Shown: positions 1 through 64,000 of the stretch, piece by piece
How the letters are laid out: each line of letters opens with the position of its first letter
Position numbering within the stretch: position 1 is the first letter of the stretch
NCBI GenBank assembly: GCA_026004395.1
Contig: BPJB01000001.1
Span: forward strand, 713,226 to 777,225
DNA from: Patescibacteria group bacterium
Lineage (GTDB): Bacteria; Patescibacteriota; Microgenomatia; Levybacterales; UBA12049
Length of the DNA stretch: 64,000 bases
Direction: 5' to 3'
Translations under genes and position numbers: made by a program
The notes under the pieces: generated by a model
Told to the model about the DNA's origin: nothing
Seen by the model: only the letters and a program-made list of their open reading frames with translations
Databases searched by the model: none

Positions 1-354
1 AGCAAAAGACATAGAGAAAAAATCATAAAGTTTACCAAGAGGAAGTCTTCTTCCGTGCGAATAAAAGAAAAGAAAAATCATAGATCCTATAATCCCTCCA
101 ACAAGCGATAATCCAGGAAAATAAGGAAAAAGAAAAAAAACGAGTGGATTTAGAAATGCTGGATCAGGATTCGAGATCACAAATACCAATCTAGCACTGA
201 AAAGACCAACTAAAAGTATCACAAATGCAATATTAAAAAGTGATTCAAGAGTAATATTTTTCCTTACAAGCACAAGATCATCTTTCGCCAACACATGAAG
301 ACCAAAAAAGAATATCACCATACAAACAAACAGTATAATAAATAAAAGTTGCAT
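1..354 (-). CDS. lgt: Prolipoprotein diacylglyceryl transferase (Lgt)-like membrane protein, partial: N-terminal part only, the 3' end runs off the window start
   Basis: Minus-strand translation from the ATG at 354: MQLLFIILFV...SARLVFVISNP...FPGLSLVGGIIGSMIFLFFYSHGRRLPLGKLYDFSLCLL. It is hydrophobic and has the Lgt-like G-x-R-L and GG-I-G patterns. There is no stop codon before the window edge. Confidence 0.45.
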   Translation of the reverse strand, partial: MQLLFIILFVCMVIFFFGLHVLAKDDLVLVRKNITLESLFNIAFVILLVGLFSARLVFVISNPDPAFLNPLVFFLFPYFPGLSLVGGIIGSMIFLFFYSHGRRLPLGKLYDFFSMSFA

Positions 355-362
355 AACTATTA

Positions 363-1631
363 TTAATACTCAAACAGTATCCTTGATGCTCCAATACTTA
401 AAAGAATTATTCCTATTCCAATAATAACTTTATCAACTCCAATAAGATCTGAAAGACCACCGACAACAATAATAGGAAGAAAAGAAAGCACACCTACAAA
501 AGCATTGAGTACTCCATATAATTTTCCTCGAAATTCATCCGATGTCTCCTCTTGAAGAACGGTATTAGAGGGAACAAATACAAATGAATTAGCCAGACCT
601 AGGATAAATGCTAGTAAAATAAGAATGTGTAATGTAGTTACCTCAAACAAACGAGGAAGAAATACATTAATAGACTGAACTATTTGCTTAGATGAAAAAG
701 CTGATCCATAAGGAAGAAGAAACATTGCAAATCCGGAAAGGAATAATCCACCAGTCATGATTTTGTCTTTTGAAAAATGAGAAAAATAATTAACTAAAAT
801 GACAGCACCTACAAATACACCAAAAGCTGCGGGAGCAATAAAATATATTGGAAACTGTTCTATTGGAATTTTTACTACCTGACTAGCATAACCCGGAGCT
901 ATAACAGCAAGTACTAGCAGTAGTATCTGAGCAAGTGCAAGAAGAAAAATTGCATGTGATATTTTGCGAGAGTTTTTTATTTGTGAAAAAGCTATCTTAA
1001 TCTCATTAATTATAGTCTTTCTTGATTCAGAAAATACATTCTTTTTATTATTTTTTTCTTCCGGATGAAAATGTATCCAAGAAATAAATAATGCACCTAA
1101 AAGAAAAAGTACAGCAAGAAAAAGCAGAATATTCTCTGCCCCTAAAAATAAAATAATTGGACCAGAAATAATATATGCCACAAGAATAGATCCATAAAGA
1201 CCAAGACCAAATAAAGCATTTGCAGATAAAAGATATTGCGGTCTCACTACAAGAGGAATCATCGGAGTCTCAGCAGGTATGAAAAATTGTGTCACAACTG
1301 AGATAAGAAAAGATGTTAAATAAACCAAAAATATATTCTGTGAAAAAGTAGCTAATATTATAAGTAGTAGAGCTCTTAATATATTAGTAACCAGAAGAAC
1401 TTTTTTCTTATTCCACCAATCTACGTATACCCCAGCAAGAATGCCAAAAAGAATTGCTGGTATAGTAAAAGAAAGAACTGCCATTGATACAGCAGTATTA
1501 GATTTGGTCAATTCGTACACATGAAGAATGATAAAGAAATTGAAGAGATTAAACGCAATCTGAGTAAACACCTCTCCTACCCACAGTAGGAGAAATGATT
1601 TTTCGCGAAATGCTAAGAATACATTCTTCAT
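363..1631 (-). CDS. Major facilitator superfamily (MFS) transporter
   Basis: 422-aa ORF with about 12 predicted TM helices. An MFS-like N-terminal motif is present (ILAGVYVDWWNKKKVLL), and the topology is typical of an efflux-type MFS. Confidence 0.7.
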   Translation of the reverse strand: MKNVFLAFREKSFLLLWVGEVFTQIAFNLFNFFIILHVYELTKSNTAVSMAVLSFTIPAILFGILAGVYVDWWNKKKVLLVTNILRALLLIILATFSQNIFLVYLTSFLISVVTQFFIPAETPMIPLVVRPQYLLSANALFGLGLYGSILVAYIISGPIILFLGAENILLFLAVLFLLGALFISWIHFHPEEKNNKKNVFSESRKTIINEIKIAFSQIKNSRKISHAIFLLALAQILLLVLAVIAPGYASQVVKIPIEQFPIYFIAPAAFGVFVGAVILVNYFSHFSKDKIMTGGLFLSGFAMFLLPYGSAFSSKQIVQSINVFLPRLFEVTTLHILILLAFILGLANSFVFVPSNTVLQEETSDEFRGKLYGVLNAFVGVLSFLPIIVVGGLSDLIGVDKVIIGIGIILLSIGASRILFEY

Positions 1632-1642
1632 TTATGCTTTAT

Positions 1643-2197
1643 TTATGCTTTCTCTGTGTAGCTTCCAGTACGAGTATCAATTCGGATTGCATCTCCGATA
1701 TTGATGAAAAGAGGTACTTTGGTCTTAACCCCATTTTCCAAAATTGCATCCTTAAAAACATTAGTTGCTGAGTTGCCTTTAATTGATGGCCCTGTATCCA
1801 CAACTTTAAATACCATCTTAGGAGGAAGAGTAACAGTTAATGGCTCATCGTTAAGAAAGCTTACGGAAAAGGACTCCCCTTCTTTAAGATATTCATAACC
1901 CGGGATCTTCTTCAACTCTATCTGCACTTGTTCAAATGTCTCAGGATGCATAAAATACGCATAATTATCATCTTTGTAAAGAAATTGCATATCTCGTTTT
2001 ACTACCTGAACATCGTTTACACGCGCTCCGCTTATATAGCTTCTTTCAAGAATAGCTCCAGTTTTAAGGTTTTTCACCTTAACCTTAATATTAGCGCTTC
2101 CTCTACCCATCTTGATATGCTCATAACTTAACACTTGAAAAAGTTGACCATCTTCCTCGTAGGTTGTTCCTGCTCGTAAATCTGTAACTGATATCAT
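1643..2197 (-). CDS. efp: Elongation factor P
   Basis: 184 aa with KOW-like N-terminus and OB domains. The sequence MISVTDLRAGTTYEEDGQLFQVLSYEHIKMGRGSANIKVKVKNLKTG matches the EF-P family pattern, including the KMGRG loop. Confidence 0.9.
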   Translation of the reverse strand: MISVTDLRAGTTYEEDGQLFQVLSYEHIKMGRGSANIKVKVKNLKTGAILERSYISGARVNDVQVVKRDMQFLYKDDNYAYFMHPETFEQVQIELKKIPGYEYLKEGESFSVSFLNDEPLTVTLPPKMVFKVVDTGPSIKGNSATNVFKDAILENGVKTKVPLFINIGDAIRIDTRTGSYTEKA

Positions 2198-3753
2198 TGT
2201 TGCCTCCTTTCTAAAAAGTGAAGAACTGTTCTCACCCCAAAACCAGTACCACCTTTGGGACCCAATGCATGAGGTTTAGAAGCAAATGCAGGTCCTGCGA
2301 AATCCAGATGAATCCAAGGAGTGTCTCCAATAAATTCTTGAAGAAAAAGTGCTGCTGTAATTGTACCTGCATACTTAGTACTAGGAATATTGGCAATATC
2401 AGCAACTTCGCTTTTATTAAATTCTTTATAATTTTTCTCAAGAGGCAGCTCCCATACCTTTTCTCCTTCTGCAAACGCAGATGCTTTATATGCTTCCGCA
2501 AGATCACGATCATTGGCAAAAAGACCAGCTATCTCATCTCCCAACGCAAAAATACATGCTCCTGTAAGTGTTGCAAAATCAATAATCTCAGTCGCTCCCT
2601 GTTTGACTGCGTATGAAAGACTATCAGCCATAGTCACTCTACCTTCAGCATCAGTATTGAGTACCTCGATCGTCTTGCCGTTCATAGCCTTTACCACATC
2701 TCCCGGAACAATACCTTTACCAGAAATAAGATTTGGGGTAGCAGCAATAATCCCCATTACTGGAAATTGCGGTTTGATCTCTGAGATAACTGAAAAGACT
2801 GCAAGTACCGTTGCCGCACCTGCCATATCCATTTTCATATCCTGCATATGTTCTCCTGGTTTAACATTTATTCCTCCACTATCAAATGTAATTCCTTTCC
2901 CAACAAGAGCGAGCTTTTTCTTTTTTGTTCCTCTTCTTGGTTTATACTCAAGAAAAATAAATTTCGGAGGTGTCTCTGCTGCACGCGCAATACCTAAAAA
3001 AGCTTCCATACCAAGTTTCTCAGCTTGCTCTTTACCAAATATTTTGCAAGTGATCTCTGGTGAAGCTTTAGCTATATTCTTTGCTATATTCGCAAGATAG
3101 GTAGGAGTAACTACTGCAGACTGCTCATTTACCAAATCTCGAGCCAATATTGTTGCTCGTGCATAAAGCTCAGCTTTTTTAATTATTTTTTTGATATCCT
3201 GAATAACTATAGTACCATTTGCTCTAATAATAGCTGTATCAAATTTACGCTCTGGTTTTTTATTGGTTTTATATTTTGAAAATTCATAACTCCCAAGTAA
3301 TAAGGACTCAACAGCAGCATGCAACATTGTTTCAAATGTGATTTCTGTCTCATCAGGAAGAGAAAAGGAAGCAGAATCAATCTTATTTTTATAAGACATC
3401 GCAAATTTACCAATAACACTTCGAAGATCGCTCAAAACAAACTCAGATTTTTTACCCAACCCTATCACAACTACACGTGTAGGCACGATAAGACCATTAG
3501 TAAAGAATGTCACCATTTCTCCCTTCTCACCACTAAACATCTCTGTTTTACATACCTTTGTAAGTTTACCTTTTAAAGCTTCATCAAGAAGTGAAAATCC
3601 AGAAGTGGTTAAAAATTTTGGCTTCTCTTGATCATCTTGAAAGGCAAATACCACTGCAATATCAGAGGAAATTTTATCTGGAAGATTATGGGAGATCTCA
3701 AAATTCATAGTTAATATTGTAACACTAGATAAAGAAAAAATAAAGCTATTCAT
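2194..3753 (-). CDS. pepA: Leucyl aminopeptidase (M17 family)
   Basis: M17 signatures VGKGITFDSGGINVKPGEHM...NTDAEGRVTMADSL...AGTITAALFL. The six-frame ORF runs to 3804, but that would overlap the tRNA-Leu on the opposite strand, so the start was moved to the internal Met at 3753 (MNSFIF). The Met at 3705 is an alternative start. Confidence 0.85.
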   Translation of the reverse strand: MNSFIFSLSSVTILTMNFEISHNLPDKISSDIAVVFAFQDDQEKPKFLTTSGFSLLDEALKGKLTKVCKTEMFSGEKGEMVTFFTNGLIVPTRVVVIGLGKKSEFVLSDLRSVIGKFAMSYKNKIDSASFSLPDETEITFETMLHAAVESLLLGSYEFSKYKTNKKPERKFDTAIIRANGTIVIQDIKKIIKKAELYARATILARDLVNEQSAVVTPTYLANIAKNIAKASPEITCKIFGKEQAEKLGMEAFLGIARAAETPPKFIFLEYKPRRGTKKKKLALVGKGITFDSGGINVKPGEHMQDMKMDMAGAATVLAVFSVISEIKPQFPVMGIIAATPNLISGKGIVPGDVVKAMNGKTIEVLNTDAEGRVTMADSLSYAVKQGATEIIDFATLTGACIFALGDEIAGLFANDRDLAEAYKASAFAEGEKVWELPLEKNYKEFNKSEVADIANIPSTKYAGTITAALFLQEFIGDTPWIHLDFAGPAFASKPHALGPKGGTGFGVRTVLHFLERRQQ

Positions 3754-3774
3754 GCTATAATATTGATAATTCTT

Positions 3775-3858
3775 GGCCGAGTGGCGGAATTGGCAGACGC
3801 GCACGCCTCAAGAGCGTGTGATCGCAAGATCATGTGGGTTCGATCCCCTCCTCGGCTA
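3775..3858 (+). tRNA. tRNA-Leu (anticodon CAA), type II with long variable arm
   Basis: Hand-folded cloverleaf. Acceptor ggccgag/ctcggct with G1-U72 and discriminator A. D-stem gcg/cgc of 3 bp. Anticodon stem cacgc/gcgtg with loop ctCAAga. Variable stem tgatc-gcaa-gatca. T-loop ttcgatc. No encoded CCA. Confidence 0.8.
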
Positions 3859-4030
3859 CATATAATAAATCTTAATGAAGAAATAAAAGATAATATTTGG
3901 TACCAACAACTAGTGTGATAGATTATTTTAATCGTAGTAAAAGAAATTAAAAAAAGTTAATAAACTTACTACTGCAACATACATTATTAGAATTTTAAGC
4001 AAATTTATAAGCAATAAAAAATAGAATAAG

Positions 4031-4726
4031 TTGACTCAAGCAAGCATCAATATGCCATCTTATGAAATTGATCGCCGTAACTTCTTAAAATCTGTTGGGA
4101 AAGGTACTCTTTTTCTGACAACCAGCAGCGCTATTTTTATCAGACAATCTAATGCTTTGAAAGAATCTCGAATAGAATCATCTCTTAACGAATATTGGGA
4201 TGAAAATGACTCTAATAATATTTCTTTAGATAAGTACTTTTTAAATGAAGCAATACAAGATATTCAAAAAAGAGGTTATTATCAAGAGATTTTTTCTGAA
4301 AAAGACTTAGAAAAACTGCTGCAAGTTACAGCTGAAAAAGAACTTTCTGAGAAAAGCTTTTCTACAGCAACTCTTGCTTCTAAGCAAATACAAATTTCTG
4401 AAAATTCAGCAAGGATTAAAGGGTCAATTCATATACCTCTGGGAAAGATTAAGTTTGCAATTGAATTTACTCAAGAGCAAGAAAAAGAACCAACTATTTC
4501 ATTATTGGAGATAGCAGGAAGTAATTTTTTGGTTGAGAGACTTCTTCAAGAAACAAACGCTCTTGGTATTGCAGAAGAAAAACTTACTCATCCTTACCAA
4601 ACTATTCAACAATATTTAAATGAACGCTCAGAGTTAAAGGGAATGCTTATTACTAATGTAGCACTTGAATTTATGCCAAATAAAATAAAAATTCATATTC
4701 GAGGATCACAATCTCAATCACTATAA
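4031..4726 (+). CDS. Hypothetical exported protein with a twin-arginine (Tat) type signal peptide
   Basis: N-terminus MTQASINMPSYEIDRRNFLKSVGKGTLFLTTSSAIFIRQSNA contains the canonical Tat motif (S/T)-R-R-x-F-L-K followed by a hydrophobic h-region and an A-x-A-like site. The rest is Glu/Lys-rich with no recognisable domain. Confidence 0.55.
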   Translation: MTQASINMPSYEIDRRNFLKSVGKGTLFLTTSSAIFIRQSNALKESRIESSLNEYWDENDSNNISLDKYFLNEAIQDIQKRGYYQEIFSEKDLEKLLQVTAEKELSEKSFSTATLASKQIQISENSARIKGSIHIPLGKIKFAIEFTQEQEKEPTISLLEIAGSNFLVERLLQETNALGIAEEKLTHPYQTIQQYLNERSELKGMLITNVALEFMPNKIKIHIRGSQSQSL

Positions 4727-5296
4727 TACTTGGATATTAAACTTTTTTAGCTCTTCAACGAGTACTGATAGTGGTAAACCAACAATATTGAAGTAATCAC
4801 CTTCAATCTTCTCAATCAATACTGCACCCAAACTTTGTATTTTATATCCTCCTGCATGATCTAAAGGTTGGTCCTTTAAAACATAGTTTTCAATCTCGTC
4901 TTCTGTACATTTCTTAAAAAAAACATCAGAGGTAACCACTCGTGTTACTGATCTTTTTGTGAAGGTATCAATAATTGTAAAAGCAGTAATAACACTATGT
5001 TTTCCTCCATTTAAAGTTTTAAGCATTTTAATTGCTACATCTGATGTGTGTGGTTTGCCGAAAATCTGATTATCTTTTACAATTACCTGATCAGCCGAAA
5101 TGATAATTGCATCTTTATACTTTTTGGCTACATTTTCTCCTTTCTTCTTAGACAATAGCTTTACAAGTTCTACTGGATCGCTAGTTAGAGAATGATCCTC
5201 CTCATAAGTGCTGGAGACAACCTCAAACTGTAGTCCCGTGATTGCTAAAATGAGTTTTCTTTGTAAAGAAGAAGATGCGAGGATAATTTTTTTCAT
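4721..5296 (-). CDS. maf: Maf-like nucleoside triphosphate pyrophosphatase
   Basis: 191 aa. The N-terminus MKKIILASSSLQRKLIL...ADQVIV and a K-x-L-x-G motif are typical of the Maf/Ham1 septum-formation protein family. Confidence 0.8.
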   Translation of the reverse strand: MKKIILASSSLQRKLILAITGLQFEVVSSTYEEDHSLTSDPVELVKLLSKKKGENVAKKYKDAIIISADQVIVKDNQIFGKPHTSDVAIKMLKTLNGGKHSVITAFTIIDTFTKRSVTRVVTSDVFFKKCTEDEIENYVLKDQPLDHAGGYKIQSLGAVLIEKIEGDYFNIVGLPLSVLVEELKKFNIQVL

Positions 5297-6114
5297 TTTT
5301 TTTCTGATTTGGAAAGTATGACTTTATCTGTTAAAATCTCAAGAACAAAAATAATAAATATATAACTCACGTACATAACAATTTCAAGAAATGTTGGCTT
5401 TGCCGTATAGCCGAAAAGTGTTCTTAAGATACTACCAAATACACTTGTGTTATCTAAAATATGAGATATATCTATTAATGGATCGAAATGAAAAACAGGC
5501 AACATCCCTGCTTCCTGAAATTCATGAACTCCGTGTGCAACCAATCCAGCTGCAAAAAGTAAGAGAATTGCACCTGAAATCTTCAATACACTCTGTAAGT
5601 TAATCTTCAAACTAAATTTGAATAAAAAATAAATCAATAAAATCGCACTCACTATTCCTACTAGAGAACCTATAGTTTGATTTGTCGCACCAAGAGAACT
5701 AATCGCCTGCAAATAAAAGACAGTCTCAATACCCTCTCTCATCACTGATGTAAAAACAAGAAAACTTATTCCTAGAGGAAACCCTCGTTTAATATACTCT
5801 CCTGTTCCTTTTTCAAGTTTTTTGGCAATTCCTTTTTGTCTATGGATCCAAAGAATCATGGTTGTCAAAAGGATTGAAGTAACAAACATCAGAATCCCTT
5901 CAAAAATTTGTTTCAGTCTTCCTTCTAATCCACCAAAAAATATCTGAAGCAGAACTGCAATAATTACTGAAGCGACTATCCCACCCCCTACCCCATACCA
6001 AACATATTTTTGGAGACTTTGTCTTGCGGTTCTAGTAAGAAACGCAAGGATAATACCAACAACAAGTGCCGCTTCCAAAGTTTCACGAAAGGTAACCAAA
6101 TTCGAGGCAAGCAT
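5293..6114 (-). CDS. FTR1/EfeU-family high-affinity iron permease
   Basis: Polytopic membrane protein with two R-E-x-x-E motifs (FRETLEAAL and MREGIETVFY), the hallmark of FTR1 iron permeases. Confidence 0.6.
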   Translation of the reverse strand: MLASNLVTFRETLEAALVVGIILAFLTRTARQSLQKYVWYGVGGGIVASVIIAVLLQIFFGGLEGRLKQIFEGILMFVTSILLTTMILWIHRQKGIAKKLEKGTGEYIKRGFPLGISFLVFTSVMREGIETVFYLQAISSLGATNQTIGSLVGIVSAILLIYFLFKFSLKINLQSVLKISGAILLLFAAGLVAHGVHEFQEAGMLPVFHFDPLIDISHILDNTSVFGSILRTLFGYTAKPTFLEIVMYVSYIFIIFVLEILTDKVILSKSEKK

Positions 6115-6194
6115 TAAATCTTTTTTATCCTAATAAAATGGAACGAACACTGTCAAGGTGTTCGTTCCATCTAAAAAGCTCAATAATTTGATTA

Positions 6195-6533
6195 TTAAGC
6201 CATCGGTGGTAAATTGGTACCACCTTGATTTCCCTGATTTCCTCCTTCTTCTGTTTCTAGTTGTCCTACAGGATTAGACGAGGGCATTGTTGCAGAACCT
6301 GAAGGATCTGTTTGTACCTCTGATGCAGGTGGTACTGAAGATGTTGGACCCTGCATCGGCGGCGTCTGAGAAGGAGTTTGAGGTGGGACATTTACATTTG
6401 GTGCTACTGGAGGAGGTGTCTGAGGCACATTAACCTCTCCCCCTGGGGTAACAGGTTGGTTGGGAGTAGCTGGCTGTTGTATTCCCACTCCTCCTGGAGT
6501 ATTAATCGGATTTTGATTGTTATTGTTGTCCAT
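6195..6533 (-). CDS. Pro/Thr/Gln-rich low-complexity hypothetical protein
   Basis: 112-aa ORF with a strong SD (gaaaggaggtgaataaATG). The composition is dominated by P, T, Q, N and G, and the region is locally GC-rich. There is no TM segment or signal peptide. Confidence 0.5.
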   Translation of the reverse strand: MDNNNNQNPINTPGGVGIQQPATPNQPVTPGGEVNVPQTPPPVAPNVNVPPQTPSQTPPMQGPTSSVPPASEVQTDPSGSATMPSSNPVGQLETEEGGNQGNQGGTNLPPMA

Positions 6534-6594
6534 TTATTCACCTCCTTTCTTCAATCCATAAAATTGATTTCTATTTAATTGTTTGATAAAAAAT

Positions 6595-7926
6595 TTATGT
6601 TTCTCTATGTGTTTTCTCAACATTATAAAAGCGTATCCTATCTCCACGGAAAAGTAAATCTATCTCACCAGTTGGTCCATTTCTGTGTTTAGCAATTAGC
6701 AATTTTGTCGGAATAGCGTGTTTTGATACATCGAGATCAACATCTGGTCTATATAAAAACATCACTACATCAGCATCTTGTTCGATTGCACCAGATTCAC
6801 GTAAATCCGCAAGTTGGGGTCTTTTCTCTCCCCTATGTTCGACAGCACGAGAAAGTTGAGATGCAGAAAGCACTGGAACGTTGAGTTCACGTGCAAGATT
6901 TTTGAGTGCCTGTGACACGATAGAGACCTCTTGAACACGATTTTCAACTTTTCGACCTGGATCAACAAGTTGCAAATAATCAACAATAATCAAACCGATA
7001 TTATGTTCCATATGCAATCTCCGAGCTTTGCTTCTCATCTCAGCAATATTAAGACCAGGTGTATCATCAATAAAAATTGGAGCTTCAGCCAGCTGTCCCA
7101 TCGCCTCTGAAAGTCTGACAAAGTCATCTTCTGAAAGATTACCTGTCTTAAGTCTCCATGCATCAACATCTGCCTGAGCAACAAGAAAACGATCTACCAA
7201 TTCCTCTTTACTCATCTCTAAGGAAAAAATTGCGACTGGTCTTTTTTCAACAGTAGCAATATACTGAGCAATATTTAGGGTAATAGCGGTCTTCCCCTGT
7301 CCAGGACGAGCTGCAAGAATTATAAGATTAGATCGTTGTAGTCCTGAAAGCAACCGATCAAGATCAGTAAATCCGGTTTTAATACCTCGAAGTCTATCTC
7401 CTCCTCTATGAAGCTCATCAATCCTATCGAAACTTTCAGCAAGTGTCTCTTTAATGGCAATAAAACCTCTGGTGATATTTCCTTGTGATATAGAAAAAAT
7501 TTCTGATTCTGCTTTATCTAATACTTCTTTTACTTCTTTCTCTTCATCATATCCCATCTCTGCAATTGTCGTACCCACATGAATTAATGCGCGTTTGGTA
7601 GCTGTCTCTTTCACAATTTGCGCATAATACTCGACATTCGCTGCTGTTGGGACACTATCAATAAGTTCTGTAATATAGTTAGTGTCAATAACTTTCTCTT
7701 TTTTCTTTTTCTTAAGATATGCACTTACAGTAAGAAGATCAATTGGCTTTCTCTCCTCATACAATGCAAGCATAGCCTCATAAATGGTTGAATGCAGATC
7801 ATTATAAAAGGATTCCGGTGAGAGGATTTCTGACACTACGGAAATTGCATCCTTATCAATAAAAATTGCTCCTAATACACTTTTTTCTGCTTCTTCATTA
7901 TGAGGAAGGACTTTTAGAGTTGCCAT
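6595..7926 (-). CDS. dnaB: Replicative DNA helicase DnaB
   Basis: 443 aa with a Walker A (ARPGQGKT), DnaB-C motifs (LIIVDYLQL, SQLSR) and an N-terminal DnaB-N domain. Confidence 0.92.
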   Translation of the reverse strand: MATLKVLPHNEEAEKSVLGAIFIDKDAISVVSEILSPESFYNDLHSTIYEAMLALYEERKPIDLLTVSAYLKKKKKEKVIDTNYITELIDSVPTAANVEYYAQIVKETATKRALIHVGTTIAEMGYDEEKEVKEVLDKAESEIFSISQGNITRGFIAIKETLAESFDRIDELHRGGDRLRGIKTGFTDLDRLLSGLQRSNLIILAARPGQGKTAITLNIAQYIATVEKRPVAIFSLEMSKEELVDRFLVAQADVDAWRLKTGNLSEDDFVRLSEAMGQLAEAPIFIDDTPGLNIAEMRSKARRLHMEHNIGLIIVDYLQLVDPGRKVENRVQEVSIVSQALKNLARELNVPVLSASQLSRAVEHRGEKRPQLADLRESGAIEQDADVVMFLYRPDVDLDVSKHAIPTKLLIAKHRNGPTGEIDLLFRGDRIRFYNVEKTHRET

Positions 7927-8004
7927 AATTATTTAATTTCTTGTTGCACAATTGCAAAAAGTTTTTAACAATTTCGAATTTGTGATGTCTTTTGTAACTA
8001 ATAT

Positions 8005-8523
8005 CTAAACAAGTAAGATAGTCTCTGTCTCTGGCGGGAGTTTCTCAGAACTAATTTGGTAGCGGGATGTTTCTTTTTTCTCTTCTTTTGCAAGTTGGTC
8101 AATAAGAGATCTGGCATTGGCGCCATAGAAAAGCAAAGCGTTGGTAGCAAGAGATGTTGCGAAAGACGCATCTTGCTCCTCAGATGCATAGATCAATGCT
8201 ATATGATGTTCTTTTATTTTTTGATGTACTTTCTCAAGTGCAGTAACCTCTCCAAGTATTAAATCAAGACCATCCAGAGTAATACTATAAACGGTAGCAT
8301 CATTTGCTTTAATACCTGTAATTTTAATACCTCCTGCTTCATACTCTCCTGGACCATCAATTATTACAACATCTTCTCTTATTTTTAATCGAGACTTATC
8401 AGGATTGCCGATTAAGATTACAGCATTATATGCTGATGTCTTATCCTGGGGATTGATATAGAAAGCTGATTGCTTTCCTCGAATTTTTAATGAATTTACA
8501 CCTTGAACTGAAATTTCCATCAA
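8005..8523 (-). CDS. Hypothetical protein, possibly a degenerate metallo-beta-lactamase-fold protein
   Basis: 172 aa. The N-terminal pattern MEISVQGVNSLKIRGKQSAFYINP resembles UPF0173/MBL-fold hydrolases, but the HxHxDH metal-binding motif is absent. Confidence 0.3.
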   Translation of the reverse strand: MMEISVQGVNSLKIRGKQSAFYINPQDKTSAYNAVILIGNPDKSRLKIREDVVIIDGPGEYEAGGIKITGIKANDATVYSITLDGLDLILGEVTALEKVHQKIKEHHIALIYASEEQDASFATSLATNALLFYGANARSLIDQLAKEEKKETSRYQISSEKLPPETETILLV

Positions 8524-8607
8524 TTCATCCTATCATAGGATAATGTTTCTGTCTAGAGCTATAAACGTTAATTTTCAAAAAGAAAATTTCTTGACATTAA
8601 AAGCTAT

Positions 8608-9099
8608 TTGGCTTATTATCAGACGTACAAATTGTTAAAGATTGTTAAGGAAGAAGAGATAAACTGCATCATGAAGGCAGAAAAAATTATTCTTTCATTT
8701 ATAGCTGTTCTTATCGGACTTTTAGTTGCGGGAGGCTCTTTTTATATTTACCAACTTACCAAAGAGGTTCCTCCGGAGAAAACAACTGCTATTACTATTC
8801 AGACTCCACCCTCACCTACACCCGAACTAAATCATTATCTTAAAATTAACACTCCCAAGGATGAAGAAATTGTTAATAAAAAGATAATTACTATCTCAGG
8901 ATCAACACTTCCGAACTCAACTATTATTGTCAGTTCTGAAAATGAAGATCAAGTAGTCAAACCAACTAAAAATGGCGATTTTTCTATCACTCATACAATT
9001 GGAGATGATACTAATATTATCTATATCACTGCTATTTTCCCAAATGGAGAAGAGCAAACAGTGACAAGAACAGTAAGCTTTACCACTGAGGAGTTTTAG
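8608..9099 (+). CDS. Hypothetical membrane-anchored protein
   Basis: Single N-terminal TM helix (IILSFIAVLIGLLVAGGSFYIY) followed by a Thr/Pro-rich extracytoplasmic region. The true start may be the internal Met (MKAEK). Confidence 0.5.
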   Translation: MAYYQTYKLLKIVKEEEINCIMKAEKIILSFIAVLIGLLVAGGSFYIYQLTKEVPPEKTTAITIQTPPSPTPELNHYLKINTPKDEEIVNKKIITISGSTLPNSTIIVSSENEDQVVKPTKNGDFSITHTIGDDTNIIYITAIFPNGEEQTVTRTVSFTTEEF

Positions 9100-9873
9100 A
9101 TGAAAAATTTTGTAATTTTAATTATCATTGGAATACTTTTTATTGGAAGGATTTATCCTGCCCTAGCAGTTACTCCCACATCTTTTTCTGCACAACCAAC
9201 ATCAGAATCTACAGTTGAAAATCTTTCTTCACAGATAAACAAACTAAAAGAGAAAATTGCTACCCGCGTTGCACAACTAAAATTAGTAGAAAAAAGAGGA
9301 ATTGTTGGTACTGTACAAGAAATAAATGGGATGGTAATTACTTTATCAGACGTAAATAATAAAATAAGAATAGTTGATGTTGATGAGATTACTAAATTTT
9401 CTTCTAACAGCAAAGAATCTTTTGGCATATCAGATATTAAAAGAGGCGATAAACTAAGCGTTATTGGTCTTTACAATAAGGATTCTCAACGCATACTTGC
9501 ACGCTTCATTACCAAAACAACCATTCCTGTTTTTATTAGCGGAACCTTAAGCAACAGAAATAATGAAGATTTTACAATTACTGTTGTGACAGGAGATCTC
9601 AAACGTTACCTTGTAGATATAGAAAAAGTGACCAAAACGAATGTATTCACTGGAGACCAAACTGAACGTTCTGGATTCTCAAAACTCTCAGTTGGAGAGC
9701 GTATAGTAGTTATCGGATATCCTCATATTAATGAAAGAAATCGTATCGTAGCAACAAGAGTCATTCACTTTCCCACTCTTCCCAAAAATCCCAAAATAGT
9801 AATTCCTGAAAACTCATCTGATGAGACAGTACCTTCAACTGGAAGCGGCAAAAAACTGACACCTATACGTTGA
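9100..9873 (+). CDS. Hypothetical secreted protein
   Basis: Signal peptide MKNFVILIIIGILFIGRIYPALA. It starts 1 nt after the stop of the upstream gene. No known domain was recognised. Confidence 0.5.
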   Translation: MKNFVILIIIGILFIGRIYPALAVTPTSFSAQPTSESTVENLSSQINKLKEKIATRVAQLKLVEKRGIVGTVQEINGMVITLSDVNNKIRIVDVDEITKFSSNSKESFGISDIKRGDKLSVIGLYNKDSQRILARFITKTTIPVFISGTLSNRNNEDFTITVVTGDLKRYLVDIEKVTKTNVFTGDQTERSGFSKLSVGERIVVIGYPHINERNRIVATRVIHFPTLPKNPKIVIPENSSDETVPSTGSGKKLTPIR

Positions 9874-9912
9874 TCTAAGACTAATTATTAAAACATAAAT
9901 AACCTCACATCT

Positions 9913-11049
9913 ATGCAACAAAAATCTCCTAAAAATACCGGACAGATAAGCAATCTAAAAATATTAAAAGTAAGACGCTTTCTCCAAACCTATCATGTAG
10001 ATGCAGTTCTTATCTCCTCAATTACTAACATTATCTATCTTACTTCCTACTCTGGATTTTCTTATCATGAAAGAGATGCTTATATTTTAATAACCAAATA
10101 TCAACAATACCTTTTTACTAATACCTTGTATTTTGAAGAAGTAAAGACAGTAGTCAAGGATTTCCAAATTTATGAAATTAATAAAAATAATCCATTCCCT
10201 AAGTTACTTACCAAACTTATAAGAGAAAATAATATTCAAACTCTGGGAATAGAAAGTGATAATCTTACACTTAAAGAATATCAAGATTTGCAAAAAAATA
10301 TCAAAATTAAATTCAAATCCTTATCCCTCTCTTCATTACGAATACAAAAAACAGATGAAGAGATTAAAAAGATTAATCAAGCCTGTAATCTGGGAGATAA
10401 GGCATTCGACTTTATTCTGAAATTTATTAGACCTGGAATAACAGAAAAAGATATAGCTTTTGAAATAGAAACATTTATTCGCAAAAATGGTGGTGAAGTA
10501 GCATTTCCAACTATTGTCGGCTTTGGTAGCAACAGCGCAATACCCCATCACAAAACTAACAATACAGTTCTTCGAAACAACGATATTATTTTGATTGATT
10601 TTGGAGTTCGACTAAACAATTATTGCTCAGATATGACACGAACATTCTTTATTGGCAAACCCACGCAGGAACAAAATATTGTTTATAACATTGTCCGCAA
10701 AGCGCAAAAAAAAGCCCTCGAACTATTGTATCATAAGTTAGTATATGATACACAAAGGAGATATATTACAGCGGCAAGTTTGGATAAAATCGTTAGAGAA
10801 TATATTCTCTCTCAAGGATATCCCTCAATCCCTCACTCCTTAGGACACGGTATTGGCATTCAGGTCCACGAACCTCCAGCATTATCACCTACATCAAAAG
10901 ACAAACTAACTGATGGTATGGTTTTTTCTATTGAACCCGGGATTTATTTACCGGGTAGATTTGGCATCCGGATTGAGGATATATTTGCTATCCAAAACAG
11001 CAAATTAATTCAACTTACAAATGCATCTGTATCTCTTTTACAAATCTAA
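9913..11049 (+). CDS. pepP: Xaa-Pro aminopeptidase (M24 family)
   Basis: M24 pita-bread fold motifs DFGVRLNNYCSDMTRTF, HGIGIQVHEPP and IEPGIY. N-terminal creatinase-like domain. Confidence 0.85.
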   Translation: MQQKSPKNTGQISNLKILKVRRFLQTYHVDAVLISSITNIIYLTSYSGFSYHERDAYILITKYQQYLFTNTLYFEEVKTVVKDFQIYEINKNNPFPKLLTKLIRENNIQTLGIESDNLTLKEYQDLQKNIKIKFKSLSLSSLRIQKTDEEIKKINQACNLGDKAFDFILKFIRPGITEKDIAFEIETFIRKNGGEVAFPTIVGFGSNSAIPHHKTNNTVLRNNDIILIDFGVRLNNYCSDMTRTFFIGKPTQEQNIVYNIVRKAQKKALELLYHKLVYDTQRRYITAASLDKIVREYILSQGYPSIPHSLGHGIGIQVHEPPALSPTSKDKLTDGMVFSIEPGIYLPGRFGIRIEDIFAIQNSKLIQLTNASVSLLQI

Positions 11050-11181
11050 CAAATTTTAGACTTTGCTACTTAATTAAGATCAGCTATAATGTAAATACAC
11101 CAATCTGATACTAGCAGTTATTCTTTTTTTTGTGCTAAATGCAATAAACAACTTAATCTTAGTAATGAATTAAAAGTACAT

Positions 11182-12426
11182 ATGTTAATTCAAACTCTCA
11201 AAGGATTTCGAGATTTCTTGCCACAAGAGGCAAGAAAGAGACAGTATATTGTTAACACCTTAAAAGAGGTGTTTGAGTCATATGGTTTTGAGCCACTGGA
11301 AACACCTGCTCTTGAGTACGATGAGATTTTGTCAGGAAAATATGGAGAAGAAGGAGATAAGCTCATGTATAGTTTCACTGATCGGGGTGGACGTCATGTA
11401 GCATTGAAGTATGATCAGACTGTGCCTTTGGCTCGTGTAGTGGCACAATATGCAAATTCTCTTCCTCTTCCCTTCAAACGCTATCAAATACAGCCGGTAT
11501 GGCGAGCCGAGAATCCACAAAAAGGAAGATTTCGTGAATTTTTACAGTGCGATATTGACACGGTTGGTTCTTCCTCTCCTCTTGCAGATGCGGAGATTAT
11601 TTCAATCATTGTTGATGCCTATGAGACACTAGGATTTAAGAATTTCAAAGTGTTAATTAATGATAGAAAAAACTTATCCACATATAAAACATCATTTGAT
11701 ATTGATCCCGAAAAAATCATTCTGATTATTAGATCCATAGATAAATTAAAAAAAATCGGTTATGATGGCGTTTTAAATGAGCTAATAAGAATTGGTTTTA
11801 CTGAACGAGAAGCAAAAGAAATACTTGATAGCGTTGAGAAAACTCAACCAAGTGAAAACTTAAATGCAATCTTTTCCTATCTTAAGATATTAGGTGTTAC
11901 CAGCGATAAATATGAATTTTTACCAACATTAGCTCGAGGACTTGATTATTATACGGGAATCATTTTCGAAGTTGAGGTTCCTGAATACACTGTTGGATCC
12001 CTCGGTGGAGGTGGCAGATACGATAACTTGATTGGGATTTTTGCAGGAAGACCAATACCGGCTGTTGGCTTTTCATTTGGCTTTGATCGAATTGTTGAAG
12101 CAATGGAAATATTTAATCTTTTTCCTAAAGATTTGATAACCAGTAAAGTACTAGTGACCATATTTTCTCCAGAGTTTCTTACTAACTCCATTGAGATTAG
12201 TTACATCCTACGAGCAAACAATATTCCAACAGAGCTATACCTTGAACCGGAAACAAAAATGGAACGACAGCTAAAATATGCTGATCAAAAAGGTATACCC
12301 TTTGCTGTCATCATTGGGCCTGAGGAGATAAAAGATAATAAAGTTACTCTAAAAAATCTCAAGAAGCGAGAACAAAAACGAATTTCTGTTCAAGAAATCG
12401 CAAAAGAAGTACAAAGAGAATCCTAA
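11182..12426 (+). CDS. hisS: Histidyl-tRNA synthetase
   Basis: Class II aaRS motifs. The N-terminus LKGFRDFLPQEARKRQYI and the motifs RYQIQPVWRAE and GGGRYD, plus a C-terminal anticodon-binding domain. Confidence 0.93.
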   Translation: MLIQTLKGFRDFLPQEARKRQYIVNTLKEVFESYGFEPLETPALEYDEILSGKYGEEGDKLMYSFTDRGGRHVALKYDQTVPLARVVAQYANSLPLPFKRYQIQPVWRAENPQKGRFREFLQCDIDTVGSSSPLADAEIISIIVDAYETLGFKNFKVLINDRKNLSTYKTSFDIDPEKIILIIRSIDKLKKIGYDGVLNELIRIGFTEREAKEILDSVEKTQPSENLNAIFSYLKILGVTSDKYEFLPTLARGLDYYTGIIFEVEVPEYTVGSLGGGGRYDNLIGIFAGRPIPAVGFSFGFDRIVEAMEIFNLFPKDLITSKVLVTIFSPEFLTNSIEISYILRANNIPTELYLEPETKMERQLKYADQKGIPFAVIIGPEEIKDNKVTLKNLKKREQKRISVQEIAKEVQRES

Positions 12427-12515
12427 AATTGATCTAAAATTTTCTTTCCAGCTTACTATTATCTCTTGCATTAAGCCATTTATTGAAAAATTGATTGTAT
12501 TAATGCAACAATATA

Positions 12516-13454
12516 ATGATGAGGTTTTCTAAAACTCAAATTGCTATACTAGCTATCATAGTCACCAATATTATCTGGGGAGCAAGCTCACCTATTTTTA
12601 AATGGTCACTCACTGATATTGGACCCTTCTCCTTTGCATTTCTTCGCTTTTTTATAGCATCGATTCTTCTTTTTCCATTTACTATTCACAATCTGCAAAT
12701 AAACAAAAAAGAACTTATTACCCTTTTTGTATTATCATTTATTGGATTTTTTGTTCATATTTCTCTTTTTCTTTTTGGACTTACCGTATCATCAAGTATA
12801 AACGCACCTATTATCGCCTCCTCAGCTCCGATATTTCTTATTGTTGGATCAATTGTGATGTTGAAAGAGAATATACGGCAAAAAATACTCCTTGGAACAA
12901 TAATTAGTTTAGTAGGGGTCATGATTATTATTCTCAGACCGCTTCTTGATAAAGGATTAGATGGGACAATTATTGGTAATGTACTTTTTGTGATGGCTAC
13001 ACTATCTTTTGTCATCTATACACTCCTTCTTAAGGAATACCGTTTACATATTTCAACAACAAAGATGACATTTTATTTATTTGCAATTGCTACTGTTCTT
13101 TTCTTTCCATTTTTTTTGTGGGAATCGTCTCAACAATCAATATTTAATGAACTGACGAGTAAATCGCTACTAGGAATTCTTTTTGGATCTATCTTCACAT
13201 CAGTTATTGCCTATCTTCTCTATAATTTTGCACTAAAGTATATTCAGGCAAACGAAACTGGAATTTTTCTTTATATTGATCCTATTATTGCAATCCTTAT
13301 CGCAGTGCCACTTCTTGGTGAGCACATAACTCTTTCTTATTTATTAGGTTCTCTTCTCGTCTTCGTGGGGTTATTTATTGCTGAAAATCGTATGCACTAT
13401 CATCCTTTTTGGAAATTGCAGAAAAAATCTGTATTAAGCAATCCGCCTTCCTGA
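12516..13454 (+). CDS. EamA/DMT-family transporter
   Basis: 312 aa with 10 TM helices as two EamA repeats; WGASSPIFKW-type N-terminal motif. Confidence 0.7.
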   Translation: MMRFSKTQIAILAIIVTNIIWGASSPIFKWSLTDIGPFSFAFLRFFIASILLFPFTIHNLQINKKELITLFVLSFIGFFVHISLFLFGLTVSSSINAPIIASSAPIFLIVGSIVMLKENIRQKILLGTIISLVGVMIIILRPLLDKGLDGTIIGNVLFVMATLSFVIYTLLLKEYRLHISTTKMTFYLFAIATVLFFPFFLWESSQQSIFNELTSKSLLGILFGSIFTSVIAYLLYNFALKYIQANETGIFLYIDPIIAILIAVPLLGEHITLSYLLGSLLVFVGLFIAENRMHYHPFWKLQKKSVLSNPPS

Positions 13455-15002
13455 AATATACACATCATCTTCTCGCAAAAATGCAGAAAAGACTACGTTT
13501 TTCTCTTTTTTAGGTGATAATTTTGGGAGATTTTCTGTTATTAAAGCTAAGTGCCTAGTAATAAAAAACTGTTCTTCATTAAGAGATGAAGTTTCAAACC
13601 ATTCTTTATCAACTGTTTCACCAGTAAGAATATACGATTCAAGAAGGCTTTTATCCATATTCATTGCTTGTTTACGAGCGATCAAAAATACTTCAAGAAT
13701 GATACGTTCAACAAATGAGGGCAATGATCGTTGGTACGAACGATAAAGCTTATGTAGTTCTTCCCATGAAGAAAGACTGTTGGATAATAATTCTTGAGAA
13801 ATTAAGCTTCTTGCCATTCTTAAATAATTCTCTTGATTGTCTTCAGTTGCGTTATCCTTTTGTACTACGTAAGATGCATTTTCACTACAATTTACGTTCA
13901 GAGAAAACAAACCTCTTCTAGTTAAGTGGCTAATGACCTCTTCGATGACTTCATAATCATGTCCACTTATCTTAGCAACGTCATCCATTGTACCTCCACG
14001 AAGAAGTACCGGAAGAAAAAACTTTGCTAACAAATCCAAGTATTTCTCTGGAATTTCAGCTTTTCCACACAAAAAAAATTGATCTACATCAGAATTAATT
14101 CTTAGATTTGACTCTGGTAGTATGTTGTTTAATGCAGTTGAGATAAAATGTACATCATCCACCAAATTATTCAAATCTATATGTTGATTGTATTTGCTGT
14201 TATAAAGGTTTAAAACATCCATCATAGAGAGATATGAAAAATTATGCTCACTATCGGCCAAGCCACTTGATACTAACGAAGCATAAATCATCTCAAGTAC
14301 ATTTAATCTTTTTCCTTGTTTACCTTTATTTAGCTTTCTTTTATATTGCTGATAAAGTTCTTCCAGTCGAGGTACTCTTACAGTATCTACTATTTCACGC
14401 GCTTTGACTAAAGCGCGAAAGTATGCTTTCTCTGATTCTGATAAATCTTCTCCTTTTGTTGATGATAATTTTGCGATGAGTGCATCAGCAGAAATACGTT
14501 TGTCTTTTCTAGGGCTTGGCTTACCAAGATGGCTTGTTCTCAGTTTTTGACTAATCTCTTCACGGGTTGGACGAGGTAGAACACCTTTATCTCGCGCATT
14601 TCGTATAACACCTTTTACTTGGCTATAGGATAAATTATGTTTTTCCATCACTTCTTTAATCGACATACCCTGCAGAAGATCTGGCAAAATCATATTTTGC
14701 AATCTACCACGACCCAAATGTGCTCTACTCTTTGCAATTTTGATAGATTCTTCGGTAACAGGAGGAAGAATACCAGCTTTTCGTGCTCTGGCTATTGTAC
14801 ACTTTACAGCATTTATTGACATCTCAGTCTTTTCTGCAATCTCAGAGATTGTCATCTCATGATTAAGATAATAGGAAAAGTAGGGCTTTACTTTGTCTAA
14901 AGATACACCGGGAGCGTTCCGTTTTCGCAACAGAGTAGTTTCTTTTATTACTTGAGAATAGATTTGTGGAATTTCCCTTTTGGGTTTTTGTTCTGTTGAC
15001 AT
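13434..15002 (-). CDS. Hypothetical regulator-like protein with three tandem sigma-70 region-4/LuxR-like HTH modules
   Basis: 522 aa, no TM segments. The N-terminal half carries three ~45-aa repeats of the form M-[TS]-I-x-E-[IV]-[AM]-E-K-x(5,7)-[VY]-[KS]-x-[TV]-I-x-x-A-R-x-[KA]-G-[IV]-L-P. They are MTISEIAEKTEMSINAVKCTIARARKAGILP, MSIKEVMEKHNLSYSQVKGVIRNARDKGVLP and GTMDDVAKISGHDYEVIEEVISHLTRRGLF. It lies immediately downstream of the ECF sigma factor gene. Confidence 0.5.
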   Translation of the reverse strand: MSTEQKPKREIPQIYSQVIKETTLLRKRNAPGVSLDKVKPYFSYYLNHEMTISEIAEKTEMSINAVKCTIARARKAGILPPVTEESIKIAKSRAHLGRGRLQNMILPDLLQGMSIKEVMEKHNLSYSQVKGVIRNARDKGVLPRPTREEISQKLRTSHLGKPSPRKDKRISADALIAKLSSTKGEDLSESEKAYFRALVKAREIVDTVRVPRLEELYQQYKRKLNKGKQGKRLNVLEMIYASLVSSGLADSEHNFSYLSMMDVLNLYNSKYNQHIDLNNLVDDVHFISTALNNILPESNLRINSDVDQFFLCGKAEIPEKYLDLLAKFFLPVLLRGGTMDDVAKISGHDYEVIEEVISHLTRRGLFSLNVNCSENASYVVQKDNATEDNQENYLRMARSLISQELLSNSLSSWEELHKLYRSYQRSLPSFVERIILEVFLIARKQAMNMDKSLLESYILTGETVDKEWFETSSLNEEQFFITRHLALITENLPKLSPKKEKNVVFSAFLREDDVYISGRRIA

Positions 15003-15245
15003 GAAAAACTTTAAACTGGTGTATTATAGGCTTGTAGTATTACTGTTGTCAATTGAGTGAGCATTTTTCCCTGAATGTATATTCCTGTGTTAATTTTGTC
15101 AATGATAAATATTAAGCGCATATCAAAATCTTGCCAACTAACTTTTTACTATGGGTATTATTTTCTTCAAATCACTTTCTATAGAAGATGAGCCTGGAAA
15201 GTTTCTACTTTTGCGTAATCGATGAACACCTTATATTCTATTAAC

Positions 15246-15941
15246 TTATATCTTTCCATTATGTTCTTCAAACACAGTTTTCAGTTTTTGCAGTCCAAGC
15301 CGCCTCCTCGTCTTTACTGTTCCCAAAGGAAGACTTGTTCTCGCAGCAATTTCACTATCTGATATTTCTTGAAAAAAATTAAGCTCAATAACATCTCTTT
15401 GACCATTTGGGAGAGCGCGTAAAGCATCGCGGACAGACTCTTTCTCCTCATTTGCAATTACAATCTCCTCAGGCGTTGAAGAATCACTTATTATCTCATA
15501 CAAAATATCCTCTGCATCTTCAAAATTATCATCAACATTGTGTCTATAATGATTGGATTGTCTTGAGTCGATTTGAGGTCTCCTATTTCTTTTGCGCATC
15601 TCATCAATAACAGTATTACGGGCAATCTGAAATAACCAATTTAAAAAAGTGCCTCTCTCTTGTTCAAAAGATTCTCTATTAATCCATGCTTTTTCAAATA
15701 TTATCTGGCATATATCTTCAATGTCTTCTCGCGTAAATGCGTTTGGACCTACTATACTGCGAATAAATCTCATGTTCATTCTTCTTAACATCTCGAATGC
15801 GTCATTATCATTAAAAACTTCATCAGGCGTCAGAAGATTCTCTTCATCTAAATCATCTGACCTGTTGTCTCTATCTCTATATGAGTTATTTTTTGCTAAT
15901 CTTTCAACTGACATAAAACCCTTTTTTTGCAAAATTATCAA
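15246..15941 (-). CDS. ECF-type RNA polymerase sigma-70 family factor
   Basis: Region 2 (FEKAWINRESFEQERGTFLNWLFQIARNTVIDEMRKR) and region 4 HTH (RDVIELNFFQEISDSEIAARTSLPLGTVKTRRRLGLQKLK). The true start is probably the internal Met at 15914 (MSVERLAKN). Confidence 0.8.
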   Translation of the reverse strand: MIILQKKGFMSVERLAKNNSYRDRDNRSDDLDEENLLTPDEVFNDNDAFEMLRRMNMRFIRSIVGPNAFTREDIEDICQIIFEKAWINRESFEQERGTFLNWLFQIARNTVIDEMRKRNRRPQIDSRQSNHYRHNVDDNFEDAEDILYEIISDSSTPEEIVIANEEKESVRDALRALPNGQRDVIELNFFQEISDSEIAARTSLPLGTVKTRRRLGLQKLKTVFEEHNGKI

Positions 15942-16221
15942 TTTCCTGCTCAGTCAAAATAGTTTTGGGCAATTATATGCAGATAATAGACTCTTGTCAA
16001 TTAAAAAGGGTCCTAAATAATAAAACAACCTTAAAGCTGATTAGCATATTACTCTTTCACCTAAAAATAAAATCTTAGATTTTTCATTTTATTGATATAC
16101 TATATTCAAAATTAATATGCATAAATTAAAAAGAAATTATTTACAAAGTAATAAAATAAAGTCAACTGTCTTTAGCTAGCAATATCTAAAACAATTTAAA
16201 TTATTATTTTTTAGACTAAGT

Positions 16222-17001
16222 TTGTTTGTATTTTTTATTTTTGTATTTTTAACTTTTGCTCATATTTTTCAAAATAATAAAAATATTGATCAACTTCAAA
16301 CTCTGCCAAACACGTCTGATAAAATTGCACCATCATCTAATAAAGTAACAAATGATTTTTATCTTGATATTAAATCAGTATTTTTACTGATAAAAAATAA
16401 ATATAAAAGTAATCTTCTAAAAGGTGATTACTTTAGCATGTGGTGGATTAACACGGATGGCTTAAATATTATTAATGATAATTCAAAAGGCATAGAGCTT
16501 AATATTGATAACTGCGACACACCAACAAATTTAAATTTATGCTTTAAAGAACTGACTCAATTAATTAGTAAAGAGATAAATAAAATTATGAAGCAAAATG
16601 GATTTAAACTAAATCAAATTAATTCATCAAAATCAGTAAATGACGGACAATTTTATGATTACATTCAAGCTTATGAAAAAGGATCAGTTAAAGCAGTACT
16701 GACAGCCAACCCGGATGATTATACAATTTCATTTGTTTTTACAGATAATTTTGACAAAAACTATAAAGAACAATATCCATATTTAAAAGACTTAGAGATA
16801 AAGAATGCTGTTATTCGTATTCAAAAAAAATCAAAAAATTTTATAAAACTGTATGTTCAATATAGAAGAACAGGTGCTTTTATTATTGCAAAAGAAGTAA
16901 ATGGCAAATGGATAAAAGTATATTCAGGGCAAGTGGATCCAAGCTGCAAAGTTGTAAAACAGTATTCAATTCCCAAAGAAATAACTCCAGGTTGTTATTA
17001 A
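16222..17001 (+). CDS. Hypothetical exported/membrane-anchored protein inside an extremely AT-rich islet
   Basis: 259-aa ORF with N-terminal hydrophobic segment MFVFFIFVFLTFAHIF. It is Asn/Lys-rich. The surrounding ~1.3 kb (15950-17330) is far more AT-rich than the neighbouring genes. Confidence 0.45.
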   Translation: MFVFFIFVFLTFAHIFQNNKNIDQLQTLPNTSDKIAPSSNKVTNDFYLDIKSVFLLIKNKYKSNLLKGDYFSMWWINTDGLNIINDNSKGIELNIDNCDTPTNLNLCFKELTQLISKEINKIMKQNGFKLNQINSSKSVNDGQFYDYIQAYEKGSVKAVLTANPDDYTISFVFTDNFDKNYKEQYPYLKDLEIKNAVIRIQKKSKNFIKLYVQYRRTGAFIIAKEVNGKWIKVYSGQVDPSCKVVKQYSIPKEITPGCY

Positions 17002-17333
17002 AAGTACGTCTATATTAGACTGACAATCTAATTTTCTTAAAACAAGTAGCAATTATAATACTCCTATTCTTAAAAAATTGGCTATTAAATATAAGTCTTT
17101 GGTCAAAATAATGAACGATTCTATTGATTTAGCATATTAAAATTAATTCACAGATAAATTATTTATCCACAATTTTATTAAGATTGCAAAGTGCATATTT
17201 GCAATAAGAAATACAAAAATAAAATTTACTATTGTTAGCTAAAGAAAATTTTTTGTAAAAGACAGTAATTTACACATTGTTTAATTAATAATAAAATAAA
17301 ATCTGATAAATTAAATAACATTAAAACCAAAAT

Positions 17334-18059
17334 ATGACAAAAAGAAATAAAATTAAGCTAACGCACCCCGAACCGCATTCAGCAAAATCAGTATCACATT
17401 TAAATTGGCTACGGGCTTCGGTATTAGGCGCAAATGACGGAATTGTTTCCATTGCTGGATTGGTAATAGGTGTAGCAGGAGCAACCAATTCCTCAGGGGT
17501 AATCTTGACTGCGGGACTCGCTGGTATCCTTGCAGGAGCAATATCAATGGCTGCAGGAGAGTATGTATCTGTTAGCAGTTCTCGAGATACTGAAAAGGCA
17601 TTACTAAGAAAAGAAAAATTTGAGTTACAACATTATCCTCAAGAAGAATTTTATGAACTAGTAAAAATTTATGAAAAGAAAGGACTCAGCAGAAAAACTG
17701 CAATGATTGTAGCCAAAGAATTAACAGCTAAAGATGCTTTTAAAGCTCATGTAGATGCAGAATTAGGAATTGATCCTGATAATCTCACTAATCCCTGGCA
17801 TGCAGCACTTGCTTCAGCACTATCATTTATCATGGGTGCTGTTATTCCTTTATTTGCCATATTACTACCCCCAGCTGCAATTCGTATTCCTGTAGCCTTT
17901 CTTTCAGTCATTGTAGCTTTAGCGATTACTGGCATATTGAGTGCAAAAGCAGGTGATGCACATGTTATTAGAGCTACTCTACGAGTTGTATTAGGTGGAG
18001 TCATTGCAATGGTTATAACATATTCTGTTGGAAGAGTATTTGGTGCAAGTGGAATATAA
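17334..18059 (+). CDS. VIT1/CCC1-family iron/manganese transporter
   Basis: The N-terminal cytosolic motif SHLNWLRASVLGANDGIVSIAGLVIGVAGA is diagnostic of the VIT family (DUF125). A central cytoplasmic helical region is followed by C-terminal TM helices. Confidence 0.65.
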   Translation: MTKRNKIKLTHPEPHSAKSVSHLNWLRASVLGANDGIVSIAGLVIGVAGATNSSGVILTAGLAGILAGAISMAAGEYVSVSSSRDTEKALLRKEKFELQHYPQEEFYELVKIYEKKGLSRKTAMIVAKELTAKDAFKAHVDAELGIDPDNLTNPWHAALASALSFIMGAVIPLFAILLPPAAIRIPVAFLSVIVALAITGILSAKAGDAHVIRATLRVVLGGVIAMVITYSVGRVFGASGI

Positions 18060-18222
18060 CTAAAAAATAGTCAATAACACGTTTATATCCTCTATATTTT
18101 ATTAATTTACTAATGATATTAAACAGCTTTTATTAGTATTCCTACTGAAATCTTTTTGTAATTTGATGTACATGTTACTAGCGCTTGTCAATTAGGAAGT
18201 GATAAGATATAATTGATTTGCC

Positions 18223-18522
18223 ATGAAAGCTACAATTCATCCTACATATTATGATAATGCACAAGTCATCTGTGTCTGTGGTAACCGTTTTACCATCGGT
18301 TCAACGCGGGAAATTATCCATGTTGAGCTCTGCAATAAATGTCATCCCTTTTATACAGGTGAACAGAAATTTGTGGATACAGCCTCTCGCATCCAGAAAT
18401 TCCAACAAAAGCAACAAACTGCACAGAATTACAAAATTACCAAAGTTAAAAAACAGGAAGAAAAGAAAAAAGCAGCTGAAGCTCCCAAAACTTTACGCGA
18501 AATGCTTATGTCCCTCAAATAG
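18223..18522 (+). CDS. rpmE: 50S ribosomal protein L31
   Basis: [46 protein letters not shown] with a CxxC...CxxC zinc ribbon. It has an unusual Lys-rich C-terminal extension. Confidence 0.85.
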
Positions 18523-18658
18523 ATGTTAATCGCCTCAAATGTTATAAAACTCAAAATATTGTTTAGGCATGTATCTAATTATAGCTTAGTCTCAATGACC
18601 CACAATGTAGGTAAACCAAAATAAACTGCAAATTTTAATAAATTTAACAACTATAAGT

Positions 18659-19555
18659 ATGAATGATTATCGCTATACACAGTTAAAAGAAATAGAAAAG
18701 AAAATAGAGGAAACCAAAACTCTACTGCAAGATCCTTCATTGGCAGAACTTGCAAAAGAGGAACTCGATTCTTTGGAAATACAAAAAAAAGCTATTGAAG
18801 AAAGTCTCAAACATTCCCAAGAAGAAGAACGATCAGATGACTTAGACAACAGAAACGTAATTCTTGAAGTAAAAGGGGCTGCTGGAGGAGATGAGGCAAA
18901 TATTTTTGCTGATGAGCTTTTGAGAATGTATATGAGATACGCTGAAAAAAAAGGCTTGAAAACAGAGTTTTTGGATGACAATGTTTTAAAAATATCAGGT
19001 AAAGGAGCGTTTAATGTATTTAAATACGAGGCTGGAGTACATCGTGTCCAGAGAGTTCCCAAAACAGAAAAAAAGGGTCGTATTCATACATCAACTGTTA
19101 CTGTATCAGTACTGCCAGAACTTCAAGATATAGATTTACACATTAATCCGGAAGATATTGAATTTGAAGCATTCCGATCGGGAGGACATGGTGGACAAAA
19201 TGTTAACAAAGTCTCAACAGCTGTACGTCTCATTCACAAACCCACAGGACTTGTCGTTACTTCTCAATCGGAAAGATCTCAAGCCCAAAATCGAGAAATT
19301 GCCATGACACTTCTTCGCGCACGACTCTGGGAACAAGCTGTTGAAAAACAGCAAAAAGAATATGCCTCCCTAAAAGCTACCCAAGTAGGAAGAGGTATGC
19401 GAGCTGAGAAAATTAAAACCTATAACTTCCCCCAGGACCGCATGACAGATCATCGACTTGGTAAATCATGGAGCAATCTTGCTGCTATTCTTGATGGAGA
19501 TATCCCCGAAGAACGTCCTACTGATAATATGCGAAAAGAAGAAGCATCAGAATAA
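18659..19555 (+). CDS. prfA: Peptide chain release factor 1 (short form)
   Basis: GGQ motif ([20 protein letters not shown]) and an RF1-type P-x-T tripeptide ([17 protein letters not shown]), not the SPF of RF2. The N-terminal domain is shorter than in E. coli RF1. Confidence 0.85.
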
Positions 19556-19646
19556 ATTAAGTATTAAACTAGACAAATCATTAATTTTCAGAACTTAAAT
19601 TCTCAATCAAATAAGAATCAAATAAATTTGAGCAAATATTTGAAAA

Positions 19647-21333
19647 CTATTGGAGATATTCCATATCTTTCGCTTTAAATTTCTCAATAATCTCTAAATG
19701 GTTATTACTTATTAGAATTTTTGCTAGATGATGTCCTCCAGCTAAATGAGGAAGTACAACATAATCTGCTCCAGCCTTGTATAGAGCTTTTGCATCTTCT
19801 GCTTCATATGCCATTACAACAATTGTTGCTTTTTTGTTCTTATGTAATAATCCTTCAATGAGCAATAAATTATCTTCAAGATCAGGAACAGTCGAAATAA
19901 CAAGTTTTGCCTTTTCAAAACCAACACGTTCTTGAATTTCAGGATCTGAAATATCTCCAAAGATGACATGATGCTCTTTTTCTTGCAATCTCTTAACAAT
20001 ATCAGGATCAAAATCTACTACTAGAATCTTCTCTTCAGTATTTTTAAGTGCATGCAGAATACTTTGTCCCATTTGATGACCACCAACAATAATGACATGA
20101 TTTTCCAATAACTTAAAGTTATTGGAAGAAACAAAATCACTATGTTTGCCTTGTCGAAGCTCAAGAAAGGAAAGATAATGACTAAAATAGCGATAGATTT
20201 TATTAGTACCCTGAATTAGATATGTCGATCCTACAAAAGTAATCATAGCTACAATTAGAAATAACGTTGTTACCTCATTGGAGATAACTCCTTTTTGATT
20301 GCCAATAAACATAATAATAAGGCTAAATTCAGAAATTTGAGCTAGACTAATTCCCACAAAAAATGATGTTCTCTTTCTAAAACCCATTAACCCTGTTATC
20401 AACATAACTATAGCTGGCTTAAGTATTATTACAAAGAAAGAAAAAATCAATGCAGGCAAAATTAAAGATGATATGCTAGTAAACTTCATCTCAAGCCCAA
20501 GCATGACGAAAAAGATTGTTATAAAAAAATCACGAAGTGCCTTCATACGAGCAACAATCTGATAATTTTCAGCACTTTCAGCCAAAGCAAGTCCTGCAAG
20601 AAAACCGCCAATTTCAATAGAAAACCCTATAAGAGGGGACGTAACTACAGCAGTTAATGCAAAAACCCACGCTAAACTAAAAAGAAAAAGTGATTCGGAT
20701 GAGCGAGCAATGCTGTGAAGAACTTTTGGGAATAGATACTTACTTAAAACAATTATCCAACCAAACAATACAATAGACTTTAAAAACACTAAAAGAATTT
20801 GCAAAATAAGTTTTGATGACTCACCTGAAATACTTGTTAGAAAAATAATAGTCATGACTGCAAAAAAAATCCTGCAGCAAGAGAATTCCCAATGCCAATT
20901 TTCCATGAAGACTATTGATATCCTTTTTATCTGAAAGAAGCTTAACAATAATAATTGTGCTTGAAAAAGAGAGTGCAATTGCAATATAAATACTCACAAT
21001 ATTTGAAAAACCAAGCAGTAAAGACAAAATAAAACCGAAAACAAAAGTCAAACCCATCTGCACTGTACCTGCCAAAACTGCTGTCTTACCAATCGAACGA
21101 AGTTCTTTAAGCTTAAGTTCCAATCCAAGCATAAAAAGTAAGAAAGTGATACCAAGCTGACCTAGAGTTTTCAAAGAATCTTGGTGTTGAAGGTGGAAAA
21201 AGCCTGCTGGGCCTAGCAAAACACCAGTAGCAATATACGCTAAAATCGGAGGCTGCCTTAAGTATCTAAAAGTGATATTCAAAATAGAGGCAACGATAAT
21301 AATGGCTGAAATTTCAATAAAAATTGCATCCAC
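19647..21333 (-). CDS. KefB-like CPA2 cation:proton antiporter with C-terminal TrkA-N domain, split by a frameshift at an A8/T8 homopolymer (20862-20869)
   Basis: ORF 20821-21333 encodes N-terminal CPA2 TM helices and ORF 19647-20984 continues the TM domain and carries the TrkA-N Rossmann domain (HVIIVGGHQMGQ). On the minus strand, reading T7 instead of T8 gives the continuous sequence LLLQDFFAVMTIIFL. This is either a sequencing artefact or a genuine frameshift. Confidence 0.65.
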
Positions 21334-21498
21334 ATCTTTAGTTTAACAAATTACTTCTTAATTACAAATTCCTTTTAGAATTAGATTTGAAACATCAGCA
21401 GATTTGTATCTACTCTTCTCTACTTAATGAACAATTGATACTACTGCGCTAATTAAATAAACAAAAATAAATTGCTGTAAGACAAATTTTTTGCTAAG

Positions 21499-23001
21499 AT
21501 GAAATCCTTCAATATGCTGCCTCAAAAATTAGCATTTGTTGATATTGAAACAACAGGTGCACGATCACGATATGATCGTATCATTGAAATTGGTATTTTA
21601 CGTGTAGAGAATGATCAGATTGTTCAAACCTATTCGACTCTTGTAAATCCTCAAAGATATATCCCTAGTGAAATAGAACTTCTTACTGGAATCACATCAG
21701 ACAAGATAGAACAATCTCCAACATTTAGAGAAATTGCTGATGATGTTTTAGCAGTTCTTAAAGAAACTGTCTTTGTAGCACATAATGTACGCTTTGATTA
21801 TGGGTTTCTGAAAGCAGAGTTCAAGAGATTGAATAAGACATTTAGCTTCAAACATTTTTGTACCGTCCGACTCTCCCGTGTGCTTTTCCCAGAATTTACT
21901 CATCACAATCTTCATAGTATTATTAAGCGTTTTAATATCCACTGCGACAGAAGGCATCGTGCGCTTGATGATGCCAAAGCTATTTTTCAATTTTATAAAT
22001 TGCTCAAAGAATCGCACCCTCAGGAGGTATTCCTCAAAGCTATTGAACACATACTGCGCAAACCATATCTTCCTCCAAAAATTGATGAAAGAATTCTTGA
22101 AGATCTTCCAGAAAGACCAGGCGTGTATATTTTCTATGGATCAACATCTGATAACAAGCCCACTAATACCATAAACAATCAAATAGATAAAAAACTACGA
22201 AAGATAAATAATACAAAAAATTTAGTACCGTTATATATTGGAAAAAGCATTAATATCAAAGAAAGAGTACTTGCTCATTTTGCATCAGATATTCACTCTC
22301 CACTGGAAATGAAGATAGCGCAACAGGTCGAGAGTATCGAAACAATACCCACTGCAGGAGAGTTTGGGGCGCTTTTTATGGAATCACAGCTTATTAAAAA
22401 ACTTCTTCCACTTTATAACAAAAAATTAAGGCAGAAACGAAAAATGATCGCCATTAAAATGCAAAAAAACAAAGAAGGATTTCTTACTGTCATTATGGAA
22501 TCTGTAGCAAAACCATCAGTTGCCGAACTTGATTTATATGTTGGATTCTTCACATCTAAAAAACAAGCAAGAGATTTTCTCTTTAATATAGCTCAAGAAT
22601 TTAATCTCTGTGAAAAGCTCTTAGGCCTTGAAAAGACAAATACGAGTTGTTTTGGATATCGTTTAGAAAGGTGTAAAGGTGCGTGCATCAAGCAAGAATC
22701 TCCTCTTACCTATAATATAAGATGTTCTCAAGCATTTACAAAAACAAAAATAAAAACATGGCCATTCTCAGGACCAATTGTTATAGTAGAAGAATGCAAC
22801 TCAAACGAAAAAGCAGAATATTTTATAGTTGATAAATGGTGTATTATAGGACATATTACTGCCGATTCATACGAAGCTTTTAACGAAAATCATCTAGAGT
22901 ATACTTTTGACCTTGATACGTACAAAATACTTCTTCGTTTTTTAACGAAGAACAAAAGAAGAAAGCAGATTAAACTACTCTCCCCTCAACTCTACTCTTA
23001 G
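21499..23001 (+). CDS. DnaQ-like (DEDDh) 3'-5' exonuclease fused to a GIY-YIG nuclease domain (Cho-like)
   Basis: The N-terminus has Exo I/II/III motifs (VDIETTG...HNVRFDYGFL...HRALDDA). The C-terminal half starts with GVYIFYG...LYIGKSINIKERVLAHF, a GIY-YIG core. The architecture resembles the mycobacterial Rv2191 / firmicute exonuclease-Cho fusions. Confidence 0.65.
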   Translation: MKSFNMLPQKLAFVDIETTGARSRYDRIIEIGILRVENDQIVQTYSTLVNPQRYIPSEIELLTGITSDKIEQSPTFREIADDVLAVLKETVFVAHNVRFDYGFLKAEFKRLNKTFSFKHFCTVRLSRVLFPEFTHHNLHSIIKRFNIHCDRRHRALDDAKAIFQFYKLLKESHPQEVFLKAIEHILRKPYLPPKIDERILEDLPERPGVYIFYGSTSDNKPTNTINNQIDKKLRKINNTKNLVPLYIGKSINIKERVLAHFASDIHSPLEMKIAQQVESIETIPTAGEFGALFMESQLIKKLLPLYNKKLRQKRKMIAIKMQKNKEGFLTVIMESVAKPSVAELDLYVGFFTSKKQARDFLFNIAQEFNLCEKLLGLEKTNTSCFGYRLERCKGACIKQESPLTYNIRCSQAFTKTKIKTWPFSGPIVIVEECNSNEKAEYFIVDKWCIIGHITADSYEAFNENHLEYTFDLDTYKILLRFLTKNKRRKQIKLLSPQLYS

Positions 23002-23035
23002 CGGTATTCACCTCATGAGTAACACGGGCAGTCTG

Positions 23036-23514
23036 TTACTCCTCTACTACTATGGTCCCTCTCATACTTGGATGTACTGTGCAGTGATATGTATATGTTC
23101 CTTTTTTGGTAAAGGTGATACTAGCCTTCTCTCCTTGTGCGAGAAGTTGTGTATTGAAGGAACCATCATCTGCTGTTGCAGTATGAGATACAGCATCCTC
23201 ATTCACCCATGTCACTATATCTCCAACCTTGATTTTTAAAATCTTTTTATCAAACTCAAAATTCTTCATTGTTACTGTATTTGTTGTATTTCTTCTGGAT
23301 TCTTCAACAGTTGGAGTTGATTTTGCAGATAGCTTATCAGATGCTGTACGACCGCTAGTCATAAGTAAAAAGATCATAGCAATAATGACAAATCCTCCAC
23401 CTACAATAATCAAGAATGAATCTTGTTCATGACGGTGAGAATATGATCTGCTACTGCCAGTACTTTTTCTCTTAGATGTTGTCTTTATACTGGATGATCT
23501 TGTCTTTTTTGCCA
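23036..23514 (-). CDS. Membrane-anchored type-1 copper cupredoxin (plastocyanin/pseudoazurin-like)
   Basis: Strong SD (aggaggtggtgaaaatATG at 23514). The N-terminus is basic with a TM anchor (FLIIVGGGFVIIAMIFLLM). The C-terminal cupredoxin carries the H...C-x-x-H-x-x-x-x-M copper ligand set (VSHTA...YHCTVHPSMRG). Confidence 0.7.
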
Positions 23515-23686
23515 TATTTTCACCACCTCCTTTCTCTTCATTCTTGTACAGTTGACTGCATTCTATATTCAACAGATAGAATTACAGAATTGTACAAATC
23601 TCTTATGAAGAGGCATTCCCTTCTAACATGATACAGTATAAAAAGGAAGATATGTCAAGGGTGAATTTTGTAATCTAAATTAGAAG

Positions 23687-24421
23687 TTAGCGAGCGATAA
23701 GATAAGTAACTTTTGCTTTTTCTTGAAGACTCTTAATCCATGTTTGGACTTTTTCATTAAGTTTTTGTTGACGTAATTGCTCACGAACTTGTTTTTTGAG
23801 ATCCTCTTCTTTAGCATCTTGAGGAAGTGTGGATCTATTAGCCGTAATATAGTCATTGACTTCTTTATCACTTACTTTAATATCTTTACCAACCATTTTT
23901 TCAATTAGCTTTTGGAAATAGACCTGTTCACGAAGAGAGTCCCTGGTCATTCCTTGAAGCTGAAGTATATTATCAAGTTTTTGACCTTGTTTGGAGAGAT
24001 TTTCCTCAATTTTTTTAATCTCTTGATCTACTTCTTGTGCATTGACTGTTACTTTCTTCTTGCGTGCTTCCTGAAGAATAATCGTCTTTGTTATTAATGA
24101 ATCGAGTGCCTGTTTACCCGACATCTTTTCCATCTCCTTAATGTATGCAAGACGAGAAACAGGCTGACCATTGACCATCGCAACGACAAAGATACTTCTA
24201 AAATATACAGCTAATCCTGCAAGAAGGATTAAGATAAGTCCTCCAATCAGATATGTGCGTTTAATTTTAAAAGATTGAAGATTCTTCAATGAGGATGATA
24301 TTTTTTGTTGAGAGTTTTCTGTCTGAGTAACTGCAGTTTTTATCTGAGTTTTTTTTCGAGGGGCTCGAGAAATTTCTGGGGCTTTTTCTGTCTTTTCTGC
24401 TTTTGTTTTTCTTGCTGTCAT
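23687..24421 (-). CDS. SurA-N/PrsA-like periplasmic chaperone-domain protein (no PPIase domain)
   Basis: N-terminal TM anchor, then VVAMVNGQPVSRLAYIKEM... which is typical of the SurA N-terminal chaperone domain. The remainder is Lys/Glu/Gln-rich and helical. Confidence 0.5.
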   Translation of the reverse strand: MTARKTKAEKTEKAPEISRAPRKKTQIKTAVTQTENSQQKISSSLKNLQSFKIKRTYLIGGLILILLAGLAVYFRSIFVVAMVNGQPVSRLAYIKEMEKMSGKQALDSLITKTIILQEARKKKVTVNAQEVDQEIKKIEENLSKQGQKLDNILQLQGMTRDSLREQVYFQKLIEKMVGKDIKVSDKEVNDYITANRSTLPQDAKEEDLKKQVREQLRQQKLNEKVQTWIKSLQEKAKVTYLIAR

Positions 24422-24517
24422 TGATCAATTATAACACAAAATTTTTATTTGCAATATAGTTTTTTTTAATTCTTCCTTTTCTGACTCTACTCTACAAAAC
24501 ATTTATTGGCCTTGTGA

Positions 24518-25705
24518 TTATTGATTTGGTGCTTGTCCAAGAGTGACTTTCTGGTCAAATGTTCTTCCATTACCTTCTTCATCTTCCCGATAGATAGTAA
24601 GTGTAATAGTATCTCCAACTTTCTTTTTGGAAATAATAGTGGAGAGCTCTGTTTTATTAGCTCTTAGTTCCTGACCATCAATCTTTGTAATAATATCACC
24701 AGGCTTTATTCCTGCTTTAGCAGCAGAAGAATTCTCAACTACTGTTTCTATGTATGCTCCCTCTGGAACATCATTCCTCAAAGCTGCTGCACGAGAGATC
24801 ATCCGATATGAAACACCAAGAAAGGCTCTGTTAAACTGTCCTGTCTCATTAAAATTGCGTATTGAGTCCTTAATAGTGTTTATTGGAAGAGCAAAACCAA
24901 TATTCTGGCCTGCTTGAGAGACTGCTGTATTAACACCAATTACCTCTCCTGCAGAATTAAGTAGAGGTCCTCCTGAATTGCCAGGATTTATCGCTGCATC
25001 AGTTTGAATAACATTATCCAACTCCTCAACATATCCTTCAAAAACGCTTCCAGCGATTATTCCTCTACCAAGTCCTGAAATAACTCCTGTGGTAACAGTG
25101 TTGCGGAATTCACCTAATGCAGTCCCAATGGCAATTGCCAACTGACCTACCTTCAATTTCGAAGAATCACCAAGTTTTACAGGTTTAAGTGATGTACCCG
25201 GATGCTGTCGCGGATTTATTTTCAGTATTGCAATATCATTCAGAGGATCCCTATAGATATTTTGTACATCATATCTTTTATCACCATTGGCAATAACAGT
25301 ATACTTAAGTTGAGGATTATTAACTACGTGTTTATTCGTGACCACTAATCCATCGGAAGTTACAATAAACCCCGAACCGATATCTTGTGGCTCAACAGGA
25401 CCTAATCTCTGTTGATTGGGAAAAGGTATACCAAAGATAGAAAACGGATCATCTTCTGGAAGTAATCGTTGCTGTGTTGATTGAGCAGCAATGGTAACCA
25501 CTGATGGACCAACCTCTTCTACAACTTTGATGACAACATCCTCTTGAGGAAGAACTTTAATACGATCTTGTGATTCTGGTAAAAGTCTATTCACTGTCTG
25601 GGGCTTACCAATAAACTCTTGCAATTGAGGAATATATTTATTTCCGATTGTGACAACTCCAAGAAGAATTAATAAAACTACTAATAGTACTACAAGTTTG
25701 CGCAT
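24518..25705 (-). CDS. htrA: HtrA/DegP-family serine protease with PDZ domain
   Basis: Trypsin-like catalytic motifs (TNKHVV, DIAILK, GNSGGPLLN) and a C-terminal PDZ domain. Confidence 0.9.
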   Translation of the reverse strand: MRKLVVLLVVLLILLGVVTIGNKYIPQLQEFIGKPQTVNRLLPESQDRIKVLPQEDVVIKVVEEVGPSVVTIAAQSTQQRLLPEDDPFSIFGIPFPNQQRLGPVEPQDIGSGFIVTSDGLVVTNKHVVNNPQLKYTVIANGDKRYDVQNIYRDPLNDIAILKINPRQHPGTSLKPVKLGDSSKLKVGQLAIAIGTALGEFRNTVTTGVISGLGRGIIAGSVFEGYVEELDNVIQTDAAINPGNSGGPLLNSAGEVIGVNTAVSQAGQNIGFALPINTIKDSIRNFNETGQFNRAFLGVSYRMISRAAALRNDVPEGAYIETVVENSSAAKAGIKPGDIITKIDGQELRANKTELSTIISKKKVGDTITLTIYREDEEGNGRTFDQKVTLGQAPNQ

Positions 25706-25720
25706 AGTGCAGATATATTA

Positions 25721-26989
25721 TCACTGTTTTATCAATACTTCAATAGCTTTCTCAAGCTGGGTATCGTGCTCTGGTTCCTTAGGATTAAGCTCAACTACCA
25801 CATCTGGAGTTAATCCCTTTTTATGTACCCATATTCCTTTGGGAGTTAACCATTTTGCGATAGTAACATGTAGTCCCGATCCTCCGCCAAGCTCTTCAGC
25901 ATTTTGTATAGTACCTTTTCCAAATGATGTCTCGCCAACAAGTGTTGCACGGTTATGATCACGCATCGCTCCTGCTAGTATTTCGCTAGCTGATGCCGAT
26001 CCTTTATTCAAAAGGATCACAAGGGGCGTATTAAGCATAAGCCCCTGCCTTTCAACGACAAGTTTACCTTGGGTACCATGACCATCATCTTGCAACACTA
26101 CAGCAGCTCCAGTTGGTAAAAATTCGGATGCGATGAAGACAGCATCGCTGAGGTATCCTCCTGGATTATTGCGAAGATCAAGAACTACTCCTTTAATACT
26201 AGAATCTTTTTTTATTTGCAGGCTCAACTCATTGGCAAGGGATAACCACTCTTTATTAGTATTATCTCCAAACTGAGAAAGCTTAATATAGGCTATTTTT
26301 TTATCTTTATTATCCTTAAGAATTGCATTTTGCATTTTTATAGAATCGATTTCTTTAATTGGTTTTACCCAATGAGTGACGCTTTTTATTGTTATCACAT
26401 CGCGAGTAATTGTAACAACTCTAGGCTCAGACTCGCCTTTCCTCAGAATTGTTAATGTGACATTTGTTCCTTTTGGACCACGAATTTTATCCACAGCTTG
26501 ACTTACTGACCAGCCTGCAGTGTATTCATCATTCACTTTGCCTATGATATCTCCTGCTTTCAATCCTGCTTTTTCTGCAGGAGTACCATCAAGTGGAGCA
26601 ACAATAATAATTTGCTTATCTCTCATTCCCAACTCTGCACCAATACCAGTAAATTGTCCAGCCAAACCTTGTTTGAAATCCGTATTTTGTTGTGGAGGGA
26701 GATAAACAGTGTAGGGATCGTCAAGGCTATTCACCATGCCGGAAATAGCACCATCTAATAACTTTTGAGGATCGATTGCTGTTTTATCATAGTAGTTATT
26801 CTCAAGTTTCTCCAAAACGATCCAAAATTTACTAAAATCAAGATTTTGATACTTTGAAGGTGGTTCTTTACCTTCTACCTGAACATGTGGCTGCCAATTT
26901 TTCCAATCCAGTGTAATTTTGTTGACACCTATGTAATATCCAATTAGTCCTGATATAAAAATAACAATAAAAAACCTTATTACTCTCAT
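25721..26989 (-). CDS. ctpA: C-terminal processing (tail-specific) peptidase, S41 family
   Basis: PDZ domain (GLKAGDIIGKVND) followed by S41 motifs (LDLRNNPGGYLSDAV, GASASASEILAGA). Confidence 0.88.
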   Translation of the reverse strand: MRVIRFFIVIFISGLIGYYIGVNKITLDWKNWQPHVQVEGKEPPSKYQNLDFSKFWIVLEKLENNYYDKTAIDPQKLLDGAISGMVNSLDDPYTVYLPPQQNTDFKQGLAGQFTGIGAELGMRDKQIIIVAPLDGTPAEKAGLKAGDIIGKVNDEYTAGWSVSQAVDKIRGPKGTNVTLTILRKGESEPRVVTITRDVITIKSVTHWVKPIKEIDSIKMQNAILKDNKDKKIAYIKLSQFGDNTNKEWLSLANELSLQIKKDSSIKGVVLDLRNNPGGYLSDAVFIASEFLPTGAAVVLQDDGHGTQGKLVVERQGLMLNTPLVILLNKGSASASEILAGAMRDHNRATLVGETSFGKGTIQNAEELGGGSGLHVTIAKWLTPKGIWVHKKGLTPDVVVELNPKEPEHDTQLEKAIEVLIKQ

Positions 26990-26994
26990 AGTTG

Positions 26995-27828
26995 TTATTC
27001 TTTTTTAACAGATTTAACAGAGATAGTTCTCGCATCAGCATCTACAAAAACATTCTCTCTGTCAAATTTTACTAACTTCTCTGCTACATCTTCAGATACT
27101 ACAACAAGAGGTACACTGATGTTGCGTTCGTGAAGATATGCTATATCAGACTCATCAATGTTGGACGTAATGATACCAGAAACATCCAAAGCTCCTGCTT
27201 TTGCCAATGCTTCACGGCCAATACGAGCAACGAGAAGAATCTTTCCTCCATCATCTACTCCAAGATCACTGCTTTTAACCTCAAACCCTGTTTTAAAATG
27301 CACAGTACTTAACACTCCTTGTGTCTTACCCACTGATCCTGAAGTTCCTTGAAAAATATTATCTTCTCCTTTAATGACAACTGCATCATTATTACACACT
27401 GTGACGACACCATCAAGTGGTGAAACAATTATTTCTGGATTTGAGTTGAGAGTAACATTATTAAAATTATCAGACGATCTGATTCGAATAACGAGATTCC
27501 CTGTATCACGCTCAAAACGAAGAATTATTCCATCAACAGTAGAAATCAAATTGTCTTTCTTTAAACTGAAAATGCTACTTTTAGAAGCTAGAAGATCTCC
27601 TTTATGTAAAACCTCTCCTGGACTTTTTTTAAGATATTTCCTGACTACTGATAAAGGTGCATTAAATTCTGAAGTTAAATTAACAATACACTCTGTTGTG
27701 TCTTGAAGACTCGGAGAATCCGTTATAGAGGATGAATGTCTTGCTAATACCTGACCCACATGAACTCTGTCACCTTTTTTTACGAGAATATCAAAATTTG
27801 CTGGAATATTAATTGGCAAGGAGGCCAT
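26995..27828 (-). CDS. Hypothetical protein, possibly a degenerate LytM/M23-like domain protein
   Basis: 277 aa. The stretch GEVLHKGDLLA...GNLVIRIRSSDNF...GTSGSVGKTQGVLSTVHFKTGFEV loosely follows the M23 beta-sheet order but lacks the HxH metal ligands. It is co-oriented with htrA and ctpA. Confidence 0.3.
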   Translation of the reverse strand: MASLPINIPANFDILVKKGDRVHVGQVLARHSSSITDSPSLQDTTECIVNLTSEFNAPLSVVRKYLKKSPGEVLHKGDLLASKSSIFSLKKDNLISTVDGIILRFERDTGNLVIRIRSSDNFNNVTLNSNPEIIVSPLDGVVTVCNNDAVVIKGEDNIFQGTSGSVGKTQGVLSTVHFKTGFEVKSSDLGVDDGGKILLVARIGREALAKAGALDVSGIITSNIDESDIAYLHERNISVPLVVVSEDVAEKLVKFDRENVFVDADARTISVKSVKKE

Positions 27829-27872
27829 ACATCCTCAGGTATATAGACGCATCTTATCTTAAATCAAAAGCA

Positions 27873-28115
27873 TTAATCACGAGCAACATACGGCATAAGA
27901 GCTAGATAGCGTGCATATTTAATCGCATCCGTCAGTCGTCTCTGATGTTTTGCACACAAACCTGTTCGTGCCCTACTTATAATTTTACCTCTATCGGTAA
28001 CATATTTTTGTAGTGTAGAAACATCAGAGTACCAAGGATTCTTATTCTCCTCACAGAAAGAACATACCTTCGGTGCGCTTATTTTTCTTTGTTGTCGTGT
28101 TCGTTTAACTGCCAT
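27873..28115 (-). CDS. rpsR: 30S ribosomal protein S18
   Basis: 80 aa. The sequence FCEENKNPWYSDVSTLQKYVTDRGKIISRARTGLCAKHQRRLTDAIKYARYLALMPYV matches the S18 family. Confidence 0.92.
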   Translation of the reverse strand: MAVKRTRQQRKISAPKVCSFCEENKNPWYSDVSTLQKYVTDRGKIISRARTGLCAKHQRRLTDAIKYARYLALMPYVARD

Positions 28116-28164
28116 ATAAATTTAAAATAAAATTAAAATCTAAGAAAAAATTTAAGATCAAAGA

Positions 28165-28665
28165 TCAGAATGGTATATCATCCGGAGGAACCATCTCTTC
28201 ATCTGTCGACGATGATGATTCTCCAGATTTAGACTGCTTAGGTGCAACGTTTTCCTCTTTAACTTTAGTTGAATTTGAAGAAGCAGATGGTTCTGCTTTT
28301 TCCTCCAACTCATCTGTCTTTGCAGCTTGTCCAGGTCTATCCAGTAAGATCATATCGTCTATTACTACCTCTGTAACTGATCTTTGTTGTCCATCTTGCC
28401 CAGACCAATTTCTTGTCGAGAGTCGCCCTTCAACATAGACTTTTCGACCTTTGACCAGAAATTGACTGCAAAGTTCTGCAAGCTTATTCCAGGCAACTAT
28501 ACGATGGAATTCAGTCTCTTCATGTTTCTCACCTGTATCTGTGGTCCAAGACCGATTTGTAGCTAATCCAAATGTACAAACAGCTGTACCTTGCGGTGTA
28601 TAACGTAGCTCAGGATCTCTTGTAAGATTACCAATTAACTGAACTCTATTTAAACTTCGTGCCAT
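28165..28665 (-). CDS. ssb: Single-stranded DNA-binding protein
   Basis: OB-fold N-terminus (MARSLNRVQLIGNLTRDPELRYTPQGTAVCTF), an acidic tail ending in DDIPF, and the classic rpsF-ssb-rpsR context. Confidence 0.92.
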   Translation of the reverse strand: MARSLNRVQLIGNLTRDPELRYTPQGTAVCTFGLATNRSWTTDTGEKHEETEFHRIVAWNKLAELCSQFLVKGRKVYVEGRLSTRNWSGQDGQQRSVTEVVIDDMILLDRPGQAAKTDELEEKAEPSASSNSTKVKEENVAPKQSKSGESSSSTDEEMVPPDDIPF

Positions 28666-28680
28666 ATTATTTATAATACC

Positions 28681-28968
28681 TTATTTTGTTCTTAATAACA
28701 AAAAACGCAAAATCTTATCATTTGCCATAAGACGCTTCTCAAAACCTTTTTCTACTCCTTTCTCCTCATCTGATTCGAGATGTAAAACATGATAAAAACC
28801 AGCAAGCTCATTCTTTATTTTGTACGCAAGAGGCTTTTGACCCCATGACTCTTCTTTGGTCACTTTTACGTTTTTCCCAAGCCATTCTTTAACACTATCA
28901 ATAAGCTTTTTCCTTTCTGCTTCAGAAAGTGAGGCTTTCAGTACTAAAACTAACTCATATAGTCGCAT
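28681..28968 (-). CDS. rpsF: 30S ribosomal protein S6
   Basis: MRLYELVLVLKASLSEAERKKLIDSVKEWL... matches the S6 family. It is the first gene of the rpsF-ssb-rpsR operon, and no rplI follows. Confidence 0.9.
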   Translation of the reverse strand: MRLYELVLVLKASLSEAERKKLIDSVKEWLGKNVKVTKEESWGQKPLAYKIKNELAGFYHVLHLESDEEKGVEKGFEKRLMANDKILRFLLLRTK

Positions 28969-29511
28969 ATGTTGCCTTATAATAGCAAATATAAGTCTAC
29001 AATAGCAAGTAGGAATTATTATTTATTACACTTAGCTTCATTTGTCTGAGAAACGAAATTTGAGTCATCTACTTAGGTATTATTACAAGAATTAGCTTTT
29101 AATAAGAGGAACATTACAGCGTTCCTTTGCATACGTTCACAACGGCATGTATTGTATTTCTAAATTAGCGTAAACTTACTTAAAGTTAGAACAATTCAAT
29201 CTTTGGATCTATTACATTTGAAATTTAGCGTTAAATTATTTATTAAATTAATTATTAACAGAAATTGCCGAAGTGTTCTCATGAAGTTGTTTGTATCATA
29301 TATTAACTTATGATACAGAAATATTTCCTTTTGATTCTATATCTAAATTTTAATTAAAATTCGCTCAGTTGCATCCCAATAAAACTATTTCGTACATCAT
29401 ACCACACCCTAATTTTATTAGAAAAAAGAATTGCTCAAAGTTAAATACCAGTAATCTACTGTAGATTTTAATTAGATCATAATCAGTAGCAAATTATATT
29501 TTTGGTAAAAT

Positions 29512-30534
29512 TTGGTAATATTTGGAAATTTATATAAATCTATGTTAATTCCTCCTAAATATATTTTTACACCAAAAATTTCTCAATATCTTCAGATAAT
29601 CGAGGCTGCAAAAAGCGTAATTGATACAATTAATATTCCTCCTGAAGTGGGGATGAATATAAGACGTCAAAACCTTCTTAAAAGTTCTCTTTTTTCTGCT
29701 CGTATTGAAGGTAATACATTAACTTTGGAGGAATTAACTCGCATACCCTCCAAAGATCAAAAGAAAGTGGAAGTTATAAATATTTTGAAAGGACTCCAAA
29801 TGGTACAAAAAAGAGGAGCACGCGACCTGACCATAACATTTATTAAAGATCTGCATAAAAAAGTCATGTCAGGACTAGGCGAGAAAGGTACCATCTGAAA
29901 CTTCCGTACAGAAATGAGTGCTATTTTCAACAGTGCGGGTATTGCAATCTATCTTCCTCTCCCGCCTCGACTCGTATTTGGACTGATAGAAAGACTACTC
30001 CGCTTTGCAAATAGTTCAAAAGAACAATTTGTACCTGTGCGTTCTGTACTTACACATTATACATTTGAAAAAATTCATCCATTTTTAGATGGTAACGGCC
30101 GTGTAGGAAGACTCCTATTACAATCAGTACTAGAAAAAACAGGATATGGGATGAAAGGACTTATCACAATTGATGAATATTTAGATAAACATCGAACAGA
30201 GTATTACGATCTTTTAGCTCTTGGAGAAAAAGACGTCACAGAGTATGTGGAGTTCATGCTTGAGGGTCTTGCAGAAACAGCTGAGTCAGCGAAAAAAATT
30301 ATACTTAATAAAAAACAAATACGACCTGAAGATTATCTTCTTCCTCCACGCGCTGAAATTTTGGAGATAATAAGAGATCACCAAATAGTATCATTTGATA
30401 CAATCAAACGAAGATTCTTTGCTGTCAATGATCGAACATTAAGATACGATCTCAAAAAACTACAAGATGCAGGGATAATCAAAAAAAGAGGTATAACAAA
30501 AGGAGCTTATTACGAACCTAAGAACCAATCTTAA
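29512..30534 (+). pseudogene. Fic/Doc-family (AMPylase-type) gene interrupted by a single in-frame TGA at 29896-29898
   Basis: ORFs 29512-29898 and 29914-30534 are in the same frame (offset 402 = 3x134) and separated only by the TGA. The read-through sequence is ...GEKGTI-[TGA]-NFRTEMSAIF...YLPLPP...HYTFEKIHPFLDGNGRVGRLLLQ. This carries the canonical Fic motif HPFx[DE]GNGR, and the TGA sits exactly at the conserved Gly of the G-x-(F/Y)-R element. Confidence 0.7.
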
Positions 30535-31612
30535 ATTCAATTACGTCTCCGTCCTGAACTATATATTCCTTGCCTTCAAACCGTGCTTTTCCAAGTTCTC
30601 TTGCTTTTTTTCGTCCACCTGATACAACATAATCATCAAAACTTATAACCTCTGCTTTAATAAATTTTTTGATGAAATCTGTATGAATTTCTCCTGCTGC
30701 AGTCATTGCGTTAGTTCCTTTCTTTATTGTCCATGCTCTAACTTCCTTCTCCCCTGCTGTAAAAAAAGAAATAAGCCCAAGAGTCTCATAGGCTTTCTGA
30801 ATCAGCTTTTCAAGCCCTGAGTAAGCAAGTCCCATCTCACGTAAATAAGATTTTTGCTCTTCTGGAGACAATGCTGAGAGTTCTTCTTCTACTTTCGCAC
30901 AAACGACCACTATTCGATTCTGAGATATCTGAAAAAGATTAGCATAACGCTGTTTTATAACTTCTTGTTGAATAAGCGATTCATCATCCTCTGAGACATT
31001 GAGAATTATAATTTCAGGCTTTGCGGTCAAAAAAAACATCTTCTTGACTATCTCACTCTCTTCATCACTGAACTTCATCTGTCGCACCAATACGCCAGCA
31101 TTCAAATCATCAATAATACGTTTGAACAATATCTTCTCTGCTTGATTTTTGATTCGTGCCTCATGATTTCTGGCAGTCTGCAAATCTGCAAGTAATAGCT
31201 CTGTTTGAATCACTGCATAATCAGTTTCAGGATCACTGCTTCCCTCTCGAATGATTTTTTCATCTGTAAATGCTCTTACTACATGAGCAATGACACTCAC
31301 TTCTCGAATATGAGATAAAAATTTATTCCCCAACCCTGATCCCTCATGCGCACCCTTTACCAATCCTGCAATATCAACAAATTCAACAGTTGCTGGTTTG
31401 ATCGGAGGAAGCTCTACCATTTTCTCTTCTTCTTTGGTAATCTCAGCCAATTTTTGCAACCTCTCATCCGGTACTGGGACTACTCCTATGTTTGGCTCAA
31501 TGGTGGCAAACGGATAATTTGCAGCAAGTGCCTGCTGCTTCTTTAAAAGTGCATTAAAAAGAGTACTTTTGCCAACATTGGGCAATCCAATAATACCTAC
31601 GCTCAAGTTCAT
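30518..31612 (-). CDS. ychF: Ribosome-binding ATPase YchF (Obg-family GTPase)
   Basis: G1 motif GIIGLPNVGKSTLFNAL, G3 DIAGLVKGA and a C-terminal TGS domain. Confidence 0.9.
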   Translation of the reverse strand: MNLSVGIIGLPNVGKSTLFNALLKKQQALAANYPFATIEPNIGVVPVPDERLQKLAEITKEEEKMVELPPIKPATVEFVDIAGLVKGAHEGSGLGNKFLSHIREVSVIAHVVRAFTDEKIIREGSSDPETDYAVIQTELLLADLQTARNHEARIKNQAEKILFKRIIDDLNAGVLVRQMKFSDEESEIVKKMFFLTAKPEIIILNVSEDDESLIQQEVIKQRYANLFQISQNRIVVVCAKVEEELSALSPEEQKSYLREMGLAYSGLEKLIQKAYETLGLISFFTAGEKEVRAWTIKKGTNAMTAAGEIHTDFIKKFIKAEVISFDDYVVSGGRKKARELGKARFEGKEYIVQDGDVIEFKIGS

Positions 31613-31870
31613 ATCCCAACTTTTAGGTAGCTAGCTGGTATGCAAGTGATATCTGTATCCATACTTCTACCCCGTTCCTTTATTTTAAAATAACTTTCTC
31701 TATTAGAGCTCAAAGAAATGTAATTTCCTGCAAGCATTATTACCTCTGCCTGATAAATAACTTTGGCTCAAACAATAAAAAAACTTTCTTATCTCCACTA
31801 GTCACAGCCATAAAGCTTAATTGCTATAATGAATACTAATAATAATAAAAAAGTCGTTATAACTCAATAA

Positions 31871-33349
31871 ATGGACACTAAACAATCAAAAACAAAACTT
31901 TTCTTAAGGAGATTATTAATTAATTGGGATTTTTTTGTTCTTGGTTTTTTAATTCTCGCATATATTTTTATCCTTGTAACACTTTCAATTAAAAGACATG
32001 ATGCTTTTGCTTCACGGTTTGACCTTTCAAACATGGATCAAACTCTTTGGTATACACTACATGGTCACTTCTTCCAGCTTCGTAATCCCGATGAACTAAT
32101 GTCTCGTTTTTCAATTCATGCAGACCTTATTCTTGTGTTACTCTCCCCTCTCTACCTTATCTGGGATGACGTACGTATGCTTATTGCCTCTGAGTCAGTC
32201 TTTTTAGCGCTTGGTGCTATACCTGTTTATCTTCTCTCATTAAAACTGTTAAAGAATAAAATTATTTCTCTTGTTATTGCTGCAGTATATCTTCTAAATC
32301 CAGGCATGCAATGGACTGATATTTATGATTTTCATGGTGTATCACTTGCTATACCATTTATTCTCTATGCCTTCTACTTCGCTTACATTAAAAGATGGAT
32401 TTGGTATGGAGTATTTGTTTTGCTTGCCCTTTTAACAAAAGAAAATATTTCACTCATTATTGCTATGCTCGGAATTGCAGTTTTTTTTGTTTTTAAAAAA
32501 AAATGGATAGGATTGGCAACATTTATTATTGGAATTGTATGGTTTTTTACTATGGTGAATGTAGTAATGCCTTATTTTACTCCATCAGGGAAGCATTGGG
32601 CATTAGAAGGAGTGAGTGATGTAGGTGATGATCCTTTATTTAGTGTCATTAAGAAACAAATGGATCTGAATACTTTTTTACGTACATTTGTTTTCAACAA
32701 AGAAGCACAAGAGTATTACATTCTTTTATTAAAACCTTACGCTTTTCTACCTCTAATTGGACTTCCGTGGATTCTTATTTCAGCACCTGAGTTTGCAATT
32801 AATATCCTCAGAGGCACAACAATGATTGTGTTCCATTATGACAGCGGTATTATACCCGGACTTGTTTTAGGAACCATTTTTGGTATGTATTATGTTCAAT
32901 GGATCATAACTCATTTTAGGTTTACTAAAAAATACACAACAATTGTTATGTATGTAGTGGCTGCATTACTTCTAACGGCTGCATTGAGGGTCAATTATCA
33001 TTATAGTCCTTTACCTACTACACCATCTTGTTCCTGCTATATCTATAATGTAACGCGTGAAGATAGGGAATTTGAGAAAGTATTGCAGAGCATCCCTAAA
33101 GATGCATCTATTACAGCATCTCTGGAAATACGCCCGCATGTAAGTCATCGTTTTCATGCATATACCGTTCCTAGCGCAACAGAGTCAGCACAATTCATTG
33201 CTTTGATTACTCAAAACAGATTAATCAGTAACTACGATCCAAAAGAGTATGAAAATAAACTAATACCTATTCTTTTGAAAAGTAAAAACCACAAATTAAG
33301 ATATAAAAGCGAACATTTCTACTTGTTTGAAAAACTGAACTTCAAGTAG
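31871..33349 (+). CDS. DUF2079-like polytopic membrane protein (putative GT-C-type glycosyltransferase)
   Basis: 492 aa with more than 10 TM helices. The conserved F-D-L-x-x-x-D-Q-x-x-W element (RFDLSNMDQTLW) is typical of DUF2079/GT-C membrane proteins. Confidence 0.4.
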   Translation: MDTKQSKTKLFLRRLLINWDFFVLGFLILAYIFILVTLSIKRHDAFASRFDLSNMDQTLWYTLHGHFFQLRNPDELMSRFSIHADLILVLLSPLYLIWDDVRMLIASESVFLALGAIPVYLLSLKLLKNKIISLVIAAVYLLNPGMQWTDIYDFHGVSLAIPFILYAFYFAYIKRWIWYGVFVLLALLTKENISLIIAMLGIAVFFVFKKKWIGLATFIIGIVWFFTMVNVVMPYFTPSGKHWALEGVSDVGDDPLFSVIKKQMDLNTFLRTFVFNKEAQEYYILLLKPYAFLPLIGLPWILISAPEFAINILRGTTMIVFHYDSGIIPGLVLGTIFGMYYVQWIITHFRFTKKYTTIVMYVVAALLLTAALRVNYHYSPLPTTPSCSCYIYNVTREDREFEKVLQSIPKDASITASLEIRPHVSHRFHAYTVPSATESAQFIALITQNRLISNYDPKEYENKLIPILLKSKNHKLRYKSEHFYLFEKLNFK

Positions 33350-33725
33350 ATGAAGGATTTAACGAATATTAGAATTCTATCTGAGTAGAAAACTTGTATA
33401 TATACACTTACAAAAAGATAAAACTCTACTTAGGCTTATGTTGAGAAATTCCACGCAGCAAATGGTATTAAGTTTCCTCGACATAGGATGATCGTCGTTA
33501 CCTAAAAAATCTTTTAGCTTTGTAAACAACCAATAAATCTCTTAGAAAGTATTTCAAACCTCACCATTTATGGAATTGATTTGGTAATCTTTCCGAATTC
33601 GTCCCTCTTGACTATGATACCCTTTTTAGCTTAAAAATCTTAAACCCAAACTTAATTTATAAATTTGGTGACTGTAAACCACATATGGACAACTTTTTCA
33701 GCATCTTGAAAAGCATATTAACTCC

Positions 33726-33761
33726 TTGCCAAGTATACAGGTATACCTGTATACTTGGCAA
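33726..33761. promoter_or_regulatory. Perfect 36-bp palindrome (18+18), candidate operator/recombination site, 70 bp upstream of ORF 33832
   Basis: ttgccaagtatacaggta|tacctgtatacttggcaa is an exact reverse-complement palindrome with no spacer. It is not followed by a T-tract, so it is unlikely to be a simple intrinsic terminator. Confidence 0.6.
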
Positions 33762-33831
33762 AATACCATCCATCCTATCTAAACAGTTAAAAAGTATGAT
33801 ATAATAAGAGCACAGAATATAATTTCTCTAT

Positions 33832-35115
33832 ATGAGTTTAAACCCTGAAAATTTGAGACAAATTGGCATAAATGAAGACGGGAAAAATTCCCAGTTGTCA
33901 GAAAATATCCATGAAAAATTAGCTGCTAAAATAATTGAACGTATTGATAAAAAGGTTGAAAGATCTAAATTAGTAGTAATTGTAGGTCGAAAGGATAACG
34001 ATCAGCCAATTGATTACAAAAATGAATCAAATATTTTATTGGCTAGTATTCATCAACGACTCATAGAGGCATTCTCTATATACGGAAATTCTCATACACC
34101 TTTTCTATTTTATTCTCAAAAACAATATGACCAATTTAAAGAACATGGACTTTTAACTCTTTCAGAACAGCAAGCTCACATAGCATTTTCAGTTTTAGAG
34201 GCAGAAGATCAAGCAGAAGAAATCTTTCAAAATTTAACTTCTACAACGGTAGAGAGAATAAAAACAGCAGAACAAGAAGGCAACTTGTCTGATTACCTCA
34301 TGTGGCAATTGGTACCTAGAGAGCAATACTCTTATGAAAGAATAATAAATGAAACAGTCTACAACGCAATTTCTGGAAAACAAAATGTAACACTGGAAGA
34401 TTACATTGAAGAAATTGAACAGGAAAGAAAACAGTTTGCAGCAGAAGCTAGATTGATAAGACGTATGTATGAGATGTTTGATAAACTACCCGATAATGAC
34501 AAGATAAAAGTTGCCATTCTCAGACTTCCTGCAGAGGTGGATCTCCGTCGCCCTCAAAGGGTGCTCACATACTTCCCTCCTCACAGCTACAATAGATGGT
34601 CAAATGATATAGACGAAACTAACAGAGAGGCATTTACTATGTATTGTGTAACCTATGCTCCTTGTCTCCAACATGCATTTGATAGTTTATATAGATTGAC
34701 AAGAAAGAAAACACCTGATGGGCAATCTATACCAAGAGCATTCTATGTCACCTCTCAGCATGCACAAGGTATAGAGCATGAATCAAATTACCCTGAATCT
34801 GCACGCCGCTTTTTGGAGATTTCTTTTGCAGATGGTACCCCACCCATACCTGCAATTAGAGCAGAAATGCATGATAAATACCCAGGAGTAACTTTTATTC
34901 AAAAAGCGACAATACTCAGAGATGATATTGAACCAAATCTTGTCTTCGATGGTTCAAGATTACACTTTATCCTCGGACATGATGAAGATGGTACAAGGAT
35001 ATATCAAAATCAAATTCCTTATGTTTTGAATGCACTCACTGGTGGAGTAAGTAATGCTTATAATATTCGGGTTGATCAGTTTTTAAATAGAGAGCAGAAC
35101 ACATCAATAAAATGA
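33832..35115 (+). CDS. Hypothetical cytoplasmic protein (427 aa), no recognisable domain
   Basis: Long clean ORF with typical coding periodicity, appearing higher in GC than its flanks by eye. No TM segment, signal peptide or known catalytic motif was recognised by eye. Confidence 0.5.
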   Translation: MSLNPENLRQIGINEDGKNSQLSENIHEKLAAKIIERIDKKVERSKLVVIVGRKDNDQPIDYKNESNILLASIHQRLIEAFSIYGNSHTPFLFYSQKQYDQFKEHGLLTLSEQQAHIAFSVLEAEDQAEEIFQNLTSTTVERIKTAEQEGNLSDYLMWQLVPREQYSYERIINETVYNAISGKQNVTLEDYIEEIEQERKQFAAEARLIRRMYEMFDKLPDNDKIKVAILRLPAEVDLRRPQRVLTYFPPHSYNRWSNDIDETNREAFTMYCVTYAPCLQHAFDSLYRLTRKKTPDGQSIPRAFYVTSQHAQGIEHESNYPESARRFLEISFADGTPPIPAIRAEMHDKYPGVTFIQKATILRDDIEPNLVFDGSRLHFILGHDEDGTRIYQNQIPYVLNALTGGVSNAYNIRVDQFLNREQNTSIK

Positions 35116-35118
35116 AAG

Positions 35119-35769
35119 CTAAAAAAGTGTATCACCGTTTTCTTTGAGCCATTTTATCTGTTGACGGTATGACGGCTGGAGTTTCCTCACTTTCATCCAA
35201 AAAATTTGAGAATGATCTTTTACTATAGTATGCGCTAATTCATGAATAACAACGTAATTAATAACCAAAATTGGAGCCATAACAAGCCGCCAGTTAAATT
35301 GAAGTCTATTATCTTTAGAACATCTTCCCCACTGTGACTTTGTATCAGAAAATGTAATACTCCTAAAATTCGTTTGCATCTCTTCTGCATATTTTTTAGC
35401 TTGCTCTGTGATAATTTGTTTGGCTTGTTGCACATACCATGCAGTAAGTTCTTTTTCCTTGCGAAAAAGAAGTGATATCGGAAAAAGCAACCTATTTTCA
35501 GCAACAGAAATATGCTTATAGTTGCCACATGTGAGAGTCAGAATCTGACCGAGAAAAAGGTACTGATTTTCCTCTCTCTGCAATGCTCTCTTCGCAAGGA
35601 GCATGCGACGTTTAGCAATCAATTCACTCTGTTGTTCAACAAACTGTTCAATATTATGCTTAGACAAGTTCAGTGGTGCTTTGACCAGAAGTTTACCATC
35701 AGGTTGGATATATAGTGCCAGTGTTCTTCTCTTTGAGCGAACAAGCGTAAACTCTGGAATATTAAACAT
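35119..35769 (-). CDS. YgjP/DUF45-family zinc metallo-hydrolase (M48/WLM-like HExxH)
   Basis: C-terminal VINYVVIHELAHTIVKDHSQIFW is the DUF45 H-E-x-x-H signature. The N-terminus MFNIPEFTLVRSKRRTLALYIQPDGKLLVKAP is typical of this family. Confidence 0.65.
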   Translation of the reverse strand: MFNIPEFTLVRSKRRTLALYIQPDGKLLVKAPLNLSKHNIEQFVEQQSELIAKRRMLLAKRALQREENQYLFLGQILTLTCGNYKHISVAENRLLFPISLLFRKEKELTAWYVQQAKQIITEQAKKYAEEMQTNFRSITFSDTKSQWGRCSKDNRLQFNWRLVMAPILVINYVVIHELAHTIVKDHSQIFWMKVRKLQPSYRQQIKWLKENGDTLF

Positions 35770-35789
35770 GGAATTGTTCTCCTAGTGTG

Positions 35790-36950
35790 TTATAGTTTTT
35801 GCGGATTAATTCTTATAATCTTATCATCGCCTGCAACTGGAATTCCTCTTCCATCTTTATTACTCGTGGTAATATATAAATAACCGTCAGGACCTACTAC
35901 GGCATCCCGTATCCTTCCAAACTTCCCCTTAAAGTGTGCAATAACGCTTATAGGGTTTGCTGTAATCTTCGCCTCATAAAGAGATTGTCCCCTCAATCCG
36001 CCAAAGAATAACACATCTCCAATTATTGCCGCTGACGCGGGAGCCCATGTAGTAGTCACACCGGATGTTACTACAGGAGTGACCATCTCCTCTCGTCTTT
36101 CTGTGCCTTGAATTATGGGCCAGCCATAATTTTTGCCTGGTTCGATTTTGTTTATCTCATCGTTGCCAGATTGTAATCCTGAGGGACCATGCTCTGTTGA
36201 CCACAAATTACCATTGCGATCCCACGCAATTCCTTGTGGATTGCGATGACCATAAGAAAATATCAGATTACCAAATGGATTGCCAGGAGCTGACTCTCCT
36301 CTATCTGTTATTCGCAGGATTTTCCCCGCCAAGCTGTCTTTAGATTGGGCTAGAGAGGGCTGTTGAGCATCACCAGTTGTAACATAAAGAAATTTATCAG
36401 GACCAAACGCAATTCTTCCACCGTTATGATTAGTTGCACCTGGAATGCGATCCACAACAATCTCCATATTTTGCAGTTTATTATTCTCATATTTCATACG
36501 TACAACCCTATTGAAAGTATTGTTTTTATCAACGCTATACGTGTAATAAAAATATACATATCTATTTGAAGCAAACTCAGGATGCAAAGCAATACCCAGT
36601 AATCCTCCCTCTCCCACCTCTTTTACATCTCGTATTTCCGCAACAAGAGTAGAATTACCGTCTCGGTCAATATGCAACACCGTTCCTTTGCGCTCAGTTA
36701 CCAGCATACTCCCATCAGGCAAAAAGGCAATTCCCCATGGAGTATCTAGATGATCTGCCACAATAGTAATTTCTTGAGTATCATTTTCCTCAACTAAAGA
36801 TTTTTCAGTATTTATAGATTCTCTATTACTATTAAATATTAAAAGTAAATAAGGCTTTATATCCTTGAAGATCACTATTAGGCTAACAAATATTAAAACA
36901 AGAATAATAAAGAATTTTTTCATTGTACCTATTGTAGCACTCCTTACCAC
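35790..36950 (-). CDS. Soluble PQQ-dependent glucose/sorbosone dehydrogenase-like beta-propeller (YliI-like)
   Basis: N-terminal TM anchor. Propeller motifs include DTPWGIAFLPDG, NHNGGRIAFGPDGFLYVTTGD and GHRNPQGIAWD. Confidence 0.6.
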   Translation of the reverse strand: MVRSATIGTMKKFFIILVLIFVSLIVIFKDIKPYLLLIFNSNRESINTEKSLVEENDTQEITIVADHLDTPWGIAFLPDGSMLVTERKGTVLHIDRDGNSTLVAEIRDVKEVGEGGLLGIALHPEFASNRYVYFYYTYSVDKNNTFNRVVRMKYENNKLQNMEIVVDRIPGATNHNGGRIAFGPDKFLYVTTGDAQQPSLAQSKDSLAGKILRITDRGESAPGNPFGNLIFSYGHRNPQGIAWDRNGNLWSTEHGPSGLQSGNDEINKIEPGKNYGWPIIQGTERREEMVTPVVTSGVTTTWAPASAAIIGDVLFFGGLRGQSLYEAKITANPISVIAHFKGKFGRIRDAVVGPDGYLYITTSNKDGRGIPVAGDDKIIRINPQKL

Positions 36951-37019
36951 TAATTACATAAAAAGACTATCTAGCAAATTATCAAAAGATTAAGTACAAT
37001 GAATAAATATTGATTATTT

Positions 37020-37724
37020 ATGGAAATTATCCAGTTTCTTCTCCACTTGGATCAGCATATCTCAGCAATTATTGATGCGTTTGGAATATATACCTATATT
37101 ATTCTTTTTCTGATTGTTTTCGCTGAAACTGGTTTCGTTGTTACTCCTTTCCTGCCAGGTGATTCGCTTCTTTTTGTAGTTGGAACACTTGCAGGTAGTG
37201 GCTTTTTGAACATCTGGATTGTTTATATTTCGCTTCTTTTGGCAGCAATTCTTGGTGATAGTATTAATTACTGGATAGGACATCATACTGGACCAAAAAT
37301 ATTTGCAAAAGAAAACTCACGACTCTTTAACAAAGCCTATCTTGAAAAAACTCGTGAGTTTTACGCCAAGCATGGTGGCAAAACAATAATTCTTGCAAGA
37401 TTTTTACCTATTATTCGAACATTTGCACCTTTTGTTGCAGGAGTTGGGAAAATGCATTACTCAACCTTCATTTTCTACAATATTATTGGAGGGTTTATAT
37501 GGGTAACATCTCTGACTTTTGCAGGATATTTTTTCGGAGGACTTCCTTTTATCAAAGAGAATTTTGAATACGCAGTTATTGGCATAATAGTAATATCTAT
37601 TATGCCAATGATTATTGAGTACATCAAACACAAAAAAGGTCATCAAGTTACCAAAAAGCAACTTGAGTCTCTCACCTACAAAGATATTCAAAAAACTTTC
37701 AAAGAAGAACATCTTACTGACTGA
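37020..37724 (+). CDS. DedA/SNARE-associated (VTT-domain) membrane protein
   Basis: The DedA signature FLPGDSLLFVVGTLAG and ARFLPIIRTFAPFVAGV. Confidence 0.8.
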   Translation: MEIIQFLLHLDQHISAIIDAFGIYTYIILFLIVFAETGFVVTPFLPGDSLLFVVGTLAGSGFLNIWIVYISLLLAAILGDSINYWIGHHTGPKIFAKENSRLFNKAYLEKTREFYAKHGGKTIILARFLPIIRTFAPFVAGVGKMHYSTFIFYNIIGGFIWVTSLTFAGYFFGGLPFIKENFEYAVIGIIVISIMPMIIEYIKHKKGHQVTKKQLESLTYKDIQKTFKEEHLTD

Positions 37725-37732
37725 GACTCAGA

Positions 37733-38794
37733 TCACCGCAAATACTTCTTAAAAAAATCAACAGTTCTCTGCATTGCGAGTTGGAAACTCTCTCCTTCGA
37801 TATTATGTCCTCCACTCTCATATTCGAAAAACTCATGAGGTACTGCTGTTTTCTCCAAGAGAGTTAGAAGATCCCTACTATAACCTATGTTTACAACAGC
37901 ATCGTCAACTGCATGATGAAGTTGTATCGCTCCTTTTATCTCAGAAAGAAAAGATGTTGGAGCAACTTGTCTCCAAAAAATACTCTGTGCACTGGGACTA
38001 CCGTATTTCTTAAAAAGCTCATTTCTTTTACTCCTAAGCAGGGACATATTTTGTGGAGGACGATAGCTTAAGTCCTGAATTCCGTACTTTTGCATATCAA
38101 CGTAAGAATATACCGCACCAGCCCAAATAACAATTGCTGGAATATCAGGCTTAACCGCCATAGAGCGAAGCAAAATATTACCAGCCATACTATGCCCCCA
38201 CATACCAATGGCATTCGGATTAACAAAGTCAGCATTTTTTAAGGCTTCGTAGGCATTTAGCGTATCCACAACATAATCTGAACCATAATATCCTCCCCCT
38301 GGCTTACCTTCTGAATCACCATGCCCTCGAAGATCTATCTTCAGTACGACAAATCCATTTCTCGCTAGATAATCCACATATGCAGAATAAGATCTTCCAT
38401 TAGTAATGTATTGCTCAGGAGGAATATAACCGTGGACAAATACAATAGCCGGCCATCCCTTCTTAGGCATATCCCCACGAGGAATGGTAAGAAGAGCATT
38501 TATCTTCAACCCATCTGATGTATAACTCGTCAAGTAGGACAAATATTGACCGTTGTCCTCTAAAAATTTTAGCTCACCCAGCTTGCTTTCATACTTACGT
38601 GATCTAAGAAAGGGAATTGTCATTTCCTCAAAATAACTAAATTCTGTCTTATCTTGGGGATTAACTGAAGAATTTAAATTTTTTCGCAAAAATTCGGTAT
38701 GCGGTGAAGAAAACAAAACAATTAACAAATAAATTATCAAAAAGAAACTTAGAATTAACAAAAGCGTTTTTATTGATAAATAATTTTTTCTCAT
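37733..38794 (-). CDS. Alpha/beta-hydrolase (S9/dienelactone hydrolase-like), N-terminally membrane-anchored
   Basis: GxSxG nucleophile elbow (GHSMAGN), a C-terminal H in HHAVDDAVV, and an N-terminal TM helix. Confidence 0.6.
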   Translation of the reverse strand: MRKNYLSIKTLLLILSFFLIIYLLIVLFSSPHTEFLRKNLNSSVNPQDKTEFSYFEEMTIPFLRSRKYESKLGELKFLEDNGQYLSYLTSYTSDGLKINALLTIPRGDMPKKGWPAIVFVHGYIPPEQYITNGRSYSAYVDYLARNGFVVLKIDLRGHGDSEGKPGGGYYGSDYVVDTLNAYEALKNADFVNPNAIGMWGHSMAGNILLRSMAVKPDIPAIVIWAGAVYSYVDMQKYGIQDLSYRPPQNMSLLRSKRNELFKKYGSPSAQSIFWRQVAPTSFLSEIKGAIQLHHAVDDAVVNIGYSRDLLTLLEKTAVPHEFFEYESGGHNIEGESFQLAMQRTVDFFKKYLR

Positions 38795-38880
38795 TGCTGA
38801 TATTAGCTTAGGAAGATTAACACAGAAATAATAACTCTGAGTAAATACTAAATTATCTACTCTATGTCAATTAGAAATTT

Positions 38881-39351
38881 TTATTCAACAATCAATTTCC
38901 CCACCATTCCCATTTGTCTATGATTGCCAATCGAGCAATAATACTCAAACTCACCCTTTTTAGCGGCAACAAACTCAATTGTATCCTCTTGTCCAGCTGA
39001 AAGCTGCTTTGTGCGAACATTGTAGTCATCTAGTACAAAGTCATGAAAGCCTTCAGCTATTTTTAGCGTAACTTTTACAGTATCGCCTTGTCTTACTCGT
39101 ATCTCTTTGACATCATATCTAAAATTTGAAGCTGTGAGTGTAAATTCTTTTGTTGATACCTCTTCTTTATTCGCAGAGGGTAAGGACTCCTCACTTGTTG
39201 GATTGATAGACGTTGGTGTAGGTGTGGTAATAGCTTGCTGATTTTTAGATCCACTATTCGGAGTGTTAGTTGCATTATTAGTAAGCAACAAGAATAAACT
39301 ACTTAAAAAAACGATAACTATCAATATGATGATAATCGATTTAATGTTCAT
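38881..39351 (-). CDS. Membrane-anchored type-1 copper cupredoxin (second copy)
   Basis: Strong SD (aaggaggtgtaATG). TM anchor IIIILIVIVFLSSLFLLL, a Thr/Pro-rich linker, and a cupredoxin with the ligands H...C-x-x-x-x-H-x-x-M (FHDF...YYCSIGNHRQMGM). Confidence 0.65.
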   Translation of the reverse strand: MNIKSIIIILIVIVFLSSLFLLLTNNATNTPNSGSKNQQAITTPTPTSINPTSEESLPSANKEEVSTKEFTLTASNFRYDVKEIRVRQGDTVKVTLKIAEGFHDFVLDDYNVRTKQLSAGQEDTIEFVAAKKGEFEYYCSIGNHRQMGMVGKLIVE

Positions 39352-39432
39352 TATTACACCTCCTTTCTTAAGAGTTCAGTTTAAACAAACTCTACAAAAA
39401 AACAAGTACTTATCTAAAGATAAAACAAATAG

Positions 39433-39912
39433 ATGTATAATTCAAATACGCAAATGAAGTCATATAATCTACAAATTCCCTTTGTCACAACATCATCAGA
39501 CAAAATTAAAACTCTTATTCAACTTTCTGAATGCAAAAGAGAAGGAAAGGTAGTAGATCTAGGATCAGGTGACGGACGTGTCGTAATAGCTCTAGCCAGA
39601 GCAGGCTTTGATGTTGTTGGATTTGAAATCAGAAAAGAGCTTGTTGAGAGATCTCTGCAGAAAATAGCAGCATTAGGTTTAGATCAAAAAATTACCATTT
39701 ATCACCAAAACTTTTGGGATGCCAATCTATCAGAGTTTGATCTGATTTATATTTATGGAATGCAGTCAATGCTTGCCAAGCTTGAAGAGAAGCTTGAGAC
39801 AGAGATGAAAGTAGGCGCAAAATTCATCTCGAATATCTTTCCTCTTCCGCGTTGGAAACCTCAAAAAGTAAAAGACAATTTTTACGTTTATACTAAAAAA
39901 AATAAGATCTAG
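39433..39912 (+). CDS. Small class I SAM-dependent methyltransferase
   Basis: Motif I VVDLGSGDGRVVIALARAGFDVVGFE. Confidence 0.6.
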   Translation: MYNSNTQMKSYNLQIPFVTTSSDKIKTLIQLSECKREGKVVDLGSGDGRVVIALARAGFDVVGFEIRKELVERSLQKIAALGLDQKITIYHQNFWDANLSEFDLIYIYGMQSMLAKLEEKLETEMKVGAKFISNIFPLPRWKPQKVKDNFYVYTKKNKI

Positions 39913-39953
39913 TGAATAATGTAGTGTCAAAACTTCTTTTTAGAAAAAATCAA

Positions 39954-40133
39954 CTATACTTCCTGTATCTGCGCAAAAGTAATTTGTTGTTTGAGTTTCT
40001 GAACAACATTTCTTACGGACTTTCGCGTAGCAAAAGACTCAGCGCTATTGGCAATTACTTTATTCTGGATATTTCTCAGTTGCCATTTATATTTGCCATC
40101 CATGCTTTGATAAATAAGAATGAAAAGTTCCAT
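39954..40133 (-). CDS. DUF1508/YegP-like small protein (59 aa), not in the supplied ORF track
   Basis: Minus-strand translation is MELFILIYQSMDGKYKWQLRNIQNKVIANSAESFATRKSVRNVVQKLKQQITFAQIQEV. It fits the YegP repeat consensus F-x-[LI]-[YF]-x-x-x-[DN]-G-x-[YW]-[RK]-[FW]-x-L-[KR]-[AN]-x-N-x-x-[VI]-I-A-x-S-x-x-Y. An SD-like ggtgaggaag lies 8 nt upstream of the ATG. The overlapping plus-strand ORF 39912-40139 is the alternative reading. Confidence 0.4.
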   Translation of the reverse strand: MELFILIYQSMDGKYKWQLRNIQNKVIANSAESFATRKSVRNVVQKLKQQITFAQIQEV

Positions 40134-40139
40134 TTTTGA

Positions 40140-40420
40140 ACTTCCTCACCAAGATGGATCATGAGATCTCTAAATTTTCTATTTATTTACTATTTATTTA
40201 TATTTTCTCGACATGGCAGGGAAGAATGCCTTTTATCCTATTCCTGCCCTAGCACTACCCTGCCATGTCAAGATCCGATAGAATCATGGATCTATCGGAT
40301 GAGTTTTAATTCCAAAGCCAACGGGTATGGCTTCTATCCTCTGTCGTACAGAAGATACCATGGTATTTCTTACCAGTTTTTGTCGTGCCGCGTTTCTCAA
40401 CCGCTGGCTGACCACAAATA
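40140..40420. other. GC-rich, highly structured non-coding segment with multiple perfect inverted repeats, possibly a structured RNA/leader or a mobile-element remnant
   Basis: A 12-bp perfect stem gacatggcaggg/ccctgccatgtc spans 40210-40269. Nested and competing hairpins follow: agatcc...ggatct and atccgatag...ctatcggat between 40271 and 40300. A 12-bp palindrome ataccatggtat sits at 40345-40356. The segment lies between the SSAP gene and the DUF1508 gene on the same strand and stands out from the AT-rich genome. Confidence 0.4.
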
Positions 40421-40837
40421 TCACATACCAGTGTAGTGGACTATTTTTTTCTCTGATGCTGCTACTGGCAATCTTTCTTGCGTATTGCCAGGCTGAGGAA
40501 CTTTCACTGACAAGGACCTAGTCATTTCATCTGCTGAAGCAACACTCTCGATGAGACCATATCCTGCAAACCCAAGCGCTCTCCCAACAGCCGATGTCTC
40601 AGCTACTTCGTAAGGATTTTCCTTCTCAATTGTTCTAGCGTTCTCTGGATTAACAGAGCTGATCCCTGTGTAGAGCTTACCTTTTATGTATACCCTAGCT
40701 CGAATTACAATTGGATTGTGAGAGAGAATCTCTGTCTCAATACCCTCAAGAGCTTTTTCCTCATGAGCTAGTTCTATCCGTCGTGCTACTGTCATGTATT
40801 CTTTGCCGTGAATTGTAACGATACCACTATTGCTCAT
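40421..40837 (-). CDS. Rad52/Sak-family single-strand annealing protein (compact, 138 aa)
   Basis: Strong SD (ggaggaggtgaaatATG). The stretch ...GISSVNPENARTIEKENPYEVAETSAVGRALGFAGYGL... parallels the human RAD52 core ...[39 protein letters not shown]..., sharing the pattern G-x-G...A-x-T-x-A-x-x-R-A-L-x-x-F-G. N-terminal beta-strand region HGKEYMTVARRIEL. Confidence 0.5.
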   Translation of the reverse strand: MSNSGIVTIHGKEYMTVARRIELAHEEKALEGIETEILSHNPIVIRARVYIKGKLYTGISSVNPENARTIEKENPYEVAETSAVGRALGFAGYGLIESVASADEMTRSLSVKVPQPGNTQERLPVAASEKKIVHYTGM

Positions 40838-41189
40838 ATTTCACCTCCTCCACGTTCTATGAACCTTCAAACAACGTATAGTTTCTCGACTCAACTGAGT
40901 CATTAGAATTATTATTAGATTAGAGAAAAATCCATTTTTTGAATCTAAAGATATTCTTGATTTCTTTTTCTGGGAAAATAAGCAGTATTATCGTGGATTG
41001 GGAGTTATCTTATCGCAGGAATTCTCAGCGTCTCTCCTCCAACCACTCTTATTCTCCCTCCTGCGAACTTTACTGTACGTTCGTTCAAATAATGTATAAG
41101 GATACTACCACTCTTTGACGATTTTTTCAAGCAGAGCAATACTGTAAATAAAAATCTATTTTTAGAGGTACACACGAAGCTCAAAAGAT

Positions 41190-41852
41190 CTATTTTAGGC
41201 GATATTGCGATGATGCTTGCTGAAGAAGAGTTAGGATCTCCTCATCCGTCACTGGTTTTCTTTCTTCATACCAGAGTACTGGTGTATGAAACTCTTCTGG
41301 CTCCACAAGGCAGATAATCTCATCAGCTATTCCCTCAAGATGAGTAGATACATCTCTGTCGCATGCAGGAATAGCAAGTATGACAGCAAGAGGATCAAAT
41401 GATTCTATAGCCTTAGCGGCAACAGTAGGAACAACAGGAGAGGTTAAAACATCATCTACAAGAATTACTGTCTTACCCCGTAAATTCTGAAGAGGCTGTC
41501 CTCCTCGTAGCTTTTGCAGGTTGCGATCAATCTCATGCTGTGCTTTTGCGACTAAGTTAGTCAACTCTTCATCACTGATATTGAAAAGTCGAATGATATG
41601 TTCTTGAAGAAAAAGATTATTATCCTCAGCAACAGCACCTAGAGGTATCGCTGTTTTTCCAGGCAGAAGAATCTTTTCTGTTAGCAAAAACTGAAAAGGA
41701 ACTTTAAGAACTTTAGAAACCTCATAGGCTACAGGTATTCCTTCTTTGGAGATAGCAACAATGACTTTCTCTCCCTCTATTTCTTTCTGTTTTAGCGTCT
41801 CTCCCAACTGTTTTCCTGCATCATACCTATCTTTAAAAATAGTCATAGACAT
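41190..41852 (-). CDS. COG1926-type predicted phosphoribosyltransferase-like protein with a degenerate PRPP loop
   Basis: FKDRYDAGKQLGETL..., then LRGKTVILVDDVLTSPVVPTVAAKAI...LAVILAIPA...CLVEPEEFHTPVLWYEE follows the COG1926 layout. The usual D-D-G-x-A-T-G-x-T Gly-rich loop is replaced by DDVLTSPVVPT. Confidence 0.55.
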   Translation of the reverse strand: MSMTIFKDRYDAGKQLGETLKQKEIEGEKVIVAISKEGIPVAYEVSKVLKVPFQFLLTEKILLPGKTAIPLGAVAEDNNLFLQEHIIRLFNISDEELTNLVAKAQHEIDRNLQKLRGGQPLQNLRGKTVILVDDVLTSPVVPTVAAKAIESFDPLAVILAIPACDRDVSTHLEGIADEIICLVEPEEFHTPVLWYEERKPVTDEEILTLLQQASSQYRLK

Positions 41853-41958
41853 ATCATTCTCTTAAATTTTAATAAGGAAATGAGAAATCAGTAATAATTA
41901 AGAAAAACTAGAAGCATACTATGCTTAAAGAATGATTAAAGAATTATTAAATGTAATC

Positions 41959-43821
41959 TCATGATTCCTTAAATAGTGGAAGTGTAAAATAAAATGTAGT
42001 TCCTTTCCCTACCTCAGACGTTGCCCATATTTTGCCTTTGTGTTTTCTTATTATCTCCCGACAAATATAAAGCCCAAGTCCAAAACCATTTCTATTGTCT
42101 CTAGAAGGTGCAACCTGGTAAAATCTATCAAAGATACGATTTAGCTCATTTCTTGGAATACCTCTTCCCTGATCTGTTACTGACACTAAAATATCCTTCT
42201 TCCTGTTGTAGGCTTCAATTGTTATTGATGTTTTGTCATTAGAATACTTAATAGCGTTGGTAAGAAGATTGGTAACTACCTGTTCTATCCTACGGCTGTC
42301 TGCCAATGCGTATACTTCTTTCTCTTTTTTAAAGAGAATTTTTCTCTTGCCTGCCAAGAACTGCACTTTAGCAATCGTTTCATTGATAAGTTGATTTAGA
42401 TCTACTTTTTCAAGGTGTAGATAAAATCTCCCTATATTAATTCTTGCAATATCCAACATCTCATCAATTAGTTCTACCAATCTGTTGACCTCTTTATCCA
42501 CAAGATCTAACTCTGTCAAAGATAACTTTAATTTTTGAGCTCGCTTCAGAGCAGACTGTATGAGTAGTTTAATTGTTGTAATTGGTGTTTTAAGTTCATG
42601 ACTTGCTAGAGAGAAAAACGCATCTTTCTGTACATCAATAAACTTTTTCTCTGTAATATCCTCACCCATGCAGAGTATTCCAACTGGTTTGCCACCGCTA
42701 TCATGAAAAATTACATTTGTCCAGTGTATCAATCGTTCTTGACCAAATTTAGTCAGTATAGCTCCTTCAGTTGAAAATGAAATTTTCTTCTCACTTAATT
42801 CCAATAATTTTTTAATTTTTTGTCTTTGCCTTTGTGGTACAAACTGAAAAAAAGACTTGCCTACTATCTCTTCTTCTGTAAATCCAGTTAAAGAATAGTA
42901 GTAAGGGTTGGCATATGTAACTGTACCATGCATATCAACAATCAGAGAGATAAGTGATATATTTTGCAGCATTTCCTGCATCCTCTTCTCATTCTCTTGT
43001 ACAGCAATTTCCATCCTTCTTCTTTGAGTAATATCATGAGTAATCTTTACAAAACGAACTATTCGCCCTTCTTTATTTTTAACAGCAGTAATAGTTCCAT
43101 GTACCCAGATAAACGATCCATCTTTTTTTACATGCCATCCTTCATACTCGGCTTTTCCTTCTTCTATTGCTTGCTGCAAGAGAGCTTGAGGTATTTTTTT
43201 CTCCTGCTCTTCTCTAGGGTAAAATTTACAACAATCACTACCTATTACATCTTTTCTTGTATACCCATATACGCTCTCAGCCCCCTTGTTCCAACTGATA
43301 ATCTTTCCTTTTTTGTTCATTACGTAGATTGCAAAACCGTGAGAATTATCCACCATTTCCTGAAATAATCTTTCCTTCTCTTGCAATTTCTTCTGTAGTT
43401 TAATAGTAGATGAAATATCATAATACATCTGAACTAAATAATAGGGTCTCCCTGCTTTTTTAATCGGGGAAAAAAGCGTGTGAACATTATATTTTTCTTG
43501 TTTCTTTGTTAAGAGAGTAATTTTATCAGTAGAATATGCCTTGCCTGACTCAATAGACGCCAAAATCTTTTTATAGAGAACAGAGGATATTCCTAACTGC
43601 TGTAAAATACTTCGGAGATTTTTTCCTTGTATATCTATCAAACGATAACCGGTATATCTCTCCCAAGCTGGATTAGCATATATAATCCTACCATCTAAAT
43701 AAGCAATTAGCAAAGGATGAGGAAAATCATCTATTAACTGAGGAAAGTGAAATACTCTCCTTTTTTGAGGCTTAAGGGTATGGGATAAAAATCTATAAAT
43801 CCATGATCCATTTTGCCTCAT
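41959..43821 (-). CDS. Sensor histidine kinase with three PAS domains, HisKA and HATPase_c
   Basis: PAS-like blocks (YANPAWERYTGY, SWNKGAESVYGY, YANPYYYSLTGF), H-box SHELKTPITTI, and N/G boxes (LLTNAIKYS, DQGRGIPRNELNRIFDRFYQV, GFGLGLYICREII). Confidence 0.85.
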   Translation of the reverse strand: MRQNGSWIYRFLSHTLKPQKRRVFHFPQLIDDFPHPLLIAYLDGRIIYANPAWERYTGYRLIDIQGKNLRSILQQLGISSVLYKKILASIESGKAYSTDKITLLTKKQEKYNVHTLFSPIKKAGRPYYLVQMYYDISSTIKLQKKLQEKERLFQEMVDNSHGFAIYVMNKKGKIISWNKGAESVYGYTRKDVIGSDCCKFYPREEQEKKIPQALLQQAIEEGKAEYEGWHVKKDGSFIWVHGTITAVKNKEGRIVRFVKITHDITQRRRMEIAVQENEKRMQEMLQNISLISLIVDMHGTVTYANPYYYSLTGFTEEEIVGKSFFQFVPQRQRQKIKKLLELSEKKISFSTEGAILTKFGQERLIHWTNVIFHDSGGKPVGILCMGEDITEKKFIDVQKDAFFSLASHELKTPITTIKLLIQSALKRAQKLKLSLTELDLVDKEVNRLVELIDEMLDIARINIGRFYLHLEKVDLNQLINETIAKVQFLAGKRKILFKKEKEVYALADSRRIEQVVTNLLTNAIKYSNDKTSITIEAYNRKKDILVSVTDQGRGIPRNELNRIFDRFYQVAPSRDNRNGFGLGLYICREIIRKHKGKIWATSEVGKGTTFYFTLPLFKES

Positions 43822-44004
43822 CGAGCACCCTCTTTAGTATTTCAAAAATTAAGAAAAAAGTATAGTCATGTACTGGAATTCTCTCCATTTTCTTACATAC
43901 CTTTTTCATCTTTCTTACTGAAAATCAAATTACAAATAAAAAAACTTAAGATTTTCTTATAAGGGAATGTTGCGATAGAGATATGCTGTGAGAATAAAGT
44001 TACA

Positions 44005-44388
44005 CTAAGTATAGCTCCTAATTATTGTCAGTAACTCTTCTATATCAAATGGTTTTGCCAAAAAAGCGTCTGCACCACACTCACGGATTGATTTCTCAGC
44101 TCTAGGATGAGCTGAGATCAAAATAACTGGAATATGTTTGGTATGATGATCGTTTTTAAGTATTTTAGTAATTTCTCTTCCATCCTTACCTGATAGAAGG
44201 ACATCCATAATAATAAGATCGGGCAAATCTTCTTCTTGATTTTTTAAGTTTTCTGCATAATCTCCTCTTTCAGAAGTAATCACATGATAACCATTATCAG
44301 AAAGAAGGAGCGATAGGGCATCAAGAATATCAGCATTATCATCAATAACAAGAATTGTTGTTTTTGAAGATTTATTAATATTTTTCAT
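44005..44388 (-). CDS. CheY-like response-regulator receiver domain
   Basis: TILVIDDNADILDALSLLLSDNGYHV...DLIIMDVLLSGKDG...ISAHP. It has its own ATG but is also the in-frame continuation of the upstream kinase remnant. Confidence 0.6.
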   Translation of the reverse strand: MKNINKSSKTTILVIDDNADILDALSLLLSDNGYHVITSERGDYAENLKNQEEDLPDLIIMDVLLSGKDGREITKILKNDHHTKHIPVILISAHPRAEKSIRECGADAFLAKPFDIEELLTIIRSYT

Positions 44389-44390
44389 TT

Positions 44391-45473
44391 TTTTCGCTAT
44401 AGGCAGGATGAGAGTAAATGTGGAGCCTTTACCTTTTTGGCTTTTGACTTTTATTATACCACCGTGTTTTTTTGCAATTTCTTGAGATAGATACAGACCT
44501 ATACCAAGCCCGGGAAATGTCCTCTCTTCTATATTGTTTCCTTAATAGAAACGTTCGAAAATTTTATCCTTACTGGTTGGATCTATACCAATCCCAAAAT
44601 CTGTAACTGAAATATATATTTTTCTTTTTGAGTGTGAGAGTTGAATAATAACTTTGTTAGCTTTTGGTAAATATTTAATAGCATTTGTAAGCAAATTAAT
44701 TATGATTTGTCCTATGCGGTCTTTATCTTCATATACTTTCCCCTTTGTCTTCCCTTCAATAATCCATCTATTACTTGAAGTTATCTTCTGCAAATACTCA
44801 ACAATATCCTTGACTATTGAATCAATGGAAAAATAACTCTTAGAATATGGAAGTTTACCTATCTCTATTTTGGAAATATCTAAAAGATCATGGATTAATT
44901 TTGTCAACATATTTATTTGATCATCCATTTTAAGCAGATATTTTCTAGTGTTGTATCTCCTTTTTCTCTTGCTTGTTGTATAAGAACCTGATTATAGACT
45001 TTAAGACTGGTAACAGGTGTGTTAAGTTCATGAGATGCAACAGAGATGAATTCATCCCGCACAGCTACCGCATCCTGTGCTTCTTTGTAAAGCCTTGCAT
45101 TATCAATCGCCAATGAGAGACGGCTCCCCAATTCTTTAATCATTACAAAATCAGTGTGTAAAAATCTTCTTTTTGACTCTGCGTTGACAAGCGTTATTCC
45201 ACCAATTACCTTCCCTTGTGAAAAAATTGGGACAATAATTGCAGAAAAAACTCCCAAACTTCTTAAAAGAGTAAGTTGTCGTTTTGTCACGGAAGCAGCA
45301 ACCAACATCTCATCTGTGATAACTGGATAAAATTCTGCTTTACCTGTTCGTATCACATTTGGCAGTCCTCGTGAGTCTGCGAGATTAAATAAGCCTTGGT
45401 CGCTTTTTAACTTCCATCTATTTATGCATCGCCTCCTCGACTGATTCCAGGGCTTTTTTCCGTATTCTGCCAT
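44391..45473 (-). pseudogene. Remnant hybrid histidine kinase (partial GAF - HisKA - HATPase_c, continuing in frame into the REC domain) disrupted by a 1-nt frameshift near 44913-44928 and an in-frame TAA at 44542-44544
   Basis: Pieces found: a GAF C-half (VIGGITLVNAESKRRFLHTDFVMIKELGSRLSLAIDNARLY), the H-box SHELNTPVTSLK, then MDDQINMLTKLIHDLLDISKIE in a shifted frame, then the N-box LLTNAIKY and D/G-box VTDFGIGIDPTSKDKIFERFY-[TAA]-GNNIEERTFPGLGIGLYLSQEI...GKGSTFTLILP. This runs straight on in the same frame into the REC ORF. The N-terminal half of the GAF domain is missing. Confidence 0.6.
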
Positions 45474-45598
45474 AATAACTCAGCCCTTTTCTTCTAAAGG
45501 AGATTAGACCAATATGAACAAAAATAAAGAGTTTGTAAGAAATCGTAAAGAAAGAATTGTGTTGTTTTCTCTTCTTGTGTATAAATATATAATCCACT

Positions 45599-46783
45599 AT
45601 GGATAAGATAAAACAAAAAGCTCTTAAGCTTCACAAGAAATTTCAAGGAAAGCTAGCGACTATTTCGCTTCCATCTATCATTACAAAAGAAGATCTCTCG
45701 TATTACTATACTCCAGGAGTTGCTGCTGTCTCTGAAGCAATTGTTAAAAATCCATCTCTATCTTTTGATCTTACGTGGCGCGGCAGGACTGTCGCAGTAA
45801 TCTCAGACGGATCAGCAGTATTGGGTCTGGGAAATATTGGTCCTGAGGCAGCTCTTCCTATAATGGAAGGAAAATCACTACTTTTGAAGCACTTTGCCAA
45901 TGTTGACTCAGTACCTATTGTACTTAACACACAAGAACCAACAGAGATTATTCAGTGTATAAAACATCTTGCACCATCATTTGCAGGAATAAATCTTGAG
46001 GATATAGCCTCTCCTTCCTGTTTTATTATTGAAGACGCCCTTCAAAACATTGGAATTCCTGTTTTTCATGATGATCAACATGGAACAGCAATAGTCGTAA
46101 CAGCAGCACTACACAATGCCGCAAAAGTTGTTAACAAGCCATACGAATCTCTCAAAGTAGTCATAGTTGGAGCAGGAGCAGCAGGTCTTGCAGTAGCACG
46201 CATGCTTTTAGGTCTTGACTGTTCAGGTGATTCCTGTCGTTATCTTCCCGGCAGCACATCTGTTAAGGATGTCATTGTTGTTGATACACACGGTGCACTT
46301 TTTACGGGACGAGATAATATGAATATTTATAAACAAGCTATTGCTGGCTTATCCAATAAAGAAAAAAGGGTCGGTCCGCTGCAGGAGGTAATCAAGGGAG
46401 CAGATGCGGTGATTGGTGTCTCACGACCAGGAAGTATTCAACCTGAAATGATAAAATCTATGGCAGACAAACCAATAGTTTTTGCACTGGCAAATCCTAT
46501 TCCTGAGATAATGCCTGATGATGCGAAAAAAGCAGGAGCGTATATCGTAGCAACAGGAAGATCAGATTTCCCCAATCAAATCAATAATCTATTAGCTTTC
46601 CCTGCAGTTTTTAAGGCTGTTATCAAAGGAAGACTGACCAAGATAACACCTCTTATGAAAGAAGCAGCTGCCAAAAAACTAGCTGCTCTCATACCTCATC
46701 CTACACCTGAAAAAATAATTCCAGATCCGTTTTTCCCACATCTTGTTGAGACGGTAAGTGAGGCAATTCTCCAACAAGCATAG
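45599..46783 (+). CDS. maeA: NAD(P)-dependent malic enzyme (short form)
   Basis: N-terminus LSYYYTPGVAAVSEAI and the dinucleotide-binding motif VVIVGAGAAGLAVARML; overall malic_M plus NAD-binding domain order. Confidence 0.85.
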   Translation: MDKIKQKALKLHKKFQGKLATISLPSIITKEDLSYYYTPGVAAVSEAIVKNPSLSFDLTWRGRTVAVISDGSAVLGLGNIGPEAALPIMEGKSLLLKHFANVDSVPIVLNTQEPTEIIQCIKHLAPSFAGINLEDIASPSCFIIEDALQNIGIPVFHDDQHGTAIVVTAALHNAAKVVNKPYESLKVVIVGAGAAGLAVARMLLGLDCSGDSCRYLPGSTSVKDVIVVDTHGALFTGRDNMNIYKQAIAGLSNKEKRVGPLQEVIKGADAVIGVSRPGSIQPEMIKSMADKPIVFALANPIPEIMPDDAKKAGAYIVATGRSDFPNQINNLLAFPAVFKAVIKGRLTKITPLMKEAAAKKLAALIPHPTPEKIIPDPFFPHLVETVSEAILQQA

Positions 46784-46800
46784 TTTCACTACTTCCACAA

Positions 46801-47163
46801 TTATATTGTTATGGGAGAACCCAGCTGAAAAAAGTTACCATCAGGATCTTCAAGTGTACAAAGCCACATCTGATCTTCTTCTGCAGGATGATAAGGCTCT
46901 GCAATTACCTTTGCTCCTAAATTGCGAATCCTCTCAAACTCCCCTTGTACATCATCTGTCTCAAAATTGATCATTATTCTTTCAGGCTGTGTATTTAATC
47001 CATGGACTTTATCGTGTGGACCAATAACAAGAAATTCATTCTCCAAACCAAATCCAACGAAATCTCCTCCTTTCCAATCTGGATCTTTTTGCAGGACTTT
47101 ACTATAAAACTCAATAAGTTGTTGGGGATTTTCTGAAAAAAGTACAATACCTTGTAGTTTCAT
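46801..47163 (-). CDS. VOC-family (glyoxalase/bleomycin-resistance-like) protein
   Basis: Start reassigned to the Met at 47163 (MKLQGIVLF), which is preceded by the strong SD gaggaggtgaattatATG. The beta-alpha-beta-beta-beta VOC pattern ends with ...LEDPDGNFFQLGS. Confidence 0.6.
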   Translation of the reverse strand: MKLQGIVLFSENPQQLIEFYSKVLQKDPDWKGGDFVGFGLENEFLVIGPHDKVHGLNTQPERIMINFETDDVQGEFERIRNLGAKVIAEPYHPAEEDQMWLCTLEDPDGNFFQLGSPITI

Positions 47164-47384
47164 ATAATTCACCTCCTCTCGTGATATTTTTATCTTTACC
47201 ACTTAATTAATAATCTCTACTGATATTCTAACAGCTACTATACAAAAATAACTGACCAATTATATGTAAGAGATGAGTGATAATTATGTAAAATGTAAAA
47301 CGAATGCAACACAAATTCTACAAGACAATCTTAATAACTTGTAATAGACAAATCTTTTATTCTTTGGGATAATTCATCTTGTCA

Positions 47385-47469
47385 GGAGAGATGACCGAGT
47401 GGTTTATGGTAGCGGTTTACTAAACCGCCGTCTCGCAAGGGACCGTGGGTTCGAATCCCACTCTCTCCG
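47385..47469 (+). tRNA. Type-II (long variable arm) Ser-like tRNA; the anticodon reads ACU in the hand fold (GCU expected for AGY codons)
   Basis: Acceptor ggagaga/tctctcc with discriminator G (Ser-like). D-stem acc/ggt of 3 bp. Anticodon stem gcggt/accgc with loop ttACTaa. Variable stem gtctc-gcaa-gggac. T-arm gtggg-ttcgaat-cccac. No encoded CCA. It is followed by a GC-rich hairpin plus T-run at 47480-47530. The architecture matches E. coli tRNA-Ser position for position. Confidence 0.75.
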
Positions 47470-47796
47470 CAAGTTAGGTAATGAAGCAGTTGGCTCGCCG
47501 GCTACGCGGGCTCGCCAGCCGTTTTTGAATACAAAATGGCTTTCTATTTTTGGATTATCTCTCATCCCATATCAAACCGCCGGCATAGGTTTTTGTTCCG
47601 GCAGTAGTTAAGAATTGCTGTAATTTCTTCTGATCAACAATTTTATTCTAACATGTTAAATTTGATTTTGTCTGAATAGTCTCAGATTTTATTTTGGTCA
47701 GAAGCAGGTTTTTCTTATTTTCCTTGCCTAATTTATTTGGTATCATTATGTTGAAAGCAGAGATTATTAATACCGCAATAACACACTATCAAGTTA

Positions 47797-48009
47797 TTGA
47801 AAATATGGAAAGAAAAAATTACATTGGAATATATAAAGAAATTCCTTACAAAACAAGGCTTATCGCTGGAAGCTTTTACCAAGAAATACGGAGTGGAATA
47901 CACCACCCTGACAAAAATTGAAAATGAAGTTATTAAAAAGCCCCTTGTTTTGGTAATTGCTAAAATTGCTAAGGCATTAGGTGTAAATATTGAAGAGTTA
48001 ATAAAATAA
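47797..48009 (+). CDS. XRE-family HTH controller (C-protein-like) gene preceding the methyltransferase
   Basis: 70 aa. LTKQGLSLEAFTKKYGVEYTTLTKIEN is an HTH_3 motif. The stop lies 1 nt before the MTase ATG, the typical arrangement for an R-M controller protein. Confidence 0.55.
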   Translation: MKIWKEKITLEYIKKFLTKQGLSLEAFTKKYGVEYTTLTKIENEVIKKPLVLVIAKIAKALGVNIEELIK

Positions 48010-48010
48010 T

Positions 48011-48847
48011 ATGCAAAACATAACAACTATAAAACAAAGTAAAAAAGATGAATATACGAGAGAAACAAAACCATACTTTGAATATAATAACATTATTATT
48101 TACAAAGATGACATTTTAAAGATCTCTAATATTCAGAATAATTCAATAGATTTAATTGTTACCTCACCACCTTATAATGTTGATATTCATTATAATTCTC
48201 ACATTGATAATTTAACTTATAACGATTATTTAGAATTTACAAAAAAATGGATTAAGAAATGTTTTGAATTGACAAAGGATGATGGGCGTTTTTGTCTCAA
48301 TATACCACTAGATAAAAATAAAGGAGGTCAACAGTCGGTTTGCGCTGATATCACTAAAATTGCAAAGGATGTAGGTTGGAAATATCACTCTACTATAATC
48401 TGGAATGAAGGAAATATCTCTCGAAGAACAGCATGGGGATCGTTTATGTCTGCATCTGCACCTTATGTTATTGCTCCTGTAGAAGTAATATTAGTTCTAT
48501 ACAAAAAGAATTGGAAAAAAATCAGTGGAAGTAAAAAAAGTGATATTACAAAAAAAGAATTTATGGATTGGACTAATGGAATTTGGAGTTTTGGTGGAGA
48601 AAGTAAAAAAAGAGTTGGCCATCCCGCACCCTTTCCTATAGAATTACCTCGCCGTTGTATAAAACTTTTTTCTTATGTAGGTGATACAATATTAGATCCA
48701 TTTTTAGGAAGTGGTACAACACTTATTGCGGCTTATCTAAATAAGAGAAAAGGCATAGGTGTTGAGATAGATAAGGAATATTGTGATTTAGCAATCAAAC
48801 GATTAAAACAAGAAGCACAAATTAATCAAATTAATTTTAATTTATAA
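48011..48847 (+). CDS. Beta-class DNA methyltransferase (N4-cytosine/N6-adenine, motif IV S-P-P-Y before motif I)
   Basis: Motif IV DLIVTSPPYNV near the N-terminus and motif I ILDPFLGSGTT near the C-terminus (D12/N6_N4_Mtase order). Confidence 0.8.
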   Translation: MQNITTIKQSKKDEYTRETKPYFEYNNIIIYKDDILKISNIQNNSIDLIVTSPPYNVDIHYNSHIDNLTYNDYLEFTKKWIKKCFELTKDDGRFCLNIPLDKNKGGQQSVCADITKIAKDVGWKYHSTIIWNEGNISRRTAWGSFMSASAPYVIAPVEVILVLYKKNWKKISGSKKSDITKKEFMDWTNGIWSFGGESKKRVGHPAPFPIELPRRCIKLFSYVGDTILDPFLGSGTTLIAAYLNKRKGIGVEIDKEYCDLAIKRLKQEAQINQINFNL

Positions 48848-48856
48848 AATAGAAAT

Positions 48857-49447
48857 ATGAGTAAAGGTGATAAAAAGTCTATTGGCGATTTAATAAAAGA
48901 GTATTTTAAAAAACATCCTAATCAAGACCTTCAACATGGTCCTGTTGTTGATTGGGTTGAAGATAAATATTTAAAGTTGTACGGAAAGAAACCTCGTGAC
49001 ACATGGAGAAATATTAGAAAACTTCACGAGGAAGGTTTTTTGATTAAAGTTAAAAAAGGTATTTATCGTTATGATCCTGAGTATGTGAAGCAAAAAGAAA
49101 TTGACGATTTTACACCAAAACAAAAAGAGCAAATTTTGAAAAGAGATGGCTATAAATGTGTAATTTGCGGTAGTGGCAGAAAAGAAGGAGTCGAATTACA
49201 CGTAGATCATATTAAGCCAAAATACTTGGGTGGAAAATCTACTATTGAAAATGGTCAAACATTATGCGCTCAACACAACTTTATTAAAAAGACTCTGAAA
49301 CAAACAGAAACCGGGAAGAAAATGTTTATTCGTCTTTATGAGTTAGCAAAAAGTGAAAGGAATGAAGAACTAAAGAAATTTTGCGCAGACATTTTAGAAA
49401 CTTATGAAAAATACAATATTAATGGTCACATAGTCTGGAAAAGATAA
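48857..49447 (+). CDS. HNH-family nuclease, putative restriction endonuclease partner of the MTase
   Basis: HNH motif GYKCVICGSGRKEGVELHVDHIKPKYLGGKSTIENGQTLCAQHN. It sits immediately downstream of the MTase. Confidence 0.65.
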   Translation: MSKGDKKSIGDLIKEYFKKHPNQDLQHGPVVDWVEDKYLKLYGKKPRDTWRNIRKLHEEGFLIKVKKGIYRYDPEYVKQKEIDDFTPKQKEQILKRDGYKCVICGSGRKEGVELHVDHIKPKYLGGKSTIENGQTLCAQHNFIKKTLKQTETGKKMFIRLYELAKSERNEELKKFCADILETYEKYNINGHIVWKR

Positions 49448-49449
49448 TT

Positions 49450-50355
49450 ATGCCAATACCAGATTATCAATCAATAATGCTTCCGCTTCTTAAGTTTGCC
49501 TCTGATAAGAAGGAGCATTCAATTAAAGAAGCGATCGAATATTTAGCCGATCTTTTCAAATTAAACGAAGATGAAAGAAAAGAAGTTTTACCGAGCGGTC
49601 AGCAGTATATTTTCGACAATCGTGTAGGTTGGGCAAGAACTTATTTAAAGAAAGCGGGCTTGCTTGAATCAACGCGGAGGTCGTTTTTCAAAATAACTGA
49701 TTTAGGATTAGAGGTGTTAGGCAAAAATCCGCAAGAAATAAATGTTAAATTTCTTGAGCAATTTCCTCAATTTGTTGAATTTCGAAATATTCGTCGGCAA
49801 AAAGACAAGGAGGATCGTGAAGAAGAGGAATTAGAACAAACTCCACAGGAATTACTTGAATATGGTTATCAAAGAATCAAAAGTGAATTGGCTCAAGAAT
49901 TGTTGAATTCAGTTAAACAATCATCTCCTCGCTTTTTTGAAAAACTAGTTGTTGATCTATTGATTAAAATGGGTTATGGCGGTTCGTTGAAAGATGCTGG
50001 TAAAGCAATTGGCCAAAGTGGCGACGGTGGTATAGATGGAATTATCAAAGAAGATAAACTCGGCCTTGATGTGATTTATATCCAAGCAAAAAGATGGGAT
50101 AATGTAGTTGGCTCAAAAGAAGTTCGAAATTTTGTTGGAAGTTTAGCTGCTCAACACGCAAATAAAGGAGTATTTATTACTACTTCAAGTTTTACCAAGG
50201 ATGCCTTAGATTATGTTAAAACAATTCCTCATAAGGTGATTTTAATTGATGGGGAAATGCTAACGCAATTAATGATTGAAAATGATATAGGAGTATCTAA
50301 AATAACTAGTTACGATATTAAAAAAATTGATTCAGATTATTTTGAAGAGGAGTAA
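49450..50355 (+). CDS. mrr: Mrr-family type IV (modification-dependent) restriction endonuclease
   Basis: Mrr_N winged helix (MPIPDYQSIMLPLLKF...) and Mrr_cat PD-(D/E)xK core (GDGGIDGIIKEDKLGLDVIYIQAKRW). Confidence 0.85.
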   Translation: MPIPDYQSIMLPLLKFASDKKEHSIKEAIEYLADLFKLNEDERKEVLPSGQQYIFDNRVGWARTYLKKAGLLESTRRSFFKITDLGLEVLGKNPQEINVKFLEQFPQFVEFRNIRRQKDKEDREEEELEQTPQELLEYGYQRIKSELAQELLNSVKQSSPRFFEKLVVDLLIKMGYGGSLKDAGKAIGQSGDGGIDGIIKEDKLGLDVIYIQAKRWDNVVGSKEVRNFVGSLAAQHANKGVFITTSSFTKDALDYVKTIPHKVILIDGEMLTQLMIENDIGVSKITSYDIKKIDSDYFEEE

Positions 50356-50394
50356 AAGAATTTGCCGCCAAAGAAAATTTGTTAAAATAAATTT

Positions 50395-50820
50395 ATGAAT
50401 AATCTAATCGCTAAAGTATCAACTACCATCAATGCTCCCATCGCAAAGGTTTGGTAGGCATTGACGAATCCAGAGATTATAAAGCAATATATGTTCGGAA
50501 CAAATGTTGTTTCCGATTGGCAAGTAGGAAGCTCGATCGTCTGGAAGGGGGAATGGCAGGGAAAATCGTATGAGGACAAAGGAAAAATCCTTAAATTTGA
50601 AAAGGAACGAAAACTGCAATACACTCATTTCAGTCCGCTAACGGGCAAGCCTGACGTGCCGGAAAACTACCATACTGTTACTATCGAACTTTCTAATAAT
50701 GGATCACAAACGACCGTTAGGCTCTCACAAGACAATAACGAGACCGAAGAAGCTCGCCAACACTCTGAAAAGAATTGGCGAATGATGTTGGAGGGCTTGA
50801 AAAAACTTTTGGAGAAATAG
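50395..50820 (+). pseudogene. AHSA1/SRPBCC-domain gene with an in-frame TAG at 50455-50457
   Basis: Translation from the ATG at 50395 gives MNNLIAKVSTTINAPIAKVW-[TAG]-ALTNPEIIKQYMFG..., the conserved AHSA1 N-terminal strand (I-x-A-P-x-E-K-V-W-[ED]-A-L-T-D-P-E). A GAG to TAG change would explain it. The track ORF 50461-50820 only starts at a TTG after the stop. Confidence 0.6.
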
Positions 50821-50982
50821 ACTAAGAGTTTGCTGCTAAAGAAAAAATTTGAAATCGTCCTTTTTACTTTTGATTTAGAGCAAGGTGTGCTGCTGCATTT
50901 TCCCTATATAGACCTTTATATGTCACAGTCGTTGGAATTATTTTTTAGTAACAACTTCAGAATTTTACAAGTTTACAAAGTC

Positions 50983-51327
50983 TTATTTAATATCCAATAA
51001 ACAATCACAAGGTTTTAATTTAAGAATGTTTTTCTGCTCTTTTATTGTATTAATAAAAACTTGCTGAACACTGGAACCTGTGGCTAATTTTTTATCTAAA
51101 GGAGTAAAATGCTTATAATTACGACGAGCAAATTCTTTTACCAATTTCTCGTGTCGCAAATAGAGTGCTTTAGTTTTTCCAACCCAGCGCAATGTCTCTG
51201 GATGCTTTGAATATCCTCCCTTCCCCTTGTGCTTGGTTAAAATATTCCACAGTGCGTGCAGCTCACGGTGTTCACCTAATAAATGTTTTCGACAAAGATA
51301 TTTTGGATCTATATCCCAAATTCGCAT
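50983..51327 (-). CDS. Pyrimidine-dimer DNA glycosylase (T4 endonuclease V-like, Pyr_excise family)
   Basis: MRIWDIDPKYLCRKHLLGEHRELHALWNILTKHKGKGGYSKHPETLRW follows the family N-terminal consensus M-R-[LI]-W-x-[LI]-x-P-K-Y-L...E-x-x-A-L-W...GY-x-x-H-P-x-x-x-R-[FW]. Confidence 0.55.
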   Translation of the reverse strand: MRIWDIDPKYLCRKHLLGEHRELHALWNILTKHKGKGGYSKHPETLRWVGKTKALYLRHEKLVKEFARRNYKHFTPLDKKLATGSSVQQVFINTIKEQKNILKLKPCDCLLDIK

Positions 51328-51328
51328 A

Positions 51329-51736
51329 TCATTTATTTAAGTAGGTAATAGTCAATTGCAAAATAGTGGCGAATATGGCCCAAAGTAAATAGGGAACATT
51401 AATATAAACTACCCATCGTAATTCAGGTACACTCTGCCATAAAGAATAGAGTGCCCAAATCAGTGAAGCGACAACAAGTAAAATATCTAGAGAAGCCAAA
51501 AGATTGTTTCTCAATTTGAATTGCAAAGGTGTAAAAATGAAGTTAAAAATTAGATTAAGAGCAAATGGTAAGGATACAATCCACGATATGTTGCTAGTAA
51601 ATGCTCTATAGAATACAGCACCAAAAGAAACTGCAATGATTGCATAAAGCACCATCCATACAGGACCAAAAATCCAAGCAGGTGGTGACCATGAAGGTTT
51701 AGTTAACATTTGATAGCGTTTATAATTTTCGTTCAT
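51329..51736 (-). CDS. tspO: TspO/MBR tryptophan-rich sensory protein
   Basis: LTKPSWSPPAWIFGPVWMVLYAIIAVS and five TM helices with a Trp-rich composition. Confidence 0.8.
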   Translation of the reverse strand: MNENYKRYQMLTKPSWSPPAWIFGPVWMVLYAIIAVSFGAVFYRAFTSNISWIVSLPFALNLIFNFIFTPLQFKLRNNLLASLDILLVVASLIWALYSLWQSVPELRWVVYINVPYLLWAIFATILQLTITYLNK

Positions 51737-52008
51737 AAGATCATTATAGTTAAAATTTAATTTTTTTTATTATCCTAATTGTCTTACAGTAAATATTCCA
51801 ATCATTGACAGAGTTTTGATTATTCAGACGATCATTTATAAAATATTGTATACTATTCATTCCTTTGATTGTTGATATTATTATATTTGATTTTATTAAC
51901 TCTATCTATTAACAGAAAGGGGAAACAGACTAGAGACTCTGCTACACAACAAACATTGTAAACTTATTAATAAGTTTAATAATAAGTTTTATTTAAATCT
52001 ATAAAGAA

Positions 52009-52644
52009 ATGAAATACTCAAACAAAGATAGGCAGATAAATAATGATTTTTATAGTTACTTTATCAGACATCACCAAGATGATGGTTGGGGTGATAAAGA
52101 TAAATATGGAAATTTTGAACTACTCTGTAAAATTGTAGATTTTACCAATTCTTCTCTAATGAATGCTTCAGTTTTAGATGTTGGTTCCGGAACAGGAGAT
52201 TTTTCTGAATATCTGAGAAAACAAGGTATAAAAGAGTATGTAGGTATAGATATCTTCCCAATGTCTGTTGATCTTGCCAAAATGAAATACAATGAAACAT
52301 TTATATGTAGCGATTTCTTAGATTATAAATTTCAGCGAAGATTTGACTATGTTTTTTCATCAGGTGCAATTGCTGCTATTTTGGATACAGATAATTATCA
52401 AATTCTGACTGCGTTTGTTAGTAAAATGTGGAGACTAGCTGAAAAAGGAGTAGCGTTTAACTTTTTAACAAGAGAATATACCAAAGAAAACGACGATGAA
52501 CTTTTCCTCTATGACTTTGATGAGGTTTTAAGAATTTGCCGTAACATTGTAAAAAGTGCACCCATTAAATATGTTCAAAATCGGGCTGGAGATAACAATG
52601 AGTTTTTACAAACTCATATATATCTTTTAAAAAAACAGAGGTGA
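52009..52644 (+). CDS. Class I SAM-dependent methyltransferase
   Basis: Motif I VLDVGSGTGDFSEYL and post-I acidic residue (IDI). Confidence 0.65.
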   Translation: MKYSNKDRQINNDFYSYFIRHHQDDGWGDKDKYGNFELLCKIVDFTNSSLMNASVLDVGSGTGDFSEYLRKQGIKEYVGIDIFPMSVDLAKMKYNETFICSDFLDYKFQRRFDYVFSSGAIAAILDTDNYQILTAFVSKMWRLAEKGVAFNFLTREYTKENDDELFLYDFDEVLRICRNIVKSAPIKYVQNRAGDNNEFLQTHIYLLKKQR

Positions 52645-53008
52645 AACCCCTAAAATAGATTATTTTATTTGAGTTCTACCTCATCTCTCAATAGCTCAAC
52701 TATTACTCTCTTCTTACTCATCTTTTCTTCAACTCTTACTCTTCTTCAGTAGAGTATGAACTATTGATGGGAGGTGATATTGTGAATCTATTTATAGGGA
52801 GTAATCTGAGTCCTCTGACAGCACTACTATTGGAATCCTAATTCTTATATTTCCGCGTTTTCTCAATTATCTTATTGCATTTTATTTGATTTTAAGCGGA
52901 CTTATAGGTTTGCGAATACTCAATCTTTAATAAACAACAAATTGTGTTCCAACACGGGCAAAATCATATATCTATTGCGATGCTTCCAGAGGTAGGTTAA
53001 CACATCCA

Positions 53009-53320
53009 TTACTTACATCTGCCAAATGCAGTATGCCAATAAGCTCTATGTATTGCGTAGGATTTATAAAAATACATTACATTGGGAACATCTTTATGAA
53101 AGTACCTGCCAAACACTGTATTTATTCCACGCATATCTTGTCTTGGCAATTTCCAATATATCTTAAACTTGCCTTTTACAGTTGTCGCCTTCGCAACACC
53201 TGTTGACACGATTGTTTCATAAACCACTCTCCCCTCCCATACCTATAACTTTTGCTTACGAATATCAATGGTTATAAGCTATTAGCCTCTGCTCTAGCCT
53301 GCACAAATGCCAAATTAAAA
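53009..53320 (-). pseudogene. L,D-transpeptidase (YkuD-domain) remnant: in-frame TAG at 53243-53245, an upstream frameshift and a degenerate catalytic end
   Basis: The minus strand reads ...LITIDIRKQKL-[TAG]-VWEGRVVYETIVSTGVAKATTVKGKFKIYWKLP...NVMYFYKSYAIHRAYWHTAFGRCK-stop. This follows the YkuD consensus (I-x-V-x-L...VSTG...T-P-x-G-x-F-x-I...Y-A-I-H-G...S-H-G-C) but has H-R for H-G and terminates just before the S-H-G-C catalytic cysteine. The region upstream of LITIDI is in another frame and has double stops. Confidence 0.4.
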
Positions 53321-53525
53321 AAAATGAACAGGTATGCACTAAATAAAAAAATTTTACTTATAAAAAATTTATAAAAAATATAGATTCTTTAGTCAAAGTA
53401 ATAAATAATCTATATTACTCAAAATTTCACTACCAGTGATGCAATCAGATGTGACATATTAAAATTTTATCTAACAAAAAGTAAAAGAAAAAATCTGCTA
53501 TAATTAGCGACCTTTAGATATTTAA

Positions 53526-55713
53526 TTGTGTTTTATTATGATAAAAAGAATCTTTCATGAGCTCTGGATTATATTTAAGAAACCACTATTTGCTCTTTTT
53601 ATTATATGGGGTATCCTGTTTGTGATAATTCCTCTTTTTACATATCTTTATTTTGTCCGCGACCTGACTAGTAAAGAAAATATCATCACTCGCAAAAACA
53701 GTGGAATTATTTTACTGGATCGCAACAACAAGCCATTTTTTAGTTTCTATGAAGCAAAGTCAAAAAACAATGTTCCGATTGATCAGATACCAGAAATAAC
53801 TAAAAAAGCAGTTATCTCAATCGAAGACAAAAATTTCTATCAACATAATGGATTTTCAATTGAAGGCTTAGCAAGAGCAATCTTGGCCAACATTGAGGAA
53901 GAACGATTTTCACAAGGAGGATCAACAATTACACAACAACTTGTAAAAAATACACTTTTATCCCCTGAGAAAAGTCTTCTTCGTAAATACCAAGAATTGG
54001 TTTTGGCACTAGAGATTGAGCGCAGATTCAGCAAAGACGACATTTTAGAAATGTATCTTAACACTGTATATTTTGGTGAAGGTGCTTTCGGAATTCAAGA
54101 TGCCGCGCAATCCTATTTTGGAAAAGATGCTAAAAATTTAACACTTGCTGAGAGTGCTCTGCTTGCTGCAATTTTACCTGCTCCCTCTGCTCTATCTCCT
54201 CTATCAGGAGATGCGCAACGAGCATTTGATAGACAGGAACTTGTTCTACGACTAATGGAAGAACAAGGATATATCACTCGCCAAGAACGACTGGCAGCAG
54301 AAAAAGAAAAAATTATCTTTCATCCTAGACGTCAGGATATAAATGAACAAGCTCCCCACTTTGCACTCATGGTAAAAGATGAACTTATTAGAAGATATGG
54401 AGAGCAGACAATTGCACGATCTGGATTTAGGGTAAGAACAACTATTGATATTGAAAAGCAAAAATTTGCGGAAAAGATTGTAGCAAATCAAATCCAGCGC
54501 TTAAAACAAAACCGGGCTACAAATGGCGCAACTGTTGCAATCAATCCCAAAACAGGTGAAATACTTGTTCTGGTGGGAAGTCATAGCTGGTTTGATGAGG
54601 TAAATGGGAAAATAAATATGGCTACTTCACCTCGTCAACCTGGATCATCCTTCAAACCCATTGTTTATGCAAAAGCATTTGAAGAAAGAGTAATTACTCC
54701 TGCAACAGTGCTTGAAGATAAACCAATTACTTACCCTGACGGATATAAACCTAAAAATTATGACGGTCGGTATCGTGGACAAATACTCGCTAGATTTGCT
54801 TTGGCTAATTCTTTGAATATCCCTTCAATTCATGTATTAGAAAAAATAGGAATTCCAGCAGCAGTTGAGATGGCAAAGCGTATGGGTATAACGACTCTTA
54901 AAAACCCATCTGATTATGGCCTTTCACTTGTTTTAGGATCAGCTGAAGTACCGCTAATAGAAATGACAAGCGCATTTGGAGTATTTGCTAATGAGGGCAA
55001 ACTATCAACAAGAACAACTATTCTTGAAATTAGAGACAGAAAAGGCAAGCTTATTTATTCTTACACACCATCTACAAAGCTTATTCTCGATCCAAGAATT
55101 GCTTTTTTTGATCTCATCAATTCTTTCTGATTCTATAGCAAGAGCTCCCACATTTGGTAATGCGCTGAATCTCTCCCGTCCGGCAGCGGTAAAAACAGGA
55201 ACTACTGAAGACTTCAAAGATGCACTCACCATTGGTTATACACCAAGTCTTGTGATTGGAGTATGGATAGGCAATAATGATTACACTCCAATGGATAGCG
55301 TTGCAGGCTCCTTAGGTGCTGCACCAATCTGGAGACAACTTATGGAAAATTTTTTAAGTAGAACACCTGTTGAGAGATTTCTACCTCCAGCAAATATTCT
55401 TAGAGTTATGGTTTGCAAAGATAACGGTCTGAGAGCAGAAACTGCAACAAGTAGTGCATACATGGAGTTTTTCCTTCCTGGTACTATCCCAACAAAATCT
55501 TGTACAAATCCCCTATCTATTCCAACGCCAACAGAAATAGAAGTCACACCCACATCTATACCTAATGAGGAGCCAATACCTACTGTAACACCTACTCCAA
55601 CCCCCACCCCAACAGAAATACCAAGAGAAGAAATCAGACGACGAATTCTCGAACAATTAACACATCCTCCCGGTCAGGAAAAGAAAAACGAAGATCAGAT
55701 ATTAAATCGATAA
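53526..55713 (+). CDS. Class A penicillin-binding protein (PBP1A: GT51 transglycosylase plus transpeptidase), split by a frameshift at the T7 run 55103-55109
   Basis: GT51 motifs (ISIEDKNFYQHNGF, GGSTITQQLVKN, RKYQELVLALEIERRFSKDDILEMYLN). Transpeptidase motifs (SxxK as GSSFKP, SxN as ANSLN, and KTG as VKTGTTED in the second ORF). With T6 instead of T7 the junction reads RIAFLISSILSD continuously. The C-terminus has a Pro/Thr-rich tail. Confidence 0.75.
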
Positions 55714-55738
55714 ATCTCTTTTGAATTTGATTAGCTTT

Positions 55739-56326
55739 CTATCCAGACTGAGTATCCTTATAAACTTCATCTTTCTGTGTAAATATCTCGTCTCGAATAA
55801 TACTCTTATGCTCATCAACATTGGGAAGAAGCTCCTCAAGAATCCTAACGTAACGATGAGGATTGTGAATTGCGTACATTACTGCACAAGTGTCCAATCT
55901 CCAATCGAAAAGCGTAAGTGTACCATAATTAAAAAATTTGCCAAATACTCCCTGAATGAGAACAACCTGTTTTATATTGTGTAAACCATATCTATCTTCT
56001 TTCTTAAAAATGACTCCTCTTTTATGAGACACAGCATAAGGAGAAATCTCATAATACTCACACAACCATTGTAAAACAATAAAAATAGTCAGCAATGTTT
56101 CAAAAATTGTAAGTACAATAAATGCCACAAAACCATAAATATTACTATTAACATTGAAAATATTTGTAAGATTTGATTGAGACAACAAAAACAACACGAT
56201 AATAATAATTCCAGTGGTAATCATATCAGTGATGATCAGTCTTAATACCAATAGAGAAATACTCATCCTTACGTTAACATGATCAATCTGTATTTTTTTG
56301 CGGGGTTTTTCTTGCTTCTCGTCCAT
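55739..56326 (-). CDS. Membrane protein with bacterial PH domain (bPH_2, YdbS/YdbT-like)
   Basis: Two TM helices followed by ...CEYYEISPYAVSHKRGVIFKKEDRYGLHNIKQVVLIQGVFGKFFNYGTLTLF, typical of the DUF304/bPH_2 fold. Confidence 0.55.
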   Translation of the reverse strand: MDEKQEKPRKKIQIDHVNVRMSISLLVLRLIITDMITTGIIIIVLFLLSQSNLTNIFNVNSNIYGFVAFIVLTIFETLLTIFIVLQWLCEYYEISPYAVSHKRGVIFKKEDRYGLHNIKQVVLIQGVFGKFFNYGTLTLFDWRLDTCAVMYAIHNPHRYVRILEELLPNVDEHKSIIRDEIFTQKDEVYKDTQSG

Positions 56327-56803
56327 ATGTCTTATATCTTAGTAAATTCTCAAGTTAAATACAATTTAAATTAAACACTTTTTTAGCAATCAAAGTTTGC
56401 AACATTTATATACTACTTCAGGATCTTTAGAGGTTTTTCTATAAAAATATATCAAAAAATTATTGTATTTTCTGCAGTTGATTTAATTCCTTTTAATTCC
56501 TAAGAATAAATAGTAGAAAAAATTTAATAAGCTAACGATTAGTAAAAGCAAATCACAAATTCACCTCGAGCGGCATTTTGTGATTTTATTCTCAGATATC
56601 AAAAGACATTATCTATGTATAATTAAAAAATTAAGTTGTGAACAAAGTTATACCGATGATATTCTATTCCCTATTCCTCAAATCTTCTATCCTCTGCATC
56701 TATTAGTATCTAATCTAGAGATGATTGATAAACTTTAAACTTATTATGTTAATATAGTTTTAGTATCAAAAATTGATTGCACTTTAATGTTGCATCTCTA
56801 AGA

Positions 56804-57400
56804 TCAATTATCTTCAATGTAATATCTAATTTCTTGTTCTTGCGGTTGAAGGAGATTATATAAATAAGTTATGTCTTCATCTCTATGACGAATACAACCT
56901 GAACTCCCTGGATCATCAGGGGAAAGTCGGGTCAGATCTCCACCAACGCCATGCAGACCAAACGGTCCAGGAATCGTCCAGTTGCATTGTCCATTACACT
57001 CAAGATAAGGACTGGGACCGTAAGGTTCACGATCCGCTGTAGGAATATTGAGTGTGAGAAAGTATGGTGCTGTCTCTTTATTGGAAGATAATTCTTTTTT
57101 GGTTATTAACCAATATTCTCTTCCTAAAATCTTAGGCAAAGGTGTTGGCCTCTCACCTGGAATTCCTGTTTTCACAAAGAATGTTCTGATCAGCTGTGAT
57201 TTATCACGTTGACCTGGAACACCATAAAAAAGATTTTCCTTATTGGATTTTCTATGGAGAACAAACCAATAAATTCTTTTCTCTTCATCAGCTTGTCTTC
57301 GCTCTGTACTCAATGAAAAATCAGATGCAATAGCGATTAAAACGATTAGTAAAATTATAAGAAAAAGAAGTACTGCTATTTTTTCTTTTAGAAATACCAT
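56804..57400 (-). CDS. L,D-transpeptidase (YkuD domain), membrane-anchored
   Basis: N-terminal TM anchor and the catalytic motif GLHGVGGDLTRLSPDDPGSSGCIRHRDEDI (H...S-x-G-C-[IV]-R). Confidence 0.75.
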   Translation of the reverse strand: MVFLKEKIAVLLFLIILLIVLIAIASDFSLSTERRQADEEKRIYWFVLHRKSNKENLFYGVPGQRDKSQLIRTFFVKTGIPGERPTPLPKILGREYWLITKKELSSNKETAPYFLTLNIPTADREPYGPSPYLECNGQCNWTIPGPFGLHGVGGDLTRLSPDDPGSSGCIRHRDEDITYLYNLLQPQEQEIRYYIEDN

Positions 57401-57548
57401 GCCGTTATGATATCAAAATACTCACTTTTATGTCTTGAGTATATCTTGAGAAACTGACGTTAATTACAATAATTTTGAGACATCTTGTGCAAATCTCATA
57501 TTGATTGTTCATAGGTATTTTAGTATCAAGGTAGTCTAAGTAGAAATT

Positions 57549-58130
57549 CTATTTTTTAGCAGATTCAAATGGATTTTTAATGATTGTAAATTCTGTGAGA
57601 GGCAATATTCTTACAATTGATTTCCCAACCACATCACTTTTTTTAAGAAATCCCCACTCACGGCTATCTGAGCTATAGGGACGATTGTCCCCCATTACAA
57701 AAACAGTCCCTGCTGGTACAGTTATTTCTACACCATCTGGAAGAAATGAACCCCCATATGTTTTTACTTCTTTTGCAAGATATGCACTTTCATCAAAAAG
57801 CATACCGTTAAGATACACATTACCATTCTCTAAACGAATCCTATCTCCAGGAAGTCCAATCACGCGTTTAATAAAAAGTTTCTCATTATCAACTGGAGAG
57901 TGAAAAACTATAACATCTCCTCTTTTATACTTATCTAGTCGGACATCTATGAGATAACTTAAAAGATATTCTTTATTTTTAAATGTGGGATACATTGAAG
58001 ATCCTGAAACTTCATTGGGTTGAATAACAAATGCATACAATATCATAAGAACAGATGCAATTATCAGAAGTGTTTGCAGTGAATCAAGAAAAAAAAGACC
58101 TCCCCTTTTTATTAGATCCATAATATCCAT
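57549..58130 (-). CDS. lepB: Signal peptidase I
   Basis: Box B SGSSMYPTF (catalytic Ser), box D RGDVIVF...KRVIGLPGD (catalytic Lys) and box E GDNR. Confidence 0.88.
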   Translation of the reverse strand: MDIMDLIKRGGLFFLDSLQTLLIIASVLMILYAFVIQPNEVSGSSMYPTFKNKEYLLSYLIDVRLDKYKRGDVIVFHSPVDNEKLFIKRVIGLPGDRIRLENGNVYLNGMLFDESAYLAKEVKTYGGSFLPDGVEITVPAGTVFVMGDNRPYSSDSREWGFLKKSDVVGKSIVRILPLTEFTIIKNPFESAKK

Positions 58131-58235
58131 TATATAGTTTTAATTCTTTGTTAACTAGACATAGTAGAATGTTGTTAATGATTTTAACCTGATTACCTAC
58201 TAGACGACATCTATGTTTTCGTATATTATTTTGGA

Positions 58236-58931
58236 ATGAATAGCTTCACAAAAAAAATTTATGGAGAGAAAAATTCTAGAATATTAATCGTGTTTAGCTC
58301 ATGGCCAATAAAATCTTGGTATCTTTGGTTTTTAGGCAAATTACTTGCTGCTCATAATTTCAAAGTAATCATATATTCACTCGATAGACATATTTTTCAA
58401 CCCGATCCAATTCTAATCGCCAACCCATATGCACTCATTAAAAAAGATGCTATCAATTCAATAAAATCTTTCCCAAAACGTCAACAAAATAACATTAGCG
58501 TATTAGGAATCTCTTTAGGATCTCCATTAGCATTTATATTAGCTAATGAGCTTCACTCTGTATCAAAAATCATTGCCAATCTCTCAGGAGCAGACATGGC
58601 TCAGATAGTCTGGAGCTGGGATAATATATTGAATGGTTTTAAAAATAAACTGAGAAGAAAAAGATGGACTCTTAAAAAATTGCAAAACATCTGGTTTGAT
58701 CTCTCACCTATTAACAATCTGGATAAACTTCGAGGGAAAAAAATACTGCTCTATGCAGCTGAAAAAGATGAACTTATTCCTTTTACTCAAGCTAGGGAAT
58801 TGATTCAGGCACTGGATGAGAGAAGCATTAAGTATCAAACTGTAGTCAATATTCGCCATAATCATGTTGTTAGCTGCCTAATCAATATTCTTAAATTTAA
58901 TACTTACCTGCGCTTTCTCAATTCAAAATAA
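58236..58931 (+). CDS. Alpha/beta-hydrolase-fold-like hypothetical protein
   Basis: Putative nucleophile elbow G-I-S-L-G (VLGISLGSPLAF). No further motif was recognised. Confidence 0.35.
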   Translation: MNSFTKKIYGEKNSRILIVFSSWPIKSWYLWFLGKLLAAHNFKVIIYSLDRHIFQPDPILIANPYALIKKDAINSIKSFPKRQQNNISVLGISLGSPLAFILANELHSVSKIIANLSGADMAQIVWSWDNILNGFKNKLRRKRWTLKKLQNIWFDLSPINNLDKLRGKKILLYAAEKDELIPFTQARELIQALDERSIKYQTVVNIRHNHVVSCLINILKFNTYLRFLNSK

Positions 58932-58935
58932 CAGA

Positions 58936-60018
58936 TCATTGCGTTATCAAAGAAAGTGCATCTTTGGCTCTCTGAAAATTCTTGTTGTAATAGATTGCTT
59001 TTTCAAACTCCAAACGTGCGTCATCAGTCCTACCTTGCTCACTTAAAATCTGACCACGTATGAAATACAATTCCGAATATGCAAGATTGCCGCTTTGTAG
59101 AATAGAATCTATTAAATTAAAGACTATCTCATATCGCTTTAGCTTTTGGTAAGCCAAAATGGGTTCTAGTTGATACCAGAGCATGCGCGTTGGAAGATAC
59201 TTTTGCGATTTCTCATAATAGTCAATCGCAATTTTGTAATTGCCTAAATAGTAATTAGCTATAGAGATGTTAAACAGAGCATAACCATCGTAAGGATTTT
59301 TCTTATGTTCTGCTCTAGCACGCATTTCTGCATTATGCCATGCTTTTTGTTCATTGATATTCTGACCTAATATTGCTCTGACCGTTGCCTCTTTTTCTCT
59401 AGGATAAACCAAGATATATCCATAATTGAACGGTTTCCACATTTGAAGAAATGTTTCATAGTAGTATTCAAGATTGGGACCTTCATAGGAATCATCTTGA
59501 ATTATGACACGCTTTTTGTCATCATAACCTCTAACAATACGGAAATGTCCTATATCTTCATTCGGATGAAGCCATGTCCTAACTACAACAGGAATATCAT
59601 TGGCAATAAACTTTTTAAGAAGATCAATTGAACCATTTGGACGATGGAGTGAACTCATTCCATACTCTTTGGCATACTTCACGAACTCATCAGGGAAGAT
59701 AGATTTATCATCTACTCCGCCAAAGGGATTATTGAAGGGTCGCATCTTATCAGCTAACTCTTGCTGAGATATCTCGCGACCAAACATGGACATAACCATT
59801 GAGAGAGTGGCGGGACCACAATTGTTAAATGTTTGAGGAACAAAGCGCGCTGGAGGAAGCAAATCCCTGATATCAGGGACGGTGGTCGCTACTTGTAGCG
59901 TTGGTGAGGGGAACAATTTGTCAGTTAGTAAAGATTGCGTATCTCCCTGTACCTTATGATGCACAATCCAAAAAGTAGTACCTAAAATCACGGTGAGTAT
60001 TCCGAGCCTATATTTCAT
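58936..60018 (-). CDS. Peptidase C39-like (C39_2) domain protein with C-terminal TPR repeats
   Basis: Signal/TM N-terminus, then QTFNNCGPATLSMVMSMFG (Cys nucleophile context of C39_2) and a downstream His (DIGHFRIV). The C-terminal ~150 aa have Tyr-rich TPR-like repeats. Confidence 0.6.
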   Translation of the reverse strand: MKYRLGILTVILGTTFWIVHHKVQGDTQSLLTDKLFPSPTLQVATTVPDIRDLLPPARFVPQTFNNCGPATLSMVMSMFGREISQQELADKMRPFNNPFGGVDDKSIFPDEFVKYAKEYGMSSLHRPNGSIDLLKKFIANDIPVVVRTWLHPNEDIGHFRIVRGYDDKKRVIIQDDSYEGPNLEYYYETFLQMWKPFNYGYILVYPREKEATVRAILGQNINEQKAWHNAEMRARAEHKKNPYDGYALFNISIANYYLGNYKIAIDYYEKSQKYLPTRMLWYQLEPILAYQKLKRYEIVFNLIDSILQSGNLAYSELYFIRGQILSEQGRTDDARLEFEKAIYYNKNFQRAKDALSLITQ

Positions 60019-60070
60019 AAGGACTCATTATAGCAGGAAAAAAGTAATAAATTGAAAGAATGAAAGAATA

Positions 60071-60367
60071 TTATTCTTCAAGATAATGCTGAGCATTCTG
60101 AGCTATGAGGTAGTTAATATATTCCGTAGCTTCTCTTCCTGTATATAAGCTATAAAGCTCTTTAATCTCCTCATCAGCCTCATCTTGAGTAGCACAGGAT
60201 GCAATCAACTTAAGATCCTCATCGGAAAATAACTGCATTGCCTCCTCTGTAAACTGATCAAATGCAGCCTCTCCAATATCCTTAAGAATATTAGAGATCT
60301 CCTGATCACTTAGACCTTTTCTAATTAAGGAAGATACTACATTTTGTAGAATCTTCTGCGAATCCAT
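60071..60367 (-). CDS. Small acidic hypothetical protein
   Basis: 98 aa, helical and strongly acidic. It ends 3 nt before the start of the upstream repeat-protein gene, so the two may be translationally coupled. Confidence 0.45.
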   Translation of the reverse strand: MDSQKILQNVVSSLIRKGLSDQEISNILKDIGEAAFDQFTEEAMQLFSDEDLKLIASCATQDEADEEIKELYSLYTGREATEYINYLIAQNAQHYLEE

Positions 60368-60370
60368 AGA

Positions 60371-62038
60371 TTATCTCCTTAAACCAAATAATCTTTTTAA
60401 GAAACCTCCTGATTTAGAAGTCTGATTGGAAGTCTGAGCGCGTTGCTCTGTTGTAGAAGAAATTCTTGCATCGCGTCGTGCATTTTCTATAGCTTTAGCT
60501 TCTGTGTTAAGAACTGTACTTACAGCAAATCCTGCAATCCCATTATTTTCATTAACTCGCGCATCTTGGGCAACCTGACGTGGATTATTCGATTGCCACA
60601 TATTAGAAACGACATCCGCAATATTTCTCCTTTTGCTATCAATTCTCTCCCTTTCGCTATCTCTTGCAACCGGTGTTGTTGGGTGCAATCCTTCTTCCCT
60701 TACAGATTGAGATGGAGCAGCCTGAGGCAGTTGAGATGTCTCATCATCAAGTGGCGATTGTTGACCTTGTTCAAGACGTTGTGTAAGATGGGATGCAGAT
60801 ATACTGCTGAGTCGTTTTCTGAGATCTTCTTCCTCATCAGATACAGATGTTGACTCTACATTCTGTAATGGCTCCTGCGGTCCTCGATCAAGACGAGCAG
60901 TAAGATTTGACGCTGATATTTTTTGGAGAGATTTTCTCACGTCTTGTGCATTAGACTGTTGCGAATTATGATTTAGATCTTCTAAAGGTGAAAGAGGGTC
61001 AGCTGGTCCTTCTTCAAGTCTTGCTGATAAGTTTGATCTGCTTGCCTGTGCTAATTTATGCCTAATGTCAGTATCTGCTGAATACGAAACGTTACCATCT
61101 TGTTTAGAAGTAGGATGTACTTGTTCTCCTCGCACAGATATTTGTGTCACGCGATTTAGGGAGTCAGTGGTTGTATTCCTTCCCAATGTATGCATAAGAT
61201 TACGTACAGCTTGAGTTGAGGGGACTCTATTTTCTGCTGTAGAGACAGTCTGCTGCGCTTTTTCGTTTTGAGCTGTTTCTGCTTGATGAGTAGCTACTGA
61301 TTCTATCTTTTTATTTCTTGTTGCCTCAAAACGTGCGGGAGTTTCAGCATCTGCTGTTACCATAATCCACTGCCTGACTCCCTCAGGATCCACTTCTCGT
61401 AATTTCTCTCTCAAGTTATATCTCATATCCCGTATTCTCTTAAGAGAATGTTTGCTTAATTTGATCTTTACTAATGGTATCTCAGGAGTCTCAAGTTGTT
61501 GAATTTCTCTAAGGAGTAATTCAAATTCTTGTATTTTGATTAAAGCCTTATCTACTGTCCAACCATCTTTAGTTTGCGGAGCGTTAGAATCTATTAAAAA
61601 AGGATTCTTTTGTATTACTTGTTCCACTCGTTTAGTAAGTAGAGCATCTCTAAAAGATTTATTTTCTGCTGCAATACGAATTGCTAGATGAGAATGAAGA
61701 TCTTTGTGTGTTCTAAAAAATTCTTGAAAGAGTTTTTCTCTTGGTCTTCTAACTCTATTCCTATCCAACGCATCATTACCAGTTTTTCTACTCTCTATTG
61801 CAGATAGTTTATGCATGAATTCTGTATATTCATTTGTTTCGGATAAAGATAATGCATCTACTTTGCTTGAGATATCAGAAGGATGATCAAAACGAGACTT
61901 ATTATTCAGGGAAGATGCTTCCTGAGTATTGCCTACTTGTGTATCCATTCGCTTCCTACCATTATCATTCCAATTAAAAGGAAATGCTGTTTCTTGCTGT
62001 TCTCCAAGTATTTGAGGTCTCTCGTCGTTTTCGGACAT
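60371..62038 (-). CDS. Large hypothetical protein, Gln/Ser/Arg-rich with three tandem ~40-aa repeats
   Basis: 555 aa with no TM segment. Repeats at residues ~326-440 share the pattern [RK]-x-x-L-x-x-x-S-[AR]-S-[NH]-L-[ST]-[AQ]-R-L-[ED]-x-G-[PQ]-x-x-P-L. The gene is locally GC-rich. Confidence 0.55.
   Translation of the reverse strand: MSENDERPQILGEQQETAFPFNWNDNGRKRMDTQVGNTQEASSLNNKSRFDHPSDISSKVDALSLSETNEYTEFMHKLSAIESRKTGNDALDRNRVRRPREKLFQEFFRTHKDLHSHLAIRIAAENKSFRDALLTKRVEQVIQKNPFLIDSNAPQTKDGWTVDKALIKIQEFELLLREIQQLETPEIPLVKIKLSKHSLKRIRDMRYNLREKLREVDPEGVRQWIMVTADAETPARFEATRNKKIESVATHQAETAQNEKAQQTVSTAENRVPSTQAVRNLMHTLGRNTTTDSLNRVTQISVRGEQVHPTSKQDGNVSYSADTDIRHKLAQASRSNLSARLEEGPADPLSPLEDLNHNSQQSNAQDVRKSLQKISASNLTARLDRGPQEPLQNVESTSVSDEEEDLRKRLSSISASHLTQRLEQGQQSPLDDETSQLPQAAPSQSVREEGLHPTTPVARDSERERIDSKRRNIADVVSNMWQSNNPRQVAQDARVNENNGIAGFAVSTVLNTEAKAIENARRDARISSTTEQRAQTSNQTSKSGGFLKRLFGLRR
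60719..61063. repeat. Three diverged ~115-120 bp tandem repeats inside the 555-aa protein gene
   Basis: Recurring nucleotide blocks ...gatgagtcgttttctgagatcttc... / ...gagattttctcacgtcttgtgc... / ...gtttgatctgcttgcctgtgc..., each followed by an ...agtcttgc...caagacg...-type segment. They correspond to the protein repeats. Confidence 0.5.
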
Positions 62039-62281
62039 ACGACTAATATAATCATGTATTCTTTGGCAAATGTCAAGTAAGTACTTTAAATTAAGTAATT
62101 TAACGATTTTCTTAATACTAATTACAGGTAAAATTATTTCCTCGTTAAGTTAAAAAATTTATAGCTAAATAGATGGAAATGAATGCATCTTAATGATGCT
62201 AACGCATTGTAAGCAAATAGATTAAAAAAAATAGACTGAAAATTAAATAAAAGTCAATTTGATTACAATAACTAATTAACA

Positions 62282-64000
62282 TCAATGATGATGATTATTA
62301 TGGATAAGAGAATAAATCATTCGTTGTTGATATTGAACAACAATCGTTGGATACTCTTCTGAGATTTTTTCGATCTCCTTCTGATTTCTTGCAATAAGTC
62401 CTTCTTGATTTTCACGAACAATTTGTATTGCTTTTTTGAGTATTGGTTTTTTAATTAACTTCTCTACTCTATCAAGATATTCCAATACTGCATATGAGGT
62501 GAAAATACGAGCTCTTAAAAGACCGTATCTATCATTTACCAGGCTCTCATCTGTTATTCCCAGAATCCTACTTAACAATTTATACTTACTTACAAATCTC
62601 CTCAAACTAAGTAATCTTTTCCTAAAGGACACACCACTTTTTACTTTTCCTTCTTTATCCATTGCCCTTGTTCCAAACATCTCAGGATATTCAAGAGCAT
62701 CCTGCTGAAGATCTAGTTCTGATTCAAATGTATGTAATACTGTTTCTGTAAATCTGCCTTGTTCATATAGTTTGTGAAGTGTTCGACGCTCAATATCTAA
62801 TGCTTCTAGTTTTAAGCTCTGAAGAAATTCTGTAAAAGTAGAATGCTCAAGAAGATCTTTTCTATATTTAGCCTCCTGTTTCTCAAGTTCTTCATTAATG
62901 GCAGTAATTATATGTAGATCAAACTCTCGTCTAGAAAGAGCTTTCAGTCTTTTCCTCATCTCCTCTATCTCAAAAAGACTTTTTTCATCCTTAATAATTT
63001 GCACTTCGCGCGGTGGCAAATGTAATTTTAACTTCAAAAGAAGCCAGCGAATTGTAAGTCCGTTGACAAACAATGTGAAAAGAAGTGTAGCAAATGTAAA
63101 TTGCAATAAAAGTTCTCTGTACCCAAATGTTTCAGGAAGAGAGTACACTAACACAAGAGGAATTACACCTCGAAGACCACCCCAATTAAGAATATGCTGC
63201 CATTGAATTGGAAGATTCGGCTCATCTTTAAAGAATGAAAATCTATTACTAATAAATGCAGAAACATAGACAGAAATAGCTCGTGCAACCAAAACTGAAA
63301 AAACAACAATCGCAAGATTACCTATATTTCTTCCAAAAATATCAAAGTCAAGACTGAAGGATGCGAAAAAGAAGACAAGTGAAAGTGATATAAAACCAAA
63401 GTATTCCCAATATTCTTCAATAAAGTGCATCACTTGTGAAGGAATCTTCGTTCGGCCGAAATTACCTACAGTAATTCCCATCATTACTGTAGTAATAACT
63501 CCCGAAAGATGGAAGAAATGTTCAGCTGCTGCAAATGATCCAATCGCAAACCCTGTTGTTAGAGCAGTAAGAGTTACTCGTTCATTTTTTATATGAGCAA
63601 ATATATAGGATGCCGCATAACCTATAACTATTCCAACTAAAATACTTCCTAAAAACACATAAAGAAATTCCATCGTGCTATCAAAAAGACTCTCTAACTT
63701 AAATACTTGATTAGCAACGACAAACGCTGAGATTGCACGAAATGCGATCACTGCGGTAGCATCATTAAACATACTTTCTCCATCGGCAACAAGTGCAAGA
63801 CGTTTTGGAGCACCAAGAGTTTTAAATAAAGCAAGAACCGCAATAGGATCAGTTGCTGAAATGATTGCGCCAAAAAGAAGCGCTATACCAAACGGAAGAC
63901 CAATAGCTAAAGCTAAAATCAGTCCAATTACGAATATCGATAAGAGAAGTCCAAATGTTGCAAGAAAAGTAATCGTCTTAAATTGAAGCCTAAATTGATG
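62282..64000 (-). CDS. CPA1 (NhaP-type) Na+/H+ antiporter with a long cytoplasmic C-terminal domain; the 5' end lies beyond the window
   Basis: Reading the minus strand from 64000 there is no stop: ...IISATDPIAVLALFKTLGAPKRLALVADGESMFNDATAVIAFRAI, the NhaP signature. The track ORF 62282-63772 only starts at an internal Met in the same frame. The C-terminal ~250 aa form a helical cytoplasmic domain. Confidence 0.75.
   Translation of the reverse strand, partial: HQFRLQFKTITFLATFGLLLSIFVIGLILALAIGLPFGIALLFGAIISATDPIAVLALFKTLGAPKRLALVADGESMFNDATAVIAFRAISAFVVANQVFKLESLFDSTMEFLYVFLGSILVGIVIGYAASYIFAHIKNERVTLTALTTGFAIGSFAAAEHFFHLSGVITTVMMGITVGNFGRTKIPSQVMHFIEEYWEYFGFISLSLVFFFASFSLDFDIFGRNIGNLAIVVFSVLVARAISVYVSAFISNRFSFFKDEPNLPIQWQHILNWGGLRGVIPLVLVYSLPETFGYRELLLQFTFATLLFTLFVNGLTIRWLLLKLKLHLPPREVQIIKDEKSLFEIEEMRKRLKALSRREFDLHIITAINEELEKQEAKYRKDLLEHSTFTEFLQSLKLEALDIERRTLHKLYEQGRFTETVLHTFESELDLQQDALEYPEMFGTRAMDKEGKVKSGVSFRKRLLSLRRFVSKYKLLSRILGITDESLVNDRYGLLRARIFTSYAVLEYLDRVEKLIKKPILKKAIQIVRENQEGLIARNQKEIEKISEEYPTIVVQYQQRMIYSLIHNNHHH

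Follow-up and report, generated by a model that had tools for sequence, protein, structure and literature searches.

The locus examined here raises the question of why a gene for a Fic protein in a patescibacterial genome should carry an in-frame TGA exactly where its relatives encode a conserved glycine, and whether that codon is translated, divides the gene into two working parts, is an error of the assembly, or marks a dead gene. We addressed this within a 64-kb stretch of DNA (64,000 nucleotides), referred to here as the window. Positions 29896–29898 read TGA in the context ...GGT ACC ATC TGA AAC TTC CGT ACA GAA..., and the ORFs on either side (29512..29898 and 29899/29914..30534) share one frame with this codon as their sole separator, just as the original prediction described them. 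Reading through from the ATG at 29542 yields a 330-aa Fic protein (330 codons, counting the internal TGA) in which the stop takes the place of residue 119, ahead of both the flap and the catalytic motif. The parts of the gene are as follows.

29542..30534, + strand: whole Fic pseudogene, of class II and ending in a winged-helix domain; it shares 94% identity from end to end with P0001, an intact protein of 330 aa

29542..29898, + strand: upstream fragment, a 118-aa ORF with the N-terminal helices and the inhibitory motif only

29695..29715, + strand: inhibitory-helix motif SARIEGN, invariant in 18 aligned sequences and opposite 'VAIEGNTLTL' of human FICD

29896..29898, + strand: in-frame TGA in place of Gly119; ancestral GGA, with a G-to-T transversion at 29896

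29914..30534, + strand: downstream fragment, a 206-aa ORF from Met125 with the flap, the Fic motif and the winged helix, lacking the first part of the Fic domain

30076..30111, + strand: catalytic Fic motif HPFLDGNGRVGR, unbroken but 3' of the stop

The downstream ORF has been deposited as GIW61885.1, 'hypothetical protein KatS3mg089_0737' (MAG KatS3mg089, a 1,084,101-bp contig), and the 118-aa upstream ORF is annotated as a gene with no Pfam match both on a separately assembled Logan contig and on a contig of more than 1 Mb.

Assignment of the interrupted gene to the Fic family does not depend on either piece separately. The Pfam Fic profile (PF02661) spans the stop in the read-through protein (62.2 bits against a cut-off of 24, 8.4e-17, residues 96–196), and weak matches to HTH_20 and HTH_DeoR at residues 270–315 correspond to the winged helix. 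Three diagnostic elements are present, namely SARIEGN, the G-x-F-R-T element, in which the stop occupies the position of the G, and the catalytic loop HPFLDGNGRVGR, and all three can be aligned to Fic proteins of solved structure (PDB 4RGL, E = 1e-18; human FICD, E = 4e-15), with the stop lying opposite the G of 'AGRFRT' in FICD. The catalytic loop (residues 179–190) conforms to HxFx(D/E)GNGRxxR, and columns H179 to R190 are invariant in the alignment; S52-A-R-I-E56-G-N58 conforms to the class II motif (S/T)xxxE(G/N) and lies in the same gene, upstream of the Fic core. The read-through protein thus resembles class II Fic AMPylases such as human FICD/HYPE, Shewanella SoFic and PDB 4RGL in its catalytic motif HPFxDGNGRxxR, in having the inhibitory helix N-terminal on one and the same chain, in the G-x-F-R-T element that precedes the flap and in the 'PP' of the flap itself, and SoFic, judging from its NCBIfam name only, has a C-terminal winged-helix region too. 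The similarity is nevertheless distant, with the SoFic-type equivalog NF046030 scoring only 58.1 bits against a cut-off of 550 and the likeness confined to the core; moreover, unlike these enzymes, the window copy is interrupted at codon 119, and residues that are invariant in the family have been replaced in it. A functional Fic needs a frame open through the flap and the catalytic loop, and here the frame is closed at codon 119.

We searched a collection of 5.8 billion proteins for homologues, which gave 5,746 matches, and analysed the best 120. All 120 are uninterrupted, with lengths of 302–364 aa (nearly all 324–341 aa) and identities of 61–94%, and those with names belong to Levy-, Davies- or Shapirobacteria or the 'Microgenomates group', with the exception of a single record, from a soil metagenome, that bears the name of a CoxFIC1 effector. 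The proposal that the stop replaces the conserved Gly of G-x-F-R holds well: the aligned residue is Gly in 117 of these best 120 homologues and in all 17 of the close homologues aligned. The closest homologue among the matches listed, P0001 (94% amino acid identity, intact at 330 aa), is encoded on three contigs (L001, L002 and L003). A scan for related loci among species-representative genomes, one genome per species, returned 80 loci, and Fic is uninterrupted in every one of them; the codon at the aligned site is GGA in 32, GGC in 13, GGG in 10 and GGT in 10, and is never TGA. Lineage-level labels at these loci are Microgenomates or Patescibacteria except for one Bathyarchaeia (an archaeon), and many of the other labels are generic. 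Many public MAG records carrying close relatives of this Fic, often beside rpsF or ychF (L005, L008, L009, L011 and others), are titled 'uncultured Gammaproteobacteria bacterium' or 'Saccharibacteria'; these titles are evidently placeholders or wrong taxon labels for a Microgenomates-type gene.

Comparison with the nearest loci identifies the ancestral codon. The sister locus (L001) is colinear with the window Fic, with 83 differences in 993 nt (91.6% nucleotide identity) and no indels, and it has GGA at the site of the stop, in agreement with the original suggestion that GGA, one substitution from TGA and the commonest codon at this site among the 80 loci, was the ancestral state. The gene order rpsF-Fic-ychF, with ychF convergent and overlapping, is found in L001 and in a second related locus (L002) as it is in the window, and the short L003 shows ychF only. 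A more distant outgroup (L087; FWPU01000390.1) is fully syntenic, with an intact 330-aa Fic and the same ychF overlap. The frame is therefore broken in the window while close orthologs in L001, L002, L003 and L087 are intact at 330 aa, which is the pattern of a pseudogene. The overlap between the 3' ends of Fic and ychF is 17 bp in the window (30518..30534), and it occurs in L001 and L087 as well. We found no second copy of Fic within the 64-kb window that might compensate for the interrupted one.

These comparisons bear on the suggestion, raised with the original prediction, that the gene was acquired from a lineage that reads UGA as glycine and is untranslatable in its present host. Reassignment of UGA to Gly constitutes translation table 25 and is characteristic of Gracilibacteria and Absconditabacteria/SR1, and the position of the TGA, precisely on a conserved Gly where relatives have glycine, is what such an origin would give. 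However, the closest homologues (61–94% identity) are uninterrupted Microgenomates proteins using GGN, no named match is from Gracilibacteria or Absconditabacteria, and the rpsF-Fic-ychF neighbourhood is common to the sister and outgroup genomes. Synonymous divergence of Fic from the sister (dS 0.34) falls within the range of the neighbouring genes (0.13–0.38), as expected of a resident gene, and the sister codon is GGA. A gene from a code 25 organism would also be expected to hold several TGA codons, whereas this one has a single TGA in 330 codons. The likeness to code 25 is limited to one codon in one gene, in a genome from another group of Patescibacteria that uses the standard code and ends genes with TGA. 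Ordinary-code relatives with Gly at the site are also what the original prediction named as refuting a code mismatch. We therefore reject an import of this kind as extremely improbable, and consider the gene to be vertically inherited from ancestors with an ordinary code.

The role of TGA in the host genome was determined from other genes. SSB ends ...DDIPF-TGA, directly after its canonical tail, and CtpB, an M17 aminopeptidase, FTR1 and TspO have TGA stops close to the ends of their Pfam profiles. Of 31 confident genes, 17 end in TAA, nine in TGA and five in TAG, and no internal TGA was found in 11 genes verified against orthologs. Use of TGA as a sense codon would appear as in-frame TGA in conserved genes and as genes that do not end at TGA, and these verified and confident genes show neither. 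TGA is a normal stop in this genome, as had been proposed. GGA is the commonest Gly codon (282 of 642) and so offers a large target for GGA-to-TGA mutation. The sole release factor in the 64-kb window (18611..19555, + strand) best matches RF1 (prfA; 349 vs 400 bits, below the NCBIfam cut-offs) and lacks about 40 N-terminal profile positions; there is no RF2 in the window.

The window contains two tRNAs, Leu-CAA and Ser-ACU, and no tRNA-Sec or tRNA with a UCA anticodon was found within it. The serine tRNA (47385..47470, + strand) is a curiosity of its own. It is a type II tRNA with Ser features (a long variable arm and G73) and a canonical 7-nt loop, UUACUAA, and has the anticodon ACU (A34) in place of the usual GCU. 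The same stem-loop and anticodon occur on an independent metagenome contig, FWPU01008186.1 (L085, positions 180–215), which excludes an error as the origin of the ACU anticodon. AGT (134) is used as a codon, and so is AGC (67).

One way in which the gene could remain functional is by read-through or recoding of the UGA, whether a near-cognate tRNA inserts Trp, a suppressor inserts Gly or selenocysteine is incorporated; a potentially toxic AMPylase might thereby be kept at a very low level. The frame is open for 211 codons past the stop, the catalytic motif is unbroken, and UGA is the leakiest of the bacterial stop codons. Selenocysteine recoding, for which a search had been recommended, resembles the present case in having an in-frame UGA in a frame otherwise open. 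It differs in that the window Fic has no SECIS-like hairpin 3' of the TGA (the 70 nt from the TGA fold no better than shuffled sequences; MFE z = -0.01), that no tRNA-Sec is present in the window and that homologues have Gly at this position, and neither Cys nor Sec; we regard selenocysteine recoding as unsupported. The same observations count against recoding in general, and so does the absence of a stop at this site from all 80 related loci.

A further possibility is that the interruption has created a split pair, in which the 118-aa fragment with the inhibitory motif acts in trans on the 206-aa catalytic fragment. Class I Fic modules of the VbhT/VbhA type encode the antitoxin in a small gene of its own and keep the Fic domain complete, and the break in the window likewise leaves inhibitory and catalytic motifs on two consecutive ORFs (SARIEGN in the first, HPFLDGNGR in the second), with an ATG for the second only five codons past the stop. 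No Shine-Dalgarno sequence precedes the second ORF, and almost no gene of this region has one, so its lack does not exclude translation. In contrast to the class I arrangement, the break falls inside the Pfam Fic domain (residues 96–196) and not between domains, such that the domain itself is cut. Met125 is inherited, being present also in P0001, and no such split is seen in the 120 best proteins of 5,746 or in the 80 genomes.

Both of these functional readings predict that Fic should still be under selection in the window lineage. We used a three-taxon comparison of the window, the sister L001 and the outgroup L087; the last is a close outgroup and took the place of the distant ones (56–68% identity) of a relative-rate control on YchF, in which 13 of 21 sites were ambiguous. 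Fic accumulated 16 amino acid changes on the window lineage and three on the sister lineage (p = 0.004), with synonymous changes balanced at 19 and 25 respectively, and amino acid and synonymous changes within Fic are distributed differently between the lineages (Fisher test, p = 0.005). For 11 neighbouring genes pooled, the window and sister lineages have 67 and 48 amino acid changes and 156 and 164 synonymous changes, and for ychF there are seven and 11 amino acid changes. Fic has thus been under relaxed constraint on the window lineage, as expected of a pseudogene, although part of the 16:3 asymmetry may be genome-wide, as the neighbours too show a mild excess on the window lineage (67:48).

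The positions of the changes are informative. Among 15 missense changes on the window lineage, six lie at columns at least 95% conserved in the best 120 of 5,746 homologues, and four of these at columns that are 100% conserved.

29650..29652, + strand: E37G, private missense change; column 100% Glu in the 120 homologues

S44N: missense change of the window lineage; column 95% conserved

29959..29961, + strand: P140L, in the 'YLPPPP' flap region; Pro in 119 of the 120 homologues

30043..30045, + strand: A168S, private; column 100% conserved

30172..30174, + strand: E211D, private; column 100% conserved

30346..30348, + strand: R269P, private; column 100% conserved, in 'LLPRRAEIL' just before the winged helix

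This proportion matches the neutral expectation (119 of 330 columns; p = 0.79) and exceeds the family norm of 0.03 by a factor of ten (p = 3e-6), and no homologue among the 120 reaches the ratio seen in the window. The replacement of four invariant residues (E37, A168, E211 and R269) and of P140, on the window lineage only and at the neutral rate, is unexpected for a protein under selection, and we think it very unlikely that read-through or recoding sustains a working Fic. Relaxation extends to both halves of the gene (E37G in the first ORF; P140L, A168S, E211D and R269P in the second), so that, in a further difference from class I modules, both pieces are decaying. Independent function of the two pieces is unlikely, because each has acquired private substitutions of a damaging kind and none of the relatives shows such a split, and the chance that they form a pair acting in trans appears equally slight. 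The remaining sequence indicates that the decay is recent. Whole-gene pairwise dN/dS relative to the sister is 0.08, like that of the neighbours; most of this divergence predates the inactivation, so the value is uninformative alone and the three-taxon comparison was used in its place, yet a ratio still as low as 0.08 implies that the neutral phase was short, a small recent part of the branch, and that the inactivation is young. No further stop or indel has accumulated in the Fic frame, and this, like the low dN/dS, counts against the pseudogene reading.

An alternative explanation for the stop is that it arises from a consensus or base-call error, and that the organism has GGA and an intact Fic. 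The source is a set of PacBio HiFi reads from a hot-spring metagenome, run DRR290133 (PMC11646566; bioRxiv 10.1101/2025.08.20.671380). Three other disruptions in the window are single-base changes in homopolymer length (T7 to T8, T6 to T7 and A5 to A4), which are the typical residual HiFi error and suggest that the consensus may be imperfect, and a Na+/H+ exchanger is otherwise undamaged once its frameshift is corrected (dN/dS 0.063). The Fic lesion, in contrast, is a substitution outside any homopolymer and not the typical HiFi error. The Logan assembly of the same run, built separately, has the same base at 29896 and the same TGA, with 100% identity to the window over 13,842 bp; the two assemblies probably derive from the same reads, and this is therefore agreement between assemblers and not between data sets. 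An exact-pattern scan of genome and metagenome contigs, using a 32-mer with N at 29896, found no near-identical strain with either allele. Other evidence is independent of this base: one miscalled nucleotide cannot create the six additional missense changes that are private to this gene copy and lie where conservation is 95% or more, or a 16:3 lineage asymmetry in Fic that is absent from ychF (7:11), and this pattern argues for a real and recent pseudogene. We therefore judge an error at this position to be unlikely, somewhat less so than the functional readings considered above, and note that testing for lineage-specific relaxation allows a real pseudogene to be told apart from a base-call error here with no recourse to reads.

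The explanation we favour, and hold to be very probably correct, is that this is a native class II Fic of Microgenomates-type Patescibacteria, vertically inherited, recently inactivated by a change of GGA to TGA at Gly119, and drifting almost neutrally since. A G-to-T transversion in the Gly119 codon produced the TGA, and under the standard bacterial code translation stops after residue 118. Neither the flap nor the catalytic HPFxDGNGR loop nor the winged helix at the C-terminus is part of the resulting 118-aa product, which would be incapable of AMPylation; with function lost, the frame has drifted almost neutrally on the window lineage. Presumably no Fic protein is produced, and the population as a whole carries the loss. 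The window copy is thus an inactive representative of a subfamily specific to Microgenomates.

As an event, a young nonsense pseudogene such as this one is ordinary, and it is no sign of an unusual genetic code. Its relevance is mainly to annotation, as the two 'hypothetical protein' ORFs of the deposited MAG should be merged as a Fic pseudogene. A TGA on a conserved Gly in Patescibacteria is not in itself evidence for code 25, and synteny, the sister codon and stop codon usage settle the code question quickly.

In all, four genes in the 64-kb window are disrupted: Fic, a hybrid histidine kinase, the Na+/H+ exchanger and a class A PBP. The hybrid histidine kinase (GAF-HisKA-HATPase_c-receiver; 44005..45479, - strand) is broken into three ORFs, by a frameshift in HisKA near 44935–44950, probably A5 to A4, and by an in-frame TAA (44542–44544) at 'FERFY*G' in HATPase_c, between profile positions 62 and 67; gene disruption by in-frame stops is thus not specific to TGA here. 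The Na+/H+ exchanger with TrkA_N (19647..21342, - strand) has an extra T at about 20869, T8 compared with T7 in L001, where the intact ortholog is 561 aa; the corrected window gene is under normal constraint, and the indel could be either a frameshift of very recent date or an artefact of HiFi sequencing at the homopolymer. The class A PBP (transglycosylase plus transpeptidase; 53526..55713, + strand) shifts frame at a T7 run (55103–55109), with the KTGTT motif and the remainder of the transpeptidase domain in the +1 frame, as seen in the window sequence alone. The three homopolymer frameshifts may all be HiFi artefacts. It is possible but doubtful that the Fic knockout belongs to a series of recent inactivations in this patescibacterial hot-spring genome, which is complete at 1.08 Mb; if the homopolymer frameshifts are real, the lineage would be in an active phase of gene loss, or transcriptional slippage at poly-T/A would rescue the genes, either of which would be unusual for genomes already streamlined.

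Two further features of the window were observed. An 8.2-kb MAG contig of L002 (GCA_964405165.1, CAYOMX010000016.1) matches window positions 28663..39765 with an identity that differs by segment, 99.4% at 37375..39765, 95% at 34699..37307 and 89.7% at 28663..31742, and it lacks about 3 kb of window sequence between its matching segments; this suggests that related strains have undergone recombination or rearrangement, or else that the contig is chimeric. Adjoining the tRNA-Ser gene, a tight cluster at 48005..50355 (+ strand) encodes an N6/N4 DNA methylase, an HNH endonuclease and an Mrr-type restriction endonuclease, and may constitute a small restriction-modification or defence islet.

What the first reader, a model, noticed from the sequence alone, without database searches (positions are those of the whole stretch)
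47385..50355. tRNA-linked restriction islet: C-protein - beta-class MTase - HNH nuclease plus Mrr
A type II-like R-M module lies immediately 3' of a tRNA, which is a classic integration hotspot. It consists of an HTH controller, an S-P-P-Y beta-class methyltransferase and an HNH nuclease, with genes 1-8 nt apart. A methylation-dependent Mrr type IV enzyme follows. The flanks contain decayed accessory genes (an SRPBCC pseudogene). No integrase or att repeat is visible, so the acquisition may be old. Co-residence of a methylating system and a modification-dependent Mrr is an interesting compatibility question.
Basis: partly seen in the sequence, partly recalled or inferred. Interest (0 to 1): 0.55.

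Follow-up and report, generated by a model that had tools for sequence, protein, structure and literature searches.

The report
tRNA-linked restriction-modification islet with Mrr
This is an ordinary but well-preserved bacterial anti-foreign-DNA gene cluster (a methylase, its partner DNA-cutting enzyme, a small regulator and a second enzyme that cuts foreign-methylated DNA) that was inserted next to a serine tRNA gene in a tiny Patescibacteria genome; it is a new member of known families, not a new kind of system.

Summary
tRNA-Ser (47385-47470) is followed by four co-directional genes 1, 9 and 2 nt apart: an HTH gene, an SPPY beta-class MTase, an HNH nuclease and Mrr.

- **R-M core.** The MTase-HNH pair is a real, widely transferred type II R-M module. 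In 72 of 80 genomes from many bacterial and archaeal phyla the MTase orthologue lies directly upstream of the HNH orthologue.
- **Accessories.** C and Mrr are optional. None of the 80 genomes has Mrr beside the pair. The same C (80%) and Mrr (88%) bracket a different M-R pair in other contigs.
- **Islet.** A close relative (87% nt) is colinear up to the last base of the tRNA and again from 51992. It carries different DNA in between, so the variable islet is 47471-51991, larger than reported.
- **Origin.** No intact integrase is present. Short relics match both ends of a large serine recombinase gene that flanks related cassettes.
- **Decay.** The C gene has a 2-nt deletion that puts its conserved ATG out of frame. 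The SRPBCC gene carries an in-frame TAG.
- **Unknowns.** Specificity, activity and M/Mrr compatibility are untested; m4C is inferred.

Verdict: new member of known kinds, modest interest. The conserved tRNA-Ser(ACU) anticodon is the oddest side observation.

The parts
47385..47470 (+). tRNA-Ser with anticodon ACT (A34); left anchor of the islet
   Evidence: ARAGORN and Rfam at 55.4 bits. The anticodon loop reads TTACTAA. The identical tRNA occurs in relative L174, and ACT is also found in L175. Homology with L174 ends at 47470.
47471..47539 (-). 'T' flank: a relic resembling the 3' end (last ~23 codons beyond the tRNA overlap) of a large serine recombinase (LSR) gene, read antisense. It contains GC-rich terminator-like hairpins.
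   Evidence: The L170 LSR gene 3' end matches 47539-47382 at 73% (E 1e-18). tblastn aligns LSR residues 460-504 at 58% (E 4e-8). The flank is absent after the same tRNA in L174. Terminator-like sites lie at 47517-47541 and 47599-47620.
47681..47753 (+). Left end of cassette homology ('P' region). It includes GGTCAGAAGCAGGTTTTTC and an extended -10-like TGGTATCAT (47738-47746). It carries a 6-nt deletion in the -35 region relative to orthologues.
   Evidence: DNA homology with L006 starts at 47688 and with L170-172 at 47681. Alignment. The same 19-nt motif precedes the LSR start codon in L170.
47776..47799 (+). Candidate operator dyad CAATAAC-N10-GTTATTG, overlapping a TATCAA -10-like hexamer just upstream of ATG 47805
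   Evidence: The dyad is conserved (0-1 mismatch) in L170, L006 and L012. No canonical GACT..AGTC C-box is present. It has not been tested functionally.
47797..48009 (+). C-protein-like HTH gene (Xre/HTH_3). The conserved ATG at 47805 is out of frame because of a 2-nt deletion near 47826-47827, so the HTH frame is reachable only from TTG 47797 or TTG 47824.
   Evidence: Pfam HTH_3 6e-10. PADLOC Control_protein 1.8e-6. Pairwise alignments to L170, L172 and L006. All tblastn hits start at query residue 11 or later.
48011..48847 (+). Beta-class DNA methyltransferase, SPPY motif IV; N4-cytosine specificity inferred
   Evidence: Pfam N6_N4_Mtase 9e-49. PADLOC MTase_II 1e-101. SPPY in 75/75 intact orthologues. 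The best PDB relatives, 2zie and the m4C enzyme 8s9n, are also SPPY.
48857..49447 (+). Putative type II restriction endonuclease: N-terminal winged helix plus HNH (CxxC...DH...N...CxxH)
   Evidence: Pfam HNH 1e-9. Invariant catalytic and zinc residues in alignment A3. AF2 winged helix at residues 9-75, pLDDT above 80. Foldseek returns only winged-helix hits. An MTase lies directly upstream in 72/80 genomes.
49450..50355 (+). Mrr-family type IV (modification-dependent) endonuclease, full length, with D...QAK motif
   Evidence: Pfam Mrr_N 8e-34 and Mrr_cat 9e-36. PADLOC mREase_IV 1.3e-94 over 1-300. Sequence. Homologues at 75-90% identity are widespread.
50353..50386 (+). 'A-seq' copy 1: a relic of LSR codons ~28-36, marking the right end of the Mrr cassette
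   Evidence: 25/25 nt identical to L170 6304-6328, inside the LSR CDS 6222-7736. The same sequence follows the Mrr stop in L002, L167, L169, L170 and L172. It is direct repeat D1.
50395..50820 (+). SRPBCC/AHSA1 pseudogene (in-frame TAG at 50455-50457), lying between the two A-seq copies
   Evidence: Pfam AHSA1 5e-19 on 50461-50820. The upstream in-frame sequence MNNLIAKVSTTINAPIAKVW* is visible.
50824..50885 (+). 'A-seq' copy 2 plus the first ~25 nt of repeat element X, a relic of the element's right end
   Evidence: 86-90% identity to L170 6307-6341, L169 5907-5945 and the L002 downstream flank.
50983..51736 (-). Pyrimidine-dimer glycosylase (50983-51327) and TspO (51329-51736). Both lie inside the variable region relative to L174. 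Whether they arrived with the cassette is unknown.
   Evidence: Pfam Pyr_excise 7e-25 and TspO_MBR 3e-24. Both are absent from L174 between the tRNA-Ser and the methyltransferase gene, and colinearity resumes at 51992.

Best explanation
The core (48011-49447) is a classical two-gene type II restriction-modification module.

- The beta-class SPPY methyltransferase marks a short DNA motif, most likely as N4-methylcytosine.
- The winged-helix/HNH protein cuts the same motif when it is unmethylated.
- This M-HNH pair is a compact, very widely transferred cassette.

In this genome the core is framed by two accessory genes that travel independently of it.

- Upstream lies a small Xre-type controller (C) gene with its own promoter and operator region.
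- Downstream, 2 nt after the HNH stop, lies a full-length Mrr that attacks foreign-methylated DNA.
- The operon could therefore restrict both unmodified and alien-modified DNA.

The block lies in a 4.5-kb variable islet (47471-51991) that begins exactly at the 3' end of tRNA-Ser(ACU) and is absent from a close relative.

- It most likely arrived on, or inside, a large-serine-recombinase integrative element that targets tRNA genes.
- That recombinase has since been deleted, leaving short relics of its 3' end (47471-47539) and of codons ~28-40 (50353-50386; 50824-50863).

Shown:
- gene content and catalytic motifs;
- M-HNH linkage across genomes;
- modularity of C and Mrr;
- islet boundaries against a relative;
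- recombinase relics by sequence identity.

Inferred:
- m4C chemistry;
- HNH as the cognate REase;
- co-transcription of the four genes;
- Mrr being blind to the resident methylation;
- the recombinase-mediated route of entry.

The control region looks partly decayed: a 2-nt deletion in C and a 6-nt deletion in the -35 region. Regulation may therefore no longer work as it does in orthologues.
For: Domains and motifs:
- Pfam and PADLOC assignments.
- SPPY before FxGxG in the MTase.
- Invariant HNH and zinc residues.

M-HNH linkage:
- In 80 species-representative genomes carrying an HNH orthologue (62-92% id), 72 have a near-full-length MTase orthologue (58-91% id) immediately upstream on the same strand. 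The median gap is 4 nt.
- M and HNH identities to the window proteins are correlated (r = 0.71). Most exceptions are contig-end truncations.
- SPPY is present in 75/75 intact orthologues.
- SPPY is shared with PDB 2zie and the m4C enzyme 8s9n.
- The pair also sits on plasmid pCALNI01 of cultured Calditerrivibrio nitroreducens.

Modularity of C and Mrr:
- Mrr is absent next to all 80 genome loci.
- C-M-HNH-Mrr recurs in L002/L003 with M 85%, HNH 89% and Mrr 88% identity, but C only 50%.
- L170-172 carry C (80%) and Mrr (88%) around an unrelated DPPY MTase and a 177-aa protein. The homology breakpoints fall at window 48050 and 49441.
- L169 has tRNA-Ser, a truncated C, then Mrr, with no M-R pair.

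Islet:
- L174 (malic enzyme 94% id) aligns to 45551-47470 at 87.5% and to 51992-59866 at 81.6%, with 1.4 kb of unrelated DNA between.
- GC drops to 0.26-0.34 across the module, against 0.36-0.42 upstream.

Recombinase relics:
- Evidence: - In L006 the HNH stop is followed directly by LSR codons 29-437 (86%).
- In L042, L052 and L004 an LSR lies beside the cassette; in L042 and L052 it sits between a tRNA and the cassette.

Family-wide tRNA linkage:
- 14/67 loci have a same-strand tRNA within 500 nt upstream, against about 1.3 expected (Poisson 2e-10).
- L070 shows att-like direct repeats that include a pseudo tRNA 3' end.
Against: - No methylation motif, cleavage activity or transcript data exist. 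The recognition sequence is unknown, and palindrome avoidance in the window is uninformative.
- The HNH protein matches no characterised REase beyond the generic HNH core. Its catalytic core was modelled poorly (pLDDT ~30).
- The C gene's conserved ATG is out of frame and no Shine-Dalgarno precedes any of the four genes. Expression and control are therefore uncertain.
- Gene order C-M-R differs from the classical C-R operon.
- There is no intact integrase and no tRNA-derived direct repeat in the window.
- The recombinase relics are short (25-70 nt). Part of the 'T' similarity overlaps the tRNA itself.
- Only 4 of the 80 genome loci have an LSR nearby, and the immediate neighbours are mostly housekeeping genes. 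The recombinase route may hold only for the Patescibacteria sub-lineage.
- m4C cannot be the general reason for Mrr tolerance, since the same Mrr clade sits next to a DPPY (probably m6A) MTase.
Confidence: 0.8

Rival explanations
1. The module is a decaying, largely silent relic. M, HNH and Mrr ORFs are intact, but the control region is broken (C frameshifted, promoter -35 deleted). The operon would then be expressed weakly, or only M would remain functionally important.
For: - A 2-nt deletion puts the conserved ATG of C out of frame.
- A 6-nt deletion lies between the -35 and -10 elements relative to L170 and L006. The consensus scan finds no good promoter there.
- The neighbouring AHSA1 gene carries a nonsense codon, and other flank genes look fragmented.
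- In relatives the frame decays too: Mrr is cut by an IS in L002 and C is truncated in L169.
Against: - All three enzyme ORFs are full length with every catalytic motif intact and 85-92% identical to the closest orthologues.
- An extended -10 (TGGTATCAT) remains.
- A TTG start in the HTH frame exists, and a gene caller picked it.
- An intact R gene with a silent M gene would be lethal, so at least M is probably expressed.
Confidence: 0.2
2. The HNH protein is not the cognate restriction enzyme. It would be a mobility (homing-type) nuclease or a modification-dependent McrA-like enzyme, and the MTase would be an orphan or be paired functionally with the Mrr-family nuclease.
For: - Sources annotate homologues generically as 'McrA'.
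- NCBIfam gives weak hits to IscB and PT-DNA restriction HNH domains.
- No characterised REase relative was found.
- The cassette is strikingly mobile and often sits beside tRNA genes without an integrase.
- Methylation-dependent HNH enzymes exist (PMC8989522).
Against: - M-HNH adjacency in 72/80 genomes, with overlapping or near-abutting ORFs and correlated divergence, is the signature of an M-R pair.
- Mrr is absent from all 80 loci, so it cannot be the MTase's usual partner.
- The N-terminal domain is a plain winged helix, not an SRA/SBD-type modified-base reader.
- No close homologues occur in phage or viral collections, where homing HNH genes abound.
Confidence: 0.07
3. The islet did not arrive on a serine-recombinase element. 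The M-HNH cassette (with C and Mrr) was captured by recombination or transformation into a permissive, strongly transcribed spot after a tRNA. The recombinase-like fragments would be hitch-hiking flanks of the Mrr and C cassettes.
For: - Most of the 80 loci have housekeeping neighbours and no recombinase.
- Several cassettes start 31-122 nt after a tRNA, with no room for their own promoter. Selection for read-through expression would explain this.
- The A-seq always travels with the Mrr 3' end.
- M-R pairs have evidently been swapped between conserved C and Mrr flanks.
Against: - The window also carries the LSR 3'-end-like 'T' flank directly after the tRNA, which the close relative lacks.
- L170, L042 and L052 show intact LSR genes whose 3' ends run up to or into a tRNA next to such cassettes.
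- L174 carries the 47-nt X-core at the same tRNA-Ser site, at 96-98% identity to copies in unrelated contigs.
- L070 has att-like repeats.
Confidence: 0.3

Closest known systems
C-protein-controlled type II R-M systems (PvuII, AhdI, Esp1396I; PMC2175313, PMC2647307)
   Same: A small Xre-type HTH gene at the head of the system. A conserved promoter-proximal region with a dyad just upstream of the C start. Separate M and R proteins.
   Different: Gene order is C-M-R in one direction, rather than a C-R operon with a separately transcribed M. There is no GACT...AGTC-type C-box. The nuclease is HNH rather than PD-(D/E)XK. Here the conserved C start codon is frameshifted. Only about 12 of 80 M-HNH cassettes have a detectable C.
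HNH (beta-beta-alpha-Me) type II restriction enzymes such as KpnI, Hpy99I, PacI (own knowledge; review PMC4081073 listed, not read here)
   Same: A small (about 200 aa) nuclease with CxxC...H...N...CxxH zinc/HNH architecture, encoded next to a cognate MTase.
   Different: No sequence similarity beyond the HNH core to any PDB chain or PADLOC REase model. The N-terminal winged-helix recognition domain is specific to this family. Recognition site unknown.
E. coli K-12 Mrr and the hsd-mrr-mcrBC immigration control region (PMC3874153)
   Same: Mrr_N winged helix plus Mrr_cat with a D...QxK motif; about 300 aa; located beside a modification-blocked R-M system.
   Different: Here Mrr starts 2 nt after a type II R gene, apparently in the same operon. 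The same Mrr clade is found behind at least two unrelated M-R pairs. Modification preference untested.
PcaRCI R-M versus PcaRCII methyl-dependent endonuclease conflict in Pectobacterium (PMC8989522)
   Same: A mobile R-M system and a modification-dependent nuclease co-reside in one genome, raising a self-targeting problem.
   Different: In Pectobacterium the conflict is solved by epigenetic silencing of a pre-existing, unlinked nuclease gene. Here the two are adjacent, co-oriented and transferred together at least twice, which suggests intrinsic compatibility rather than silencing. In L002 Mrr is instead interrupted by an IS.
tRNA-targeted genomic islands, and mobile R-M units with long target duplications (Furuta, Abe & Kobayashi 2010, NAR; own knowledge)
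   Same: Insertion exactly at a tRNA 3' end. Absent from a close relative. Lower GC. In relatives, a recombinase whose 3' end overlaps the tRNA and att-like repeats (L170, L070).
   Different: The window has no intact recombinase and no att repeat. The recombinase in relatives is a large serine recombinase, not the usual tyrosine integrase. Most family members are bare two-gene cassettes.

Membership tests
Type II restriction-modification system (separate M and R) | DNA MTase with SAM-binding motif I and catalytic motif IV | tested here: met
   FLGSG at 231-235 and SPPY at 52-55. Pfam N6_N4_Mtase 9e-49. PADLOC MTase_II 1e-101.
Type II restriction-modification system (separate M and R) | Adjacent nuclease gene with an intact catalytic motif | tested here: met
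   HNH Pfam hit 1e-9. C101/C104, D117-H118, N132, C137, H140 and N141 are invariant in 35 sequences.
Type II restriction-modification system (separate M and R) | M and R genes linked and co-inherited across unrelated genomes | tested here: met
   72/80 genome loci; median gap 4 nt; identity correlation r = 0.71.
Type II restriction-modification system (separate M and R) | Sequence-specific cleavage that is blocked by the cognate methylation | not testable with these tools
   Needs a methylome and enzyme assays. REBASE is not available here.
N4-cytosine (m4C) beta-class MTases | SPPY/SPPF motif IV and m4C product | tested here: inconclusive
   SPPY is invariant in 75/75 orthologues and shared with the m4C enzyme 8s9n and with 2zie. 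The motif is suggestive, not diagnostic, and the product was not measured.
C-protein (controller) regulated R-M | Small HTH (Xre-type) protein encoded at the head of the system | tested here: met
   HTH_3 6e-10. PADLOC Control_protein 1.8e-6.
C-protein (controller) regulated R-M | C-box operator (paired palindromes) upstream of the C gene | tested here: inconclusive
   No GACT..AGTC motif. A dyad CAATAAC-N10-GTTATTG (47776-47799) is conserved in four cassettes. Binding was not tested.
C-protein (controller) regulated R-M | C co-transcribed with, and directly preceding, the R gene | tested here: not met
   The order is C-M-R, and the same order is found in L002, L006 and L170.
C-protein (controller) regulated R-M | Intact C reading frame from its conserved start | tested here: not met
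   A 2-nt deletion relative to L170, L172 and L006 puts ATG 47805 out of frame. Only TTG starts remain.
Mrr family type IV restriction enzyme | Mrr_N winged-helix domain plus Mrr_cat PD-(D/E)XK-variant domain, about 300 aa | tested here: met
   Mrr_N 8e-34 (residues 6-90) and Mrr_cat 9e-36 (156-275). PADLOC mREase_IV 1.3e-94 end to end. ...GIDGIIKEDKLGLDVIYIQAKRW....
Mrr family type IV restriction enzyme | Cleavage dependent on DNA modification | not testable with these tools
   Only in vivo evidence exists even for E. coli Mrr (PMC3874153).
tRNA-integrated genomic island | Begins at the 3' end of a tRNA gene and is absent at that site in close relatives | tested here: met
   L174 homology stops at 47470 and resumes at 51992. 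L175 has only ~760 nt (one 143-aa ORF) between the tRNA and the methyltransferase gene.
tRNA-integrated genomic island | Integrase or recombinase gene within the island | tested here: not met
   tblastn with the L170 LSR finds only a 45-aa C-terminal-like stretch at 47538-47407. A-seq relics of 25-36 nt remain.
tRNA-integrated genomic island | Direct repeat of the tRNA 3' end (attL/attR) at the far boundary | tested here: not met
   No repeat of 11 nt or more within 12 kb downstream. The only flanking repeat (D1, 31 nt, 77%) brackets the AHSA1 pseudogene.

The most novel reading that the evidence does not exclude
C ... Mrr may be a conserved 'frame' with an exchangeable middle slot, a restriction-cassette platform in Patescibacteria.

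- Different M-R pairs (M-HNH here; a DPPY MTase plus a 177-aa nuclease in L170-172; none in L169) would be swapped between the conserved C/promoter block and Mrr.
- The whole unit would be bounded by half-sites derived from a large serine recombinase gene (A-seq) and a 47-nt repeat (X). An LSR acting in trans could then move it to tRNA 3' ends.
- In this reading Mrr is not an accidental neighbour. It would be a built-in guard that excludes competing methyltransferase-bearing elements, while tolerating whichever methylation occupies the slot.
Probability: 0.15. Interest if true: 0.6.

Novelty: new member of a known kind. Interest (0 to 1): 0.3.

Why it matters
- **Annotation.** The result gives a well-founded annotation for a very widespread but uncharacterised M-HNH restriction-modification family. 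More than 3,800 homologues were found, with 62-92% identity across many bacterial and archaeal phyla.
- **Experimental handle.** A cultured carrier, Calditerrivibrio nitroreducens DSM 19672 plasmid pCALNI01, could be used to determine the family's recognition site.
- **Genetic tractability.** Patescibacteria are hard to manipulate. Knowing which methylation protects DNA, and that an Mrr may reject E. coli-methylated DNA, matters in practice for transformation.
- **Mobility of minimal R-M cassettes.** Same-strand placement just after tRNA genes, serine-recombinase relics and swapping of M-R pairs between conserved flanks document how such cassettes move. These findings extend known themes rather than revealing a new mechanism.

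Tried and rejected
- **att sites.** A search for direct repeats of the tRNA 3' half downstream of the cassette found none in the window. In 15 tRNA-linked loci only short or chance matches appeared, except in L070.
- **Structured RNA.** Rfam on the GC-rich X element and flanks (L002, L006, L007, L012) returned only tRNAs. In the window it also returned only the two tRNAs.
- **Recognition-site inference.** Palindrome avoidance in the 64-kb window gave no clear outlier; GGCC and TCGA are only mildly low.
- **Relating the HNH protein to a solved or characterised REase.**
  - PDB sequence search gave only IscB, ZRANB3 and generic HNH hits.
  - The AF2 model is good only for the winged helix.
  - Foldseek gave only winged-helix proteins at E above 0.008.
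- **Phage origin.** The INPHARED phage set and IMG/VR hold only distant HNH-core hits (50% identity or less), so a phage or homing origin was rejected.
- **Searches for related loci.**
  - The metagenome-contig scan with the malic enzyme returned only relatives of 53% identity or less and was useless for synteny.
  - Exact-protein look-ups of flank genes found only the same 4.6-kb Logan contig.
  - The close relative L174 came only from the third homologue search.
- **Canonical C-box.** GACT...AGTC is absent.
- **ACT anticodon as an error.** I considered a sequencing or calling error and rejected it, because L174 and L175 share the anticodon.
- **'T' similarity.** I considered that the match to the recombinase is merely tRNA conservation. 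That holds for the overlapping 23 codons. The 69-nt extension is absent after the identical tRNA in L174, so it is element-derived.
- **Integrases near the 80 cassettes.** A family census of nearest neighbours shows housekeeping genes and a few other R-M genes, with no recurrent integrase.

Full report
**1. Observation**

The region is as described.
- ARAGORN and Rfam place a tRNA-Ser at 47385-47470.
- Four co-directional ORFs follow: 47797-48009 (70 aa), 48011-48847 (278 aa), 48857-49447 (196 aa) and 49450-50355 (301 aa). The gaps between them are 1, 9 and 2 nt.
- Pfam assigns HTH_3, N6_N4_Mtase, HNH and Mrr_N+Mrr_cat.
- PADLOC assigns Control_protein (2e-6), MTase_II (1e-101), a weak REase_II (5e-5) and mREase_IV (1e-94, end to end).
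- The MTase has SPPY at residues 52-55 ahead of FLGSG at 231-235, which is the beta-class order.
- The downstream SRPBCC/AHSA1 gene is a pseudogene. It starts at ATG 50395 and carries an in-frame TAG at 50455-50457.
- GC falls to 0.26-0.34 across the module, against 0.36-0.42 upstream.
- The window comes from a Patescibacteria MAG. The identical Mrr protein is recorded on a 1.08-Mb NCBI contig. The nearest malic-enzyme relatives are named Levybacteria.

**2. Is MTase-HNH a real R-M pair?**

The HNH protein has more than 3,800 homologues, and the best 120 are all at least 78% identical.

A scan of one genome per species returned 80 loci. By record title they come from:
- bacteria: Patescibacteria, Planctomycetota, Pseudomonadota, Bdellovibrionales, Omnitrophota, Bacteroidota, Elusimicrobiota, Acidobacteriota, Spirochaetota, Chloroflexota, Ignavibacteria and Thermodesulfobacteriota;
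- archaea: Woesearchaeota, Nanoarchaeota and Methanobacteriota.

Most are MAGs, so some taxonomic labels may be binning errors.

tblastn of the window proteins against these loci gave the following:
- A near-full-length MTase orthologue (58-91% id) lies directly upstream on the same strand in 72 of 80. Most exceptions are contigs that end inside the pair.
- The median M-stop to HNH-start distance is 4 nt.
- M and HNH identities to the window proteins correlate (r = 0.71).
- SPPY is present in all 75 intact orthologues.

This is the signature of a cognate M-R pair. It argues against an orphan MTase and against a homing or McrA-type HNH.

The HNH protein keeps every catalytic and zinc residue. 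Its N-terminal 75 residues fold as a winged helix (pLDDT above 80). Foldseek finds only winged-helix DNA binders and no modified-base reader domain. No characterised REase is detectably related beyond the HNH core.

Close relatives are absent from phage and viral collections. One sits on plasmid pCALNI01 of cultured Calditerrivibrio nitroreducens DSM 19672 as an M-HNH pair.

The best PDB relatives of the MTase, 2zie and the N4-cytosine enzyme 8s9n, also carry SPPY, whereas a DPPY enzyme scores lower. m4C is therefore the likeliest product, but this is an inference.

**3. C and Mrr are separable accessories**

- A C homologue is detectable next to only about 12 of the 80 cassettes, and Mrr next to none.
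- The four-gene arrangement recurs in L002/L003. There M, HNH and Mrr are 85-89% identical to the window, but C is only 50% identical. In L002 an rve-type IS cuts Mrr at codon ~276.
- The Mrr clade is itself widespread at 75-90% identity.
- In L170-172 an 88%-identical Mrr follows, by 6 nt, an operon made of a C gene (80% identical to the window's), an unrelated DPPY MTase (30% id) and a 177-aa protein with no Pfam domain. DNA homology with the window covers 47681-48050 and 49441-50371. The M-R pair has therefore been exchanged almost exactly between C and Mrr.
- In L169 a tRNA-Ser(CGA) is followed by the 3' half of a C gene and then Mrr, with no M-R pair.
- In L169 (protein P0132) Mrr has no other defence gene beside it.

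So C and Mrr form a recurring frame around variable contents, but neither is required by the M-HNH pair.

**4. State of the control region**

The block from about 47681 to the C start is conserved with L006, L170 and L012.
- It contains an extended -10-like TGGTATCAT.
- It also contains a dyad, CAATAAC-N10-GTTATTG (47776-47799), that is kept in all four sequences. This is a candidate operator.
- No canonical GACT..AGTC C-box is present.

Relative to the orthologues, the window has two lesions.
- A 6-nt deletion lies between the -35 and -10 elements.
- A 2-nt deletion near 47826-47827 puts the conserved ATG (47805) out of frame. The HTH can then be made only from TTG 47797 or TTG 47824.

None of the four genes has a Shine-Dalgarno sequence, whereas the neighbouring host glyoxalase gene has GGAGGTG. 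Two terminator-like hairpins separate the tRNA from the module. Control may thus be impaired, although the three enzyme ORFs are pristine.

**5. Islet and its origin**

A close relative, L174, has a malic enzyme 94% identical to the window's.
- It aligns with the window at 87.5% over 45551-47470 and at 81.6% over 51992-59866.
- Homology stops at the last base of the tRNA.
- In between, L174 has 1.4 kb carrying two small GIY-YIG ORFs. The window has 4.5 kb: the module, the AHSA1 pseudogene, a pyrimidine-dimer glycosylase and TspO.

A more distant relative, L175, has only one 143-aa ORF between this tRNA and the methyltransferase gene that corresponds to window 52009.

No intact integrase and no tRNA-derived repeat exist in the window. 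Three relics point to a large serine recombinase (LSR).
- (a) The 25 nt after the Mrr stop (50353-50377) are identical to codons ~28-36 of an LSR gene that lies just downstream of Mrr in L170. A second copy at 50824-50885 continues into a repeat element, X.
- (b) In L006 the HNH stop is followed directly by LSR codons 29-437 (86%).
- (c) The 69 nt after the window tRNA resemble the antisense of the LSR 3' end, which in L170 runs into a tRNA-Ser. This stretch is missing after the identical tRNA in L174.

LSR genes also sit beside M-HNH cassettes in L004, L042 and L052. In L042 and L052 the LSR lies between a tRNA and the cassette.

A 47-nt X-core is 89-98% identical in L002, L003, L006, L007, L167-172 and L174 itself. 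This shows recent spread of the associated element and an independent visit to the same tRNA site in the sister lineage.

I read the window islet as the eroded remains of such an element. I put about 0.5 on this part, because the relics are short and most family members elsewhere lack any recombinase.

**6. tRNA linkage is a family property**

- Among 67 genome loci with at least 500 nt of upstream sequence, 14 have a tRNA gene within 500 nt upstream of the cassette.
- All 14 tRNAs are on the cassette strand. They have at least nine identities (Ser, Thr, Tyr, Pro, Ala, Trp, Met, Gln, Ile).
- About 1.3 such loci are expected from the tRNA density in the remaining flanks (Poisson 2e-10).
- Some cassettes start only 31-122 nt after the tRNA, which leaves little room for a promoter. 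Selection for read-through expression is one plausible contributor (inference).
- L070 shows an imperfect ~50-nt direct repeat, including a pseudo tRNA 3' end, around M-HNH plus one ORF. This is compatible with site-specific integration.

**7. Compatibility of M and Mrr**

The review by Loenen and Raleigh lists E. coli Mrr as restricting m6A and m5C, with m4C '(-?)' (PMC3874153). If the SPPY enzyme makes m4C, Mrr may simply not see it.

That cannot be the whole answer. An 88%-identical Mrr follows a DPPY MTase in L170-172. Mrr's poorly defined sequence preference must also matter. The IS-disrupted Mrr in L002 shows that the gene is dispensable or sometimes costly.

A documented contrast is Pectobacterium, where an incoming R-M system silences an unlinked methyl-dependent nuclease (PMC8989522). 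None of this can be settled computationally.

**8. Comparison and verdict**

Each part belongs to a known kind:
- a type II R-M pair with an HNH nuclease;
- an Xre-type controller gene;
- an Mrr type IV enzyme;
- a tRNA-linked island.

Membership tests are met for the R-M pair, for Mrr and for island placement. They are not met for the classical C-R operon layout, for an intact C frame, or for an integrase and att repeats in the window.

The specific M-HNH family is uncharacterised and remarkably widespread. The C...Mrr frame with swapped contents is a mildly new observation. I rate the finding a new member of a known kind, with interest 0.3.

Noticed in passing
window 47385-47470; L174 2098-2184; L175 1923-2010 (minus): The tRNA-Ser has anticodon ACT (A34; loop TTACTAA) instead of the usual bacterial GCT for AGY codons. 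The identical tRNA is in a 94%-related genome, and ACT is also kept in a 77%-related one, so this is a lineage feature and not an error. AGC codons are used (89, against 161 AGT, in the window's 40 ORFs of 200 aa or more). Inosine at position 34 would misread AGA (Arg). No literature was found.
   Followed up: partly
L006-L085 (80 genome loci): The M-HNH cassette lies within 500 nt downstream of a same-strand tRNA gene of many identities in 14 of 67 loci, against about 1.3 expected. There is usually no integrase, and sometimes only 31-122 nt separate the tRNA from the cassette.
   Followed up: yes
L170 3265-5903; L172 395-2946: The same C (80%) and Mrr (88%) bracket a different pair: a DPPY beta-class MTase (287 aa) and a 177-aa protein with no Pfam domain. 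The latter is presumably an uncharacterised restriction endonuclease.
   Followed up: partly
L170 3069-3190 and 5974-6095; L002 ~1-261 and 4067-4381; L174 2615-2661; also L003, L006, L007, L167-L169, L171, L172: A GC-rich repeat element, X, has a 47-nt core at 89-98% identity across different contigs. It occurs as inverted copies flanking C-M-R-Mrr cassettes. It contains a degenerate tRNA-Ser 3'-like part and a terminator-like hairpin. It has no Rfam match.
   Followed up: partly
L170 6222-7736 and 7584-7758: The last ~50 codons of a 504-aa large serine recombinase are encoded antisense to a tRNA-Ser gene and its 3' flank. A perfect palindrome, GCCTCGC-TGT-GCGAGGC, lies at codons ~41-46, between the A-seq and the 'B' segment that appear on opposite sides of the cassettes. 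This may be a recombination site.
   Followed up: partly
L002 2067-4049: The Mrr gene in the other C-M-HNH-Mrr locus is interrupted at codon ~276 by an rve-family IS. The last 24 codons are displaced 1.1 kb downstream.
   Followed up: partly
L169 4780-5903: tRNA-Ser(CGA) is followed directly by the 3' half of a C gene and then Mrr and the A-seq. The M-R pair and the C promoter are missing.
   Followed up: partly
L070 560-640 and 2860-2905: An imperfect ~50-nt direct repeat (25 nt exact) includes a pseudo tRNA 3' end (CTTCCGCCA). It brackets M-HNH plus a 117-aa ORF immediately after tRNA-Ser(GGA), in att-like fashion.
   Followed up: partly
window 50356-50386 and 50824-50854: A 31-nt direct repeat (77%), each copy being a recombinase codon ~28-38 relic, brackets the AHSA1 pseudogene. 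The pseudogene may have been inserted into that relic, or two cassettes may each end with it.
   Followed up: partly
window 44542-45473: A histidine-kinase-like gene is split into two overlapping ORFs (44913-45473 and 44542-44928, minus strand), which suggests a frameshift.
   Followed up: no
window 53009-53227: A 72-aa minus-strand ORF lies where the relative L174 has a 150-aa YkuD gene (L174 4553-5005). It may be a truncated copy of that gene; no domain search was run on it.
   Followed up: no
L007 5148-5958: In this tRNA-Ser-linked C-M-HNH locus, the MTase match is split into two pieces (residues 3-61 and 74-273) while the HNH ORF is intact. This is either an assembly error or a disrupted M next to an intact R.
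   Followed up: no
L174 2224-3100: The sister genome carries two small GIY-YIG-domain ORFs and an X-core at the same tRNA-Ser site instead of the R-M module. One ORF is also conserved in L175.
   Followed up: no
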